From: Selaginella moellendorffii
Taxonomy: Eukaryota > Plantae > Lycopodiophyta
Direction: 5' to 3'
DNA: 64,000 nucleotides
Assembly: GCF_000143415.4 (NCBI RefSeq)
Contig: NW_003314263.1
Span: 2,358,041 to 2,422,040, forward strand
A program made the position numbers and the translations under genes. The notes under the pieces were generated by a model. The model worked only from the letters and a program-made list of their open reading frames with translations. It was not told the DNA's origin and ran no database searches. Positions 1-64,000 of the stretch are shown here, piece after piece; positions within the stretch are counted from its first letter, which is position 1, and the number at the start of each line of letters is the position of its first letter.

Positions 1-1076
1 GGAAATGGTAGATCTAGACAATGCAAAAAGCTAGATCTAAATTAAAACCTTGAAAAGAAAGAACAAAAGAAAGGAAATGGAAAAAGCTAGATCTAGATGA
101 TGCAAAAGCTAGATCTAAAATAATATCCCAAATCCAAGCACTCCTCAAGGACAATCAAAGGTGCCTCTCATCTCCACCAATGTGAGTGCTTGAAATATAG
201 AAAGGAAATACAGAAAATGTGCATGTCAATTAGCCCAAAAACTTTAATTTATATACAAGAGCGAATGGTCCAGATTGAAACCAATCCGACGGTTACCAAA
301 ATCCCACTACGCTAATATTAGTATACGGCATTATAACCGTACACTTGGCCCTTACAGTTTATATTTTTCAATATTCTAGTAATTGATAATTATAAGAGTG
401 CATAACTTTTATTTTCATTATATTAAATGATATCTCTTTATGGATTTATGTTGATGAATTATACTCAGATTCTACTATATTAAATTATTTTTGTATAAGA
501 ATTACCTTTTAATGTGATTTTATTTTTTAATTTATTATATATTATATTTTATTTAAAGTTTTATTACTTTCCAAAATAATATATGAATTATATTGCATTT
601 TATTATTTTGCTTGTACTAATTCAGTTTTTGCATAAGCAATGAAAATAACCATTATTGATTATACTCTTATACTGGTGATTTCATAAATTTTAAAAGATG
701 AACCAATGAAATTTTTACTGCATGCTTGGGAAAAGTAAATAACTAGCAATATAAATTTTCATCTTGTTCCATTGTTTTTTACTCATGAAAAATTATTAAT
801 TTATGTCATTAATTTTTATTATTATCACTTCACTGATGTCAAATTAGTAATTTTTTGCAATAAAAATTCATGGTACAACTTACAAGAGCCATTCCAAAGA
901 AGGCTTGTACCAGACCATGGCCACACTATACCGAAGCATTGGTATAAATGAAAAGCATGACATTCCCCAGAACTATAAAACCCATTGAACTTCACTTTCA
1001 ATCCTGACGATGTTCAAACCCAGTTCATTAACATTTGAGGCGAGCTAAATAGCGTTGTTCTTTCGTTGCGAAAGAA

Positions 1077-2240
1077 ATGCAGGTGGAGAGGAGGAGCATC
1101 GGCTCTTGTTTATCCACGGGATCGGATGCTCTGGCTGTTCGGCGAGATCGGCGCAGGCGGCAGCCAAACTGGATGACGTTCCTGCGGCCGGAGCATCTCC
1201 AAGAACGCGATTGCTGGCTCGCTGTGCACAAGATCAACAGCGGCGTGCTGGATTCGCTGGCTGTTCACAACGCCGTTGTACCCCTGTGTCGCGTTTTAGG
1301 CCGTCTCGGCGGAAGTGGAAGCGATCACGCCTTGGCCAACGGTGGCCTTGCTTGTACCTTCAGAGGACCGAGGTACTTGAAATTTCTTTCCATGCGATAT
1401 GGTCTCGTTTGCTCTGTTCCTTCTCACGGATGATTTTTTCGGCCTTGATGCACGTCTTCAATCCTTTCAAATCGGAGGCGTTTCAGGTGGCTATCCCACC
1501 CAAGATCGTCGTGTCCACCGCAGCTATCGTTCCCAAGGCGAGCAGTTCAAAAGAGTTCAGGGTGGTGGAAATGGCCGAATTCGGTGAAGTCAGGGGTGTT
1601 TATATATACGAAAGCAGGACGAAGGTATGGAGGAGGTCCTGGAGTTGGAACCGCTGCAGTACCTTGAGTTCTATCCGTGCAATGTCATCGTTGGCAACAT
1701 GTTCTGCTTCTTGGCGAAAAGTGGCAGAAACGGGTACCTGAGGGTCATGTTCTACGACATGGAAGCTGAAGCCTTGACAGATTCACAGCCTGAGTTTCCT
1801 GCGTAGGATGGTGTGGAAGAGTACGCGGAAAGCATTCGCATTGTGGAGCCCAATCTGTTTCTGTGACCTGTGCAAGGCTGTGGTGGATACCGTTGTGAGT
1901 GGCTCACCATCTTCCGACGAGGATACTGGATGAATACTCGGAAGTTGTTATATGGCAAATGGATGAACATACTCTCAAGTGGGAGACAGTTGCAAAGATG
2001 CCAGATGATTTGTGCAAGCTTTACTTCGCCTGTGACATGCATTCCAGGCTTAAAGTTTGTGGAGCTGGCTCAATTCGGACCGGCATCCCATCCCCACGTT
2101 CGAGTGCTCTCTCTTTCGTTTAGAACCAGCTGGTTGTTTCCCTTCTCCAGTTTCCTTTTCTCGGCCAAATCCTTCCAGTTCGATCTTCGAGTCTGTTGCG
2201 CTTGAGCTTCTCATCACGCATGACCTCCGTGTAAGTCCGT
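1077..2240 (+). pseudogene. Degenerate F-box-associated/kelch-like beta-propeller gene, fragmented across frames
   Basis: Fragments MHVFNPFKSE, VYIYESRTKVWRRS and VIWQMDEHTLKWETVAKMP resemble plant F-box-associated repeat motifs, but they sit in different frames with internal stops. Boundaries approximate. Confidence 0.5.
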
Positions 2241-2772
2241 AATCGTTTTCTTCGATAATCAGCCTCCCTCTTGCTGAGATGTCCTTGGAGCTGTGCACGT
2301 CGACACAGCTCTTCCTGCGTTGTTCGCTACCATACAGCATATTCTTAAATTTTCTTTTTATTCAAAGGAACTTATATGGCGAGTTTTAAACAAGCAGTAT
2401 TTACATAAGGTTTGTGTTTCTTTTGTTATGAAACACAAAAGAATAACAATGAAATTATCATGATAGAACACGGGTGGAGAGCTAATAATATACATTTTAC
2501 TCAATCTTTCACATTCATTATTAACAACTGTATACTAGCTTATGGTATAGGTCGTAAGGTTCTTTTCTTAGATGGTTCTATTTATGTATCTATAAAACTA
2601 TTAGCAAGAGATGGACTTTCATTTAGGCACCAGGGCCATGAGCTTGATTTGTAGAGTTACTGGTTTTGGCTGTCTATCAAAACCCTGGCCCTAACAACAA
2701 GCATAAGGACTACTTGTAAAGTGCATCCCTTGTCTTTCAACTTATTCTAAGTGTAAATGTAGAGGTGGTGTG

Positions 2773-3238
2773 TGTCGAGGGCCAGAGCCAGCTCAAGAAT
2801 AAGACTTGGTCCAAGTCGGGGTTTTTTCCTTCTTTTTGGTTATAGTGGGGGGAATAAGGGAATATTCTGCTGAAAACAGGGTGTGTCCCTTGGTGCCAGA
2901 GGTTGACGATAGGGGGGATGGCCAATTTCCAGGCATAGGATGTGTGTAGAGGGGGAGGGAGTGAAATAAAGAGAAGGTCTTGGAAGGATGCCTCGTACAA
3001 CAGCCTTGGAGCGCGTGGAGCGGAGGTTGGCAGTGCAGTGGCGACTACGGTTGTTCGAGGAGCGTATCACAGCGAGAATCGCTCAAGATCAACCAATCTG
3101 TGTGAGTAGTCTGACTTGTGGGCAGCCCTGGGTTAGGATGTTGGCAGAGGTTCTAGCAGAGGTCGCTGACGAGGCTAGAGATGAGGCTAGGCAGCAGTGA
3201 TTCTCCACGTCGCTGGTGTGTTGTCGCGAGGAGCGACA
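2773..3238 (+). repeat. 5' LTR of element A
   Basis: TGTCGAGG...GCGACA; near-identical to 16212-16677 (about 9 substitutions by manual count). Confidence 0.95.
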
Positions 3239-3243
3239 TCTTT

Positions 3244-3266
3244 TGGTGCACTGCCCGGGAAGCGAA
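3244..3266 (+). promoter_or_regulatory. Primer-binding site of element A (tRNA-Gly-like)
   Basis: TGGTGCACTGCCCGGGAAGCGAA just after the LTR; reverse complement TTCGCTTCCCGGGCAGTGCACCA resembles a tRNA-Gly 3' end. Confidence 0.6.
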
Positions 3267-3351
3267 GTGAGCGTGGAGATTGTGGTAGAAGGGTGAGCGC
3301 TAGGAGAAGCCGGGCTGCCCTCACCAAATCGAGGCCGTTCCTTCTTGGTGT

Positions 3352-3603
3352 ATGAGCCAAAGAAGACAAGAGTATTTGGCGAGACTTGTAGAAGCACAAG
3401 AGCGAGAGGAAAGACGAACGAAGCAGAGACGTGAGAGAGAGGCGAGAATTCTTGCGAGAAATCTGCCACTGGTTCATGAGCCTGAGAGTCCAAGAGCGAG
3501 GAGTGCAAATCCTCATCCAAGCAGTCCTGTTAGCGAGCAGGAGAACAATCAGGAACAAGAAGACGAGTGGCAGGAGTTCCAGTTGTCACCGCCATGACAA
3601 CAG
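3352..3603 (+). pseudogene. N-terminal part of element A gag, interrupted by element B
   Basis: ORF MSQRRQEYL... continues in frame after removing B (11142 onward) into the 11211 ORF; contains TGA at 3595. Confidence 0.75.
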
Positions 3604-4752
3604 TGTAAGGAACCGACTCCCCGAGATGTCGTAGGCTAAAGGATCCCCAAAAGCTTGACCGAAGTGACAAAGAGTTCATCGGATGGGACCAAGTCGAGGA
3701 TCGAGTCCAAGACCGACTCTAGGACCGAGTTCGAGATAGAGTCCGGAATCGAGTCCGAGACCGACTCGGGGACCGAGTTCGAGTCCGAGTTCGAAACCGA
3801 GTTCGAGACGGAGTCCGAGATCCGAAATCGGGTCCAAGACCGAGTCTGAGGTCGAGTCCGAGGTCGGGTCCGAGATCGGGTCCGAGATCGAGTCCGTGAT
3901 CGAGTCCGAACCCGAATCCGAAGTCGGATCCGAAATCGGGTCCAAGATCGAGCCAGAGACTAAGTCCAAATACTAATACGGGTCAAGGGGTGAAAGCCCA
4001 AAGCGTGCGTCTCCCAGGGGGGGGGGGCTGCCCGGGGGTTCCAAAAGTATAGTAGGGATAGTGAGGTCCAGGAACCAGTTTTGAAGGGACTCTCCAGTTG
4101 GGTTTCCAAACCGACTTGAGGTTGGGACTGGGACCGAGGGGCCTTGGGTGGGAGTGAGCATGGACTTGGCTGGTGCCGGAGGGGCCATCCAAGGAAGTGC
4201 TCAAGAGCAGCTCCCACTCCCGAAAAGGAAACCGATTGCGGTGCTCCCGGCTCATGTGGAGTGGTGCCCCACTTGAGTACCATGCGGCTCATTGGTCCTC
4301 GCCCTTCCTAGGGGCTTGGGCCTTCCTTCGGGATGGAAGTGGGGGGCGAGAGGTACCCATACCGGGCCGCTAGGCCACGGTGTTTCGCCCCGGCGTCCCG
4401 AAGCAAGTGTTGCACTCAAGACTTGGGATTTAGAGGGTCCCATGATCAAGTCTTGTGGTACCAAGGGATGTTAGGAACCTGGAAGCTTGGTGTGCTTGGC
4501 TGCTTGTGCTTGCGGGGAGTGTAGCCGAACCTTAAGTCCAGTCTAACCCGGGGAGGGGGATTGGGAGTGATTTGGGAATCCATGGAAGGATGGCTAACAC
4601 TCCGTTGCTCGTGCAGTGAGTAGCTGAAACCAAGTAGGAGCTGGTACCATAGGCGAGAACCTTGGCGAGGGAACTTAGCAAAAGCCAAGGCAGTGTTGGA
4701 CGGATAGGCGAGGTAAGCTGGCAAAGTGGAAAGGAAAAATTTGTGGCTTACA
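3604..4752 (+). repeat. 5' LTR of element B, with internal CCGAG(T/A)-type hexamer array (~3690-3960) and G-run (~4017-4028)
   Basis: About 99% identical to 9987-11136 by manual comparison. Confidence 0.95.
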
Positions 4753-4755
4753 ATT

Positions 4756-4768
4756 TGGTATCGGAGCC
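4756..4768 (+). promoter_or_regulatory. PBS of element B (initiator tRNA-Met type)
   Basis: TGGTATCGGAGCC, one mismatch to the canonical TGGTATCAGAGC. Confidence 0.9.
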
Positions 4769-4811
4769 TTCTCCTCAGTTCTAGCGAAGGATAGAGGTGG
4801 ATTGCTGGGAG

Positions 4812-7800
4812 ATGGCAAGGGCAGGGCGTAAGCGAACCCAGGCGGAGACAGAACCTCCGCCAGAGCTGGAGCCTCCGGTCGAACAAGAGGCTATGGATGA
4901 GGAATCCTTGCATGAGGAGGACTCTAGTGAGGAAACTTCCAAACAGGAGTCCGGTGGCGAGGTTCGGTCGTCCAAGGCTCGATTGGACGTTCTAGAAGGT
5001 CAATTGGCGCAGACCAATGCCCTGCTGGAGACTCTCGTACGCAAGCTAAAGCGTGACGAGAAACGGAAGAAAAGGCGAAAGACTGCGGATGCTGGCAGCG
5101 TAGAAGGTGCGGACCCTTCGGCAGGGACTGAGGCAAAACCAGACAAGGTCGAACAGACCGAAGTGGAATCAGTCCCTCAGGCAGTTCCCAAGTACAAACC
5201 AAAGCCCCCACCGGTGTTCAAGGGAGTGAACGACTATAAGGTTGTGGAGGATTGGTTTTACGATATGGAGGACTACTTCCGAGCGTTACGGTTACCGAGC
5301 TCGGAGAAGGTCCCATGTGCAAAACCATACTTGGCAGATAATGCCAAGTCTTGGTGGAGAACAACGGAGGCCAACGAAGGACCGGTGGCCACCTGGGACA
5401 TGATGAAGGCGAGGATCCACGCGACATACGTTCCTCCGAATGCCACTCTGCATCTGAGAGATGAGCTGAGTAGGCTGAAGCAGACTGGAACCATCCAGGA
5501 ATATGTGAATGGGTTCATGGCAAAGAGGATACTTGTCACGGACATGGGGGATATGGATGCGTTCCATGCCTTTATATCAGGTTTGCAAACCTGGGCTCGC
5601 GGTGAGGTGATGCGCTGGAACCCGACCAACTACAAGGAAGCGTTGGATGCGGCCATCAAGGTGCATTTCAACGATAACCTGCGAAAGGGGAACACGACGG
5701 GGTCGGGATCCACGTTTCACAAAGGGGCCAAACCGAGGGGAACATATAGCAGGGGGAAATTCAAGAAGAGTTTCTCTAAGAATGAGTCCTCGGGATTTCG
5801 GAAAGGCAAATCCAGTGGCCAGCGAGCAAGTACGTGGGGGAGTCAAGCGAAAAGAGACAAACCCACGGATAAGAAGGTCAAGTCATATAGCAGCGTGGGA
5901 AACAACGTATGCTATAACTGCGGTGAAGCGGGACACTTTTCGAGGGAATGTCCCTACCCGAAGAAGGCTAGAGCCAATATGGCCATCAAGTCGGGCGAAG
6001 TCCAAAATGAGGTATGTGATCCAGTCCCTAACTCAAAGTTACTCATTACACGAGCAACTTTGGTAGAGAGTCGTTCGCGACATCTACTAGCCCTCCGAGG
6101 GAAGCTCGGAGGTAGCTTTGTTAAGATCCTTATTGACACGGGTGCTTCGGATAATTTTGTGGCTGTAGACATAGTCCGGCAAGCCGGACTAACGGTGCAG
6201 CGGCTAGGCGAACCAAGGACTATAGAGTTTGTTCAAGGTAGCCAAAGCACCGATGAGGTACTTCGACAAGCGAAAGTCGAAGTAGGGACATGGAAGGTAG
6301 ACATGGATTTCACCGTGTTGGACATGGCGGGATTTGACGTGATCTTCGGAATGGATTGGTTCAATCGGTTCGTGGTAGCCCTCCATGGACAAGGTAGGAA
6401 CCTTGTGGTACTGGCGAATGCCCAAGGAAGAAGATCTAGGGTGGAAGCCCAGGATCTAAAGGTAGGGCAAAGCAAGGCCAAAGAATCCTGCTTAAACCTG
6501 GTGTCCACGAGAGGACAACTCACTAAAGGAACTAAGGCAGCCTTTTTGTGCTTACTCTCGGTGAAGAGTGACAAAAAGACAAGAACGGAAGAAGTGCCTT
6601 TAGTGATCCAGCGGGTGTTGGACCAATTCCAGGATACCATGCCGGAGGAGCTACCGGCGGGGCTGCCCCCAGCACGACCGATAGAACATAAGATTGAGCT
6701 GGTCGAGGTGCTGAGGCAGTGGTTCGTCCCCCTTATCGTTTGAACGAAAAAGAACTCAAGGAGCTCAAGTGCCAACTAGAGGAGTTGGTGGACAAAGGGT
6801 ATGTTAGGTTGAGCAAGTCGCCGTATGGGGCGCCGGTGTTATTTGTGAAAAAGAAAGATGGATCTATGCGCATGTGCATAGACTACCGCTTGCTCAACAA
6901 GTATACAAAGAAGAACAAGTACCCTTTGCCAAGGATTGAGGACCTGTTCGATAGGTTGGGAAAGGCAACATACTTCTCGAGGATTGACCTAAGGTCAGGA
7001 TACTACCAGATCAGGGTAGCCGAGGAAGATGTCGAGAAGACAACCTGTCGAACGAGGTATGGGAGCTTTGAGTTTCTGGTGATGCCCTTCGGGCTATGTA
7101 ATGCGCCGGCAACGTTTTCGGCGCTAATGAACCACGTCTTTGTACCCTATCTAGATCACTTCGTGGTCGTCTATATCGACGACATCCTGATCTATAGCGA
7201 GACGCTAGAAGAGCATGCCGAACACTTGGCGAAGGTGTTTGAGAAACTAAGGGAACACAAGCTGTATGCTAAAGAGAGCAAATGTGACTTTGCTCAACAA
7301 GAGGTAAAGTTTCTCGGGCATGTGGTGGGCCAGGACGGGCTCAAGGTGGACCCGGAGAAGGTCCAAGCGATCCAGGAATGGGAGCGACCATCGAATGTAC
7401 ATGAGTTGAGGGCGTTCCTGGGGCTATGCAACTACTATCGAAAGTTTATCAGACACTATTCGAGAGTAGCCCTGCCCTTAACGGACCAAACAGGAAAAGG
7501 GAAGATGGTATGGACAGCAGAATGCGAGGCGGCATTCGTCCACCTCAAAGGGAAGTTGAGGAAGGCTCCCGTATTGGCATTGCCAGACTTTGGTAAGGAC
7601 TTTGAGGTAGAAACGGATGCTTCGGACTTTGCGTTGGGCGCAGTTCTGAAGCAAGACAACCATCCGGTAGCGTTCTTCTCGAAGAAGCTGGACAAGGCTC
7701 AACGGAAGTGGCCTGCCCATGAGAAGGAATTGTTTGCGGTGGTCAAGGCACTCAAGGAGTGGCGACACTACCTTGGGAGACACTTCAAGGTTTACACGGA

Positions 7801-9583
7801 CAATGTGGCAACGAAACACTTCTTGTCACAGCCCGACCTAAGAGGGAAACAAGGTCGGTGGGCCAATGCCTTGGCCGAGTTTGATTGCGAAATTCTGTAC
7901 AAGCCTGGGAAGAGCAACATCGTGGCGGATGCGCTAAGTCGAAAAGCGAGCTTGAAGTTGGCAATATCCAGCGCAACAGCAACCTTCTGGGACGATGTGC
8001 GGACAGCATATGAGAACGATGGTCTAGCACAAGAAGTGTTGCTGAGGAATCTAGAGGCGCGGGAAGCTCACCAGAGAGGTGAGCTGCCAACGGAAGAGAG
8101 AACGGGCTATGCGGAACGCAACGGACTCATTTATTACAAGCAAACGAGGGTGTATGTTCCAGAAGGGGAACTAAGGAAGGTGGCCTTAGAAGAGTGTCAT
8201 GACGGACCTCTTGCGGGACACGGCGGAGTGCCCAAGACGATGGGCTTACTCAAGAGGAAGTACCATTGGCCAGATATGGCTAAGGACGTCCAAGACTATG
8301 TAAAGACATGTCCAACATGTCAGCAGGTCAAAGCCGTGACTAAGGCTAGTGGGGGCTTGTTGCAAAGCATCCCAATTCCAGATCGCCCGTGGAAATGTCT
8401 TACGATGGACTTCATCACGGGACTACCCCCAAGCGAGGGGTTCGATGCGATATTCGTGGTGGTGGACCGATTTTCAAAGATGGCACATTTCATACCCACC
8501 ACAACGGACGTGGATGCGGAAGGTGTGGCGAAGCTGTTCTTTGAACAAGTGGTTCGAGTGCGGGGAAGGCCGGAAGAGATTATCTCAGATCGAGATAAGA
8601 TCTTCACTAGTAGGTTCTGGAGGACACTCCTAGAACAGTATCGCACCAAATTGAAATTCAGCACAGCCTATCACCCACAGACAGGTAATGGGTATTAAGT
8701 CAAGATTGATGGCACTAACACTTCTTGACAGACGGACAAACGGAAAGGGTGAATAGGCAGCTGGAGGATTATTTGCGATGCTATGTCTCGGGAGACCAGA
8801 CCGACTGGGTAAGTCATTTGGGACTTGCGGAAATGTGTTATAACAACTCACCACACTCAAGCATCGGGGTGAGTCCATGGGAAGTCATCAATGGGCGAGC
8901 TATTGAAGGTCCTGTGGAACTCGGCGTGGCCGAGTATCATGGAGAGTTACCCGCAGTGGAGGCATTCACGGCGGAAAGACTCAACATTTGGAATCTAGTG
9001 AGGGATTCCTTGGAACGGGCTCAACAAAGGCAAACTAAGTACGCGAACCAAAAGCGTCGGGATGTGGAGTTCCAAGCTGGGGAGAAGGTGTGGCTGAACA
9101 CCAAGAACCTCAGACTACCAAGCTGGATCAGCCGAAAGTTGACCCAAAGGTAAAGACGCATGTATTCCTGTAAATGAATTGATCTTGAGTTCCTTAAGCA
9201 GGTTCGTGGGGCCTTATGAAATTGAGGCACGAATCGGTAAAGTGGCTTACCGACTCCGACTTCCTCGAGAGATGGGGAAGATGCACCCAGTGTTCCACGT
9301 GAACTTACTCAAGCCGTACTTTGAGGATCCGCTTCGCAAGGACCAAGTGAGACCTTTACCTGAGGTTATCCAAGGGGAAGAGGAATACGAAGTCGAGGCC
9401 ATCCTCAATGCGCGCAAGAGCAAGCGACAAGGACGCGAGGTGAGAGAGTTCCATGTGAAGTGGAAAGGATTTCCACACTGCGAAGCAACATGGGAACCGG
9501 AGGAGAACCTAGCGAACGCACGAGATCTAGTGGAGGAATTTCTGCAAGGCAGAACTTTATGTACTTATGCAAAATTCAATTAA
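4812..9583 (+). CDS. Element B gag-pol polyprotein (Gag, CCHC knuckle, protease, RT, RNase H, integrase, chromodomain); 1-nt frameshift at ~6708 and two predicted introns (8685-8731, 9150-9201)
   Basis: Motifs [39 protein letters not shown] zinc finger, [12 protein letters not shown]^DGQTER, KLTQR^FVGPY and EYEVEAIL...VKWKGF...TWEPEENL. Confidence 0.9.
8685..8731 (+). other. Predicted 47-nt GT-AG intron in element B integrase core
   Basis: GTAATG...CTAAC...TTCTTGACAG; removal gives ACA G|AC GGA CAA ACG GAA = [13 protein letters not shown] and joins the 6719 and 8725 ORFs in frame. Confidence 0.85.
9150..9201 (+). other. Predicted 52-nt GT-AG intron before the GPY/F motif and chromodomain of element B
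   Basis: AG|GTAAAG...TTCCTTAAGCAG|G; removal gives [12 protein letters not shown] and joins the 8725 and 9179 ORFs in frame. Confidence 0.85.
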
Positions 9584-9678
9584 AAATATCAATTTGCAAA
9601 GTTGAGCAAATGGCATATGTTGGGACCCGAAGGCGCGCCAAAGGTAAGCTAATTAGCATGGGTTGGATAGGTCGACCA

Positions 9679-9923
9679 GGCGTAGGGCACTACGCCCGAC
9701 TCCCTGCGGGGATGTCGAATCCGTAGACGTATTCTACGGAGGTTGGGTTCGAGTCCCAACCCCCTAGTAAAGCAAGGCTGGGTTCAAGTCCCGACCCTAT
9801 ACTAGGGCGTGGTGAGGTGAGGAGTATAGGGACACCTATATTCCGTTGTCATGGGCTCTTGGCCGGGGAGGCTAACTTAGGCACACCGCTAAGTGGGGGG
9901 ATGCCCCCGGAGACATGGACAAC
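9679..9923 (+). ncRNA. Putative conserved cis-acting structured RNA in the 3' UTR of element B
   Basis: Series of hairpins, two T-loop hairpins and a multibranch module; homologs at 29453-29682 and 29751-29863 show compensatory changes. Confidence 0.7.
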
Positions 9924-9974
9924 AAGTCGTAGGATAAAACGAGACGTTCAATGTGGGCATCGAACTTCTTCTAT

Positions 9975-9985
9975 GGGTGGTGGAG
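9975..9985 (+). promoter_or_regulatory. Polypurine tract of element B
   Basis: GGGTGGTGGAG immediately before the 3' LTR; identical in element C. Confidence 0.75.
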
Positions 9986-9986
9986 T

Positions 9987-11136
9987 TGTAAGGAACCGAC
10001 TCCCCGAGATGTCGTAGGCTAAAGGATCCCCAAAAGCTTGACCGAAGTGACAAAGAGTTCATCGGATGGGACCAAGTCGAGGATCGAGTCCAAGACCGAC
10101 TCTAGGACCGAGTTCGAGATAGAGTCCGGAATCGAGTCCGAGACCGACTCGGGGACCGAGTTCGAGTCCGAGTTCGAGACCGAGTTCGAGACGGAGTCCG
10201 AGATCCGAAATCGGGTCCAAGACCGAGTCCGAGGTCGAGTCCGAGGTCGAGTCCGAGATCGGGTCCGAGATCGAGTCCGTGATCGAGTCCGAACCCGAAT
10301 CCGAAGTCGGATCCGAAATCGGGTCCGAGATCGAGCCAGAGACTAAGTCCAAATACTAATACGGGTCAAGGGGTGAAAGCCCAAAGCGTGCGTCTCCCAG
10401 GGGGGGGGGGGGCTGCAGGGGGTTCCAAAAGTATAGTAGGGATAGTGAGGTCCAGGAACCAGTTTTGAAGGGACTCTCCAGTTGGGCTTCCAAACCGACT
10501 TGAGGTTGGGACTGGGACCGAGGGGCCTTGGGTGGGAGTGAGCATGGACTTGGCTGGTGCCGGAGGGGCCATCCAAGGAAGTGCTCAAGAGTAGCTCCCA
10601 CTCCCGAAAGGGAAACCGATTGCGGTGCTCCCGGCTCATGTGGAGTGGTGCCCCACTTGAGTACCATGCGGCTCATTAGTCCTCGCCCTTCCTAGGGGCT
10701 TGGGCCTTCCTTCGGGATGGAAGTGGGGGGCGAGAGGTACCCATACCGGGCCGCTAGGCCACGGTGTTTCGCCCCGGCGTCCCGAAGCAAGTGTTGCACT
10801 CAAGACTTGGGATTTAGAGGGTCCCATGATCAAGTCTTGTGGTACCAAGGGATGTTAGGAACCTGGAAGCTTGGTGTGCTTGGCTGCTTGTGCTTGCGGG
10901 GAGTGTAGCCGAACCTTAAGTCCAGTCTAACTCGGGGAGGGGGATTGGGAGTGATTTGGGAATCCATGGAAGGATGGCTAACACTCCGTTGCTCATGCAG
11001 TGAGTAGCTGAAACCAAGTAGGAGCTGGTACCATAGGCGAGAACCTTGGCGAGGGAACTTAGCAAAAGCCAAGGCAGTGTTGGACGGATAGGCGAGGTAA
11101 GCTGGCAAAGTGGAAAGGAAAAATTTGTGGCTTACA
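9987..11136 (+). repeat. 3' LTR of element B
   Basis: Direct repeat of 3604-4752, followed by TSD AACAG. Confidence 0.95.
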
Positions 11137-11141
11137 AACAG

Positions 11142-14100
11142 CCAATAGAGCAGCAATAGCAACCACCAATCCAACAAGTACAACAACCTCGGCAGCAACA
11201 AGCAGGGAATATGGCAACGACAAAAATGAAGTATACCATCTTTAATGGTATGGGAGATCCAGATGCCCACGTGACAGCGTTTGAGAATACGTCTACAGCA
11301 AATGATGAGGCAGATGCAGCAGATCGCAGGAAACTTTTTCCAGCCACGTTACAGGGCGTAGCTGCAGAATGGATGGCTCAAGTTCCAGCAGCGACAGATT
11401 GGGCAGCATTGAGAGCATCCTTTTTGGCTACCTTTCGGCCAGTAGGCTTTTCACAGCGACTCATGAGTGATCTGAGTCATTTTCAACTCTTGCCTGGCGA
11501 GAGTTTACAAAGCTATACATTAAGGTTCAAGGGATTGATCCTCAAGAAGCAGCCACAACCGACAGAAGAAGAGCAAGCACAGTATTACACAAATGGCTTG
11601 CCTCATGCGGTTAGCTTTCATGTCTCATGCCATAATCCACAAACTTTGGCCGATGCAATTCGTCTGGCGGGAACCTGGGAGCAAGCGCAGCTCAAGATGA
11701 GACACCACTTCAGTAATCTTGGACTGGGAGCTTTTGGCGATGGAATGATGAATTCCATGATGGGAGGACTCGGAAGCACACCGCAACAACCAATACCTAT
11801 TGGACAGCAGCCTTTTGGAGTCTTTGGAACAGGTCTTGGGATGATGGACTATAGCCGCCAACAACAGCAACAATGGCAAGCTTCAACAAGTGTAGTTCCA
11901 AATCCAGCGGCAACTACAGTGGACATCCAAGCAGAGATGAAGAAAATAAAGGAAGACATGGTGGAAGCCATGACAAAAAAGATGAGTGACATGCAATTGA
12001 ACTCAGAGGGGTACAGAGCAGGCCACAGCCCGTGCGGCAGCGAGAAAACATCTGGTGTGTGCGATGCAACAATTATGGACACTACCCAAATGAGTGTCCA
12101 CAGCCAGTGGTGAATCGAGAGAAGTGTCAATATTGCCGGCGAACTAATCATCGCTCAGAGGATTGTTTTTACAAGCCAGGAAATCCAGCAATCCCTGCAA
12201 GTTACATCCAGACTGCGCCATCATCACCACCATCTTTGGCTCAAGCACCGACCTTCTTTCAACGCCCGTTTTCTCCTCCAGTCCAGACCATGAGCTACGA
12301 GCCAGTGATTCAGGGGTATACGCCAGATATGATTCCAGTATATGCAGCAGCACCAATTCCAGGTGGCCGTGGACGAGGAGCTCCCTGTAGAGGACCTGTT
12401 CAATGCTGGAATTGCGATGAGATGGGCCACATTTCACCAAACTGTCCACATCCCAGGAAGCAGATTGGGTACCAGCCCATATGTGGAATCTGTCAGACAC
12501 AGGGCTTGCACGAGCAGGACAATTGCCCGCATAAGCTCAAGCCAAGCAAGGGGAAGGGGGTTGTAGAAAGCAATGCAATTTTTGTCCAGCAAGCTGCACC
12601 AGAATCTGGAGTTATGACACGGGCACGAAGGCGTCAACAGATGGAGAACTCTATAATTGAGGATGCTGAGGAGAAGGATGACCCAGAGAAAATTGCAAGA
12701 AAGAACCGCAAGGAGAAAAGAGAGAGCAAGCAGCCCAAATCAGATCCACCGGCTACAAATGACCAAGATAAACCAGTCCCTGATTCTGAAATAACTACCC
12801 CAGCTAGGGCTCTTGACAAGGGCCAGGGAGTTGCCAAGGCGCTACGTAAAAAGTGGAAATCAGTGGAAGCTGAATCTGGAAACGCAGCCGTACAATATTC
12901 TTCAAGACTTGGATAGTCAACGCCCGAACATCACATTCGCCCAGCTTTTGCAATTGGCTCCAGGCATGAGGAAAGTGTTGGCCGTGGCCATGAAGGGACA
13001 TCGAGAAGTACTGGTTAATTCAGCTTGGCCCCTTATCACAGATCTCAGTTCCCCCTGTATAGATGTGGAGACACAAGGTGAGCTAATCCGTCGTGCTGTG
13101 ATCGATGGTGGAAGTGGAGTGAATATTTTGCCTGAGGAGACCTGGCGAAAGTTCAATCTTCCAGAACCAGTTCCAGTGCCATTTATGGTTAAAATGGCCG
13201 ACCAGAGACGTGTCCAGCCAAGAGGAATCGTGACCGGTGTTCGCACTCAGATTGCTGGTCTAGTTTTCCACATCGATTTCGTGGTTTTGAGGATGAAGGA
13301 GGGCATGTTGGGCTATCCACTGCTGCTCGGACGTCCTTGGCTTCTCCAGGCGGCAGCTGTGCATAATTGGCGTACAGGAATTCTTGCCATTGGCGATGGC
13401 AATAATCGTGTTAAAGTCCAAGTTCATTTTCGCCCTAGGGCACGGCGAGTACTTGGGGCAGAACAGGAGGATGAAGACAGCTCTGATACATCCAATTCTA
13501 GTAGCCAGACAAACAGTGAGGACGATGAGGAGGATAGCAGCAACACAACCAGTTGTGAGGAGCTAGAAATGGTGGATGTGGCTGCTATCACCAAGAATTC
13601 CTGGGGTAAGCCTCTTTCAGCATGCAACACTGAGGAGCTTGAGAGCTGGCTGTGGGGAAAGGATGGAGAGTTGCCTTTTGGTAGCGTACAGGTGGTGGAA
13701 GAAGAGACTGGTGCCAGACAGTGGCGAGGACGGAGCCCTTTTCCTCGCTACATCGCTACGGTGCTACACGAGAAGTGGATGGACGGCATTTTGAATCCTG
13801 ATGTGAGGAACAATTTTTTGAGCGAGGAACTAGTTGCCACTTGCCAGCTCGAAGCTATTCCAGTGGAGCAGCCATGTTGGGCTATGCGAGCAGGGGAGCT
13901 GAAGCGGATAGTATATAGAGTTCCAGGTTTGACGATCAAGATACCAGAATTTCCAGTCGACTTGGATTTTCTGGTGGCACCTTGGAAAATGGACAACTAT
14001 ATCCTGCTGGGACGAGATTTCTTAAAGGCAGTAAGAGTGTCTCATCAGTGGAATGATCCGCTTCACTTGTGGATTCCAAATCCACATGGCAATGACAGAG

Positions 14101-16200
14101 TGCAGATCGACATGGAAGAAGGGGACGAGCCCAGAGAGCAAGTTTTTATCACGGTGTTGGAATCAAGAGCTGAAAATCAAGCTGTGCCAATGCCAGTGGC
14201 GTTCCAGACAGTGGATAGTTCTGAGGCCTGGATGGGAGGAACCAAAGCGATGCATCTTACAGCATCTTTGGAGAATGTGGAACTCACAGCAATGGTGGAT
14301 CCAGGAGCACTTGGCAACTTTTTGACAAAAGATGGAGCAGCTCGAGCAAGCTTGGCGATTATAGCTCTTCCTGAGCATTACATTGCCGTTTGTGCTGATG
14401 GTGGAGTTTTTCCAGTGCTGGGTCTCGTGAGTTCCAACATGGTGATTGGTGAGGGAGACTTTCACGAGGTGCCTTTTTATGTGATCGAGGGCACTGTGAC
14501 TAGCGTACCAGTTACTTTGGGAGCAGCTTGGCTTTTCCAGGTACAGGCTAGTCACGACTATGTGACTGGTACTCTGGTGGTGGAAGATGATAATCATCGA
14601 TATCGGACAATCATCTTGTCTGATATCAGTGCGTTTGATTATCACTTTTCTTACATGCTGAAAGTCGAGAAGGCTTCAAGGTTAAAAAGCAAGAAAGTGA
14701 CAGCATGCAAGGATCGTAGTATGCTCAAGTCATCACCAACTCAGCTAATTGAGATCGGGAATGGACCTCAAGATCTAGCTGGTCATCAACTTTCCGTGGA
14801 CGTGGTGCCAACAGCTGATTTGGAAGCAGGAAATTATCCCAGCTATTTTTTTAAGGAGCAGGTTGCTGATCTTCCACTCAAGGAGACTTCCGCTCGTTCT
14901 CAAGTCGATTCAGATTATTTTGGAAGGGCACCCCAGACACAGGCTGTGTTTATGGAGCAGGTTGGTGACGAGCGACGTGAGTTACTGGTGGGACACCAAC
15001 TCACCAAGGAGGAGGTGGAAGCTTATCGTCAACTATTTTTGGAGTTTCGAGATGGTGTTCTGAGGCGCTGCATTCTTCCTCATGAGGTGCAGCAGGTGAT
15101 TGGCTCTTGCCATGATTCTCCCTACGGTGGGCATTATGCAGCAGCAGCGACTATACGGCTTGTGCTCCAAACTGGTTATTGGTGGCCAACGCTCCAGCAG
15201 GATGTGGCGAAATTTGTGAGAAGTTGTGATCCATGCCAGTGTGTTGGGCGTCCTACTCGACGAGATGCAATGCCGTTACATCCGATTATTCCAGCTCTAC
15301 CTTTTGAGAAGTGGGGAATCGACTTCATGGGGCCGTTCAAGCCTACGTGACATCGCCGGAATCGTTATATCTTGGTCTGCACAGACTATGTGACCAAGTG
15401 GGTGGAAGCTGAGGCTTTTACTGAGGACACGACAGAGAAGGTAGCAGGATTCCTCTACAAGAATATCATCACGCGTTTCGGATGCCCACTTGAGCTTGTG
15501 AGTGATTGAGGTACGCATTTTATTAATGCGGTCATTGCAGCTCTCACAACCAAGTATGGCATTTCCCATCGACGTTCGACACCATATCATCCAAGAGCAA
15601 ACGGCCAAGTTGAGAGAACCAATAAGACACTATGCGACACCATGACTAAGCTTTGCAACGCAAGTGCTAGCGACTGGGATACCAAACTTCTTGATGCGCT
15701 ATGGGCTTACAGGGTTGCCTACAAGGTAACTACACGGTTCTCACCATTTCAATTGGTTTATGGCCAGGAGGTGATCCTTCCTCTCGAGCTGGAAGTTCCT
15801 TTTTTGCGAACAGCGGTAGCTCACAATTATGACTGGGATGGAGCTGTTCAGCAGCGGCTGGAGCAGTTGGAGAAGCTGGATGAGACTCGCCTCCTTGCTT
15901 TCCAAGCCCGTGAAGTTCTCCAACGTCAACGCAAGAAGTGGTATGATCGTCATTTACGGGCTAAGAGTTTTCAGGAAGGAGATCTCGTGCTGCTATATGA
16001 GAGCAAGTACTGGAAGCGTCCGGGAAAGCTTAAGATCCGCTGGATTGGGCCTTATCGCGTGAAGGCTGTGAATATCAATGGCTCAGTCAAGCTGGAGGAT
16101 TTTGCTGGTAATCCTTTGCCCACACCGGTGAACGGAGCTTGACTGCGGTGCTACCAAGTTCCATCTGGAGAGGAGTGCTCCGGGGATGGAGCACAATAGT
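11142..16200 (+). pseudogene. Element A gag-pol remnant: Gag, four zinc knuckles, three protease-like domains, integrase; no RT/RNase H
   Basis: ORFs 11211-12113, 12032-12916, 12813-15350 and 15642-16142; integrase motifs CHDSPYGGHY, CDPCQ, WGIDFMGP, SD*GTHF, YHPRANGQVE, WIGPY; frameshifts and TGA stops. Confidence 0.9.
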
Positions 16201-16211
16201 CGCCGGGGTGA

Positions 16212-16677
16212 TGTCGAGGGCCAGAGCCAGCTCAAGAATAAGACTTGGTCCAAGTCGGGGTTTTTTCCTTCTTTTTGGTTATAGTGGGGGGAATAAGGGA
16301 ATATTCTGCTGAAAACAGGGTGCGTCCCTTGGTGCCAGAGGTTGACGATAGGGGGGATGGCCAATTTCCAGGCATAGGATGTGTGTAGAGGGGGAGGGAG
16401 TGAAATAAAGAGAAGGTCTTGGAAGGATGCCTCGTCCAATAGCCTTGGAGCGCGTGGAGCGGAGGTTGGCAGTGCAGCGGCGACTACGGTTGTTCGAGGA
16501 GCGTATCACAGCGAGAATCGTTCAAGATCAACCAATCTGTGTGAGTTGTCCGACTTGTGGGCAGCCCTGGGTTAGGATGTTGGCAGAGGTTCTAGTAGAG
16601 GTCGCTGACGAGGCTAGAGACGAGGCTAGGCAGCAGTGATTCTCCACGTCGCTGGTGTGTTGTCGCGAGGAGCGACA
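16212..16677 (+). repeat. 3' LTR of element A
   Basis: Direct repeat of 2773-3238, followed by TSD GTGTG. Confidence 0.95.
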
Positions 16678-17398
16678 GTGTGCTAAAAGTGAGCTTACTT
16701 CAAAGAAAATAATGCATTTTTCTTAATGATATTTTAGAGACTACCTTACATAATGCAATATAATAGTAGAGATATATAAAATGATTTTCCAGATTTACAA
16801 CAAAGATGTTAGATGTATAGTTAATTTACATTAAATCTAGAACTGATGTATACCATAGATGATGGAAAATCATACCATACAATCTAAATCATATTTAGAA
16901 GCTATATCCCAAAACTTTAAACTAATTGAGAAAGAGGGTGCACTCTTATTAAACTTCAATATACTTTCTATAAATACTTAATGATATACATTTTTAGGGA
17001 AATATTTAGTTTGTACAATAACTATATACTTTATCTAGTTAATTTAGTATATTTTATATAGATAATTTAATAGTTTCTAATATAATAAAACTGCTAATCC
17101 GTGGCATTTTTTGGGATGCCAAGAACATCATTTTAGCATTATGTATGTATAATATACAAAGAAAATTATTACACAATATTATATTGAAGATTATTATATT
17201 ATATTTCTAAAAAATAAAAAAGTAGAAAACATATACTAGTAAACTATGATTAATAAAAATTAATAATATTATAATTTATGAACAGGTAAAATTTAAAGCT
17301 AAAAATATTATAGTATTATGATAGATTCTAGAAACAGTTTCAAGTATAGCCACTATTTAAAACGTAGTATTTTACAAATGGAGTGATATTAAAAATAC

Positions 17399-17402
<4 letters not shown>

Positions 17403-17470
<68 letters not shown>
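17403..17470. repeat. (TA)n microsatellite
   Basis: About 34 perfect TA units. Confidence 0.98.
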
Positions 17471-17472
<2 letters not shown>

Positions 17473-17520
17473 CACACACATATATAATATATATAGGTTT
17501 TATTGCTTTATTTATAAAAA

Positions 17521-18387
17521 ATGATCACTACTACAGATGTGTATCATGTTGTATATTTTGCATATCAAGGAGCTCTAACAGCAATGAATGTAAATCCTGC
17601 TATTATTGTTGGCGCTCTTATAAGTTTCATTACAATTGCACTTCCATCAGGAAGACACACACCAATAGAATCTACTCCAACAATGCCCATGAGAATAGCA
17701 GGGACGGCAGGATTAACAGTTAATTTAAATGTTTTTATATTTTCAAGTTTTATAGATTGTGGTGTAGATTCTCAAGGTAGACAATTAGTTGAAAATGATA
17801 GAGTAGTGGATGTACTTACAAGAGCTAGTAGAGAAATTATCCCAATTATTTTGAGCAATAATGCAGCACATTTTTTAGCAGTTATTTTTGATCCAGAGGT
17901 TGGAGTATTTGGTTTATTATATAGTATAAGAGGTTATATCCCAAAATCTCCATCTAGTACTGCACTATTAGCAAAAGTTTCATACTTTTGTAACCCACTG
18001 AATACTAGACTTATAAGTGGGTATAAGAACATGCCATTGGCAACATTAAAAATTGGACAAGAATTAATTGATTTTCCAAAAGGTTTTACAATAATAATGC
18101 AATATGATTGTAATGTTGTATTTTATATTGCTATTAATGCCTTTTGGAGTACAAAAACATATGGGAAAAGTTTTGATTGTAACTTGAGAATGCAAGAAGA
18201 TGGTAATCTTGTTCTATATGGAGCTTTTGATATAAATAATTACTGGTCCAGTGGAAGTTATTGTAAAAGTTATAATTGTGTTATGCTATCAATATTTCAT
18301 GTTCAAAAGGATTGCAATTTATTAATTTCTAAGGATGGAACTCCAAATATACCAACGTGGCAAAGTGGTTTAACTTGTAAATTGTAA
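17521..18387 (+). CDS. Intronless AT-rich ORF with C-terminal bulb-type (GNA/B-lectin) mannose-binding domain; likely start ATG 17584 with signal-peptide-like stretch
   Basis: Three QxDxNxVxY-like motifs (MQYDCNVVFY, MQEDGNLVLY, VQKDCNLLIS) each followed by W-[SQ]-[ST]; hydrophobic MNVNPAIIVGALISFITIAL. Confidence 0.7.
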   Translation: MITTTDVYHVVYFAYQGALTAMNVNPAIIVGALISFITIALPSGRHTPIESTPTMPMRIAGTAGLTVNLNVFIFSSFIDCGVDSQGRQLVENDRVVDVLTRASREIIPIILSNNAAHFLAVIFDPEVGVFGLLYSIRGYIPKSPSSTALLAKVSYFCNPLNTRLISGYKNMPLATLKIGQELIDFPKGFTIIMQYDCNVVFYIAINAFWSTKTYGKSFDCNLRMQEDGNLVLYGAFDINNYWSSGSYCKSYNCVMLSIFHVQKDCNLLISKDGTPNIPTWQSGLTCKL

Positions 18388-18559
18388 TTTTCAATTAAAA
18401 TCTAGCTAACTAGACTTATTCATTTATTATTAAGTTTTTAATATTTGATACAAGAATATGAATAAACACAATAAAATTTAACAATTTTAAAATATCTTTT
18501 TATAATTTAATTTTTTAAGATAAATCAATGTTCTTAAAATAAAGTCCTAGTCCTTAATT

Positions 18560-19400
18560 CCTAAAATAGAGTTGAATGGCCAAAAGTTTAATGAGCATAA
18601 CATATTTGAGCCAAAAGCTTTGTCTTGAAAAGTTGAGAGTAGGTATGGAATTCCCAAAGAAGCACTCAAGGAATGAACACAAAATAATTGATAAGTCTCT
18701 AGAAAAAAATAAAGAATGATTGACATATAGCAAATGTTGTGATATATGAAAATGTCGAGACAAAAGTCCTAGAACCCAAGGACTTGAAGTCAATATAGTT
18801 TTGATACTGCTATTTAGCAAGTACCCTAATTGGGATGAAGACCATAGAGAATGGACTCTTCCAAAGGGTTAAATGTGTAATTAAATAATTAAATTAGAAT
18901 GAAAAATTTAATCACTTACATTTGGTTTTAAAGTTGTTTCTTAGTCTAACTTTTATTAGGGGTTAAATATATTATCACTTAATATTGACATTTAAAGGTC
19001 CTAGAAATGATGCTATACTTAAGAAGTAGGATGTCATGATAGCATGACTCTTTATTTTGGTTCATAGGTGAACTTGAAGCAAGTGTGATAGATAAAAAAG
19101 GGGTCAATAAAAGAACAACTTTGGGATCTTGAGAAATATAAATGTTTTTCTTTAGAGAATTGAGGATATAATCTATATTAAAGTTAAGTTTTGCAAATTT
19201 GGCTTTAATGTAGTTGTGGTAGATAACTATGGACTTGAAGAAAAAAGACTTCTAGACAATAAAGAAACCATAGGATGGAAGGTAAAATTATTTTGTGTGT
19301 GAGAGTTTCTTGGCTCTTGAAGCAAGGGAAAAAGCTCAAGGTTAGGTAACAAAGAAGGGTCTTGAACAAGAGACAACACACTCATGGATAGTTTAGAAAG
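18560..19400 (+). mobile_element. Ancient decayed copy of element C family (LTR 3' end, PBS, start of internal region)
   Basis: 18895-19010 TAGAATGAAAAATTTAATCACTTACATTTGGTTTTAAAGTTGTTTCTTAGTCTAACTTTTATT aligns to 26943-27010 with mainly C>T/G>A changes; homology continues to ~19300. Boundaries approximate. Confidence 0.75.
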
Positions 19401-21365
19401 TGTGGTAGTGTGGAGGAAGGCGTGAAGCTAAATACTTACTCTCATGATGTTTTTAAGCATAATAGATTATTTTAGATCCCTAGAATATTCTTCTCCTTAT
19501 ATATTAGTCCATGGGAGGCTTGAGTTCAGGATTTCACCCCATTTCCTTTGTGCTTAAGCTCTTTGGTGTCACAAGCATATGCATGAGTGTGCAGAGCTGT
19601 GATTGGGGTTAAGAGATGCCTTAACAATTGGTGAGTTTATTCCAAATTGTAACATAAATGATTTTCACAGTATACCTTATAGTGATTTACCATAGAATAC
19701 CATGGAGTAGAACCTAACCTTTAGACACATGTGCCAAGGGCAATAGAGTGGGACACAAGTTTTAAGGTCTTGAGCCACTAAATGAGAGAATGAAACCCAA
19801 CTCCTAAGTATATAGCCAAGGAGTGAAGGATCAAAAGTATGGAACAACTCATAAATGTCAACCAAAGAGCGTAAGACTAAGAGTAAGGAGTAACTCCTTA
19901 GCATATAGCTAAAGAGCAAAGGGACAGGAACACAAAGTGACATTAGAATAGTCCTAACATCTCAATGCAAAGACCAATACACAAAATGGAGCTCAATAAA
20001 ATGTAGCATTATTTCAATATACAAATGGCATAATGCAAGGATATGGGTACTTCACCAGTTAGTATAGCATGAAGCAAACTTTAGGCTTTCACTTCAATCT
20101 CAAGAGTTAGTCTTTGGTCTTTGGGATAAACTCAAAAACTTATTAAATATTGAATGGCACTAAATTGTAAATTTGGATGTGAGAATAACACTTATGAGCA
20201 CTAACTCCATATATTCAACCATTCCATGCAAAATAGTGTTGGACAAATTTTAGCACAATTTCAACATACCTGTAGTTTAATGCAAGGAGATGGGTACCCC
20301 ATTGACTAGTATAGGATGAAGCTTGGGTTTAGAGGCTAGATGTAAAACAACCTAGCAATGGCTAAACTAATGTCCCAATTGGTTGGCCATGCTTCCAATT
20401 AATATTCCTACTATATATTGGAACGTTTTCATTTTGTTTTTAGTTAATACATCCTATTATAGAACTTGAGTCACTTAGTCAGATGATAGAAAACGGTCTT
20501 GCTAGTTCCCTTTGTTAGTCCCTTTTTTTCAAGTGTTAGTAAATTATATTTAGCCAGATGAGCATATGAAAGGAATTTCTAAGTGTCTATTTAACTACTT
20601 AGCCTAATTTATTAGTTCTCTAATTTACTCTGTCTTGAACTAGCTTGACAAAAACCCCTACAATATGGAGTTTAATCCCTTAATACTCATTACACTCTTG
20701 CTATTATTCCTCACGTGTTGATCCCATTTAAATCCCATTAACTATTTATAAAAAGTGTCTAGATCTGCTAGTGAAGTATATTTACAAAATGTAGAGATTA
20801 TCTTGAACACGATAATACAAGGGTTCCAAATGTATAATAGGAAACAAACCTAAGATACTATTTGGCCCCCTACTAGGTATTTTTAATCTTGAATTGGCGT
20901 GAAATCTCTTCGATCGCTTCCTGGACAACGATATGATCTATAAGACTATATACAACTCTTTGAGCTGCATGTACAAAGGAGAGAGCTCAATCCTTTGATC
21001 CCTTCTCTGGTGAAGTGACCTGTGGTTTTGTCTTTTGGAAAATACGCAAGCTCTATACCATGTTAGTTAATGGAATATTTATATCTTTATGTTATACCAC
21101 CAGTATACTTAAATAACATCAGATTCTGTTTAACTCTATTTTATGTGCTAATATTTGCATTGAGATGCTAGATGCTCTACAACTATTTTAATATTGCTCC
21201 ATGTTCCTATCCTTTTGCTCTTTAAATATGCACTAGAGAGTTATTTTATGCTCTTATTTCTTTATTCCTTTGTTGTACATTTGGGAGTTATTCTATGCTC
21301 TTGTTCCTCACTCCTTGGATATATGCTTGAGAGTTTGGTTTTGTCCCTTTGTTCAATGGCCTAAG

Positions 21366-21803
21366 TGTAAAGAACTAACTCCCCGATGTGTCATATGCTA
21401 AATGATCCATGAAATCACAACTGGAACAATAAAAATTTTACTCCAAGATTGAGTTCAAGACCACATCTAAGATAGAGGTTGAGACCAAGTCTGAGATCCA
21501 AGATCAGGTCCGAGACCAAGTTTGAGATTAAGTTTGAGGTTGAGTCCGATTAAGTCCAAGATTAAGTTTGAGACTAAGTCAGAATACTAATATAGGTCAT
21601 ATGGTGAAAGCCTCAAGTGATTGTGTTCACAAGGGGGGGGGGGGGGGGGGGGGGGGTTTGGGGGTCTCGTCTCACTTGATGATAAACCCATTGATCAAAA
21701 AATCAAGTTTACTAGTAGCGTGGAAAATAATATATGCTATAATTGAGGTGAAGTGGGGCATTTTTCAAGAGAATGTCCCTACCTAAAGAAGGCCAGAGTC
21801 AAT
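21366..21803 (+). mobile_element. Decayed, internally deleted copy of element B family (LTR 5' part joined to gag zinc-knuckle fragment)
   Basis: TGTAAAGAACTAACTCCCCG, degenerate hexamer array, GGTGAAAGCC and G24 run match LTR B; ~21683-21803 matches ~5859-5978. Confidence 0.8.
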
Positions 21804-22542
21804 TGTTAAGGTGTAGCATCTCGATCCTCCTCTCTATGGCTCTACTTATGTCCTAAGCTCTTTCTCTGTAGCTTTAGCTCAAGACATAAAACATAAAACC
21901 CTTGATATTTCACTGTCACGAAGTTTTTACACAACCATTTCTCTCTCTCAAAATGCCTATGGCTGCAACAAGCAACCATGGTGGATCGTCATAAGCTCTA
22001 ATATGGCAAGAATCCATAACCAAGCTAAAGAAATCTAATGCCAAAAGCTGATAATTACTACAAGTGATAAAAATAAGAAAAGACAAAGGAAAAGAAAAAG
22101 AAAAAGTTGAAAAGGTGAAAAGAGAAATAAATTTTGAAGTTCTAGGTTAGAGAGAAAACCATGTGGGAAAAATTTAAGCTAGAATTGGATGCTCAAGTTA
22201 AGAAAATTGATAAAAAGAGAAAAACAAGGAAAAAGAAGATGAACAAAGGGAAAACAAGGCATGAACTTGGACTTCAGCCTTACTAATCTCCATACTTCCA
22301 AAAAGTTCCTTAAACAAGCCCAACTCATCCCCAAAGTTCCATAGAAGAATGTGAAGTGGAGTGAATGCATTGCAAAGTGAGGGTATGAGTAGAAAGAGAT
22401 AAAAATTGCAGCCTAAGAGGTGATAAGATGGATGGAATAGAGGCCACATTGTTGTAAATGATAGAAAAGAGGACTATATGTGATGTGATGTAGTAAGACT
22501 AAAAGTAACAGATAATATGCCTTTGGGATTTGATAAAGAGCG

Positions 22543-22903
22543 TGTCAGGAATCCCCTAATTCTTGCCACATTCCTAACTCTTGCCGGATTCCTGACCTGC
22601 AGACCACATTCCTAACTCTCGAGACACTTCCCTATTCCTGACTCTCGAGACACTTCCTGATTCCTGAGTCTCGAGCCACATTCCTGATGATGATGTGGCA
22701 CCTCCTCGACCTCAGCTATGTTTAGGCCGTCCTCGATCCAAGAGTGGTGGAGCTTCATCAACCTATAGTATATATAGGTTAGCCTTGTTCCATTTCTCCA
22801 CAATCTGAATCAACGCCAGTCTAAGGCCTTTTTTTTGTTTCCACTAGCTTTTCTCTTTGTCTTTTTGCATTTTCCAGTCTTGATCTTGTTAGGGGTCTTG
22901 ACA
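22543..22903 (+). repeat. 5' LTR of element D
   Basis: TGTCAGG...CTTGACA; internal ~26-bp tandem units; TATA-like TATATATA at ~22769. Confidence 0.95.
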
Positions 22904-22905
22904 GT

Positions 22906-22920
22906 TTGATTCAGATTGTG
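22906..22920 (+). promoter_or_regulatory. Self-priming PBS of element D
   Basis: TTGATTCAGATTGTG is the exact reverse complement of CACAATCTGAATCAA (22799-22813) inside the LTR; no TGG tRNA-type PBS is present. Confidence 0.85.
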
Positions 22921-23005
22921 TTTTTTCGTTTTTTGATTTAGCTCATTTTGATTGTTTGATTACCTTTGCCTTTTTTTCCCCCTTTTTTTTTCTTTCTTCT
23001 TGCCA

Positions 23006-23977
23006 ATGGAGTCTCCAAGCCATCCTGATTTCTTTGCTGAAGTCCTTGCAAAAATCCAGTCTGAGAATACCGAGCTGAAGGCGACCCTTCTTCGCATGCA
23101 GCAGGAGCTTGCTTCACTTTCGGCTCAAGGATCCAGCAAAGTTCCTGAACCGAAGGTGAGCTTCCCGGCGAAATTTTCAGGCAAGCGTTCGGAGCTTCAC
23201 GGATTCCTGAACCAGATGGAGTTGATCTTCGCACTTCAACATCGGCGGTACCCTACTCCCGAGTCTCAAATCGGCGCGATTGGGACGTTGCTCAAAGGTG
23301 CAGCTTTGTCATGGTTTTCTCCTCTTCTGGAGAAGAGCATGAAAGGGGTCGTGGTTCCAGAGCTGATGGATCTTCAATTGTTCAAAGAGAAGCTCGAAGC
23401 ATGTTTTGGCGACACGAATCGGGTTCGGGCTGCTACCACAAAGATGAGACGTCTCTCTCAGGGGTCTCGTCCTACCTCGATCTACGCTGCAGAGTTCCAA
23501 CTCCTTGCTTTGGACACTCAGTGGGATGAGCGGGCCCTGATTGACCAATTTCGTTTCGGCCTCAACAATAGTGTCAAGGATTTGTTGCTCACCATGCAGG
23601 ATCCCGAGGACCTGTCGGATGCCATCAACAAAGCTGTTCGATGTGACAATCGTCTCTTTGAACGTCGTCAAGAAAGTCGCCGCGCCGCTGTTTTTCCGTC
23701 CCAGACTCAGGAATCCCAGCTTGAGTCTTCGGGGCATACTCCTGAACCTACTGCTCCGGTTCCGATGGATATTTCTGGTACTCCCCGACTCATTAGAGGG
23801 AAGTTGAGTCCTGCTGAGAAGCAACGTCGAATATCTCATAATCTTTGCCTCTATTGTGCTGATCCTAATCACAAAGCAGCTGTATATCCCAAGAACCCTC
23901 CTCGACTGCTCGAGTTCACTCTGCCTCAAAGTCCACCTCTATTGCAGTCGGGAAACGACCCTGTCCAAACAGAGTAG
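23006..23977 (+). CDS. Element D gag (Ty3/PEG10-like capsid, degenerate CCHC knuckle [14 protein letters not shown])
   Basis: [33 protein letters not shown]...YAAEF and [11 protein letters not shown] are typical chromovirus Gag motifs. Confidence 0.9.
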
Positions 23978-23998
23978 GAGCTGTCTGTTTGGACTCCC
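23950..23998 (+). promoter_or_regulatory. -1 programmed ribosomal frameshift signal between gag and pol of D
   Basis: Slippery G GGA AAC (23950-23956), 6-nt spacer, perfect 11-bp stem GTCCAAACAGA/TCTGTTTGGAC (23963-23994); pol is in the -1 frame and open from the slip site. Confidence 0.85.
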
Positions 23999-25419
23999 CG
24001 AATAAAAATCACTTTTCTTCTTTATCAAGCTCCTCACCACCTTTCATCAAAGCCACCACCAATTCCCGCAACTTCCGCGTCCTATGTCTCCTTTCTTTCA
24101 CCAGACTATCAGGACTCAAGGCTTTGGCGTTACTGGACTCGGGTGCAACTTCCTGCTTCATGGACACGGACTTTGCTGCTCGACATCACGTTCCTCTTTC
24201 TCCTACCATACGGGATTTGAGGGTTGAAGGCATCAGCGGGCATTTTGTGTCTCCATCTTCTGGACTTAGGGAAACGTTGCCCGTTCAAGTACACATCGGG
24301 TCCACCGTTACCGATATCGCCTTTAACATCATCAACAGCAAGTCCTCCTCTGTGGTGCTCGGTCTTCCTTGGTTCCAACTACATCAGCCTCAGATCTGTT
24401 GGAAGGAATTACAGCTCATCTCTCCCACGGCTTCCCCTGCTGTTCATCGAGTCCGAATCAGGAAAAGTTCCCTAAACTCAAATCGGGGTTCTGTTCCTGA
24501 CTCTATAAAGTTTTCACCCTCTTCTTTTTCCTCTCTTCCATCTTACACTGGACTATATCCTCGTCTCATCATTCCATTTAGTCGTATGCCTCCTCCTATC
24601 TCCACAATCACTATGAAAGAACTCCTTCATGAAGAACCTCTTTTTCTTTTTGCTTTGCATGTTTCTCCTGTCAGTCTTCCTGAGAAGTATCATGATTTTG
24701 GGGATGTGTTTGACAAGAAAAAAGCTAGTGTACTGCCTGTTCATCGGCCTTATGATTGTCCCATTGATTTGCAGGAAGGAGCGTCACCTCCGTGGGGGCC
24801 TATCTACGGGTTATCCCCGTCCGAGCTTAAGGCCCTCAAAGAGTATGTGGATGAGAACCTTGCCTCGGGCTACATTCAGCATTCGCAGTCCCCGGCTGGA
24901 GCGCCTGTTTTCTTTGTCAAGAAGAAGGATGGGAGCTTGCGGCTAGTCATCGACTACCGAGGTTTGAACAAGGTGACTGTTTGGAACCGTTATCTGCTGC
25001 CCCTGATCTCGGACCTGTTGGAACGCCTCGGCGGTGCCCGCTTCTTCACCAAGATCGACCTTCGTGGAGCATACAACCTGATCCGGATCCGGCCTGGTGA
25101 TGAATGGAAGACTGCGTTCCGAACCCGCTATGGCCACTTCGAGTACACTGTCATGCCATTTGGCTTGACAAATGCTCCAGCAGTTTTCTGTGAGACACAA
25201 AATCCCTAGGCCCCAAAGTGGAGCCGGAAGGGCGCCACATGGTAGTGGCCGAAGCGAGAGCCAAACGAGCGTAACACGTTTGGACCAAAAGCTCCGACTT
25301 GAAAAGTCAAGAGCGGGAGTGGAACTCCCAACGAAGTGCTCGAGGAACGAGCACGAAGCGAGCAAAAGGCGAGGCTCCAAAAAGGGACCCAAAAGGACCA
25401 ACACATGACACATGGGAGT

Positions 25420-25965
25420 GTCCGAGATGGACTCGAGTTGGAGTCCGAAGTGGAGTCCGAGATGGACTCGAGTTGGAGTCCGAAGTGGAGTCCGAGATGG
25501 ACCCGAGTTGGAGTCCGAAGTGGAGTCCGAGGTGGACCCGAGATGGACCCGAGTTGGAGTCCGAAGTGGAGTCCGAGATGGACCCGAGATGGAGTCCGAG
25601 ATGGAGTCCGAGATGGAGTCCGAGGTGGACCCGAGATGGACCCGAAATGGAGTCCGAGATGGAGTCCGAGGTGGACCCGAGATGGACCCGAAATGGAGTC
25701 CGAGATGGAGTCCGAGATGGACCCGAGATGGAGTCCGAGATGGAGTCCGAGATGGACCCGAGATGGACCCGAGATGGAGTCCGAGATGGAGTCCGAAGTC
25801 GAGACCGAGACCGGGACCGAGACCGGGACCGAGACCGAGACCGAGACCGAGATTGGGACCGAGACCGAGACCGAGGCCGAGGCCGAGATCGAGCCCGAGC
25901 CCGAGTCCGAGTCCGAATCCGAGTCCGAGTCCGAGTCTGAGTCCGAGTCCGAGTCCGAGTCCGGA
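25420..25965 (+). repeat. Tandem 12-bp (GATGGAGTCCGA/GATGGACCCGA-type) and 6-bp (CCGAGA/CCGAGT) array in the C 5' LTR
   Basis: Directly visible; second copy at ~31296-31860 has three more hexamers. Confidence 0.95.
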
Positions 25966-28900
25966 GCCTGAGAGGGTGAAAGCCCAAAGCGTTCGTCTCC
26001 CAGACCCTGGGGGGTTTGGTGAGCTCCAAAAGTATAGTAGGGGGGAGGACTGCAGTGGAGCCAGTTTGGCCAGGAAAGGCCAGTTTGGCCCAGGAAGGCC
26101 AGACCCAGTGTTGGGTGATGAACTGACCACTGGGAAGTCCAAGACTAGAGTGAATACGGACCGACAAGCGGGGTAGCTTGGTGAAGTGTTCAAGAGCCGG
26201 CTCTAGTTCCCCCGGGAGATCGACTGGCCGATGCTCCCAGTCCAAGTGTGGGTGGCACTACCTACTTGGATACCAGGCGTGGCTCAACGGAACCTCACTC
26301 TAAGCCCATGGCTAGAGCACCTAAAGGCGATAGGTGGGGAGAGTACCCAGGTGGCTCGCGTAAGGCCACGGTGTTCCGAAATGTTGTCCCAAAGGCCCAG
26401 ACTGTGGAAAGGAAGAGGAGCAGTCCTCTGGGGTAGTGACCAAGGACACAGTCATGTGGTGGGGAAGTCCCAGAGGACCGTGGGACTTAGGGGTCGGGCC
26501 TGTGGGCCTCGATCCAGTGGCAGTGTTGGCAAACACGGCCAGGGGCAGAAAGGGACTTGGTAGGAACTGACAAAGGGACTTTGGGGAAGGCAATTCCCCA
26601 GGTCTGTGGGCATCCTAAGGATGCTAAGGAGTGGATCTAGGATGACCCCTCGTGGACACATGGCCCAGTCTTGGAGAGACGAGGTGGTGATGCAAGTGGT
26701 GTTGAACCACTAGTGCAGCAAAGGTGAATGGGCATGGCCTTAGCGTAACGGGCCGAGATGTCAGTGGTACCTTTGGGTGTCGGTCTCAGGACCGGACACG
26801 TGGAGCACTTGGACCAGGTGCAAGTGTGGAGTGGCATGGATGCCATTCTTGGGGCTAACAAGTCCCAAGTCCTGAATTGGACTGATGGAGGTGGTGAATG
26901 AGACTCCTCCAAGTGGTCGGAGGTGTGGTTAAGTGACTAAAGTAGAATGGAAAATTTAGTCGCTTACAATTTGGTATCGGAGCTGTTCCTTAGTCCGACT
27001 TTTATTGGTGCTCAAGTATATCACCACTAGTGTTGGCATCGGAAGGTCTGAGGAGTGGGCCTATCCTTGAGGAGTAGCAAGTCGGGAAGACATGGCTCTC
27101 CATTACAGTTCATGTGTGAACTTGTAGACGAGGTGGTGGATAGAAAAGGGCCAATAATGGAACGACTTTGGGATCTTGGGAACAGTGCAAGGTTTTCCTC
27201 ATTGAGTTGAGGATGTGATCCGGATGAGCATTTGTCTCAGCAAATTGGCTAAGGTTGTTGTGGTAAACAACTAAAGTTGGGATCACGGGAAAGATAGAGA
27301 CTCTAAAACAATAAAGGAGTCACAAGATTATCCTCATATAGTTGAGGTTGGTGCTCATGAATGTGAGACCAAAGGTAATGACCGTGGAAGGTCAAATACG
27401 GAAGAGGACTCAAGTCCTTGAAATGGTAGTCGGGGCTACCTTTAATAAATGCTGGAACAACCCAAGGAGTTGGGGGGTGTACTTAGAGATGAGTGGTATT
27501 CTCATCGCATGGACAAGTAGTCCTAAGGGGCAAAAGTTGCCCCCAGAGAACAAAATCAAGTGTCGGAGTAACACTTGTGAAAATAGTCCTTTTGAGTAGG
27601 ACAGGAATGCAAGAAGTGTATTCCAGTGAGCTAGTGCCTCACAAGTAAGACCTTACGGGTCTGTGGATTAACCAAGTCCAAAACTGCTGGATGACTCAAG
27701 TAGAGTCAAGGGATGGTCCTAAAAGGACTGATGGAAGCATTTGGACTGAGGTGTGTTGTACCCCACAAAGGATGGAGGGGGATCATAGGATCCAAGGATG
27801 AGAACAGAGGGTATCTCATCGATGGCAAAATGTGCCATGCTAAAGTTATGGGAAAGGTGTTCCTAGAAGAAAACAACTTTGACATAAAGTTATGTGTGAC
27901 CTCTATGGGGCAGTGCTAACGGATGGTTGGCATGAGAAAGAGTAGTGTTGGTCTTGGCAAAGACTTAGACACGAAAGGGAAATGTCATAGAGGTAGGCTC
28001 GTGGAGCCGATGGTGTGGAGACACTAAATGTGCCAAGGTGTGATACCTTGAGGCTATGTTGGTGGGTTCATGAGAACCCCTTGCCAAAGGAATCCCAATG
28101 GAAATGGGAATGGCATAGCCTAAGCTGCAGAGCATGCAGTTGGAGTGTGGTGACCCAGATAATGATGGAGGTGTGAAAGCACCAAGCAATGAGTTGTAGG
28201 ACTTGACAACTATGAGGCAACTAAGCAAGAGGTGCAAAATAACTGGTTAAACGGGTAGAAGGTAGCTACCCAAGACTTCTTAATAGCATAAGGAAGTTGG
28301 ATATACCCTTACGGGGGATAAGTTGCTTGGGTTGCGATATAGTAAGTCAATGTCATAAAAGGAAATACTCATTGTCAAGAAAGCCATCATTGGGACACCC
28401 AGACACTCTAGAACACCAGAAGGTGGTGTTTGATGTCGCGAGGGCAATGGATAAAGCCCAAGGGACTAAGTCCCTAGCGAATGATGGATAGAAGGTGCTA
28501 TCCAAATGTCCAAGGTTGCGGAGACAGGAGAGGACTGTCTACCCGAGTTGGACAAAGCCAAAAATGGAATTTTGGCAAGGCTAGTGATGGGCATGTAAAG
28601 GCCCATAAGCAACAATGTAATCCCAGTGTGTGGGATTATAAGGTGAGCATACCCGGATTGAGGAACCACTCCCTAGGCTATTGGGTAGGTTCATCCCTAA
28701 GAATACTTGCTAAGGCATGATAGAAAGTGCAAAGCTATCCTCCCGGTCTGGAGGAGAATGACCGAAGGAAAGGTGTGAAGCCAAAAGCAAGTAGTATTGG
28801 GATGGAATCGAACCATAGAAATCAAAGGGCATATCCAACAGTGGTTATGAAAGTTGGGAGTGGAGAATCAAGAGGGTGCTCGAGGATGTTGTTGCTAGCA

Positions 28901-29452
28901 ACCGTGATGCCATGGAGAGTCTAAAATATGGAATTATCCATGTTAGACTATATGGCAACTATAAAGCTTGCGAAAGGGGAGGCCTTAGCAAGCTGAGGGA
29001 CAGAGTTCCTTCAAGGTTCCCAAAGACGATTCTAGGTAGCATAGTACCTAGAAAGGCCAAGTGTAAATGGTTCATGGAACGCGCGAAATCAGAGTGGCGC
29101 AGCAGAAGCGTGGTCTTGGAGCTTGCCATGAGGCAAGGTTATCAAGGTTAGGGAAGTAGTTCCCGAGTGTTCAAAGAGAGGGCTTTGAACGAAAGTCGAT
29201 GGTCAAGGACTTTCACGCTTATGCAGGAACCATGTTACAATGGTCGGAGGACTTGCCAAGTGAGATTGGCACGTCAGGGGAACAAAGACCCTAGTTGAAG
29301 GTGATAACTTCAAAAAGGGTGGGCCATGGGGCCGAGCATGGAGGAGTCCATGCATGATCACAGACATGTCAAGTGAGAGGACTTGGCAGTGTGGAGGAAC
29401 TAGGTTCCTAAGCTGTGATCTGTAGCGCGCTTTAAAAATAGGTTGGTGCACC

Positions 29453-29863
29453 GGCGTGGGGAGTCACGCCAGGCATCTAGTGTGATGCCGTCCGTAGATG
29501 CATATACGGAGGTTGGGTTCGAGTCCCGACCCTCTAGTGCTTGGGTTCGAGTCCCAAATCACTAGGGCGTGGTGATGGTTTGGAATATGAGGACACTCAT
29601 ATTTCGGTGGTCATGGACTCTCAGTGGGGAGACTGGTTTGGGCACACCGCCAAGCGAGGGATGCCTCAGAGTCGTGATGCACGGTTAGATTGCTTAGTGT
29701 GAAAGCTCAGCATATCTAACTTGAACACTTTGGTGCAAGTGGCACCAAGGTCGTGGTGAGTGAGATGGGGACACCTAATCTCAGTTGCTATGAACCCTTG
29801 GCCGTAAGGGCTAGCTTGGGTGCACCGCCAAGTGTGGGGGATGCCCCCGGGGTTATAGTCAAC
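29453..29863 (+). ncRNA. Homolog of the B 3'-UTR structured RNA, with duplicated 3' module
   Basis: Same helix order and conserved loops (TTCGAGT, GACA, CACCG, GATG) with different but complementary stems. Confidence 0.7.
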
Positions 29864-31064
29864 AACTTGGAGGTCTAGAAAACCAAGTACCTCTTGGCAA
29901 CTCTGTTAAGGTGCCAAGGTGAGATCACTAGGTGATCTTATGGCCAGAAAAGGACAAGGTCCTTGGTTGGCTAAAGAATGAAGTTCCTGGTTCAAAATGT
30001 TGAAATTGAACTGTTTAAGGTGGTGTGGCTTGGTCGTGATAACCAAGTGGGAAGAGCACCTAAGGGAAATAAACTATGTCCGTGTGATGGCATAGTGAGT
30101 CCGAGGAAAGTAGTCTCTATAAAAGACCCATGGGAGGGTCACGAAGTTGGGCCGTGGATAGAGCCCATAGCAGAAGATGCTAAAGAGACGTACTAGGGGT
30201 GAACATCCTCCGGACTTGGCAAAGAAGAGTCTTTGCTATGGAACCGAAACAATACCTCAAGGAGGGAGGTAGAGATTCGATGTTGCTTGGTGCAACAATC
30301 AACGGATAGGAGCAAAAGATGAGTGGCCAAGATAGGGCCGTGGAATCCCTTGGAAGGAATCCAAGTGACGAAGTTAGGCGAGGAACACTAATGTGTTGGA
30401 CGCTAACAAGTTGCGGGAAAGGAAGTGTGTTTCCAAGGAGGGATTCCGAATTGCTCCGATTTGGCAAAAGTGGAAGCTCCAAGGGAGGGAGCGGTAAGGT
30501 AGCCAAATGATAGGGCGATGAACAGCCCTAGCACAAAGTATGATAACTGGAACTTTGGCACGAAATAGAAGAGAGGATGATGGTGCCCTCGAGTAGAGAA
30601 CTTCCTAGGATGGGAAGTGGAGTTGCACAAAAGGTGCAAGGCAAGGTGTCGGAGACACCTAGGAAATTGACTCCAAGAAGTCAAAATTCAAAGTTCCAAA
30701 GTGCAAAGGTTATATCGATGGAAATTGAGACTACTCGAGAAGGAGTAGTGGGATTGACTTAGAGAAGGGTCTCTAAGAGGTTTAGCGAGAACTAAACCAA
30801 TAAAAGGAGAGAACCACTCCTTGTGGTCCAATCAGTCTCTAAGTTGGGGAGACTACCCTCCTTAGAGGATAGGCAAGGCATGGTGAGCCTTTGGTGTCAA
30901 ACCATTGAGGCATATGCAAAAGGCATGGTGAGCCTTCAATGTCAAACTATTGACAAATATTGGCTAGGTGCCAAGGATGGAAATGGTAACACATACGAGT
31001 GTTACTTTACAAAATGGTTTACCGTTCGATGAGGACATCGAACTTCGTCTATGGGTGGTGGAGT

Positions 31065-32862
31065 TGTGAGACACAAAATCCCTAGGCCCCAAAGTGGAGC
31101 CGGAAGGGCGCCACATGGTAGTGGCCGAAGCGAGAGCCAAATGAGCGTAACACGTTTGGACCAAAAGCTCCGACTTGAAAAGTCAAGAGCGGGAGTGGAA
31201 CTCCCAACGAAGTGCTCGAGGAACGAGCACGAAGCGAGCAAAAGGCGAGGCTCCAAAAAGGGACCCAAAAGGACCAACACATGACACGTGGGAGTGTCCG
31301 AGATGGACTCGAGTTGGAGTCCGAAGTGGAGTCCGAGATGGACTTGAGTTGGAGTCCGAAGTGGAGTCCGAGATGGACCCGAGTTGGAGTCCGAAGTGGA
31401 GTCCGAGGTGGACCCGAGATGGACCCGAGTTGGAGTCCGAAGTGGAGTCCGAGATGGACCCGAGATGGAGTCCGAGATGGAGTCCGAGATGGAGTCCGAG
31501 GTGGACCCGAGATGGACCCGAAATGGAGTCCAAGATGGAGTCCGAGGTGGACCCGAGATGGACCCGAAATGGAGTCCGAGATGGAGTCCGAGATGGACCC
31601 GAGATGGAGTCCGAGATGGAGTCCGAGATGGACCCGAGATGGACTCGAGATGGAGTCCGAGATGGAGTCCGAAGTCGAGACCGAGACCGGGACCGAGATC
31701 GGGACCGAGATCGAGACCGAGACCGAGATTGGGACCGAGACCGAGACCGAGGCCGAGGCCAAGATCGAGCCCGAGCCCGAGTCCGAGTCCGAATCCGAGT
31801 CCGAGTCCGAGTCCGAGTCCGAGTCCGAATCCGAGTCCGAGTCCGAGTCCGAGTCCGGAGCCTGAGAGGGTGAAAGCCCAAAGCGTTCATCTCCCAGACC
31901 CTGGGGGGTTTGGTGAGCTCCAAAAGTATAGTAGGGGGGAGGACTGCAGTGGAGCCAGTTTGGCCAGGAAAGGCCAGTTTGGCCCAGGAAGGCCAGACCC
32001 AGTGTTGGGTGATGAACTGACCACTGGGAAGTCCAAGACTAGAGTGAATACGGACCGACAAGCGGGGTAGCTTGGTGAAGTGTTCAAGAGCCGGCTCTAG
32101 TTCCCCCGGGAGATCGACTGGCCGATGCTCCCAGTCCAAGTGTGGGTGGCACTACCTACTTGGATACCAGGCGTGGCTCAACGGAACCTCGCTCTAAGCC
32201 CATGGCTAGAGCACCTAAAGGCGATAGGTGGGGAGAGTACCCAGGTGGCTCGCGTAAGGCCACGGTGTTCCGAAATGTTGTCCCAAAGGCCCAGACTGTG
32301 GAAAGGAAGAGGAGCAGTCCTCTGGGGTAGTGACCAAGGACACAGTCATGTGGTGAGGAAGTCCCAGAGGACCGTGGGACTTAGGGGTCGGGCCTGTGGG
32401 CCTCGATCCAGTGGCAGTGTTGGCAAACACGGCCAGGGGCAGAAAGGGACTTGGTAGGAACTGACAAAGGGACTTTGGGGAAGGCAATTCCCCAGGTCTG
32501 TGGGCATCCTAAGGATGCTAAGGAGTGGATCTAGGATGACCCCTCGTGGACACATGGCCCAGTCTTGGAGAGACGAGGTGGTGATGCAAGTGGTGTTGAA
32601 CCACTAGTGCAGCAAAGGTGAATGGGCATGGCCTTAGCGTAACGGGCCGAGATGTCAGTGGTACCTTTGGGTGTCGGTCTCAGGACCGGACACGTGGAGC
32701 ACTTGGACCAGGTGCAAGTGTGGAGTGGCATAGATGCCATTCTTGGGGCTAACAAGTCCCAAGTCCTGAATTGGACTGATGGAGGTGGTGAATAAGACTC
32801 CTCCAAGTGGTCGGAGGTGTGGTTAAGTGACTAAAGTAGAATGGAAAATTTAGTCGCTTACA
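31065..32862 (+). repeat. 3' LTR of element C
   Basis: Direct repeat of 25189-26968. Confidence 0.95.
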
Positions 32863-35398
32863 TTTTCCAACACATGGCGAACGACGTCTTTCGGGAGTTT
32901 CTTGATCAGATGGTGATCGTCTACCTCGATGACATCCTCATCTACTCAAAAACTCAGGAGGAGCATGACGAACATGTACGCAAGGTGCTAGCGAAGCTGC
33001 GAGAACATGGCCTATACGCGAAGCTTGAGAAATGTTCCTTTGATCAGCAGTCTGTGGAGTTCCTTGGGTACATTATCACTCCTGAGGGTATCACGATGGA
33101 TCCTGCCAAAGTCAAGACTATTCTCGAATGGGAGCCTCCACAATCAATGTCGGACGTTCAGGTTTTCCTTGGCTTCGCCAACTTCTACCGCAAATTCATT
33201 GATCACTACTCTGACATTGTCCTTCCTCTCACACATCTCACTCGCAAGGATGTTCCCTTCTCTTGGTCTGCTGCTACCCAGCAGGCCTTCGACACACTCA
33301 AGGCAGCCTTCAGTTCTGCTCCTGTCTTGATCCATGCTGATTCCTCACAACCTTTCTTCATCGAGGCTAACGCCTCCGACTTTGCCATTGGTGCTGTGCT
33401 GTCTCAACTCGGAGCGGATCACGAACTTCATCCGGTTGCTTTCCATTCTCGGAAATTCCAACCTGCGGAGATCAATTACAAAATCCACGACAAGGAGCTC
33501 CTTGCCATCGTGGATTCCTTTGGAGAGTGGCGCCGTTTCTTGGAGGGGGCGAGCCATCAAACAACAGTCTGGACGGATCACAAAAATCTCGAGTACTTTG
33601 CCACTTCCCGAGTTTTAAGCCGTCGTCAAGCAAGGTGGGCACAATTCCTGAGTCGGTTTGACTTTGTTATCAAGTACAGACCTGGAAAGTTTCAAGGCCT
33701 TCCTGATGCTCTTTCAAGGCACTCCTATCTCAGTCTCAGGCCTGGTAATCCTGCTTTCGATCAACAGGATCAAGTTATCCTCGGTCCTGATCGGCTTCAA
33801 GTTATGGCAATTTCTCTGGCCCCTCAGGACTCCTCCTTGATGGATGCAATCAGAAACGATCTTCAATCCGATGATCTCGCTAGCGACATTTTCCCCCATC
33901 TTCAGGCTGGACACCTAGTGACTCCCGACTGCCGGCGATTTGATGAGTTCGAGTTCTTAGATGGCTTATTGTACCGTGGGGAGCAGCTTTACGTTCCTGA
34001 AGGTGATGCTCGAAGGTTGGTCCTGATGGCGTGCCACGATAGCCCGACTGCTGGTCACTTCAGCATTGCGAAAACCTATGAGCTAGTTGCACGGGACTTT
34101 TGGTGGCCTCACATGGACGACTACATCAAAGCTTTTGTTACCTCCTGTGACACTTGTGCCTGGAATAAGGTACCTCGCCACCTTCCTTCAGGTTTACTTC
34201 GTTCCCTTCCGGTCCCTTCAGGTCCTTGGGAATCCATCTCCATGGATTTCTTGAGTGATCTTCCGAGTTCTGGAGGCTTCAACAGCATTTTAGTCATGGT
34301 GGATCGCTTCACAAAGATGGCGCACTTCTTGCCATGTACCAAGGAGTTTTCGGGCGAGGACATGGCAAAACTGGTATTCAGGGAAATTTTCCGACTTCAT
34401 GGGATTCCTACAGATGTGGTTTCGGATCGGGGGCCTCAGTTCATCTCTCATTTCTGGCAACGGTTTTTGCAGTTGCTTGGAGTGAAGGCCAACCTCTCTT
34501 CGGCATATCATCCTCAAACTGATGGGCAGTCCGAGCGAACGATTCAGACGTTGGAACAATTCTTGAGGTGCTTCATCAACTATCATCAAGATAACTGGTT
34601 CGATATCCTTCCCCTTGCTGAGTTCTCCTATAACAACTCTGTTCACTCCTCTCTTCGAGTTTCCCCTTTCTTTGCGAACTCTGGCCGAAATCCCCGATTC
34701 AATCTCTCACTTCCTTCTCCATCTGAATCCTCTTGTTCAAATCCCCGCTCTGAGGCATTTATCTCCAACCTCCAAGAAATCCACAACTCCATCTCCTTCC
34801 ACCTCCATCGTGCTTAGGAATCTCATAAAACATTTGCCAATGTCCATCGTCAGGATTGTCCCCCTTACAATATCGGGGATAAAGTTTGGCTCCTCAGGCG
34901 AAATATCTCCACCACCAGGCCCTGTCCAAAACTCGATTTCAAACGCCTTGGTCCTTTCCCTATCACTGCCATCATTAATCCTATGACTTATCGCCTTGCA
35001 CTTCCCTCCTCATATCAAATTCACCCCGTTTTTCACTCCTCTCTCCTTAAGCCTTATATTCCCAGTCCTATTCCAAATCGGGTCATTCCTCTGCCTCCAC
35101 CAGTGCAGCTCGAGGATGGGTTTGAGTACGAGGTTCAGGACATCCTTGATTCCAAGATTTCGCGGTCTAAACTCTACTATCTCGTGGACTGGAAGGGTTA
35201 TGGACCTGAGGAACGCACTTGGGAACCTGCGGACAACCTGATTCATTCTCCTGACCTTGTTCAGGACTTCCACCGCCGCTATCCTTCTCATCCCAGTCCT
35301 CATTCTTTTTCTCCATCTCCCATCCCTTGCCGCTCATCTCATCCTCCTCTTCGTTCTCGTTCACATCCTCGTTCCACTCGTTCTTGAGGAGGGGGTGC

Positions 35399-35785
35399 TG
35401 TCAGGAATCCCCCAATTCTTGCCACATTCCTAACTCTCGCCGGGTTTCTGACTTGCAGACCACATTCCTAACTCTCGAGACACTTCCCTATTCCTGACTC
35501 TCGAGACACTTCCCTATTCCTGACTCTTGAGACACTTCCCGATTCCTGAGTCTCGAGCCACATTCCTGATGATGATGTGGCGCCTCCTCGACCTCAGCTA
35601 TATTTAGGCCGTCCTCGATCCAAGAGTGGTGGAGCTTCATCAACCTATAGTATATATAGGTTAGCCTTGTTCCATTTCTCCACAATCTGAATCAACGCCA
35701 GTCTAAGGCCTCTTCTTTGTTTCCACTAGCTTTTCTCTTTGTCTTTTTGCATTTTCCAGTCTTGATCTTGTCAGGAGTCTTGATA
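35399..35785 (+). repeat. 3' LTR of element D
   Basis: Direct repeat of 22543-22903. Confidence 0.95.
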
Positions 35786-37145
35786 GAGCGTGCCGCAATC
35801 CAAGATGAAGTGGCTTCTATGGCCACATACAGCTAGAAGCATGTAGAGTGAGGAGATTTGTTTGCTCCATTAATGAGTGTCTAGATGCTTGTTCTGTGCA
35901 AGCCAAACCAACTGAAGAAAAGAGTTGTAATGTTGTTAGATTTGCCACAAGTCTTATGCTATGATGGTTCAAGCTGTATCTTTTGTTTCCAACATCCAAA
36001 AAGTTTAATTTTTATTGCGTTGTATTGTGTGTATAGTGTGGAAATGATGAAAAACTTAGATTGGGTATTTGTGATAATGAAATGTAGTGACTATAAAAGT
36101 GAATAGAGTGATGATTTGTGAATGTAACTGGATGGAAATGAAGAAGAGGATATGTTTCTGAAAGTGATAGAGATAAAAATGTGGAAATAAAGGGAAAAGT
36201 TGGAAGATGAACGAGCTTTCGGACGAGTGGAGTTAAGGCCACCCTGAGGTTGGAATCTAAGCTTTAGCTTGTGTCTACAATAGGATATGGCCTAGAAGGA
36301 CATGAGAAACAAGTGAAAACAAAGAAAAAAAAAAATAAAAGATTGAAAACCCAAAAAGAGGAGAGAATTCACCACTAGTGAAGTAAGTAGTGAGTTGAAC
36401 TTTGCTTGAGTCTTATCATGAAAAAGTTTGCTTTTGGAGGGTGAAGGGAATCCTAAAGAAAGCCCTGGATTCCATAGAAAGTTGAATTGAAGTTAGGCAT
36501 GATGATCCAAAACTTATGGTGTTGAGAGAATCTAGGACCACAAAAGATGTTGATATAAGACTTGGAGCATGATTTCTGGCTGTGCTGGCTGCTCCTAGAT
36601 GGGGAATGTTATGTTGTTAAAGAGGAGAAAGTCACCCCAACTGTTTATAGAAGTTTGGTGGGTGAACAAAGTATCGATGCCTGGGAAAGCTACCACAAAA
36701 TCAAATGTGTTGTATGGCTATGGTTAGACTAGATCTATGTGATGAGAATGGTGTCTATGAAGGCTCTTGTGTTTTCTTTTTTAACAAGGCTTTCATGTTG
36801 GCTATCAAGTGCTTGAAGATGGATCAATTTCAATTTAGCTTCAAGTACCAAAATTAAACTTTTACAAACTTCAAAGCATGTCTATTATGAACATGCCAGC
36901 AAGAAGAAAAAGTTGAGCATTGCTACAAGAATGTTTAAACAATTGTCTAATAATGACAACCCACCTATGGAGAAAGGTGGGGCTACAGTCATGGTTGGCG
37001 AATAGATATTAAGATTGCCACTATGGTTGTGAACTAATAAAAGAATGGTTCTTTATCACTTAAGTTTTTCTTTTTACAAAACTGGTCAGTTTTAATTATA
37101 TTTTTTGATAAAAACATATGAGAAAAGCAAAGGAAAAAACTAAAA

Positions 37146-38937
37146 GCAATTAAAAGAAAAGTACAAGTATTAAAATAATAGAAATCTAGATAAATCAAAA
37201 AGGAAAAAGGTTAGATTGAACAAAATAAGAAAAATCTTTAAAAAAAGGTATAAATTTTTAATTAGCATATATATAGTTATTGCAAATAATTTTAATAATG
37301 TCATAGATCTCAAAATTTTAGGGATGATGGTCTACCAAGATTTAGTACCTCCATATTTTGTTTCTTAATAAATAACACATTCTATTTCTTTCCCTTTAAG
37401 CCAATTGAAAAAGGGGCACCTCCATTTCCACACTGAATCTACTAATCCTTTTATTGTATAGACTAGTTGTTCCATATGAGACAACTAATCATCCATTTCT
37501 GCATTGAATCTACCACATTGGATCTACCAATCCTTCTATTATATAAATTAGTTATTCCATGTGAGGCAACTAATCATCCATTTTTGCACTGAATCTACCA
37601 ATCCTTTTATTGTATAGACTAGTTATTCCATGTGAGGAAGAATATACATATAGATGCCTAATACATACATAAGAGTAGGAATATATTTTATTCAAGGGTA
37701 TATTATATTTTTAAGTAGCCATTAATCAATGGAAATCAAACCTATGCCATTTTCTCTGATATCACATATAACACACTTTATCTCTCTCCCCTTAAACTAA
37801 CTAAAAAAGAGGCAATTACTTAATAAAAGAGCCCTTAGTGGCTATTTTATCCCCATTTATCCCCTAAGGTTTTAAAGATCCATGATAATAGTATATTCAA
37901 ATCTCATCTTATGATTACATGCACTACATTGACCTTCCTATGAAGTTTAAAATTTATTAAATTGAAGGTTTTTGTTTTAAGATGCTCTGAGATTATAACA
38001 TGACAAGAAAGGCTACTACAGAACTATTGATTTCGATCTAGGCAATTAAAAGAAAAGTACAAGTATTAAAATAATAGAAATCTAGATAAATCAAAAAGGA
38101 AAAAGGTTAGATTGAACAAAATAAGAAAAATCTTTAAAAAAAGGTATAAATTTTTAATTAGCATATATATAGTTATTGCAAATAATTTTAATAATGTCAT
38201 AGATCTCAAAATTTTAGGGATGATGGTCTACCAAGATTTAGTACCTCCATATTTTGTTTCTTAATAAATAACACATTCTATTTATTTCCCTTTAAGCCAA
38301 TTGAAAAAGGGGCACCTCCATTTCCACACTGAATCTACTAATCCTTTTATTGTATAGACTAGTTGTTCCATATGAGACAACTAATCATCCATTTCTGCAT
38401 TGAATCTACCACATTGGATCTACCAATCCTTCTATTATATAAATTAGTTATTCCATGTGAGGCAACTAATCATCCATTTTTGCACTGAATCTACCAATCC
38501 TTTTATTGTATAGACTAGTTATTCCATGTGAGGAAGAATATACATATAGATGCCTAATACATACATAAGAGTAGGAATATATTTTATTCAAGGGTATATT
38601 ATATTTTTAAGTAGCCATTAATCAATGGAAATCAAACCTATGCCATTTTCTCTGATATCACATATAACACACTTTATCTCTCTCCCCTTAAACTAACTAA
38701 AAAAGAGGCAATTACTTAATAAAAGAGCCCTTAGTGGCTATTTTATCCCCATTTATCCCCTAAGGTTTTAAAGATCCATGATAATAGTATATTCAAATCT
38801 CATCTTATGATTACATGCACTACATTGACCTTCCTATGAAGTTTAAAATTTATTAAATTGAAGGTTTTTGTTTTAAGATGCTCTGAGATTATAACATGAC
38901 AAGAAAGGCTACTACAGAACTATTGATTTCGATCTAG
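37146..38937. repeat. Near-perfect 896-bp tandem duplication (37146-38041, 38042-38937) with internal ~70-bp subrepeats
   Basis: Both copies run GCAATTAAAAGAAAAG...TTCGATCTAG; I saw only about one substitution. Confidence 0.93.
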
Positions 38938-39046
38938 CCAAGCTAAAAATATGAATTTTTAGTCAAAATGTTCTCATAATTTCTTATTCAGAGTAATTAT
39001 ATTTCAGCTTGGCTAGATCAAGATTCTGCAATAACCTTTCTTGTCA
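38897..39046. repeat. Imperfect inverted repeat (foldback/MITE-like)
   Basis: TGACAAGAAAGG...GATCTAGCCAAGCT(A)AAA versus TTTCAGCTTGGCTAGATC...CCTTTCTTGTCA. Confidence 0.6.
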
Positions 39047-39607
39047 CATAAAATAAACAAATAAAATAAACATGGAGGTGGGTAAATGAGATAGTATCTC
39101 ATGTTGAACTGCGTAGCCAGCCTCTCTATGCCAATAGTCCTAAAAAATTACATTTTTAGCTTGGCTAGATCTAGATACTGATAATTCTGCAGCCTTGGAG
39201 TGTCTGAAGAAAAGAACCTTCAATCACTGGTTATTTATATAACTGGGGAAAATGCCTGTGATTGTAAAACTTATAGAAGTCAAACCACATCAGTTCCTTA
39301 TCATTATATTTAACCACACTAGTAAACCCTGCTAATTGATAGTGCCATAACTATAATACAAAATCGTTAGATATTGAAACTCTTTACTGTTTCAATATCC
39401 AACAGTAAGAGCTGCCAGAGTACTAAAGAAACATTGAGTTATCCGAGTCTTATTGAAAAAGGGATCAACATTGCTAAATATTCTAACTACCATCATGTTG
39501 TGACAAGATTAATAAAACGTGCCCGCAAGGTACTAAGGCCCAATTTCCACTATCAATAAAAACTTTTAGCAAATCAATTGCATCTTGGAAGGTCTGCATT
39601 CGAAGCT

Positions 39608-41414
39608 ATGGTGAGTTTTTTGAGCGGCAGCTTGAAATATGTCTCATCAAGCAACGCAGGAAATGGAGAGCAATGCACAAACCCACCTGTATGCTCAAAA
39701 CGGAACTCTGGATTTTTTGGGCCAGCCTGCTCTGAAGAAGGAAACTGGAAACTGGACCGGAGCGATCCCTATGATCTGTCAAGTTTCTCCAACTGTTTGC
39801 AAAGCTTTCAGTGTCTTGACTTTGCTAGTGTGTTGCAGTCATCCAAGTAGTTGCGACGGTCATCTTCTTCGGCATAATCTCCAACCTGCTGACATGTTAT
39901 GCATCGAGATGTTTCTCAATCCGCAAGTGACGCTAACAATTTGCAGGGCACTTACTTTCTCTCCTCAGTTCTTGGGGCTTTTCTCTCCGACACATACTGG
40001 GGCCGCTACAGGACGCTGCTGTACTCTTTCGTGCTCTATGGCGTGGTGAGTACTTGAAATTCTATCTGCAAAAGTAGCTTTACCAACACCAATCCAAAAA
40101 CAAAAACTGAAAAACTTACCAGGGATTGACATGCAACACCATCTCCGCATCCCTCAAGAACTTGCGGCTTACAAGCTGCCCGGCTCAAAGCCCCACTTGC
40201 CAGCAAGCATCGCCCGGGCTGAATGCTTTCCTCTTCCTCTCGCTCTACGCACTTCGCAGGTGGAAGCTACCACCTCATTCGTGTCCTTCGGAGCCGACCA
40301 GTTTGACAACTTCATCGTCTGGGGCATTCACATCGGAGGCTTGGTTTCCGTCACCATGATCGTATACATTGAAGATCACGTCGGTTTCTCGTGGGGATTT
40401 GGCCTTCTCGGCCTTATCCTTGCGGTATCCATAGCTCTGTTCCTCATCCAGACCACCAGATACCGGTACCGTAGGCCCGAAGGAAGCCCCCTTACGAAAA
40501 TGGTGCAAGTCACGGTAGCAGCTTTCAGCAAGCGTAACGTCGTTGCACCATCCCTGAAGAACAGTCGATTGCCAAAGGGAAAAGACACATTCCACACACT
40601 AACCAGTTCCGGTGAGTGACTGTAGCTCTCGACTTTTCCCTGTTCTTAGCTTCGTTCGTGACAAGGCAGCACTGAAGCTCGATACCGACATGGAGATGGA
40701 GTCTTCCACGACGAAAACCAGCCCCTGGAAGCTTTCCACCGTGACCCGAGTCGAGGAAGTCAAGCTCGTCATACGAATGCTCCCAATCTGGTTGGCAACG
40801 CTCTGGTTTAGCATTGCTCCATCTCAGTCCGCCACCTTCCTCCGCCAAGGAATGGCTATGGACAACCGGCTTGGAAGCACCATCCCGCCAGCAACCTCAC
40901 CGTGGTCCTCTTCCTCCCACTCTACGACCGTATCATCGTCCCAACCATAAGAAAGTTCTCCGGGAACGAGCGTGGCATCACCTTGCTCCAGAGAAGCGGG
41001 CTGGGAATCTTCATCGCCGCCATCGGCCTGGGCATCGCAGCGCTGATGGAAATCAAGAGAAAAGCCTGGATGAATCCCACCACCACCGTCACGATCTTCT
41101 GGCTGGTGCCGCACTACGTGGTGCTGGGCATAGCGGAGGGCCTCACAAACTCAAGCCAGCTGGAATTCTTCCACGAGCAATCGCCCGACACCTTCCACAG
41201 CCTGGGCACGTCCCTGGCGCTCGCGAACCTGGGTGTGGGGAGCTTCTTGAGCATTCCCTGCGTCAATCGCGCGGCGCCGTCGTGGCTCCGGAACGGTGTG
41301 AATTCCGGGCATCTGGAGCGCTACTACTGGCTGATCTTGGGGCTGAGCCTCGTGAATCTGGCGATCTTTGTGCCGGTCGCGCGCTGGTACTCGTACAAGA
41401 GCCCTGATCCCTAA
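39608..41414 (+). pseudogene. NPF/PTR transporter pseudogene, paralog of 48687-50702
   Basis: Same exon layout (ATG-only first exon) and long identical stretches, but with deletions and frameshifts. Confidence 0.88.
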
Positions 41415-41699
41415 GCTCTAAGAACCCTAAAATGCCCACTTAAAAATCAATTTTTCTTTTACCTTTAAATGTAGTTTAATGTCTCATAAAACTTTAACAC
41501 TGCCCATTAAATTAGTTCTTCTACTTAGGGTCTTTTAGCAAGACAAGAAACCAAAAGCCTACCTTGCTCGGAACCAATTTTAAAATAAACCATTTTTTTA
41601 GGGTAGTTTAACCATATGTTTAAGAAACTTTTTACTAGTCAATTGTTGGCAATTGCCCCTCTGTTTAGTTCTAGTCGAGTTACATCATTATCGTCTTCT

Positions 41700-42650
41700 A
41701 CCATGTTTTTTGTGTTTAGTCCAAGAGCTCGCATTTCTTCATTGACATTAGTGTCTCCAATGTAAATTAGAAAATTATGCAAAATGCAGCAGGAAAAAAA
41801 ACAAAAGAAGAATGAAGCTAGGACATAGCTTTAAGCAAATGAAATACACATTCTACAAATTGGTCTTCCTTTTGAGAGCTCTTTGTTGTAGAAGCGCTTG
41901 GTTTCATTGAGATCTACTGATTATGGAGAAATGGTCATAATCCACAGACAGCACAATTAGCCTTTGTCACAAAGTAGGTACCATGGGAGTGATCTAAATG
42001 TAGAAGTTGAGGTATAGATTGCAGATTTTCGGAGTACACCAACCATGGCGCTACTGCAAGTATAGCCAATAGCAATCCTTCTTCCACTACAGTTCTGCTT
42101 TAGTTGTTCGTGCATCAAGAGATCCAAGACACCTTAAATCCAAGTATCAAGAGTAGCCACAAAAATTGAATGATTTCTTTAGGAGTAGCAACAGCAATGG
42201 TGAATGGTTTATTAGTTTTTCCATTTCAAGCCCAAAGTTTTGCTTTGCTTTGGGAAGAACACTTTCTCCATTCCTTGGAAGGGCCAGTTGTTCCAAATTC
42301 TTGTGGTTGCCAAGGATTTTCTATGAGGAGCAACATGTGTTGGAAGAACTTAAGCACACTTTTAGAATTTCAAAGTAGCTTGCATTATAGAGAAGCTTGT
42401 AGTGGGCAAATCAATCTGATCAATCCACATTAAAGAATTGAAATTGATACTAAAAACTGACATACCCTAATCAATTGATTTGTTCTAGGTGGCACTATTG
42501 CCCAACAATTGCACTCTTTGAGTTTTCCTTTACTAGCAAAGATGCATGTAAAATCATTTTAGCCCCATTAAGGAGCATTTGTGCAGCATCTTGCTCAAAT
42601 ATCAAGAAAACAATACCAAGAAGTGGAAAAAGAGCTTACACCACCATTAA
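41700..42650 (-). mobile_element. Decayed PIF/Harbinger (HARBI1-like DDE_Tnp_4) transposase remnant
   Basis: Minus-strand fragments GSAMVGVLRKSAIY, YLLCDKG, FYNKELSK, VECVF and CCILHNF follow the Harbinger nuclease motif order; many stops. Boundaries approximate. Confidence 0.65.
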
Positions 42651-45600
42651 CACAAATTGTAAATGAATAACAAATGGTGAATATGTCAAATAATACACAT
42701 GAAAAGGAGGTTTGTTACTTCTTGGCTATGTGTATTAATTATGATTAACTTGTATGGCTTTGTAGCCTACATCCACACTAGTAGAAGCCATTGCTATTAT
42801 GGCTGCCACAATATACATGACAAGGTATATCAACTCTTTAGCTTGTATATATTACATACTATAATTTTATTTGGCTTTATAAGAAACATTGGCACAACTG
42901 CAAGACAATCAAATATTCTAGCAAATGTTTCTTACATCTGAGGTTTGTTTAATTTTTATCCAAAGTTAACAACAACTACATATTTTCTTAATACTTTTGT
43001 AGGGATCAAAAGAAGCAAGTGATATTGTATAAGAGACTGTTATTGTTGTGTATGAGGTGAAAGAAACAATGTGAGAATCTAAAATTGTTTCTAGCCCCTC
43101 TCACGTTGCATTTTCCATTGTAGCCACAGTAGAAGAATATTGATAGTAGTGCACAAAAATAATTAACAACTATCATTAAAGAAATATCACTATAAGTAGT
43201 TTCATTTCTTTATTTAAACTGGAAAAATACCTATAAGAACTTTAAAGCTTAACATAATAACCTTAAAACAAATAATGAAACTATTATTAGGATTGGAGCC
43301 TTTTTTTACCAACATGAAGTAATACTATAAGAGTGAGAAACATATATACCAATTACTAAATACCAAAAAAATTAAAATAAAAAAGGTATTAAAGTACTTT
43401 GTTGAACAAATTGTGAAATTCTGACAATTAATCCTTTCTAAAAAAGCTTGGTCCACAAATACCTGGGACTATAATATTATAACAGTAATAGATTAGTTAC
43501 TAGAAAAATATATATATATCTATAACTATATTTTATAAAATGTATTATTAACCAATATATATATGCAACAAAATATGTAAATTGTGCTAAAAACTAGGTG
43601 CATACAAAGACCAAAACATTATTCTAAAAATTACTGTCTTCAATAGTCACATAAATAGTTTCAAAACTATATCTATATCAGTGAATCATATATACTTACT
43701 TTTACTCCCAAGTTGCTCCTTAACCATATTAAAAACTACACTAGTAATCACTCCTAGAGTGATTGTTAAATAGGACATGAATTATACTAAAAACTAACAA
43801 AAGAACCATGTGTGAAATCATTTATGTCGTGGTCCCAAACCAGAGCAATTAAAAAACCATTTCCAAAACTAGAAAAGTGGCATATAGATTTTTCTTAGAC
43901 AACTGGTTATACACAAAAACCATATTGACAGGTGTGCTATGTTACCATGGCTAAAACTAATTTATAAATAACTCAGGGAAGTTAGAAGAAATGATGAGAT
44001 CAACAGAAAAATCACATTAAGTATCACCAGAGGCTGCAATTTACTTAAGCCACATTAATAACAATAACAATTCATATATAAGCTATGCTTTAGGAATGAG
44101 TAAACATTTTTCTCCTTCTAAGTGGCAATAGAATCCATGGTTTTGCCTAATATTCTTATTTAATAATGTTTTTACATTTACACATCCAATATGAGTATTA
44201 AATTTAGTTTCCTACCAAATGTTCAATTTGTGTTATAAGAAAATAATCTCTTGTAATTGAAGATAAGTAAATAAAAAGCAGTTAGGTTTCTGTAAACAAT
44301 GTAATACTACTATTTTATTTTCATTATATTATAAAATATTACCATCTTTTTGAGCTATAAGAAAGTAGAAACCATAATGCTCAATAGTATTAGGTGATGT
44401 TTTAAAGAAATTTTTCTCAGAATAAAGAGAAACTTAACAATTTGATTGTAAAATTAAACCATTCTTTCCATTTGGATTGGTCTGATAAGATTATTTTGTA
44501 AAGAAGCATTTAAAGATTTCAAGTTATTACAACTTTTATATGAAGGTATAAATGTATCCAAGAAATGTGTATCAATAATTATAAACACTTCCTAGATATA
44601 TAATCTAGACATAGTTTAAATAACTCTTTAATACCTGTTCTTAATCTATTTTCAGTGATTGTACTTAGAGGATATATGATACGATCAGGAGTAGTCAAAT
44701 ATAATCTTCTAAGTTGTAGTTTTCATATAATTTATTGGATATATGGGACTACTCCAGTTTTAATTTGTGATGTAAGAAAATTAAAATTATCAAGATCTAT
44801 CAGCTAAAGAGTTATGTCTAAGTTACTTCTATTGATACTGCATGTTCAATAAAATATACAATAATATTGATTACAAATAATTATTTTACAAATAATAAAT
44901 TTTTATAAACTACATAATCATTTTCTAAAATTTCAATATTTTTTATTTCTTCCAAATTACTGTATTTTTAAATATTATTTTCAAAAGAATATTATTCTAG
45001 AAAAAGTCCAGGTCACATCAAGTGGCTTGCAGCAACATAAGGTTGTGAAGATCTATGTACCAAGTATCACAAATACCAAAGACCATGATGAATACAATAG
45101 CAACAGCACTTGGTTTGCTTAATAATAATTTTTACTAATCCAATTGATAAAATAGAAGTTTATAATTATATAATATTTATAATTTATAAACACAAGATTA
45201 ATTTTATTGAATATCAACCATTAGAGAATATACTAAAAAGTGTTAAGGAAATTTTCTAAATTATAAATAGGTTTATAAAATATAAATACAAGAGTAATCT
45301 AAATGAACAACAACTGTTAGATGGTAAAATGTCCTAGAATATTTAAGTATATTCTAAATATATCTACTACTCCCAATATACTATGAAAATTCATTGGAGA
45401 TGCTTTTGTTTTTGTGATTGAAAGCCTTTGTCACCAGCTGGTGACATGGAGATCAGAGTACTTGTAAAAGCAGAGGTGCGCTACATCCAAGAGATCCAAG
45501 AGAGGATGTAACCAGCAAATCCAAAACTGCCCTTAGAAGTTGACGAACTATCAATCTGGATGAGATCAATCCGGAAGTGTAATTTTAGCAACCCCTTTCC

Positions 45601-46229
45601 TCTACAAATATCCCCGCCCTCGCGGTAATCGTGGAAAGTCGACAAGAGTGGGCTCCCTCCAGGTAACGCGATCAAAGCAAAGAAAAATCCCCATTCCCAT
45701 CTCATTCCCATTCCTTTCTCATGCCGACATATCATTTCGATTTTCAATGCAAAGTCGCTGCGTGGCTGTCGATTCACTCTCTCAGGTTTGTTTAATCTCC
45801 ATGCCGGGTTGATCGCAAAAAACGACCCCGCCGCCGTCCTTGTTTGACACTTGCTTACACGCACACGAGTCAACACATAAAGGTCCCCGTACGCTTTTCT
45901 TATCGCTTTCTTTGGCTTGTTGATTTCCTTCGCTTTGATTTCCTCCCGGTTTTCTTCCCTGTTTGCGTGCTTGTTTTTTTTCTTCCAAAACGGGTGGGTG
46001 TGTGTGGTGTTTATTACGAGACAGTCAGTCTGATCTCTTTCACATATGGACCCCTGCGCCGCGCGCCTCTATACTCTCCCAAAGTCTCCACAATTTATGG
46101 TCGCTTATAAAAGCTTGCACGACTTCTCTGCCTCCTCGCGCACAACCATCTCTCCTCTCCCCAATTCCTCGCCTGGTCGAATGTGATCGCTTCTTGGGCT
46201 GTGCTGCGACGACCTTCCTGACCCGATCC

Positions 46230-47460
46230 ATGGCAGCAGCGGCGGCAGGGATGAACGATTTCCAGCTCAGCGAGATCCGGGTCACGCCAGCGCCCTCCAT
46301 CGCTCTCCCCGGGAATGGCCACCAGATTCATCACCAGGCCTCGCCTCCCGCGGCCTCTAGGGGATGCTTTCCAGTCGCCATCGTGCCCAAATCCACGCTC
46401 TTCCAGAAGGTAATGGATCGATTTCCCCCCTCTTCTTCCTCTCTCTGTCCCCTGTTTATAGGGTTCTTGGGATGTGTAGATTGGCGCGGAAGTGATCAGC
46501 ACATTCATCCTCGTCTTCGCGGGATGTGGCGCCGCGATGGTGGACGCCAAGTACAAGGATTCGATCACCCACTTGGGCGTCTCGGCGGCGTTTGGGCTTG
46601 TGGTGATGATCATGGTCTACGCCGTCGGCCACATCTCTGGAGCTCACATGAATCCGGCCGTGACTCTGGCGTTTGCGACCGTGCGCCATTTCCCCTGGCA
46701 GCAAGTAAGCTAGATCTCTCGCCTAGATTCTCGTGTTTGAGTGGTCGATTGAGTTAGATTTGGATTGATCGTGAATTAGTCGATGGTTCTTCTTTGTGTT
46801 CTTTCCCGCGATCTTCGTCGCTAACTTTGGAAGTGTTTGATTGAAATCTCTCCTCTCTCCCAGGTTCCTGCCTACATCGGCGCACAGATCACTGCCGCGA
46901 TCACTGCCGCGTTTGCGCTGCGGCTGATCATCAGCCCCGTGGCTAACATCGGTGCCACAATTCCCGCTGGAAGCGATCTCCAGTCGTTCTATCTGGAAGC
47001 GATCATCACCTACATTCTCATGTTCGTCGTCTCCGCCGTCGCCACCGACGCTCGAGCGGTAAGCGCCGACACATCCTCTCTGTAGATGCCGCTCTAATGT
47101 CCGCGACGATCGTGTAGATTGGAGAATTGGCAGGCCTCGCAATCGGTGCTACAGTGGGCTTGAATGCCATCTTCGCCGGGTAAGCCACTCATTCCCCCTT
47201 TTGGATCGATCAAACTGGACAAAATCCTTCTCGAGCTTTACGACATTTTTCTCCCTCGTTCGCTCAGGCCAATATCGGGCGCGTCAATGAATCCAGCACG
47301 AAGCTTGGGCCCCGCGATCGCCGCGAACAACTACAGTGGATTGTGGGTTTACATTGTCGGCCCGACAGTCGGCGCGCTGGCGGGTGCGTGTTCTTACAAC
47401 ATGATCCGGCTGCCCGTGAAGCCGGACGAGCTCCCCAGGGCCGCTAGCTTCAAGAGATAG
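46230..47460 (+). CDS. NIP: NIP aquaporin (Nodulin26-like); exons 46230-46409, 46480-46704, 46864-47058, 47118-47179, 47268-47460
   Basis: [12 protein letters not shown] and [10 protein letters not shown]; AVATDARA; GT-AG introns at the conserved NIP positions. Confidence 0.95.
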
Positions 47461-48686
47461 AACAAGGCTGTAAAAAGAATAGCAGCTTTAGGTGACCACC
47501 TAAGTGATAACTCAAGTAAAAAAATAACTAGTTAGCCATCTCTCGCTTACTCACTAGTTTAACAATTGGAAATTCCATTCATTCATTTAGTAATTGTTTA
47601 CAGGGTCTTGTGGCGCCGACGAGACCGACGGATTATAATAAACTGTTTTAATAATCTTACTGCGAGGTTTTGTCCTCCCAATATTCTTGATTTACTTCAT
47701 GGTAGTGGAGGATTTCCATCGTAGCTCTAAATTATCAATTATCTTTTCTTGTTTAACATTTTAAGAAAATACCAGTGGAGCAAACGAACTGCTAAGGATA
47801 AAAATATTTGGTTGGAGTGTTAAGAAAAGATCTTAGGATTTTAAATTAAATTAATTTAACCCCATTGAAAAACTTATAGCTTAGTAAGAACATAATAGTC
47901 AAAGGCTTGGTCAGTTTCTTGGTCACGCTCAAAGAAACAACAGCATCTTTGCCAATCTAACATGATTAGATTTTGTATGCACTTGAGCAGCCAAAAACAG
48001 CTTGGAGTGGCAGACAGAATCCAGCTTCTTCTTCCATTTTGCAAAAACAGGCGTTGGAGTCTATGCTTCATGTTGCCTGTCCTATTGGCTCTATCGAAGC
48101 CACAGTTAGAATTGTTGGCCCCTCCCTCCAACTCTAAATCTCCTGATTCATGGTACGAGAGCAGGCCTGTATCAGATCCACCAAGCCCATTGCTCAAAGA
48201 GAAGCTTGTTTTGCATGCTGGGAGAGAAAGGTCTTTAAGAAGTCCCATTAGCAGGTAATTACTTTGTGCATTTAATTTTGAAACTATAAAACCACATTAT
48301 TGAACTGACAATTATTTTTATTCACGTTCTCACACTCAAAGAAATAGCCAAATAGATAAGTTACCGGTTTCTCGAGAGGACTTTTCCAGTAAATCGAAGT
48401 CAAAGAGTAGGCCAGAAAGGAGGTTGGATGTCATTAATTCTTCAAGAAACTCTGGACTAAAGTGCGTCACAGAGGTGACCACGCGGATAAAAATTTCAAC
48501 TGTGGCCCCCTACACACTCTCACATACTCACTCACACCGAGCTCCTTAAGTACGCACGAAAATGGTTTGGTTGCTCAAATCTCACTCATTCTTTCTCTGA
48601 ACAGGAAGAATGACCTTTGTAGCTTTCCAGGCTCCAAAGCTCCCGGGAGTGGCCAAAGTCTTGTAACTCTGCACGGGAAGAAAGAA

Positions 48687-50702
48687 ATGGTAAGTTCATC
48701 TAGACTGTCCGGCACAAGATCTAAGCAAAACAACCGCAGGAATTGGAGAGCAAAGCACAGGCTTACTTGTATGCGCAGAATGGAACTCTGGATTTCAAAG
48801 GCCGGCCTGCTCTCAAGAAGAAGACCGGACGATGGCCGGGAGCCATCCCAATGCTCGGTGAGGGTGCACTGTCTCGTTCTCTGCCAGTTCTAAAAGCTTT
48901 TCTTTCCTGTGCCGCAGTGATCCAAATGTCTGCCACTGTCATCTTCTTCGGCATAGTTTCCAACCTGGTGACTTACTTGACGACCGTTATGCATCAAGGT
49001 GTTGCCAGATCCGCCAGAGATCTCACTAATTGGCAAGGAACGCTCTTCGTCTCGTCAGTTCTCGGAGCTTTTCTCTCCGACACATATTGGGGGCGCTACA
49101 AGACGCTGTTGTACTCGTTTCTTCTCTACTGCGTGGTGAGTAGTAGACTAAGTAGTGAGCTTGCCGCAAACTTTCTTCTCTCTGCAAAACAAAAACCATC
49201 ATCACCATCATCACTTCACACACTTCGAAAGAAAAAAAACTAAACTTCCTGACAGGGACTGAGCTGCCTTACCATCTCCGCATCCGTCAGAAGCTTGAGG
49301 CCTCCAAGTTGTCCCGCTCGAAACTACACTTGCCAGCCAGCGTCCACTGCTCAGAATGCCTTGTTCTTCTTCTCCCTCTACGCCATAGCGTTTGCGGGCG
49401 GAAGCTCCACCGCCTCGTTCATGTCCTTTGGAGCCGACCAGTTCGATGAGTCCGACGACGTCGAGAGGCCGCAAAAGTACTCCTTCTTCAACTTCCTGCT
49501 CTGTGCCATTCACGTCGGAGGCCTGATATCAGTCACCGTCCTCGTCTACATCGAGGACAACGTAGGCTTCTCCTGGGGCTTCGGCATTCTCGTCATCGTT
49601 CTCTCCATCGCCTTGGTCGTCTTTCTCATCCAGATGCCGAGATACCGCTACCGTCGTCCCGACGGAAGCCCCCTCACAAAGATCGCACAAGTCCTGGTCT
49701 CCGCTTTCCGAAAGCGTCGCAACAGATTCGGAGCTCTTGAGCTCTACGAGGAAAAGTCCATCGCCAAAGGCAAAAGACACATCCCCCACACCGACGAGTT
49801 CCTGTGAGTAGTGCCTGTCATCTTCTTCCGTCCCTTTGCTCCTGTTCTAAAAGCCGCGGTGTTCGTCGTCCAGGTTCCTTGACAAGGCAGCACTCAAACT
49901 CGATGGTGACATGGATATGGAAGTGGAATCCACGACGAAAACCAGCCCCTGGAAGCTTTCCACCGTGACGCGAGTCGAGGAGGTAAAGCTCGTCATACGA
50001 ATGCTCCCAGTCTGGTTCGCAACGCTATGGTTTACCACTGCTCCAACCCAGTCCGCCACCTTCTTCCTCCGCCAAGGAATGGCTATGGACAACCGGCTTG
50101 GAAGCACCTCCTTCAAGATCCCGCCAGCGTCCATGCTTCTCTTCAGCAACATCACCGTCGTGCTCTTCCTCCCGTTCTACGACCGGATCCTCGTCCCGGC
50201 CATGAGAAAGATCTCCAAGAACGAGCGCGGCATCACCTTGCTCCAGCGAACCGGGCTGGGGATCTTCGTCACCGTGATCGCGCTCGTCACCGCGGCACTG
50301 GTGGAGATCAAGAGGAAGGACGAGAACTCCAGCTCCAGGAAGCTAGGAATCTTCTGGCTGCTGCCACAGTACGCGCTGCTGGGCATGGCGGAGGGCCTGG
50401 CCAACACGAGCATGCTGGAGTTCTTCCACGAGCAATCGCCCGATACCTTCCACAGCCTGGGGATCAGCCTGGGGCTCGCGAACCTGGGCGTGGGGAGCTT
50501 CATGAGCAGCGTGCTCATTACCTGCGTCGGCCGCGCGGCGCCGTCGTGGCTCCAGAACGATGTGAATGCCGGGCATCTGGATCGCTACTACTGGCTGATG
50601 GCGGGGCTGAGTGTCGCGAACCTGGCGATCTATGTGCCGCTGGCGCGATGGTACTCGTACAAGAGCCCGGATCCCTACGCCGAGACAACGCAAGAACCCT
50701 AA
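48687..50702 (+). CDS. NPF: NRT1/PTR (NPF) transporter; exons 48687-48689, 48740-48857, 48918-49135, 49256-49803, 49874-50702
   Basis: GAFLSDTYWGRYKT, FGADQFDE, GSPLT, FLDKAA, TVTRVEEVK and LEFFHEQSP motifs; clean splice sites. Confidence 0.93.
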
Positions 50703-51255
50703 ATGTGATAGAAGAAAATATTCTCTTTCAAATTCCAAAACATGTATTATTTATCGTTTCAAGAAGTCAAATCGAGTATCAAGCTACCTCAAGCTCTTGT
50801 GTGACTTTATTCCTAGAAACAAATACTTATCGGATTCCTGACGAGGTTGTAGCAATAGTCGTTCAAAAGTCCTTGTTGGAAAAGTCTTTTTTTGACTGGA
50901 ACTAATTAACTTTGACAATCTTGTGATTAAGCCAGAGACAATAGCAACTTCACTAAAGCAAGTGGGGTGGAGGTCGAGACTTAATCATTTCCTCTTGATA
51001 TGCCAATGGAATAGCTCGGCTCCCTTGATCCAGATGCTTGAGTCTGTGAATGCCACCATAAGCTCTAGGAGGAAAGTGTCTCGTCTCTCTTGGTTGGCTG
51101 GGAGGAACAAAACTGTCTTTTATATTTATATTACACGAAGTCCAGAAGCCATACCCAATGAGGTCCACTGCTTTGCCGCGAGTTTGCATATAAAGAAAAA
51201 CTATCCATTTAAAGTTATTTTCGGATATTTTAAGCCATCTGTGTAGCATTACCTC

Positions 51256-52532
51256 TCACAATGTCAAGTGGAGTGGAATCCCAGGTGTTGGCTCCACGAC
51301 TTGTGTTCTTGGTGCAACTTCTTTTAAAGATGTCTGAAACAAATGAAATTCATTTCTCTGTTTTAAAAGTATGCTGTTACCTTGAAGCTCTCTACAGTCC
51401 CCACTTCAACCAGCAGCTTTGCAAGGATTCCTTTGGCATCTAAATCGCCATTGTTCATAGGTACAACATATCTGGAGGATATCCAAAATCCAGAGACAGA
51501 TGAGAACCAGAATAAAAAATATCAGTTACCTTGGCTGTAAAGTCTTAGCAAGCTCCACTGCGTCCTCTTGGCCTGACACAAGTGTAAACAATGGAAGCTT
51601 TTGTTGGATCACAGGCGTAATCACCACATCAGCTGTTTTGCCTTGGAGCAATTTCCGATCAAAAACACAGTGAGGCTCAATGTAAATTCGGGCATTTGGA
51701 TCAGACGTCTCAACAAAGTAGCTGTAAAAATAAAATGAGAAATGAAAGAAGTATAGAAAAAATGTTTTAACCCGTTTTCTGGTCGTTGCCATGGAGGTCC
51801 AAGAACAGGTCCTGCGGAAGCTGTTACTTTTAAACTTGACTTGCTTGAGGCCCTGAAACTTGTCTCTTGGCCTGGTTCTATGTAAGTGACCTTGAAAAAC
51901 AAATCGTAGAAAAACTAAGAAAAGAAAGATGAGTTACTTGTTTGAAGATCTTGCTAAGAATTGGCTCAGCATTTGGAGTTGCAATGACTTGAAGTTGTGG
52001 ATAAATCTTTGAGAGAGGCTCTAGAGTTCTTTTGTGGCAATGATCATCCAAACTTTGGGTGATAAGTAGACAATCCACATCTCCAAGTTCGTCAAGCTAC
52101 AGATCTTGAATACATTACACGGTTTTTAAGAAGTTGAGCTCAGATACCTTGAGTTTGTGGAGGTTTTTCTTTGCACCATCATATAGAAAAGGAACTCCAA
52201 AGTCTAGATTTCCAACAAGGACTGGATCAACCAAAATAGAGACCCCCGACACTCTCCACAGCCAGCTATTTCCCTAAAATCATGGAAAAAAACACTTGCT
52301 TTCAATCCAAAGTTCTGAGCATTCAAAAGAAATACCTCCAGATAAGTTAATTCCAGCTCCAAGGTTCTAGTTGCTTGTGCCGTGCTCGTGCAGTGGACTC
52401 GATTTCTTGCTCTGAAAGAAAAAATCGATAAATTGGATTGAAGTGCAAGGATTTTAAGTACCTGGGTGTAGAACAATTGCAAAAGGTGCTGCCAATCTTT
52501 GCTGGTGTCGGCAATGTCGAGGCTAACTCCAT
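51256..52532 (-). CDS. Metallo-beta-lactamase-fold protein (Lactamase_B_3-like, probably plastid-targeted), multi-exon
   Basis: LTYLE^GNSWLW, ILVDPVLVGNLDFG, LLITQSLDDHCH, GPVLGPPWQRPENG, EPHCV and VVEPTPG exon fragments separated by GT-AG introns. Confidence 0.85.
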
Positions 52533-52981
52533 AGCCTTGCGATGAAGAAAATAGACACGTATACAAAAAAAAGTGCAGATGTTAGCAGAAAATCTAGCTT
52601 GGAGTTAAAGATGAAGTCTTACCAACAGTTTAACAATGTGAAGTAAGCTCCTTGTCGCATTCTATTTTTTAAAGCGACCTTTGGTACCTCCACATACCTT
52701 ATCCAACTTCACTTCACTGTGGTCTTCTTCTAGTTTGTTGACTTCCTTATTTCGTTTGAAAAGGAGCATTTCGCATGGTTCTAAGAAACCCATTCCTCCA
52801 AGGACAACGTCAGCTGCATGCCTCCCCATCACGCCAAGACGCTGTTCCATCGCGAAAATTTAATATCTTCACCACCTTTCAGCCGAGAGCCATCCACCGT
52901 TTTCCCTGTGTTGATCCCTTTCCCCTTCCAGTTGGCTGCTAAATTCCCATCCCCGGATATCTTTCTTTTCCGCCTTTCGCC

Positions 52982-54416
52982 ATGGAATCCCAGCTCCTCC
53001 CAGTGACCCTCCAGAGCTGCAGCTCGGCACTCCCCGCCGGGCCAACTCCGCGGGCCAAGATCTTCCTCCCAAACATCGATCTCACTGTTGTTTTCATGGT
53101 CGACTCCATCTACTTCTACTCGTCCGGTGCTGCCGACGCTCCCAAGGTCCTCTTCCGGGCCCTCCAGGAGGCCATGGTGGAGTTCTATCCGTTTGCTGGA
53201 AGGCTGGCCGTCAGCGAGGAAACTCAGCGCCTGGAGATCGACGCCAATTCAGCTGGCGTGCCGTTTGTCGAAGCTGTCTCCGATCTCAACATCGCCGACC
53301 TGGGCGATCTCACGCTTCCAAATGCGTTGTATCGCAACCTGGTGTTCACTGCGACGAACGTGAAGGTTCTCTCGGATTGGCCTCTCGCCACTGTCCAGGT
53401 TCGTGTTGAAGCTTTCCTGAAGCGTTTACATAAGCACCAGAGCGAGAAAAGTAAATAGAAACCAGTAAGAACCTGTTTTGTAGGTGACGAAGTTTCTCTG
53501 CGGTGGATTCTCGTTCGGCCTGTCGGTGAACCACGCGCTCGCGGACGGCATCAGCATCATCGACTTCATGCAGCACCTCACTTCCAAAGCTCGCGGCGTT
53601 GAAAACTTCCAGCTTCCAGAGCTTCAGTTCGATCGGACTATGCTCGCAGCTCGCCCGCAGCCAACCCCCAAGATCGACTTCGGCGACGTCTACTACAAGG
53701 CGAGTGAGATCCCCAGCACGAACTCCTTCTCCACGATGGAAGACATGGTCGTCAGCACCAATCTGGCCTCCGGTAACTACGTGGTTACGGACTTGGTTTC
53801 GAGAGCCATCAACATCCCGGCGAGCAAGGTCGAGTATCTGAAGAAGTTGGCCATGTCCGACGGAACCATCACCCGGTGCTCGACTTTCGACGTCGTCGCC
53901 ACCTACGTCTGGAAGCTGCGAACTGCTGCGATGGGGATGCCGCTGGAGCACCAGGCCACCATGTTCATGGCTGTCGACGTGAGCAAGAAAGTAACACCGC
54001 CAATCCCCCGAGGCTTCGTCGGCAACCGGGCCTTTCCAGTCGCCGTGAGGATGAAAACCGAGGAGCTGCTCAAAAAACCACTGTCCCACTGCCTGACAGT
54101 CGTCCGTGAGGCCTTACTTCGAGCAGACGATGAATTCGTACGCTCGTGGATCGACTGGAGCGAGATCCACCGAGGCATTCCCAGGTTCAACGGTGGCTTC
54201 TACATCTCGTCGTGGTGGAAGTTCCCGTTTTATGAGATGGACTTTGGATGGGGGAAGCCGATCTACATGGGCCCCGTGCTCACACAGCGAGTTGAGTTTG
54301 TGCTCATTCTACCCGTGTCACCGTCCAGGCCCGAAGGCGGGGTTGACGTGCTGCTCACCATCAATCCGCAACACATGGCCAGGTTCGAAACGCTCGTTAA
54401 CTTTCCCATCCTGTAA
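52982..54416 (+). CDS. BAHD acyltransferase (resembles aliphatic feruloyl-transferase type); intron 53399-53483
   Basis: FYPFAGRL, HXXXD (NHALADG), DFGWG; intron at the conserved VQ^VT position. Confidence 0.93.
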
Positions 54417-54576
54417 GTACTTTGTGAAATTTTACTTTGAAAGTTAATGAAATACCTCTAGAGTGTTCGTGTATGTAAAAGAATCAGATCTTTCAAAACT
54501 CGCTCCAGCAACAATGAGGAATTGTTTTTCAGTGACGACGGACTTCAACTAGGCAAAACTTACGCTGAGTGTTCCA

Positions 54577-56084
54577 TCAGACCGCATTCCTTAGGTTATA
54601 AGCGTCTGACGCCCCTGCGTACGGGTCAGGGCGACGCGGGCGCAGAGCCTGGGAGGGAGCGATTGGAGCTGGAGGTGGAGCTGCAGCAGGAGATGCCATT
54701 TTTAAGTACACAGCCAAAACAGATAAACTTACCATCGAGGAAACCAGCTGGAGCAAGGGTCTTAAAGCAATACAAGCGGTACTCGTACCCAAGAGCAGCC
54801 AGCTCGTTCTTGAGCCTTCTGGTCAAGAGGAAAAAAGCAGGACCAATGCCACGAGAGCGCGTCACCTAAACACACACACACACACACACACAAGCAAATT
54901 AGCCCGAGCACCAGAGATACTCATCACCAACCTGGGATTTCTTGCCAGCAATAACGAACGCTTCCACTGGCCCGATTTGCCGAACGGCTTCTCGATAGGC
55001 GTGGCGAGCCTCTTGCATTAGTTTGTCGTGGTCGCGCAGCAACTCATCTGAAGAGACATAGACGAAGAGATCCACGCGCCAAATCTTCCATGGCCAACTA
55101 TAGTTCGTGAGTACATAGTTAGCAGCCATCTGCAGGATAATCGCTGGGCGCTGTTCTCCCATGATGCCAACGAGTGAATGTGGGTGATCGTCGCAAGGAA
55201 ATACCAGGATTCTTTTACCAGTGATGATCAGCGGGCAAGGAAGTCCTGGTGTCGTACAAGAAGTTTCGAGAAAAAATCGTGAGCGGAAATATGCGTTACC
55301 TATCTTGATCAAAACATACTGGATCAACTGGAAAACCGGGCCGAAAATCCACTCCACAGCAGACACTAGAGCAGAAAAGCAAAGAAAGTCGAGCATGATC
55401 CGATAAAGAGAAGCACTAGCTTACCGATTTCAAAGGCTACATAGAAAACGATGATGAGGATCAAAGGCCACACCGAAACGCTCCGGGTGAAGGCAAAGAC
55501 TAGAAAAATTCACGATCGATGAGAGAGCGAGGAATCTGAGGATACATACCAAGACCGATTGCCCATCGCCATAGAACCCTGAGATTCAACTCACTTCCTG
55601 AGGTCGTCCTCGCGTAACATGCGATCGGGGAGAAGCACGCCATCGCCAGCGCCTGGATCGAGGTTGCCGCCATCGCGATGGTCGGCGCCCATGCGGAAAT
55701 CTTGGTGGAAGACGCCGCCGAATCGTAGAGAAAGGGCACGAGATTGTGGCACGCCGTCGCCGCTATGGCCGCGAGGGAGAGGATCTTGGAGACGCACGCC
55801 ATCGCCACCGCCTGGATCGACGCCATCGCGATGCTCGTCGACGGCGCCAATGCCGAAATATTGGTGAAGGACGCCGCCAAACCACAGAGAAAGGGCACGA
55901 GATTGTGGCACGCCGTCGCCGCCATGGCCCCGAGGGAGACGATCTTGGAGACGAACGCCATCGCCAACGCCTGGATCGACGCCCTCGTCGACGGCGCCAA
56001 TGCGGCGAATAGCAAGGGGACGAGATTGTAGCAGACCTTCACTGCCGCCATAGCCATTTTGCAGAGCTCGAAGAAGATCGCCAT
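54577..56084 (-). CDS. Uncharacterised multi-exon protein: hydrophobic N-terminal ~52-aa repeats, alpha/beta domain, Pro/Ala tail; paralog of 56371-57750
   Basis: Exon ORFs with GT-AG junctions; shares GLPCP.IITGK.ILV, DLF.YV.SD..L.DHD and GPA..LL.RRLK...LGY..LYCFK with the neighbour. Confidence 0.65.
54871..54892. repeat. (CA)11 microsatellite in an intron
   Basis: Directly visible. Confidence 0.95.
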
Positions 56085-56370
56085 CGCCAGATGAGCGCCG
56101 TGCCTGAGGAGGAAGGCGATCGCGACACCAAGGTAAGGGCAAAAAATGGCGGGCTATTTAAAATGCTCTTGTGTATTGGCAAATTAACACCGGTAAATCT
56201 TGACCATGTTCTTTACCTCGAGAGGAACCATTGTAAGAAATCGATCTTTTGCAGCTCGCACGAGGGAATGACAAATCGCGAAAAAAAATTCAGTGGCACG
56301 GAATTCACATAAGCGAAGTACGCAAAACTTACGCTGTTCGATTGTTCTCTAACCGGAGCTTTAGTCTATT

Positions 56371-57750
56371 TTACCAGCGATTCGCACGGTGAGGCGGAAT
56401 GTAGACCCCTGGAGCTGGACCTGCTGGAGCTGGAGCTGGAGGAGCTTGAGCATCTGGAGCTGGACCTGCTGGAGCTGGAGCTGGAAGAGCTTGAGCATCT
56501 GGAGCTTCTGGAGCTGGAGCTTGTGCTGCTGGAACTTCTGGAGCTGGAGCATGTGGAGCTGGAGCGTCCGGAGCCTCTGGAACTGGAGCTTGTGCTGCTG
56601 GAGCGTCTGGAGCTGGAGCGTCTGGAGCTAGAGCTGCTTAAGATGACAAATAACAAATGTAAGCTAAAGTAGCCACTCTCGACGCACGTACCATTGATGA
56701 AGCCCGGTGGAGAGCGGTCTTTGAAGCAATATAGTCGGTACCCGAGATTATCGAGCTGCCTCTTGAGTCTGCGAGGTAAGAGAAGGCAAGCAGGACCAAG
56801 ACCAAGACCAACATAGCGCCTCATCTGGAAAACCGCATGGAAGGCGATGAGTTCAAGTAACAAATCTATATGACTGACCTCTTTTTCCTTCCCGACGACA
56901 ACAAACGCGTCCACAGGCTTGAAATCCTTTGCAGCTAAGTAGGCCGCCCGAGTCTGTTGCGTAAGTGTGTCGTGGTCGTGCAGCACCACATCGGAGGCAA
57001 CGTAGAGGAAGAGATCGATGTGGGAGGGGGTCGAGTCTCTCGGAATGGGCCTGAGATGATATCGACCATCCAGTTTGATAATCATCGCTGGCAGCTGCTC
57101 GTTGAGAATGTAAATGAGATCGCGTTGAGCTCCTTCGGCCATGTACACCAGGATGGTCTTCCCAGTGATGATAAACGGACAAGGAAGTCCTAAGGTTGAA
57201 GAGAACATGGAACGTCGAATTGGAAAGAAAGCTTAGATTTACCTGTCTTGATCGAGACATGCTGGATTATCCTAAAGAGCGGGTCGATCATCCAATTCAC
57301 GCCAGGAACTAAACACAAAAAAGAAAGAGCCTGATCATTCTGGCAAGAAAGAAAGCTGGTATTACCGGCATGGAGGAGGAAGACCATGGATGGGCTGGAG
57401 AAAGCCGCTGGAAAGAATGTGCACGATCGATCAAAGGACGAAATATTTCGGCATCAAGGAAGAATTCGAGAATACGTACCAAGAACTGCCGTAGAAACCC
57501 TCTCCATGAGAATCAAGAGCACGGCGGAGATGAAATATACAATCCTCCAGATCAAGAATTCCCGGAAGGAAACCTTGGAAATCTTCGTGTAGAGGGAGAT
57601 CGCCACGGGACAGAGAACGCCGAGTACGGGCAGGCCACACGCCATCGCCGCCAAGTCGCCGACCTGGAAGAGCGCCACGATCGTAGAGCTGATGCTGAAG
57701 AGCGCGATCCCTAATGCCGCCAACGCGCCGAGCTTGGAGAAGAGCGCCAT
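56371..57750 (-). CDS. Uncharacterised multi-exon membrane-anchored protein with expanded APAPDA-type tail; paralog of 54577-56084
   Basis: Hydrophobic N-terminal exon, shared central domain, final exon of GCTCCA-type repeats (56410-56635) ending GVYIPPHRANRW*. Confidence 0.65.
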
Positions 57751-57877
57751 CGCTGCGCTATTCGTTCCCACAAAGTGTTAAGGGTAAAACGCAATGGCGG
57801 GCTGTTCAAAATATAGAGAAGAATCTTCGCAGTATATACTACGTAGGGTTTAATCATTCACTATGAAAGCTTAGGGC

Positions 57878-58795
57878 ATGGCGATGAGCTTGTGTAGCGA
57901 TGGCGGAGGCGGCGCTTGGCTCGGGATTTCTTCCTCGTTTTACTGCGCGCGCTCGTCTGCAAGATTTCGATTCGTCGGCATTCGTAGGAGGAAAATGCGA
58001 GGGCTTTGCGTGAAGAGTGAAATTGATTCCAGCGTCGCGCGGCCGAGCCGGATCTATGTGGGAAATCTCTCGTGGAACTGCGATAGCGAGGAGCTTGCCA
58101 AGGTGCTGCAACAAGCTGGGATTCTAGCACACGTCGAGGAAGTGGAGGTATGTCTCTTTGATTTTTCCAGAACCAATGCAGCATGAAATAGAGACTAACT
58201 TAGATTTTGTAGGTAGTGTGCGATCGGGAAACTGGAAGAAGTCGTGGATTTGGATACGTGACATTGACGTCCATCGATTTTGCTCAAGTTGCGGTCCAAA
58301 AGCTCGATGGTCACGTAAGTCACTTATTTTATTTTTTTTCTCGAGGCTTGAAAACACTCTTCTCTTCTGTTTTTGCACAGATTGTTCAAGGTAGAGCACT
58401 TAAAGCTAGTTATTCTCAGCCTTACAAAAAGGCTGGAAAAGAGGGACCCGTGGAGGTAGCAGCAAGCCACACGAAAGTTTTCATTGGGAATTTGCCTTGG
58501 GGAGTCGACGATGGAAGCCTTGAAGAGTTTTTTCGAGCTCACGGGAAAGTGGTGGAGGTGAAGATAGTGTATGACCGAGACACTGGCAGATCTCGCGGCT
58601 TTGGGTTTGTAACCTTGTCCTCGCCAAAGGAAGCCGACGAAGCTGTTAAATCTTTGGACGGAGCGGTACGTTGGTTTTCATTCTTTTCTTAAGGTTTTTG
58701 GTAAAGTCTTTCTCTCTTTGCTCTTTTTGCAGGACTGCGATGGAAGGCGCTTGCGTGTTAAGCTAGCAGACACTTCACCAGTGCCGCCACAGTGA
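57878..58795 (+). CDS. Chloroplast-type two-RRM RNA-binding protein (cpRNP-like); exons 57878-58147, 58213-58314, 58381-58665, 58733-58795
   Basis: RIYVGNLSW, DRETGRSRGFGYVT, KVFIGNLPW, DRDTGRSRGFGFVT; Ser/Arg-rich transit-peptide-like N-terminus. Confidence 0.9.
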
Positions 58796-59977
58796 TGTCG
58801 CGGAGGTAAAGTTTTAAGCTAGAAAATCTTCTTAGTTTCCTTCATCCAAGATCGATAGATAGATATGGTTTCTTAGTTTCACTCACCGAGGAAAAAAGTT
58901 TAGCAGGATTGATTGTAGATGAAAACTATTTAGTTTAACGTGGTTCGTGTTCCAGGCAGCAAAGCGAACAATCTACGACTTTAAAATCTAGAGCTCTAGC
59001 AGATTGCTCCGGAATGTTTGGAAGCTTTCACGAAGTGAAAGAAATTTATGAGACCCTGCAAGGAATTCCAGGTGAGCATCGATGCACGACATAGATCATG
59101 AATTTCTTTTTTGTTGTCTATCCCTTTAACACAGTCGTTCGTTGCTGGTAGGAAAGGAAGCTTATCCTTTTGGCAGTGCCAGAGGCACCATAGCCGGCTC
59201 CAACAGGTTATCTCTTTCTTTCTATCCTTTTTTTTGCCTTCTCTCTCTCTTTGTAATCACACGTTCGTGCATGTTCGTCTAAGCCAGCCAAACATCAACG
59301 TCTAAAAACAACGTCATTTTCAACCACATACTTGATTTGTCCGCCGTACGGCCCATTCGTACTCCGCGAATGGGCCCCTGGCCCACTTTGATAATGGTCG
59401 CATGTGATTTACAGGCAAGCACAAGATATTTTTCCGTGGTTAAGTTACCTAGCGGGTGAAATTCTTTTCACCGCTACCGCCACCGCCTCTGATTCGAAAA
59501 TTTTCGCGGGCACTCGTCGAAAAGTTAAAACAAGGACGCCAGATGGGAAATTAAATGCAAGGTAGCCCGGACGCCAAGTTTTGTTCCAATGCGGCTAATC
59601 ACAGGTTCCCATGTATAAAGAATCTTCCCCCTGTTTAGTAATAAACTCTTTTCGCTAGTTATTTTCCCTTCCTTTGTATCGGCTCCTGGGGCGGAGCTAA
59701 AGGCGCTGCGCGTTTGAGGAGCTTCTTCCCGGCTGTGAAGGCGCTGCCTCTTCTTCTCCAAGGTCAGTAGCGATTCTCTCACGATTTCTTTGCCTGGATC
59801 GTCTTTTTCCCTTGCCTGGCGCTGCGCCGCTGCCAGATCTCTCTCTTTTGTGATTTTGCCCCCTTTTAGATCGCTAGTTTGGCTGCCGCCCTGTGTTCTT
59901 CGCGTTTTCGATCGATTCTATCTCTTGCCGTGCTTGCATTCTGGTGTTATCGGTAGGAATCGGTGTGTTCTATGTAA

Positions 59978-61569
<1,592 letters not shown>

Positions 61570-61888
61570 TCCCAGCGAGACAATGCAAGTTACAACCAGT
61601 GAAGATCATCGCTTTGCTATAGTCTAAAGGTGACTATTACTACTTCTCTACTCTACTACTGAGGTTCTTTACTCTACTCTATTTTTTTGGCTCTGAGCTT
61701 TTGCTTTCTCTTTGTACTCCCTCTATTCGCATTACGCTGGTTTTTTGTATGCTTTCAAGGATAATAATCTGGTATAAATCCGCGTCGTGGTTTACATGCT
61801 GAGTTTCAAGCCATGTACAAAAACGTTCAAGAAAGTAATAGTTTAGAGTTTCTGGGTTCGAATCTATGCCCAGACGTTATAATGTTAA

Positions 61889-61962
61889 GGCCTATTAGCT
61901 CAGCTGGTCAGACCGTGGTGCTAATAACGCCAAGGTCGCAGGTTCGATACCTGCAGAGGTCA
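61889..61962 (+). tRNA. tRNA-Ile (AAT), with stem mismatches
   Basis: GGCCTATTAGCTCAG...CT AAT AA...GCAGGTTCGATACCTGC...; C:C mismatch in D stem and A:G in acceptor stem. Confidence 0.85.
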
Positions 61963-62044
61963 AGACAAAAACGATTTTTTTAATTCAAGAATGTTCTATG
62001 GTTTATAATATCAATCTTAAAGGTTAAAACTATTTAGCGCCTAA

Positions 62045-62117
62045 GTCTGGGTGGTGTAGTTGGTCATCACGCTAGTCTCACACACTAGAGGCCCCCGGTT
62101 CGAACCCGGCTCGGACA
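62045..62117 (+). tRNA. tRNA-Val (CAC), T-stem short by one G
   Basis: GTCTGGGTGGTGTAG...CTAGT CT CAC AC ACTAG...CCCGGTTCGAACCCGG CTCGGAC A. Confidence 0.85.
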
Positions 62118-62139
62118 AATTTCTGACTTTCTCTTTTTG

Positions 62140-62460
62140 TTAGCCTTTGAAGAGCAAGAATGCCATTCTCTCCAAGTAAAAGTGAATGAAGGTACCGCAC
62201 GAATGCGTGATGAAAGACCCGAAGCTCGTTCCCACGATGCACTGCCATCCGGGTCCATAGAGCCCGTCAAACCCCTGCCAAGAAAAACTTTGAGCGATTT
62301 CATCAGAAACACTCGCTGCTACCTTTTTGATGTGCCGCGCAATCTCCTTGCAATCGTCCACCTCGTACAAATCAAGGGCCTCGGACGCCCACTCCATCGC
62401 CCGCGCTTGCATCTTCTCGGGCATATCGGTGCTTCCAATCACAGCCTTGCCTTCCAGCAT
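62140..62460 (-). CDS. Dynein light chain LC8-type; one in-frame ~48-nt intron after IKK
   Basis: MLEGKAVIGSTDMPEKMQ...IARHIKK^GFDGLYGPGWQCIVGTSFGSFITH...FLLFKG. Confidence 0.93.
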   Translation of the reverse strand: MLEGKAVIGSTDMPEKMQARAMEWASEALDLYEVDDCKEIARHIKKVAASVSDEIAQSFSWQGFDGLYGPGWQCIVGTSFGSFITHSCGTFIHFYLERMAFLLFKG

Positions 62461-62899
62461 AGTTTCTCGCTACAAATCCCTCTATGGCTCGACTCCCCAA
62501 CGAAAAGCTATCCAAAAAGCCCCCGAAAGCTCTTGATTCTCTTCTCCTCTGCAAGTTAACGCTACTCCCCTGTCTCGAAAAACCTTTAGTTTCCGGATTC
62601 CCGAAACACTGCTGTAGTTTTCTCCAGACTGGAGCGTTTCTACATATGGTGAGCTTTCACTCCTCCTTTCACCCCTTTCCTCTCTTCATGAATGGCCACG
62701 GTAATTTCTTTTGAGCCTTAAAGAACTTTCCTTTTTCTCCACCACTACGTGGAAAGCTCCCAGCATTTAGATAGTTGCTGAAAGATACTATTCACTTGGT
62801 GGCTCTTTTGTTGCCTTCTGCTGCTGTCTTTCTGATAAAGAGAAGCTTTGCGTTCACTTAATTGGAGGGACCGGAATGTTGTCGCCATGCACAAGAACC

Positions 62900-63220
62900 A
62901 TTTCATCAGCCAGGAAAGGAACTGCGCAGAAAAGAGCATCTCCTGTTCCAGCGCGTGTTTAATGTTGAGGCGGCTTAGAAACTATTCCAAGTGTTTTAGA
63001 ATTCGTCACTCCAAATCTTTGCTGCTCGCCCTCGAATGCCACCAACGCGACCGCCTTTGGACTTGAGGGCTTCATAAATCATGCGAGCTTGTTTCGCCGG
63101 TACCACCTACACAGCACCAAAACTCCGCGCAGTCTGCTTTAAGATCGTGTGTACCTTGTCACGGAACAGGATAAGAGAGATGGTTTATCGGCGAACGATC
63201 GTATCCTTGCTCATCACCTC
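62900..63220 (-). pseudogene. C-terminal fragment of an S9 (prolyl oligopeptidase family) peptidase, degenerate
   Basis: YDRSPINHL, DK^VVPAKQARMIYEALKSKG, VALVAFEGEQQRF and NIKHALEQEMLF match the RSPI / DxVVP / EGEQHGF / LEQ motif series; catalytic His lost; frameshifted. Confidence 0.7.
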
Positions 63221-63409
63221 TGAGGGAAAGAAGTTTAGAGTGAGTGAGATGACGCCAAGGCAAACGAACCAACAAGAGCGATTCGAGGACCCGAAACGAA
63301 GATTATCATCGGCTTTTGCTTTTAAGAAATGTTTTCGGGAATTTTATTTAGAAATATCTTAATTCTGAAATAAAAAAGGTAATGTTTAACGCTTAGGGTT
63401 TGAGTGGCA

Positions 63410-64000
63410 ATGGAAAATCTCCAAGAGGATGTGTTGACGCTTATTCTGAGTAAGCTTGAGGATCTGAGTGACCTTTGCAGATGTGCCGGTGTGGCCAAAT
63501 TCTTTCACAGGCTACACTGGCCTGTACTGGTGCTGAGAAGAACCCACCATGACGAAGAAAGAATGGCCAGATTGGTAATTGGTGCTCTAAGCAGTAGGCA
63601 CATGAATGGATTGCAAAAGCTAGTCATCAAGTCTGAGCAGGAAAACATAGGGGTAGAAAAGAAGGACTGGTTGATGCTGAAAAAATCTCAAGGCTCGCTC
63701 CGCACTCTAGAGCTCAATGGTTGCTTTAATGTCCCCGATTTGTGGGGAGTCATACACGGGTTTCCGAAGCTTTCAATCCTAAAACTCAAGAACAACGCCT
63801 TTAGAACTCCTCGAAGCACTCTTCCCATATCACTCCCAGGGCTCACCACAGTTTCCATAATCAAGAGTTACTACATCAATGACATCCAAGCTTTGGTGAG
63901 GGCATGTCGTGCATCTCTCGAGACACTACGAGTGGAGTGCGAATCCCACATCGAGACCATGGATCTGAGCATCACCGACTGCCCCAAGCTAGAAGAGTTG
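63410..64000 (+). CDS. F-box/LRR-like protein, 5' part (runs off the window)
   Basis: MENLQEDVLTLILSKLEDLSDLCRCAGVAKFF (F-box) followed by LxxLxL repeats (LQKLVI, LRTLEL, LSILKL, LETLRV); open to the window end. Confidence 0.85.
   Translation, partial: MENLQEDVLTLILSKLEDLSDLCRCAGVAKFFHRLHWPVLVLRRTHHDEERMARLVIGALSSRHMNGLQKLVIKSEQENIGVEKKDWLMLKKSQGSLRTLELNGCFNVPDLWGVIHGFPKLSILKLKNNAFRTPRSTLPISLPGLTTVSIIKSYYINDIQALVRACRASLETLRVECESHIETMDLSITDCPKLEEL

Follow-up and report, generated by a model that had tools for sequence, protein, structure and literature searches.

A folded RNA near the 3' end of a Selaginella moellendorffii chromovirus is shared with a non-coding companion element and may serve in genome RNA packaging

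The 64-kb stretch of Selaginella moellendorffii DNA analysed here, called the window throughout, contains two LTR retrotransposons, B and C, each nested in another gypsy element (2773-16677 and 22543-35786). The subject of this study is a folded RNA of ~250 nt with tRNA-like loops, which lies within the 3' UTR of B, near its 3' end (9679-9923). The window also holds decayed fragments (B-like at 21554-21803, C-like at 18849-19229), the tRNA genes Ile-AAT and Val-CAC (61889-62117), a BAHD acyltransferase (53484-54413) 99% identical to a S. moellendorffii protein, an exact 896-nt tandem duplication (37146-38941) and a duplicated segment whose copies are 72% identical (39655-41416 versus 48735-50680). 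Element B is laid out as follows:

3604-11136, plus strand: element B, a Ty3/gypsy chromovirus, with LTRs at 3604-4752 and 9987-11136
4756-4767, plus strand: PBS of B, tRNA-Met type
8685-8731, plus strand: intron 1, 47 nt, GT-AG, with a CTAAC branch-like motif, inside the integrase core
9150-9201, plus strand: intron 2, 52 nt, GT-AG, preceding the chromodomain exon
9578-9620, plus strand: AT-rich stretch with AATTAAA (9578-9584) over the pol stop codon (9581-9583), the putative proximal poly(A) region
9946-9986, plus strand: pre-PPT hairpin (9946-9965) and PPT (9971-9986), common to C (31024-31064)

The LTRs of B are 98.8% identical and its TSD is AACAG. B codes for Gag (which contains a CCHC knuckle), PR, RT, RH and integrase; the last exon can be aligned with the SH3/chromodomain region of the other chromovirus in the window. 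In a Pol tree (71 of 111 usable sequences), B falls inside a 20-member clade with seed-plant elements (support 0.999); an origin from moss Tcn1 or from fungi was considered and then dropped. B matches the described chromovirus SM1-Galahad, on features rather than on sequence. SM1-Galahad is described as a Galadriel-clade chromovirus of S. moellendorffii, present in hundreds of copies and 7.5 kb long, with an LTR of more than 1 kb containing a poly-G tract, a tRNA-Met PBS, a 3.9-kb gag-pol ORF that ends early, two short downstream ORFs and a group I chromodomain (PMC3350952); B has the same size, poly-G LTR, Met PBS, ORF layout and group I chromodomain. SM2-Galahad, by contrast, is described as having a single uninterrupted ORF. 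The poly-G tract of B follows a tandem repeat array in the LTR. In this copy gag-pol is split over two overlapping frames (4785-6743 and 6698-8698), as against the single ORF described for the family, and the copy may be defective at ~6700.

The unspliced frame of B meets a stop at 8696-8698, inside the integrase core. Both introns are skipped in one contig of run X16, and one intron each in two contigs of run X18; that these runs, and run X9, consist of RNA is a guess, and 7 of the 24 listed runs were examined. The spliced contigs, two studies being represented, terminate at 9540 and 9535, ~140 nt short of the folded element and without any loose end listed, and depth in X16 and X18 is zero from 9597 to 10100, contig ends being a weak hint as to transcript ends. 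Run X9 yields unspliced contigs, one of which extends to 9697. Contig depth in DNA run X1, when summed, is similar across the introns and their flanks, and no joint falls at an intron boundary among those listed (15 of 47); most genomic copies thus appear to keep the introns. The 'broken' chromodomain ORFs of published SM1-Galahad are spliced exons, the two short ORFs of B being exons and the word 'intron' being absent from the main text of the original description (PMC3350952). The folded element probably sits only on unspliced genome RNA. Splicing may in addition set the dose of integrase, as the reading frame of unspliced RNA closes within the integrase core.

The folded RNA comprises two domains, preceded by a self-complementary octamer:

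9670-9677, plus strand: self-complementary octamer GGTCGACC, just 5' of P1; its C counterpart, GGTGCACC, is at 29445-29452
9679-9807, plus strand: 5' domain, with P1 (9679-9696), P2 (9697-9717), P3 (9720-9740), T-arm hairpin T1 (9741-9761) and stem P5 (9762-9807), which encloses T-arm hairpin T2 (9776-9796)
9808-9923, plus strand: 3' domain, with the strand CGTGGTGA (9808-9815), the GACA hairpin P7 (9821-9844) and stem P8 (9845-9923), which closes a four-way junction with P9, P10 and P11
9860-9874, 9875-9894 and 9895-9908, plus strand: junction arms P9, P10 (loop GCACACCG) and P11 (loop GATG)

Element C, in which the folded RNA recurs, is organized as follows:

25189-32862, plus strand: element C, a non-coding, LARD-like LTR element, with LTRs at 25189-26968 and 31065-32862
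26973-31064, plus strand: interior of C, its longest stop-free stretch being at most 115 codons
29453-29683, plus strand: copy C1 of the folded RNA, both domains, P1 loop GGAG
29752-29863, plus strand: copy C2, 3' domain only, P10 loop GTGCACCG

The LTRs of C are 98.2% identical, with the TSD TTTTC. C has the same termini, PBS and PPT as B, and its LTR is 72% like that of B over 335 nt. The LTRs of both elements carry related 11-12-nt tandem repeat arrays (3670-3990, 10053-10350, 25376-26081 and 31252-31975). The interior of C has no match to the proteins of B. With its LTRs, PBS, PPT and long, structured, non-coding interior, C resembles LARD elements as these are described (PMC7215508), from which it differs by sharing a defined covarying module with an identifiable autonomous partner. 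Its 4.1-kb interior contains 83 short hairpins versus 18.2 +/- 5.3 in shuffles, and all 17 of the 240-nt windows folded across it have z-scores of -2 or below; because the whole interior is rich in hairpins, it is homology with B, rather than stability, that singles the element out in C. The preliminary description had presented this element as the main internal segment common to B and C, and this proved correct: at E<1e-10, only the folded element and the 42 nt before the PPT align between the two interiors, to which an 11-nt PBS match can be added. As C encodes no protein, what it retains should act in cis.

Short hairpins are also in excess in coding DNA. The coding region of B has 53, versus 20.6 +/- 4.2 in shuffles, and its RT-integrase part 23, versus 9.7 +/- 2.8 under codon shuffling. 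An excess of ~2-2.8 fold over shuffles was seen at 4785-9580 of the window and in loci L074, L075, L077, L080, L091 and L092; it is absent from the two neighbouring elements of the window, A and D, and from L068, L069 and L078. The small pre-PPT hairpin motif (9946-9965 and 31024-31043) is found in B, in C and in 11 of the 11 relatives examined (L068, L069, L072, L074-L078, L085, L091 and L092).

All helices named in the preliminary description are present in B (9679-9923), in C1 (29453-29683) and, for the 3' domain, in C2 (29752-29863), and the folded structure is real. The folding z-score is -5.2 for B (9670-9930; none of 200 shuffles as stable), -4.1 for C1 and -3.0 for C2, and of ten segments folded along the 3' part of B the one that begins at 9680 is the most stable. 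The compensatory stem changes claimed earlier were borne out by counting. Between B and C1, 71 pairs comprise 47 identical, 12 with double changes, 10 with single changes that still pair and 2 broken; under a null of random substitutions the mean is 17.6 broken pairs, and none of 100,000 runs reached 2 or fewer. Between B and C2, 27 pairs comprise 21 identical, 3 double, 3 single and none broken (P=0.014). The pair registers were set by hand after both sequences had been viewed, so that these counts favour structure; they exclude P2, which is not alignable, and the bulged P7 of C2, and four double changes, those of P9, may reflect a replaced arm. In a model-fitted alignment of the three sequences, which also leans towards structure, 95.7% of cells are paired, as against 38-51% in slid controls, and 11 of 39 pairs show double changes, a result that none of 500 shuffles equalled.

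Evidence partly independent of the hand-set B/C count comes from variation among genomic contigs of DNA run X1. Among 37 variants at a frequency of at least 2%, nine break a pair, and all nine are G>A changes in CG/CHG context at no more than 6.7%, as is expected from decay after insertion. Stem variants outside this context keep pairing in six of six cases, and none of the nine variants at 10% or more, two of which are probably from C-family contigs, breaks a pair. These data indicate that selection acts at the RNA level on the folded element, all copies and contigs coming from a single species, S. moellendorffii.

The preliminary description had stems changing while loops stayed fixed, and this holds for part of the structure: the GACA, GATG and CACCG loops, the strand CGTGGTGA and, with one change, the T-loops are conserved, whereas the loops of P2, P3 and P9 and the 5' half of the P10 loop are not. 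The P9 loop reads GGGGA, GGGGAG or GTAA across copies, and P1 has a GGCA loop in the present copy of B, as against GGAG in C1 and most contigs. C-type genomic contigs have an apparent third tandem T-loop hairpin (at window 9735-9768), and the number of T-arms may vary. The proposed TGGTG/CACCG pseudoknot can pair in all three copies, but both of its sides are invariant and thus provide no covariation. The change in the P10 loop of C2 is confined to the half unable to pair with TGGTG, which fits the pseudoknot without proving it. Likewise, the 2-bp kiss that GACA and GAUG could form shows no covariation among the copies compared, and we would speculate that both tertiary contacts would be hard to make at once within one four-way junction. 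An octamer palindrome is present in both B and C; the predicted fold does not expose it in a loop, and 8-nt palindromes occur at a background of 3-5 per kb. The P10 loop of C2 contains GTGCAC. Self-complementary octamers (GGCGCGCC/AGCGCGCT and GGTCGACC/GGTGCACC) cluster upstream of the element, at 9632-9677 in B and 29424-29452 in C. GGAG loops are not unique to P1, four being found among the confident hairpins of C.

That the element matches no hammerhead, HDV, twister, tRNA or 5S RNA, as first surmised, agrees with a search of Rfam 15, in which nothing reached the gathering thresholds; with pistol, hatchet, hairpin and TLS families included, the best E values in the region were 0.55-9, far below threshold. 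ARAGORN finds no tRNA at the element, and the resemblance to a tRNA or tRNA-derived SINE head is limited to the T-arms, no cloverleaf with D and anticodon arms and no A-box plus B-box being found. A model of the 3' domain, a search suggested in the preliminary description, finds only the three known copies within the 64-kb window and, in 96 further retroelement loci out of 146 loci collected, no match with E below 1. Loci L027-L146 lack the T-loop motif of the 5' domain on their sense strand; three retroelement loci among them (L039, L046 and L101) have a T-loop/B-box motif on the minus strand. Protein scans gave 33 loci, then 79 loci, the second covering 6 of 64 parts. A protein search of viral contigs gave 11 loci, of which 10 are distant retroelements without the motif and one, L003, was inspected by eye only. 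Pattern scans returned 3 chance-like matches in one case, 20 tandem T-loop matches, mostly in phage tRNA arrays, in another, and none in a further one. In the phage tRNA arrays (L007-L026), an isolated T-arm remnant often directly follows a tRNA, and these remnants are probably deletion scars. A strict pattern, suited to close relatives only, had no match in metagenomes, and three runs from other organisms had no matching contigs, which is no proof of absence. The motif is in none of the 11 close relatives examined. The folded module, known from one species, therefore looks lineage-specific.

The published account of SM1-Galahad mentions, in its section 2.1, neither a structure in the 3' UTR nor a non-coding partner (PMC3350952), and we found no description of the folded RNA, of the introns or of partner C in the literature searched, where just two papers mention Galahad together with Selaginella; supplements (PMC3350952, PMC6317226) or repeat databases could note the introns. 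The structured RNA is thus apparently undescribed, while the host retrotransposon family is already known. The earlier suggestion of an undescribed cis-acting RNA is upheld by the covariation, by retention of the element in non-coding C and by the lack of both a Rfam match and a description.

What might this RNA do? The reading we favour, tentatively and by analogy with known systems, is that it could be a packaging/dimerisation signal for Gag, located at the 3' end and exploited by C. The element is kept by a non-autonomous derivative and is under structural selection, and, in support of packaging, the interiors of B and the protein-less C have no other substantial homology. Packaging is also favoured because C has doubled the 3' domain and P1 usually has a GGAG tetraloop, and because parallels exist with the MuLV signal, in the palindrome and the two complementary GAxx tetraloops, and with brome mosaic virus (BMV), in the T-arm mimic. 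In the MuLV and gammaretroviral signal, as reviewed, palindromes are likewise followed by two hairpins with kissing-capable GAxx tetraloops, the MuLV dimer signal consisting of palindromes and two heterologous GACG kissing hairpins; it differs in lying in the 5' leader and in its GACG loops, as compared with the 3' UTR, the GACA and GAUG loops and a palindrome that is not presented in a loop here, and the T-arms and the four-way junction are extras of the spikemoss element (PMC5874298). The GGAG tetraloop is reported to be bound by HIV-1 NC, although swapping the GGAG loop of HIV had no significant effect on packaging (PMC7599994). BMV template recruitment is reported to need a T-arm mimic: box B of BMV RNA3 is also an internal T-arm-mimic hairpin that selects RNA for replication, but it is a single hairpin in an RNA virus, whereas two stand in tandem here (apparently three in some C-type contigs) in an LTR element (PMC13191261, PMC5869524).

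In such a scheme, splicing would give the complete integrase-chromodomain mRNA, which would likely be polyadenylated near 9580-9620 and hence lack the element, the PPT and R; only unspliced read-through RNA would carry all three, which would explain why copies keep introns. The packaging/dimerisation signal would single out this unspliced genome RNA to be captured by Gag, and C would keep and partly double the element so that its partner's proteins also package C. By analogy, G-rich loops, GGAG among them, would be bound by the CCHC knuckle of Gag. A kissing contact of one C-G and one A-U pair could form between the GACA and GAUG loops, in the way of the MuLV GACG loops, and two RNAs could be joined through UGGUG/CACCG pairing and through the palindromic octamer; the T-arm hairpins, for their part, would help to draw the RNA away from translation, in the manner of box B of BMV. 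Separate RNA pools for translation and replication are described for EVD/Ty1-Copia, BARE and Ogre (PMC5580714, PMC3735527): in Ty1/Copia, splicing is coupled to premature termination (PMC5580714), and in BARE the genome RNA has no poly(A) (PMC3735527), in which case a BARE-like genome RNA would be missed by poly(A) libraries. The introns of EVD, BARE and Ogre set Gag versus Pol, as far as they are described, whereas the two introns of B, of 47-52 nt, interrupt integrase, and splicing completes integrase and chromodomain. Several points count against the packaging reading. The packaging signals reviewed lie near the 5' end (PMC5874298, PMC7599994), so that the 3' position speaks against it and matches export elements; the palindrome is neither rare nor predicted to be exposed; and, as spliced RNA without PPT and R could not be copied, intron retention needs no 3' packaging signal.

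The 3' position fits a nuclear export or stability element for intron-retaining genome RNA, like the MTE of MusD or the RTE of IAP, the main rival reading, which we regard as less likely than packaging. The element lies between pol and the 3' LTR of a transposon that retains introns, as do MTE, RTE and CTE, and the MusD MTE is, by description, also a multi-helix structure that adjoins the 3' LTR, makes kissing-loop and pseudoknot contacts and acts on unspliced RNA; it differs in using a mammalian export pathway and in that no T-arm mimics are described for it (PMC4588558, PMC3362945). B has introns and a 403-nt 3' UTR, as compared with a PPT 20-72 nt from the end of pol in 8 of the 11 close relatives (the other three had no match to the PPT pattern used) and the motif in none; the lack of introns in these relatives, however, is read from match lengths only. 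tRNA-export factors are a possible route for such RNA by way of the T-arm mimics. Against export, C doubles the 3' domain without any known intron, and plants are reported not to use the TAP/NXF1 receptor (PMC12786077). Export and packaging roles need not exclude each other.

A more elaborate scheme of RNA sorting at the 3' end, to which we give somewhat less credence than to export, would combine several of these elements. The two integrase introns and the upstream poly(A) site would make a complete-Pol mRNA that lacks the module; unspliced RNA, with its tandem T-arm mimics and kissing or pseudoknotted four-way junction, would be routed via host tRNA-handling factors into Gag particles; and a 4-kb, all-hairpin, non-coding parasite would have captured and amplified the module.

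Other readings are less probable still. The element might regulate splicing or the choice of poly(A) site, letting part of the transcripts pass the proximal site unspliced: its start lies ~90 nt downstream of the AATTAAA stretch, near which the spliced contigs give out, and EVD is described as coupling splicing and termination (PMC5580714). We hold this to be improbable, as it leaves the retention and duplication in C unexplained, the AT-rich stretch and the introns having no aligned counterpart there. A self-cleaving ribozyme, one of the functions first suggested, or a tRNA-like RNase P/Z substrate making an RNA end, would suit the compact multi-helix fold, the fixed loops, the possible pseudoknot and the T-arm adjoining the acceptor-like stem P5. 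Hammerhead ribozymes have a CUGANGA core with GAAA, and hairpin ribozymes a characteristic loop B; both core motifs are absent from both strands of the element. With no Rfam match at E up to 10 and no ARAGORN tRNA, with a perfect four-way junction that has no unpaired core, and with a cut that would sever the genome from its PPT and 3' LTR, we set the ribozyme aside and consider the whole reading very unlikely. It is equally hard, and slightly harder, to maintain that the T-loops are DNA-level B-boxes, that is, TFIIIC sites or part of a Pol III promoter, as in the tRNA- or 5S-derived parts of retroelements such as Cassandra. The motif GGTTCRAGTCC does have four exact matches, every one in the B/C elements, versus 0.05 expected; but no A-box-like match lies upstream, no T4 run follows for ~700 nt in B and 3,300 nt in C, and selection at the RNA level is suggested by G-U-preserving changes and by copy C2, which has no T-loops. 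Least credible is a T-box-like capture of primer tRNA, in which T-loops would clamp the tRNA elbow, UGGU would pair with the ACCA end and GAUG would read the Met anticodon, for although the element has a tRNA-Met PBS and TGGT and ATG are invariant in all three copies, the T-box consensus is absent, the matches span just 3-4 nt and a tetraloop is a poor specifier.

The choice and export of genome RNA by plant LTR retrotransposons form a largely untested field, and according to a 2025 review its export step still lacks direct study in plants (PMC12786077). The element described here provides a compact, covarying and bounded candidate, with a natural pair of autonomous element and parasite, and may account for the persistence of spliceosomal introns in an LTR element through reverse transcription.
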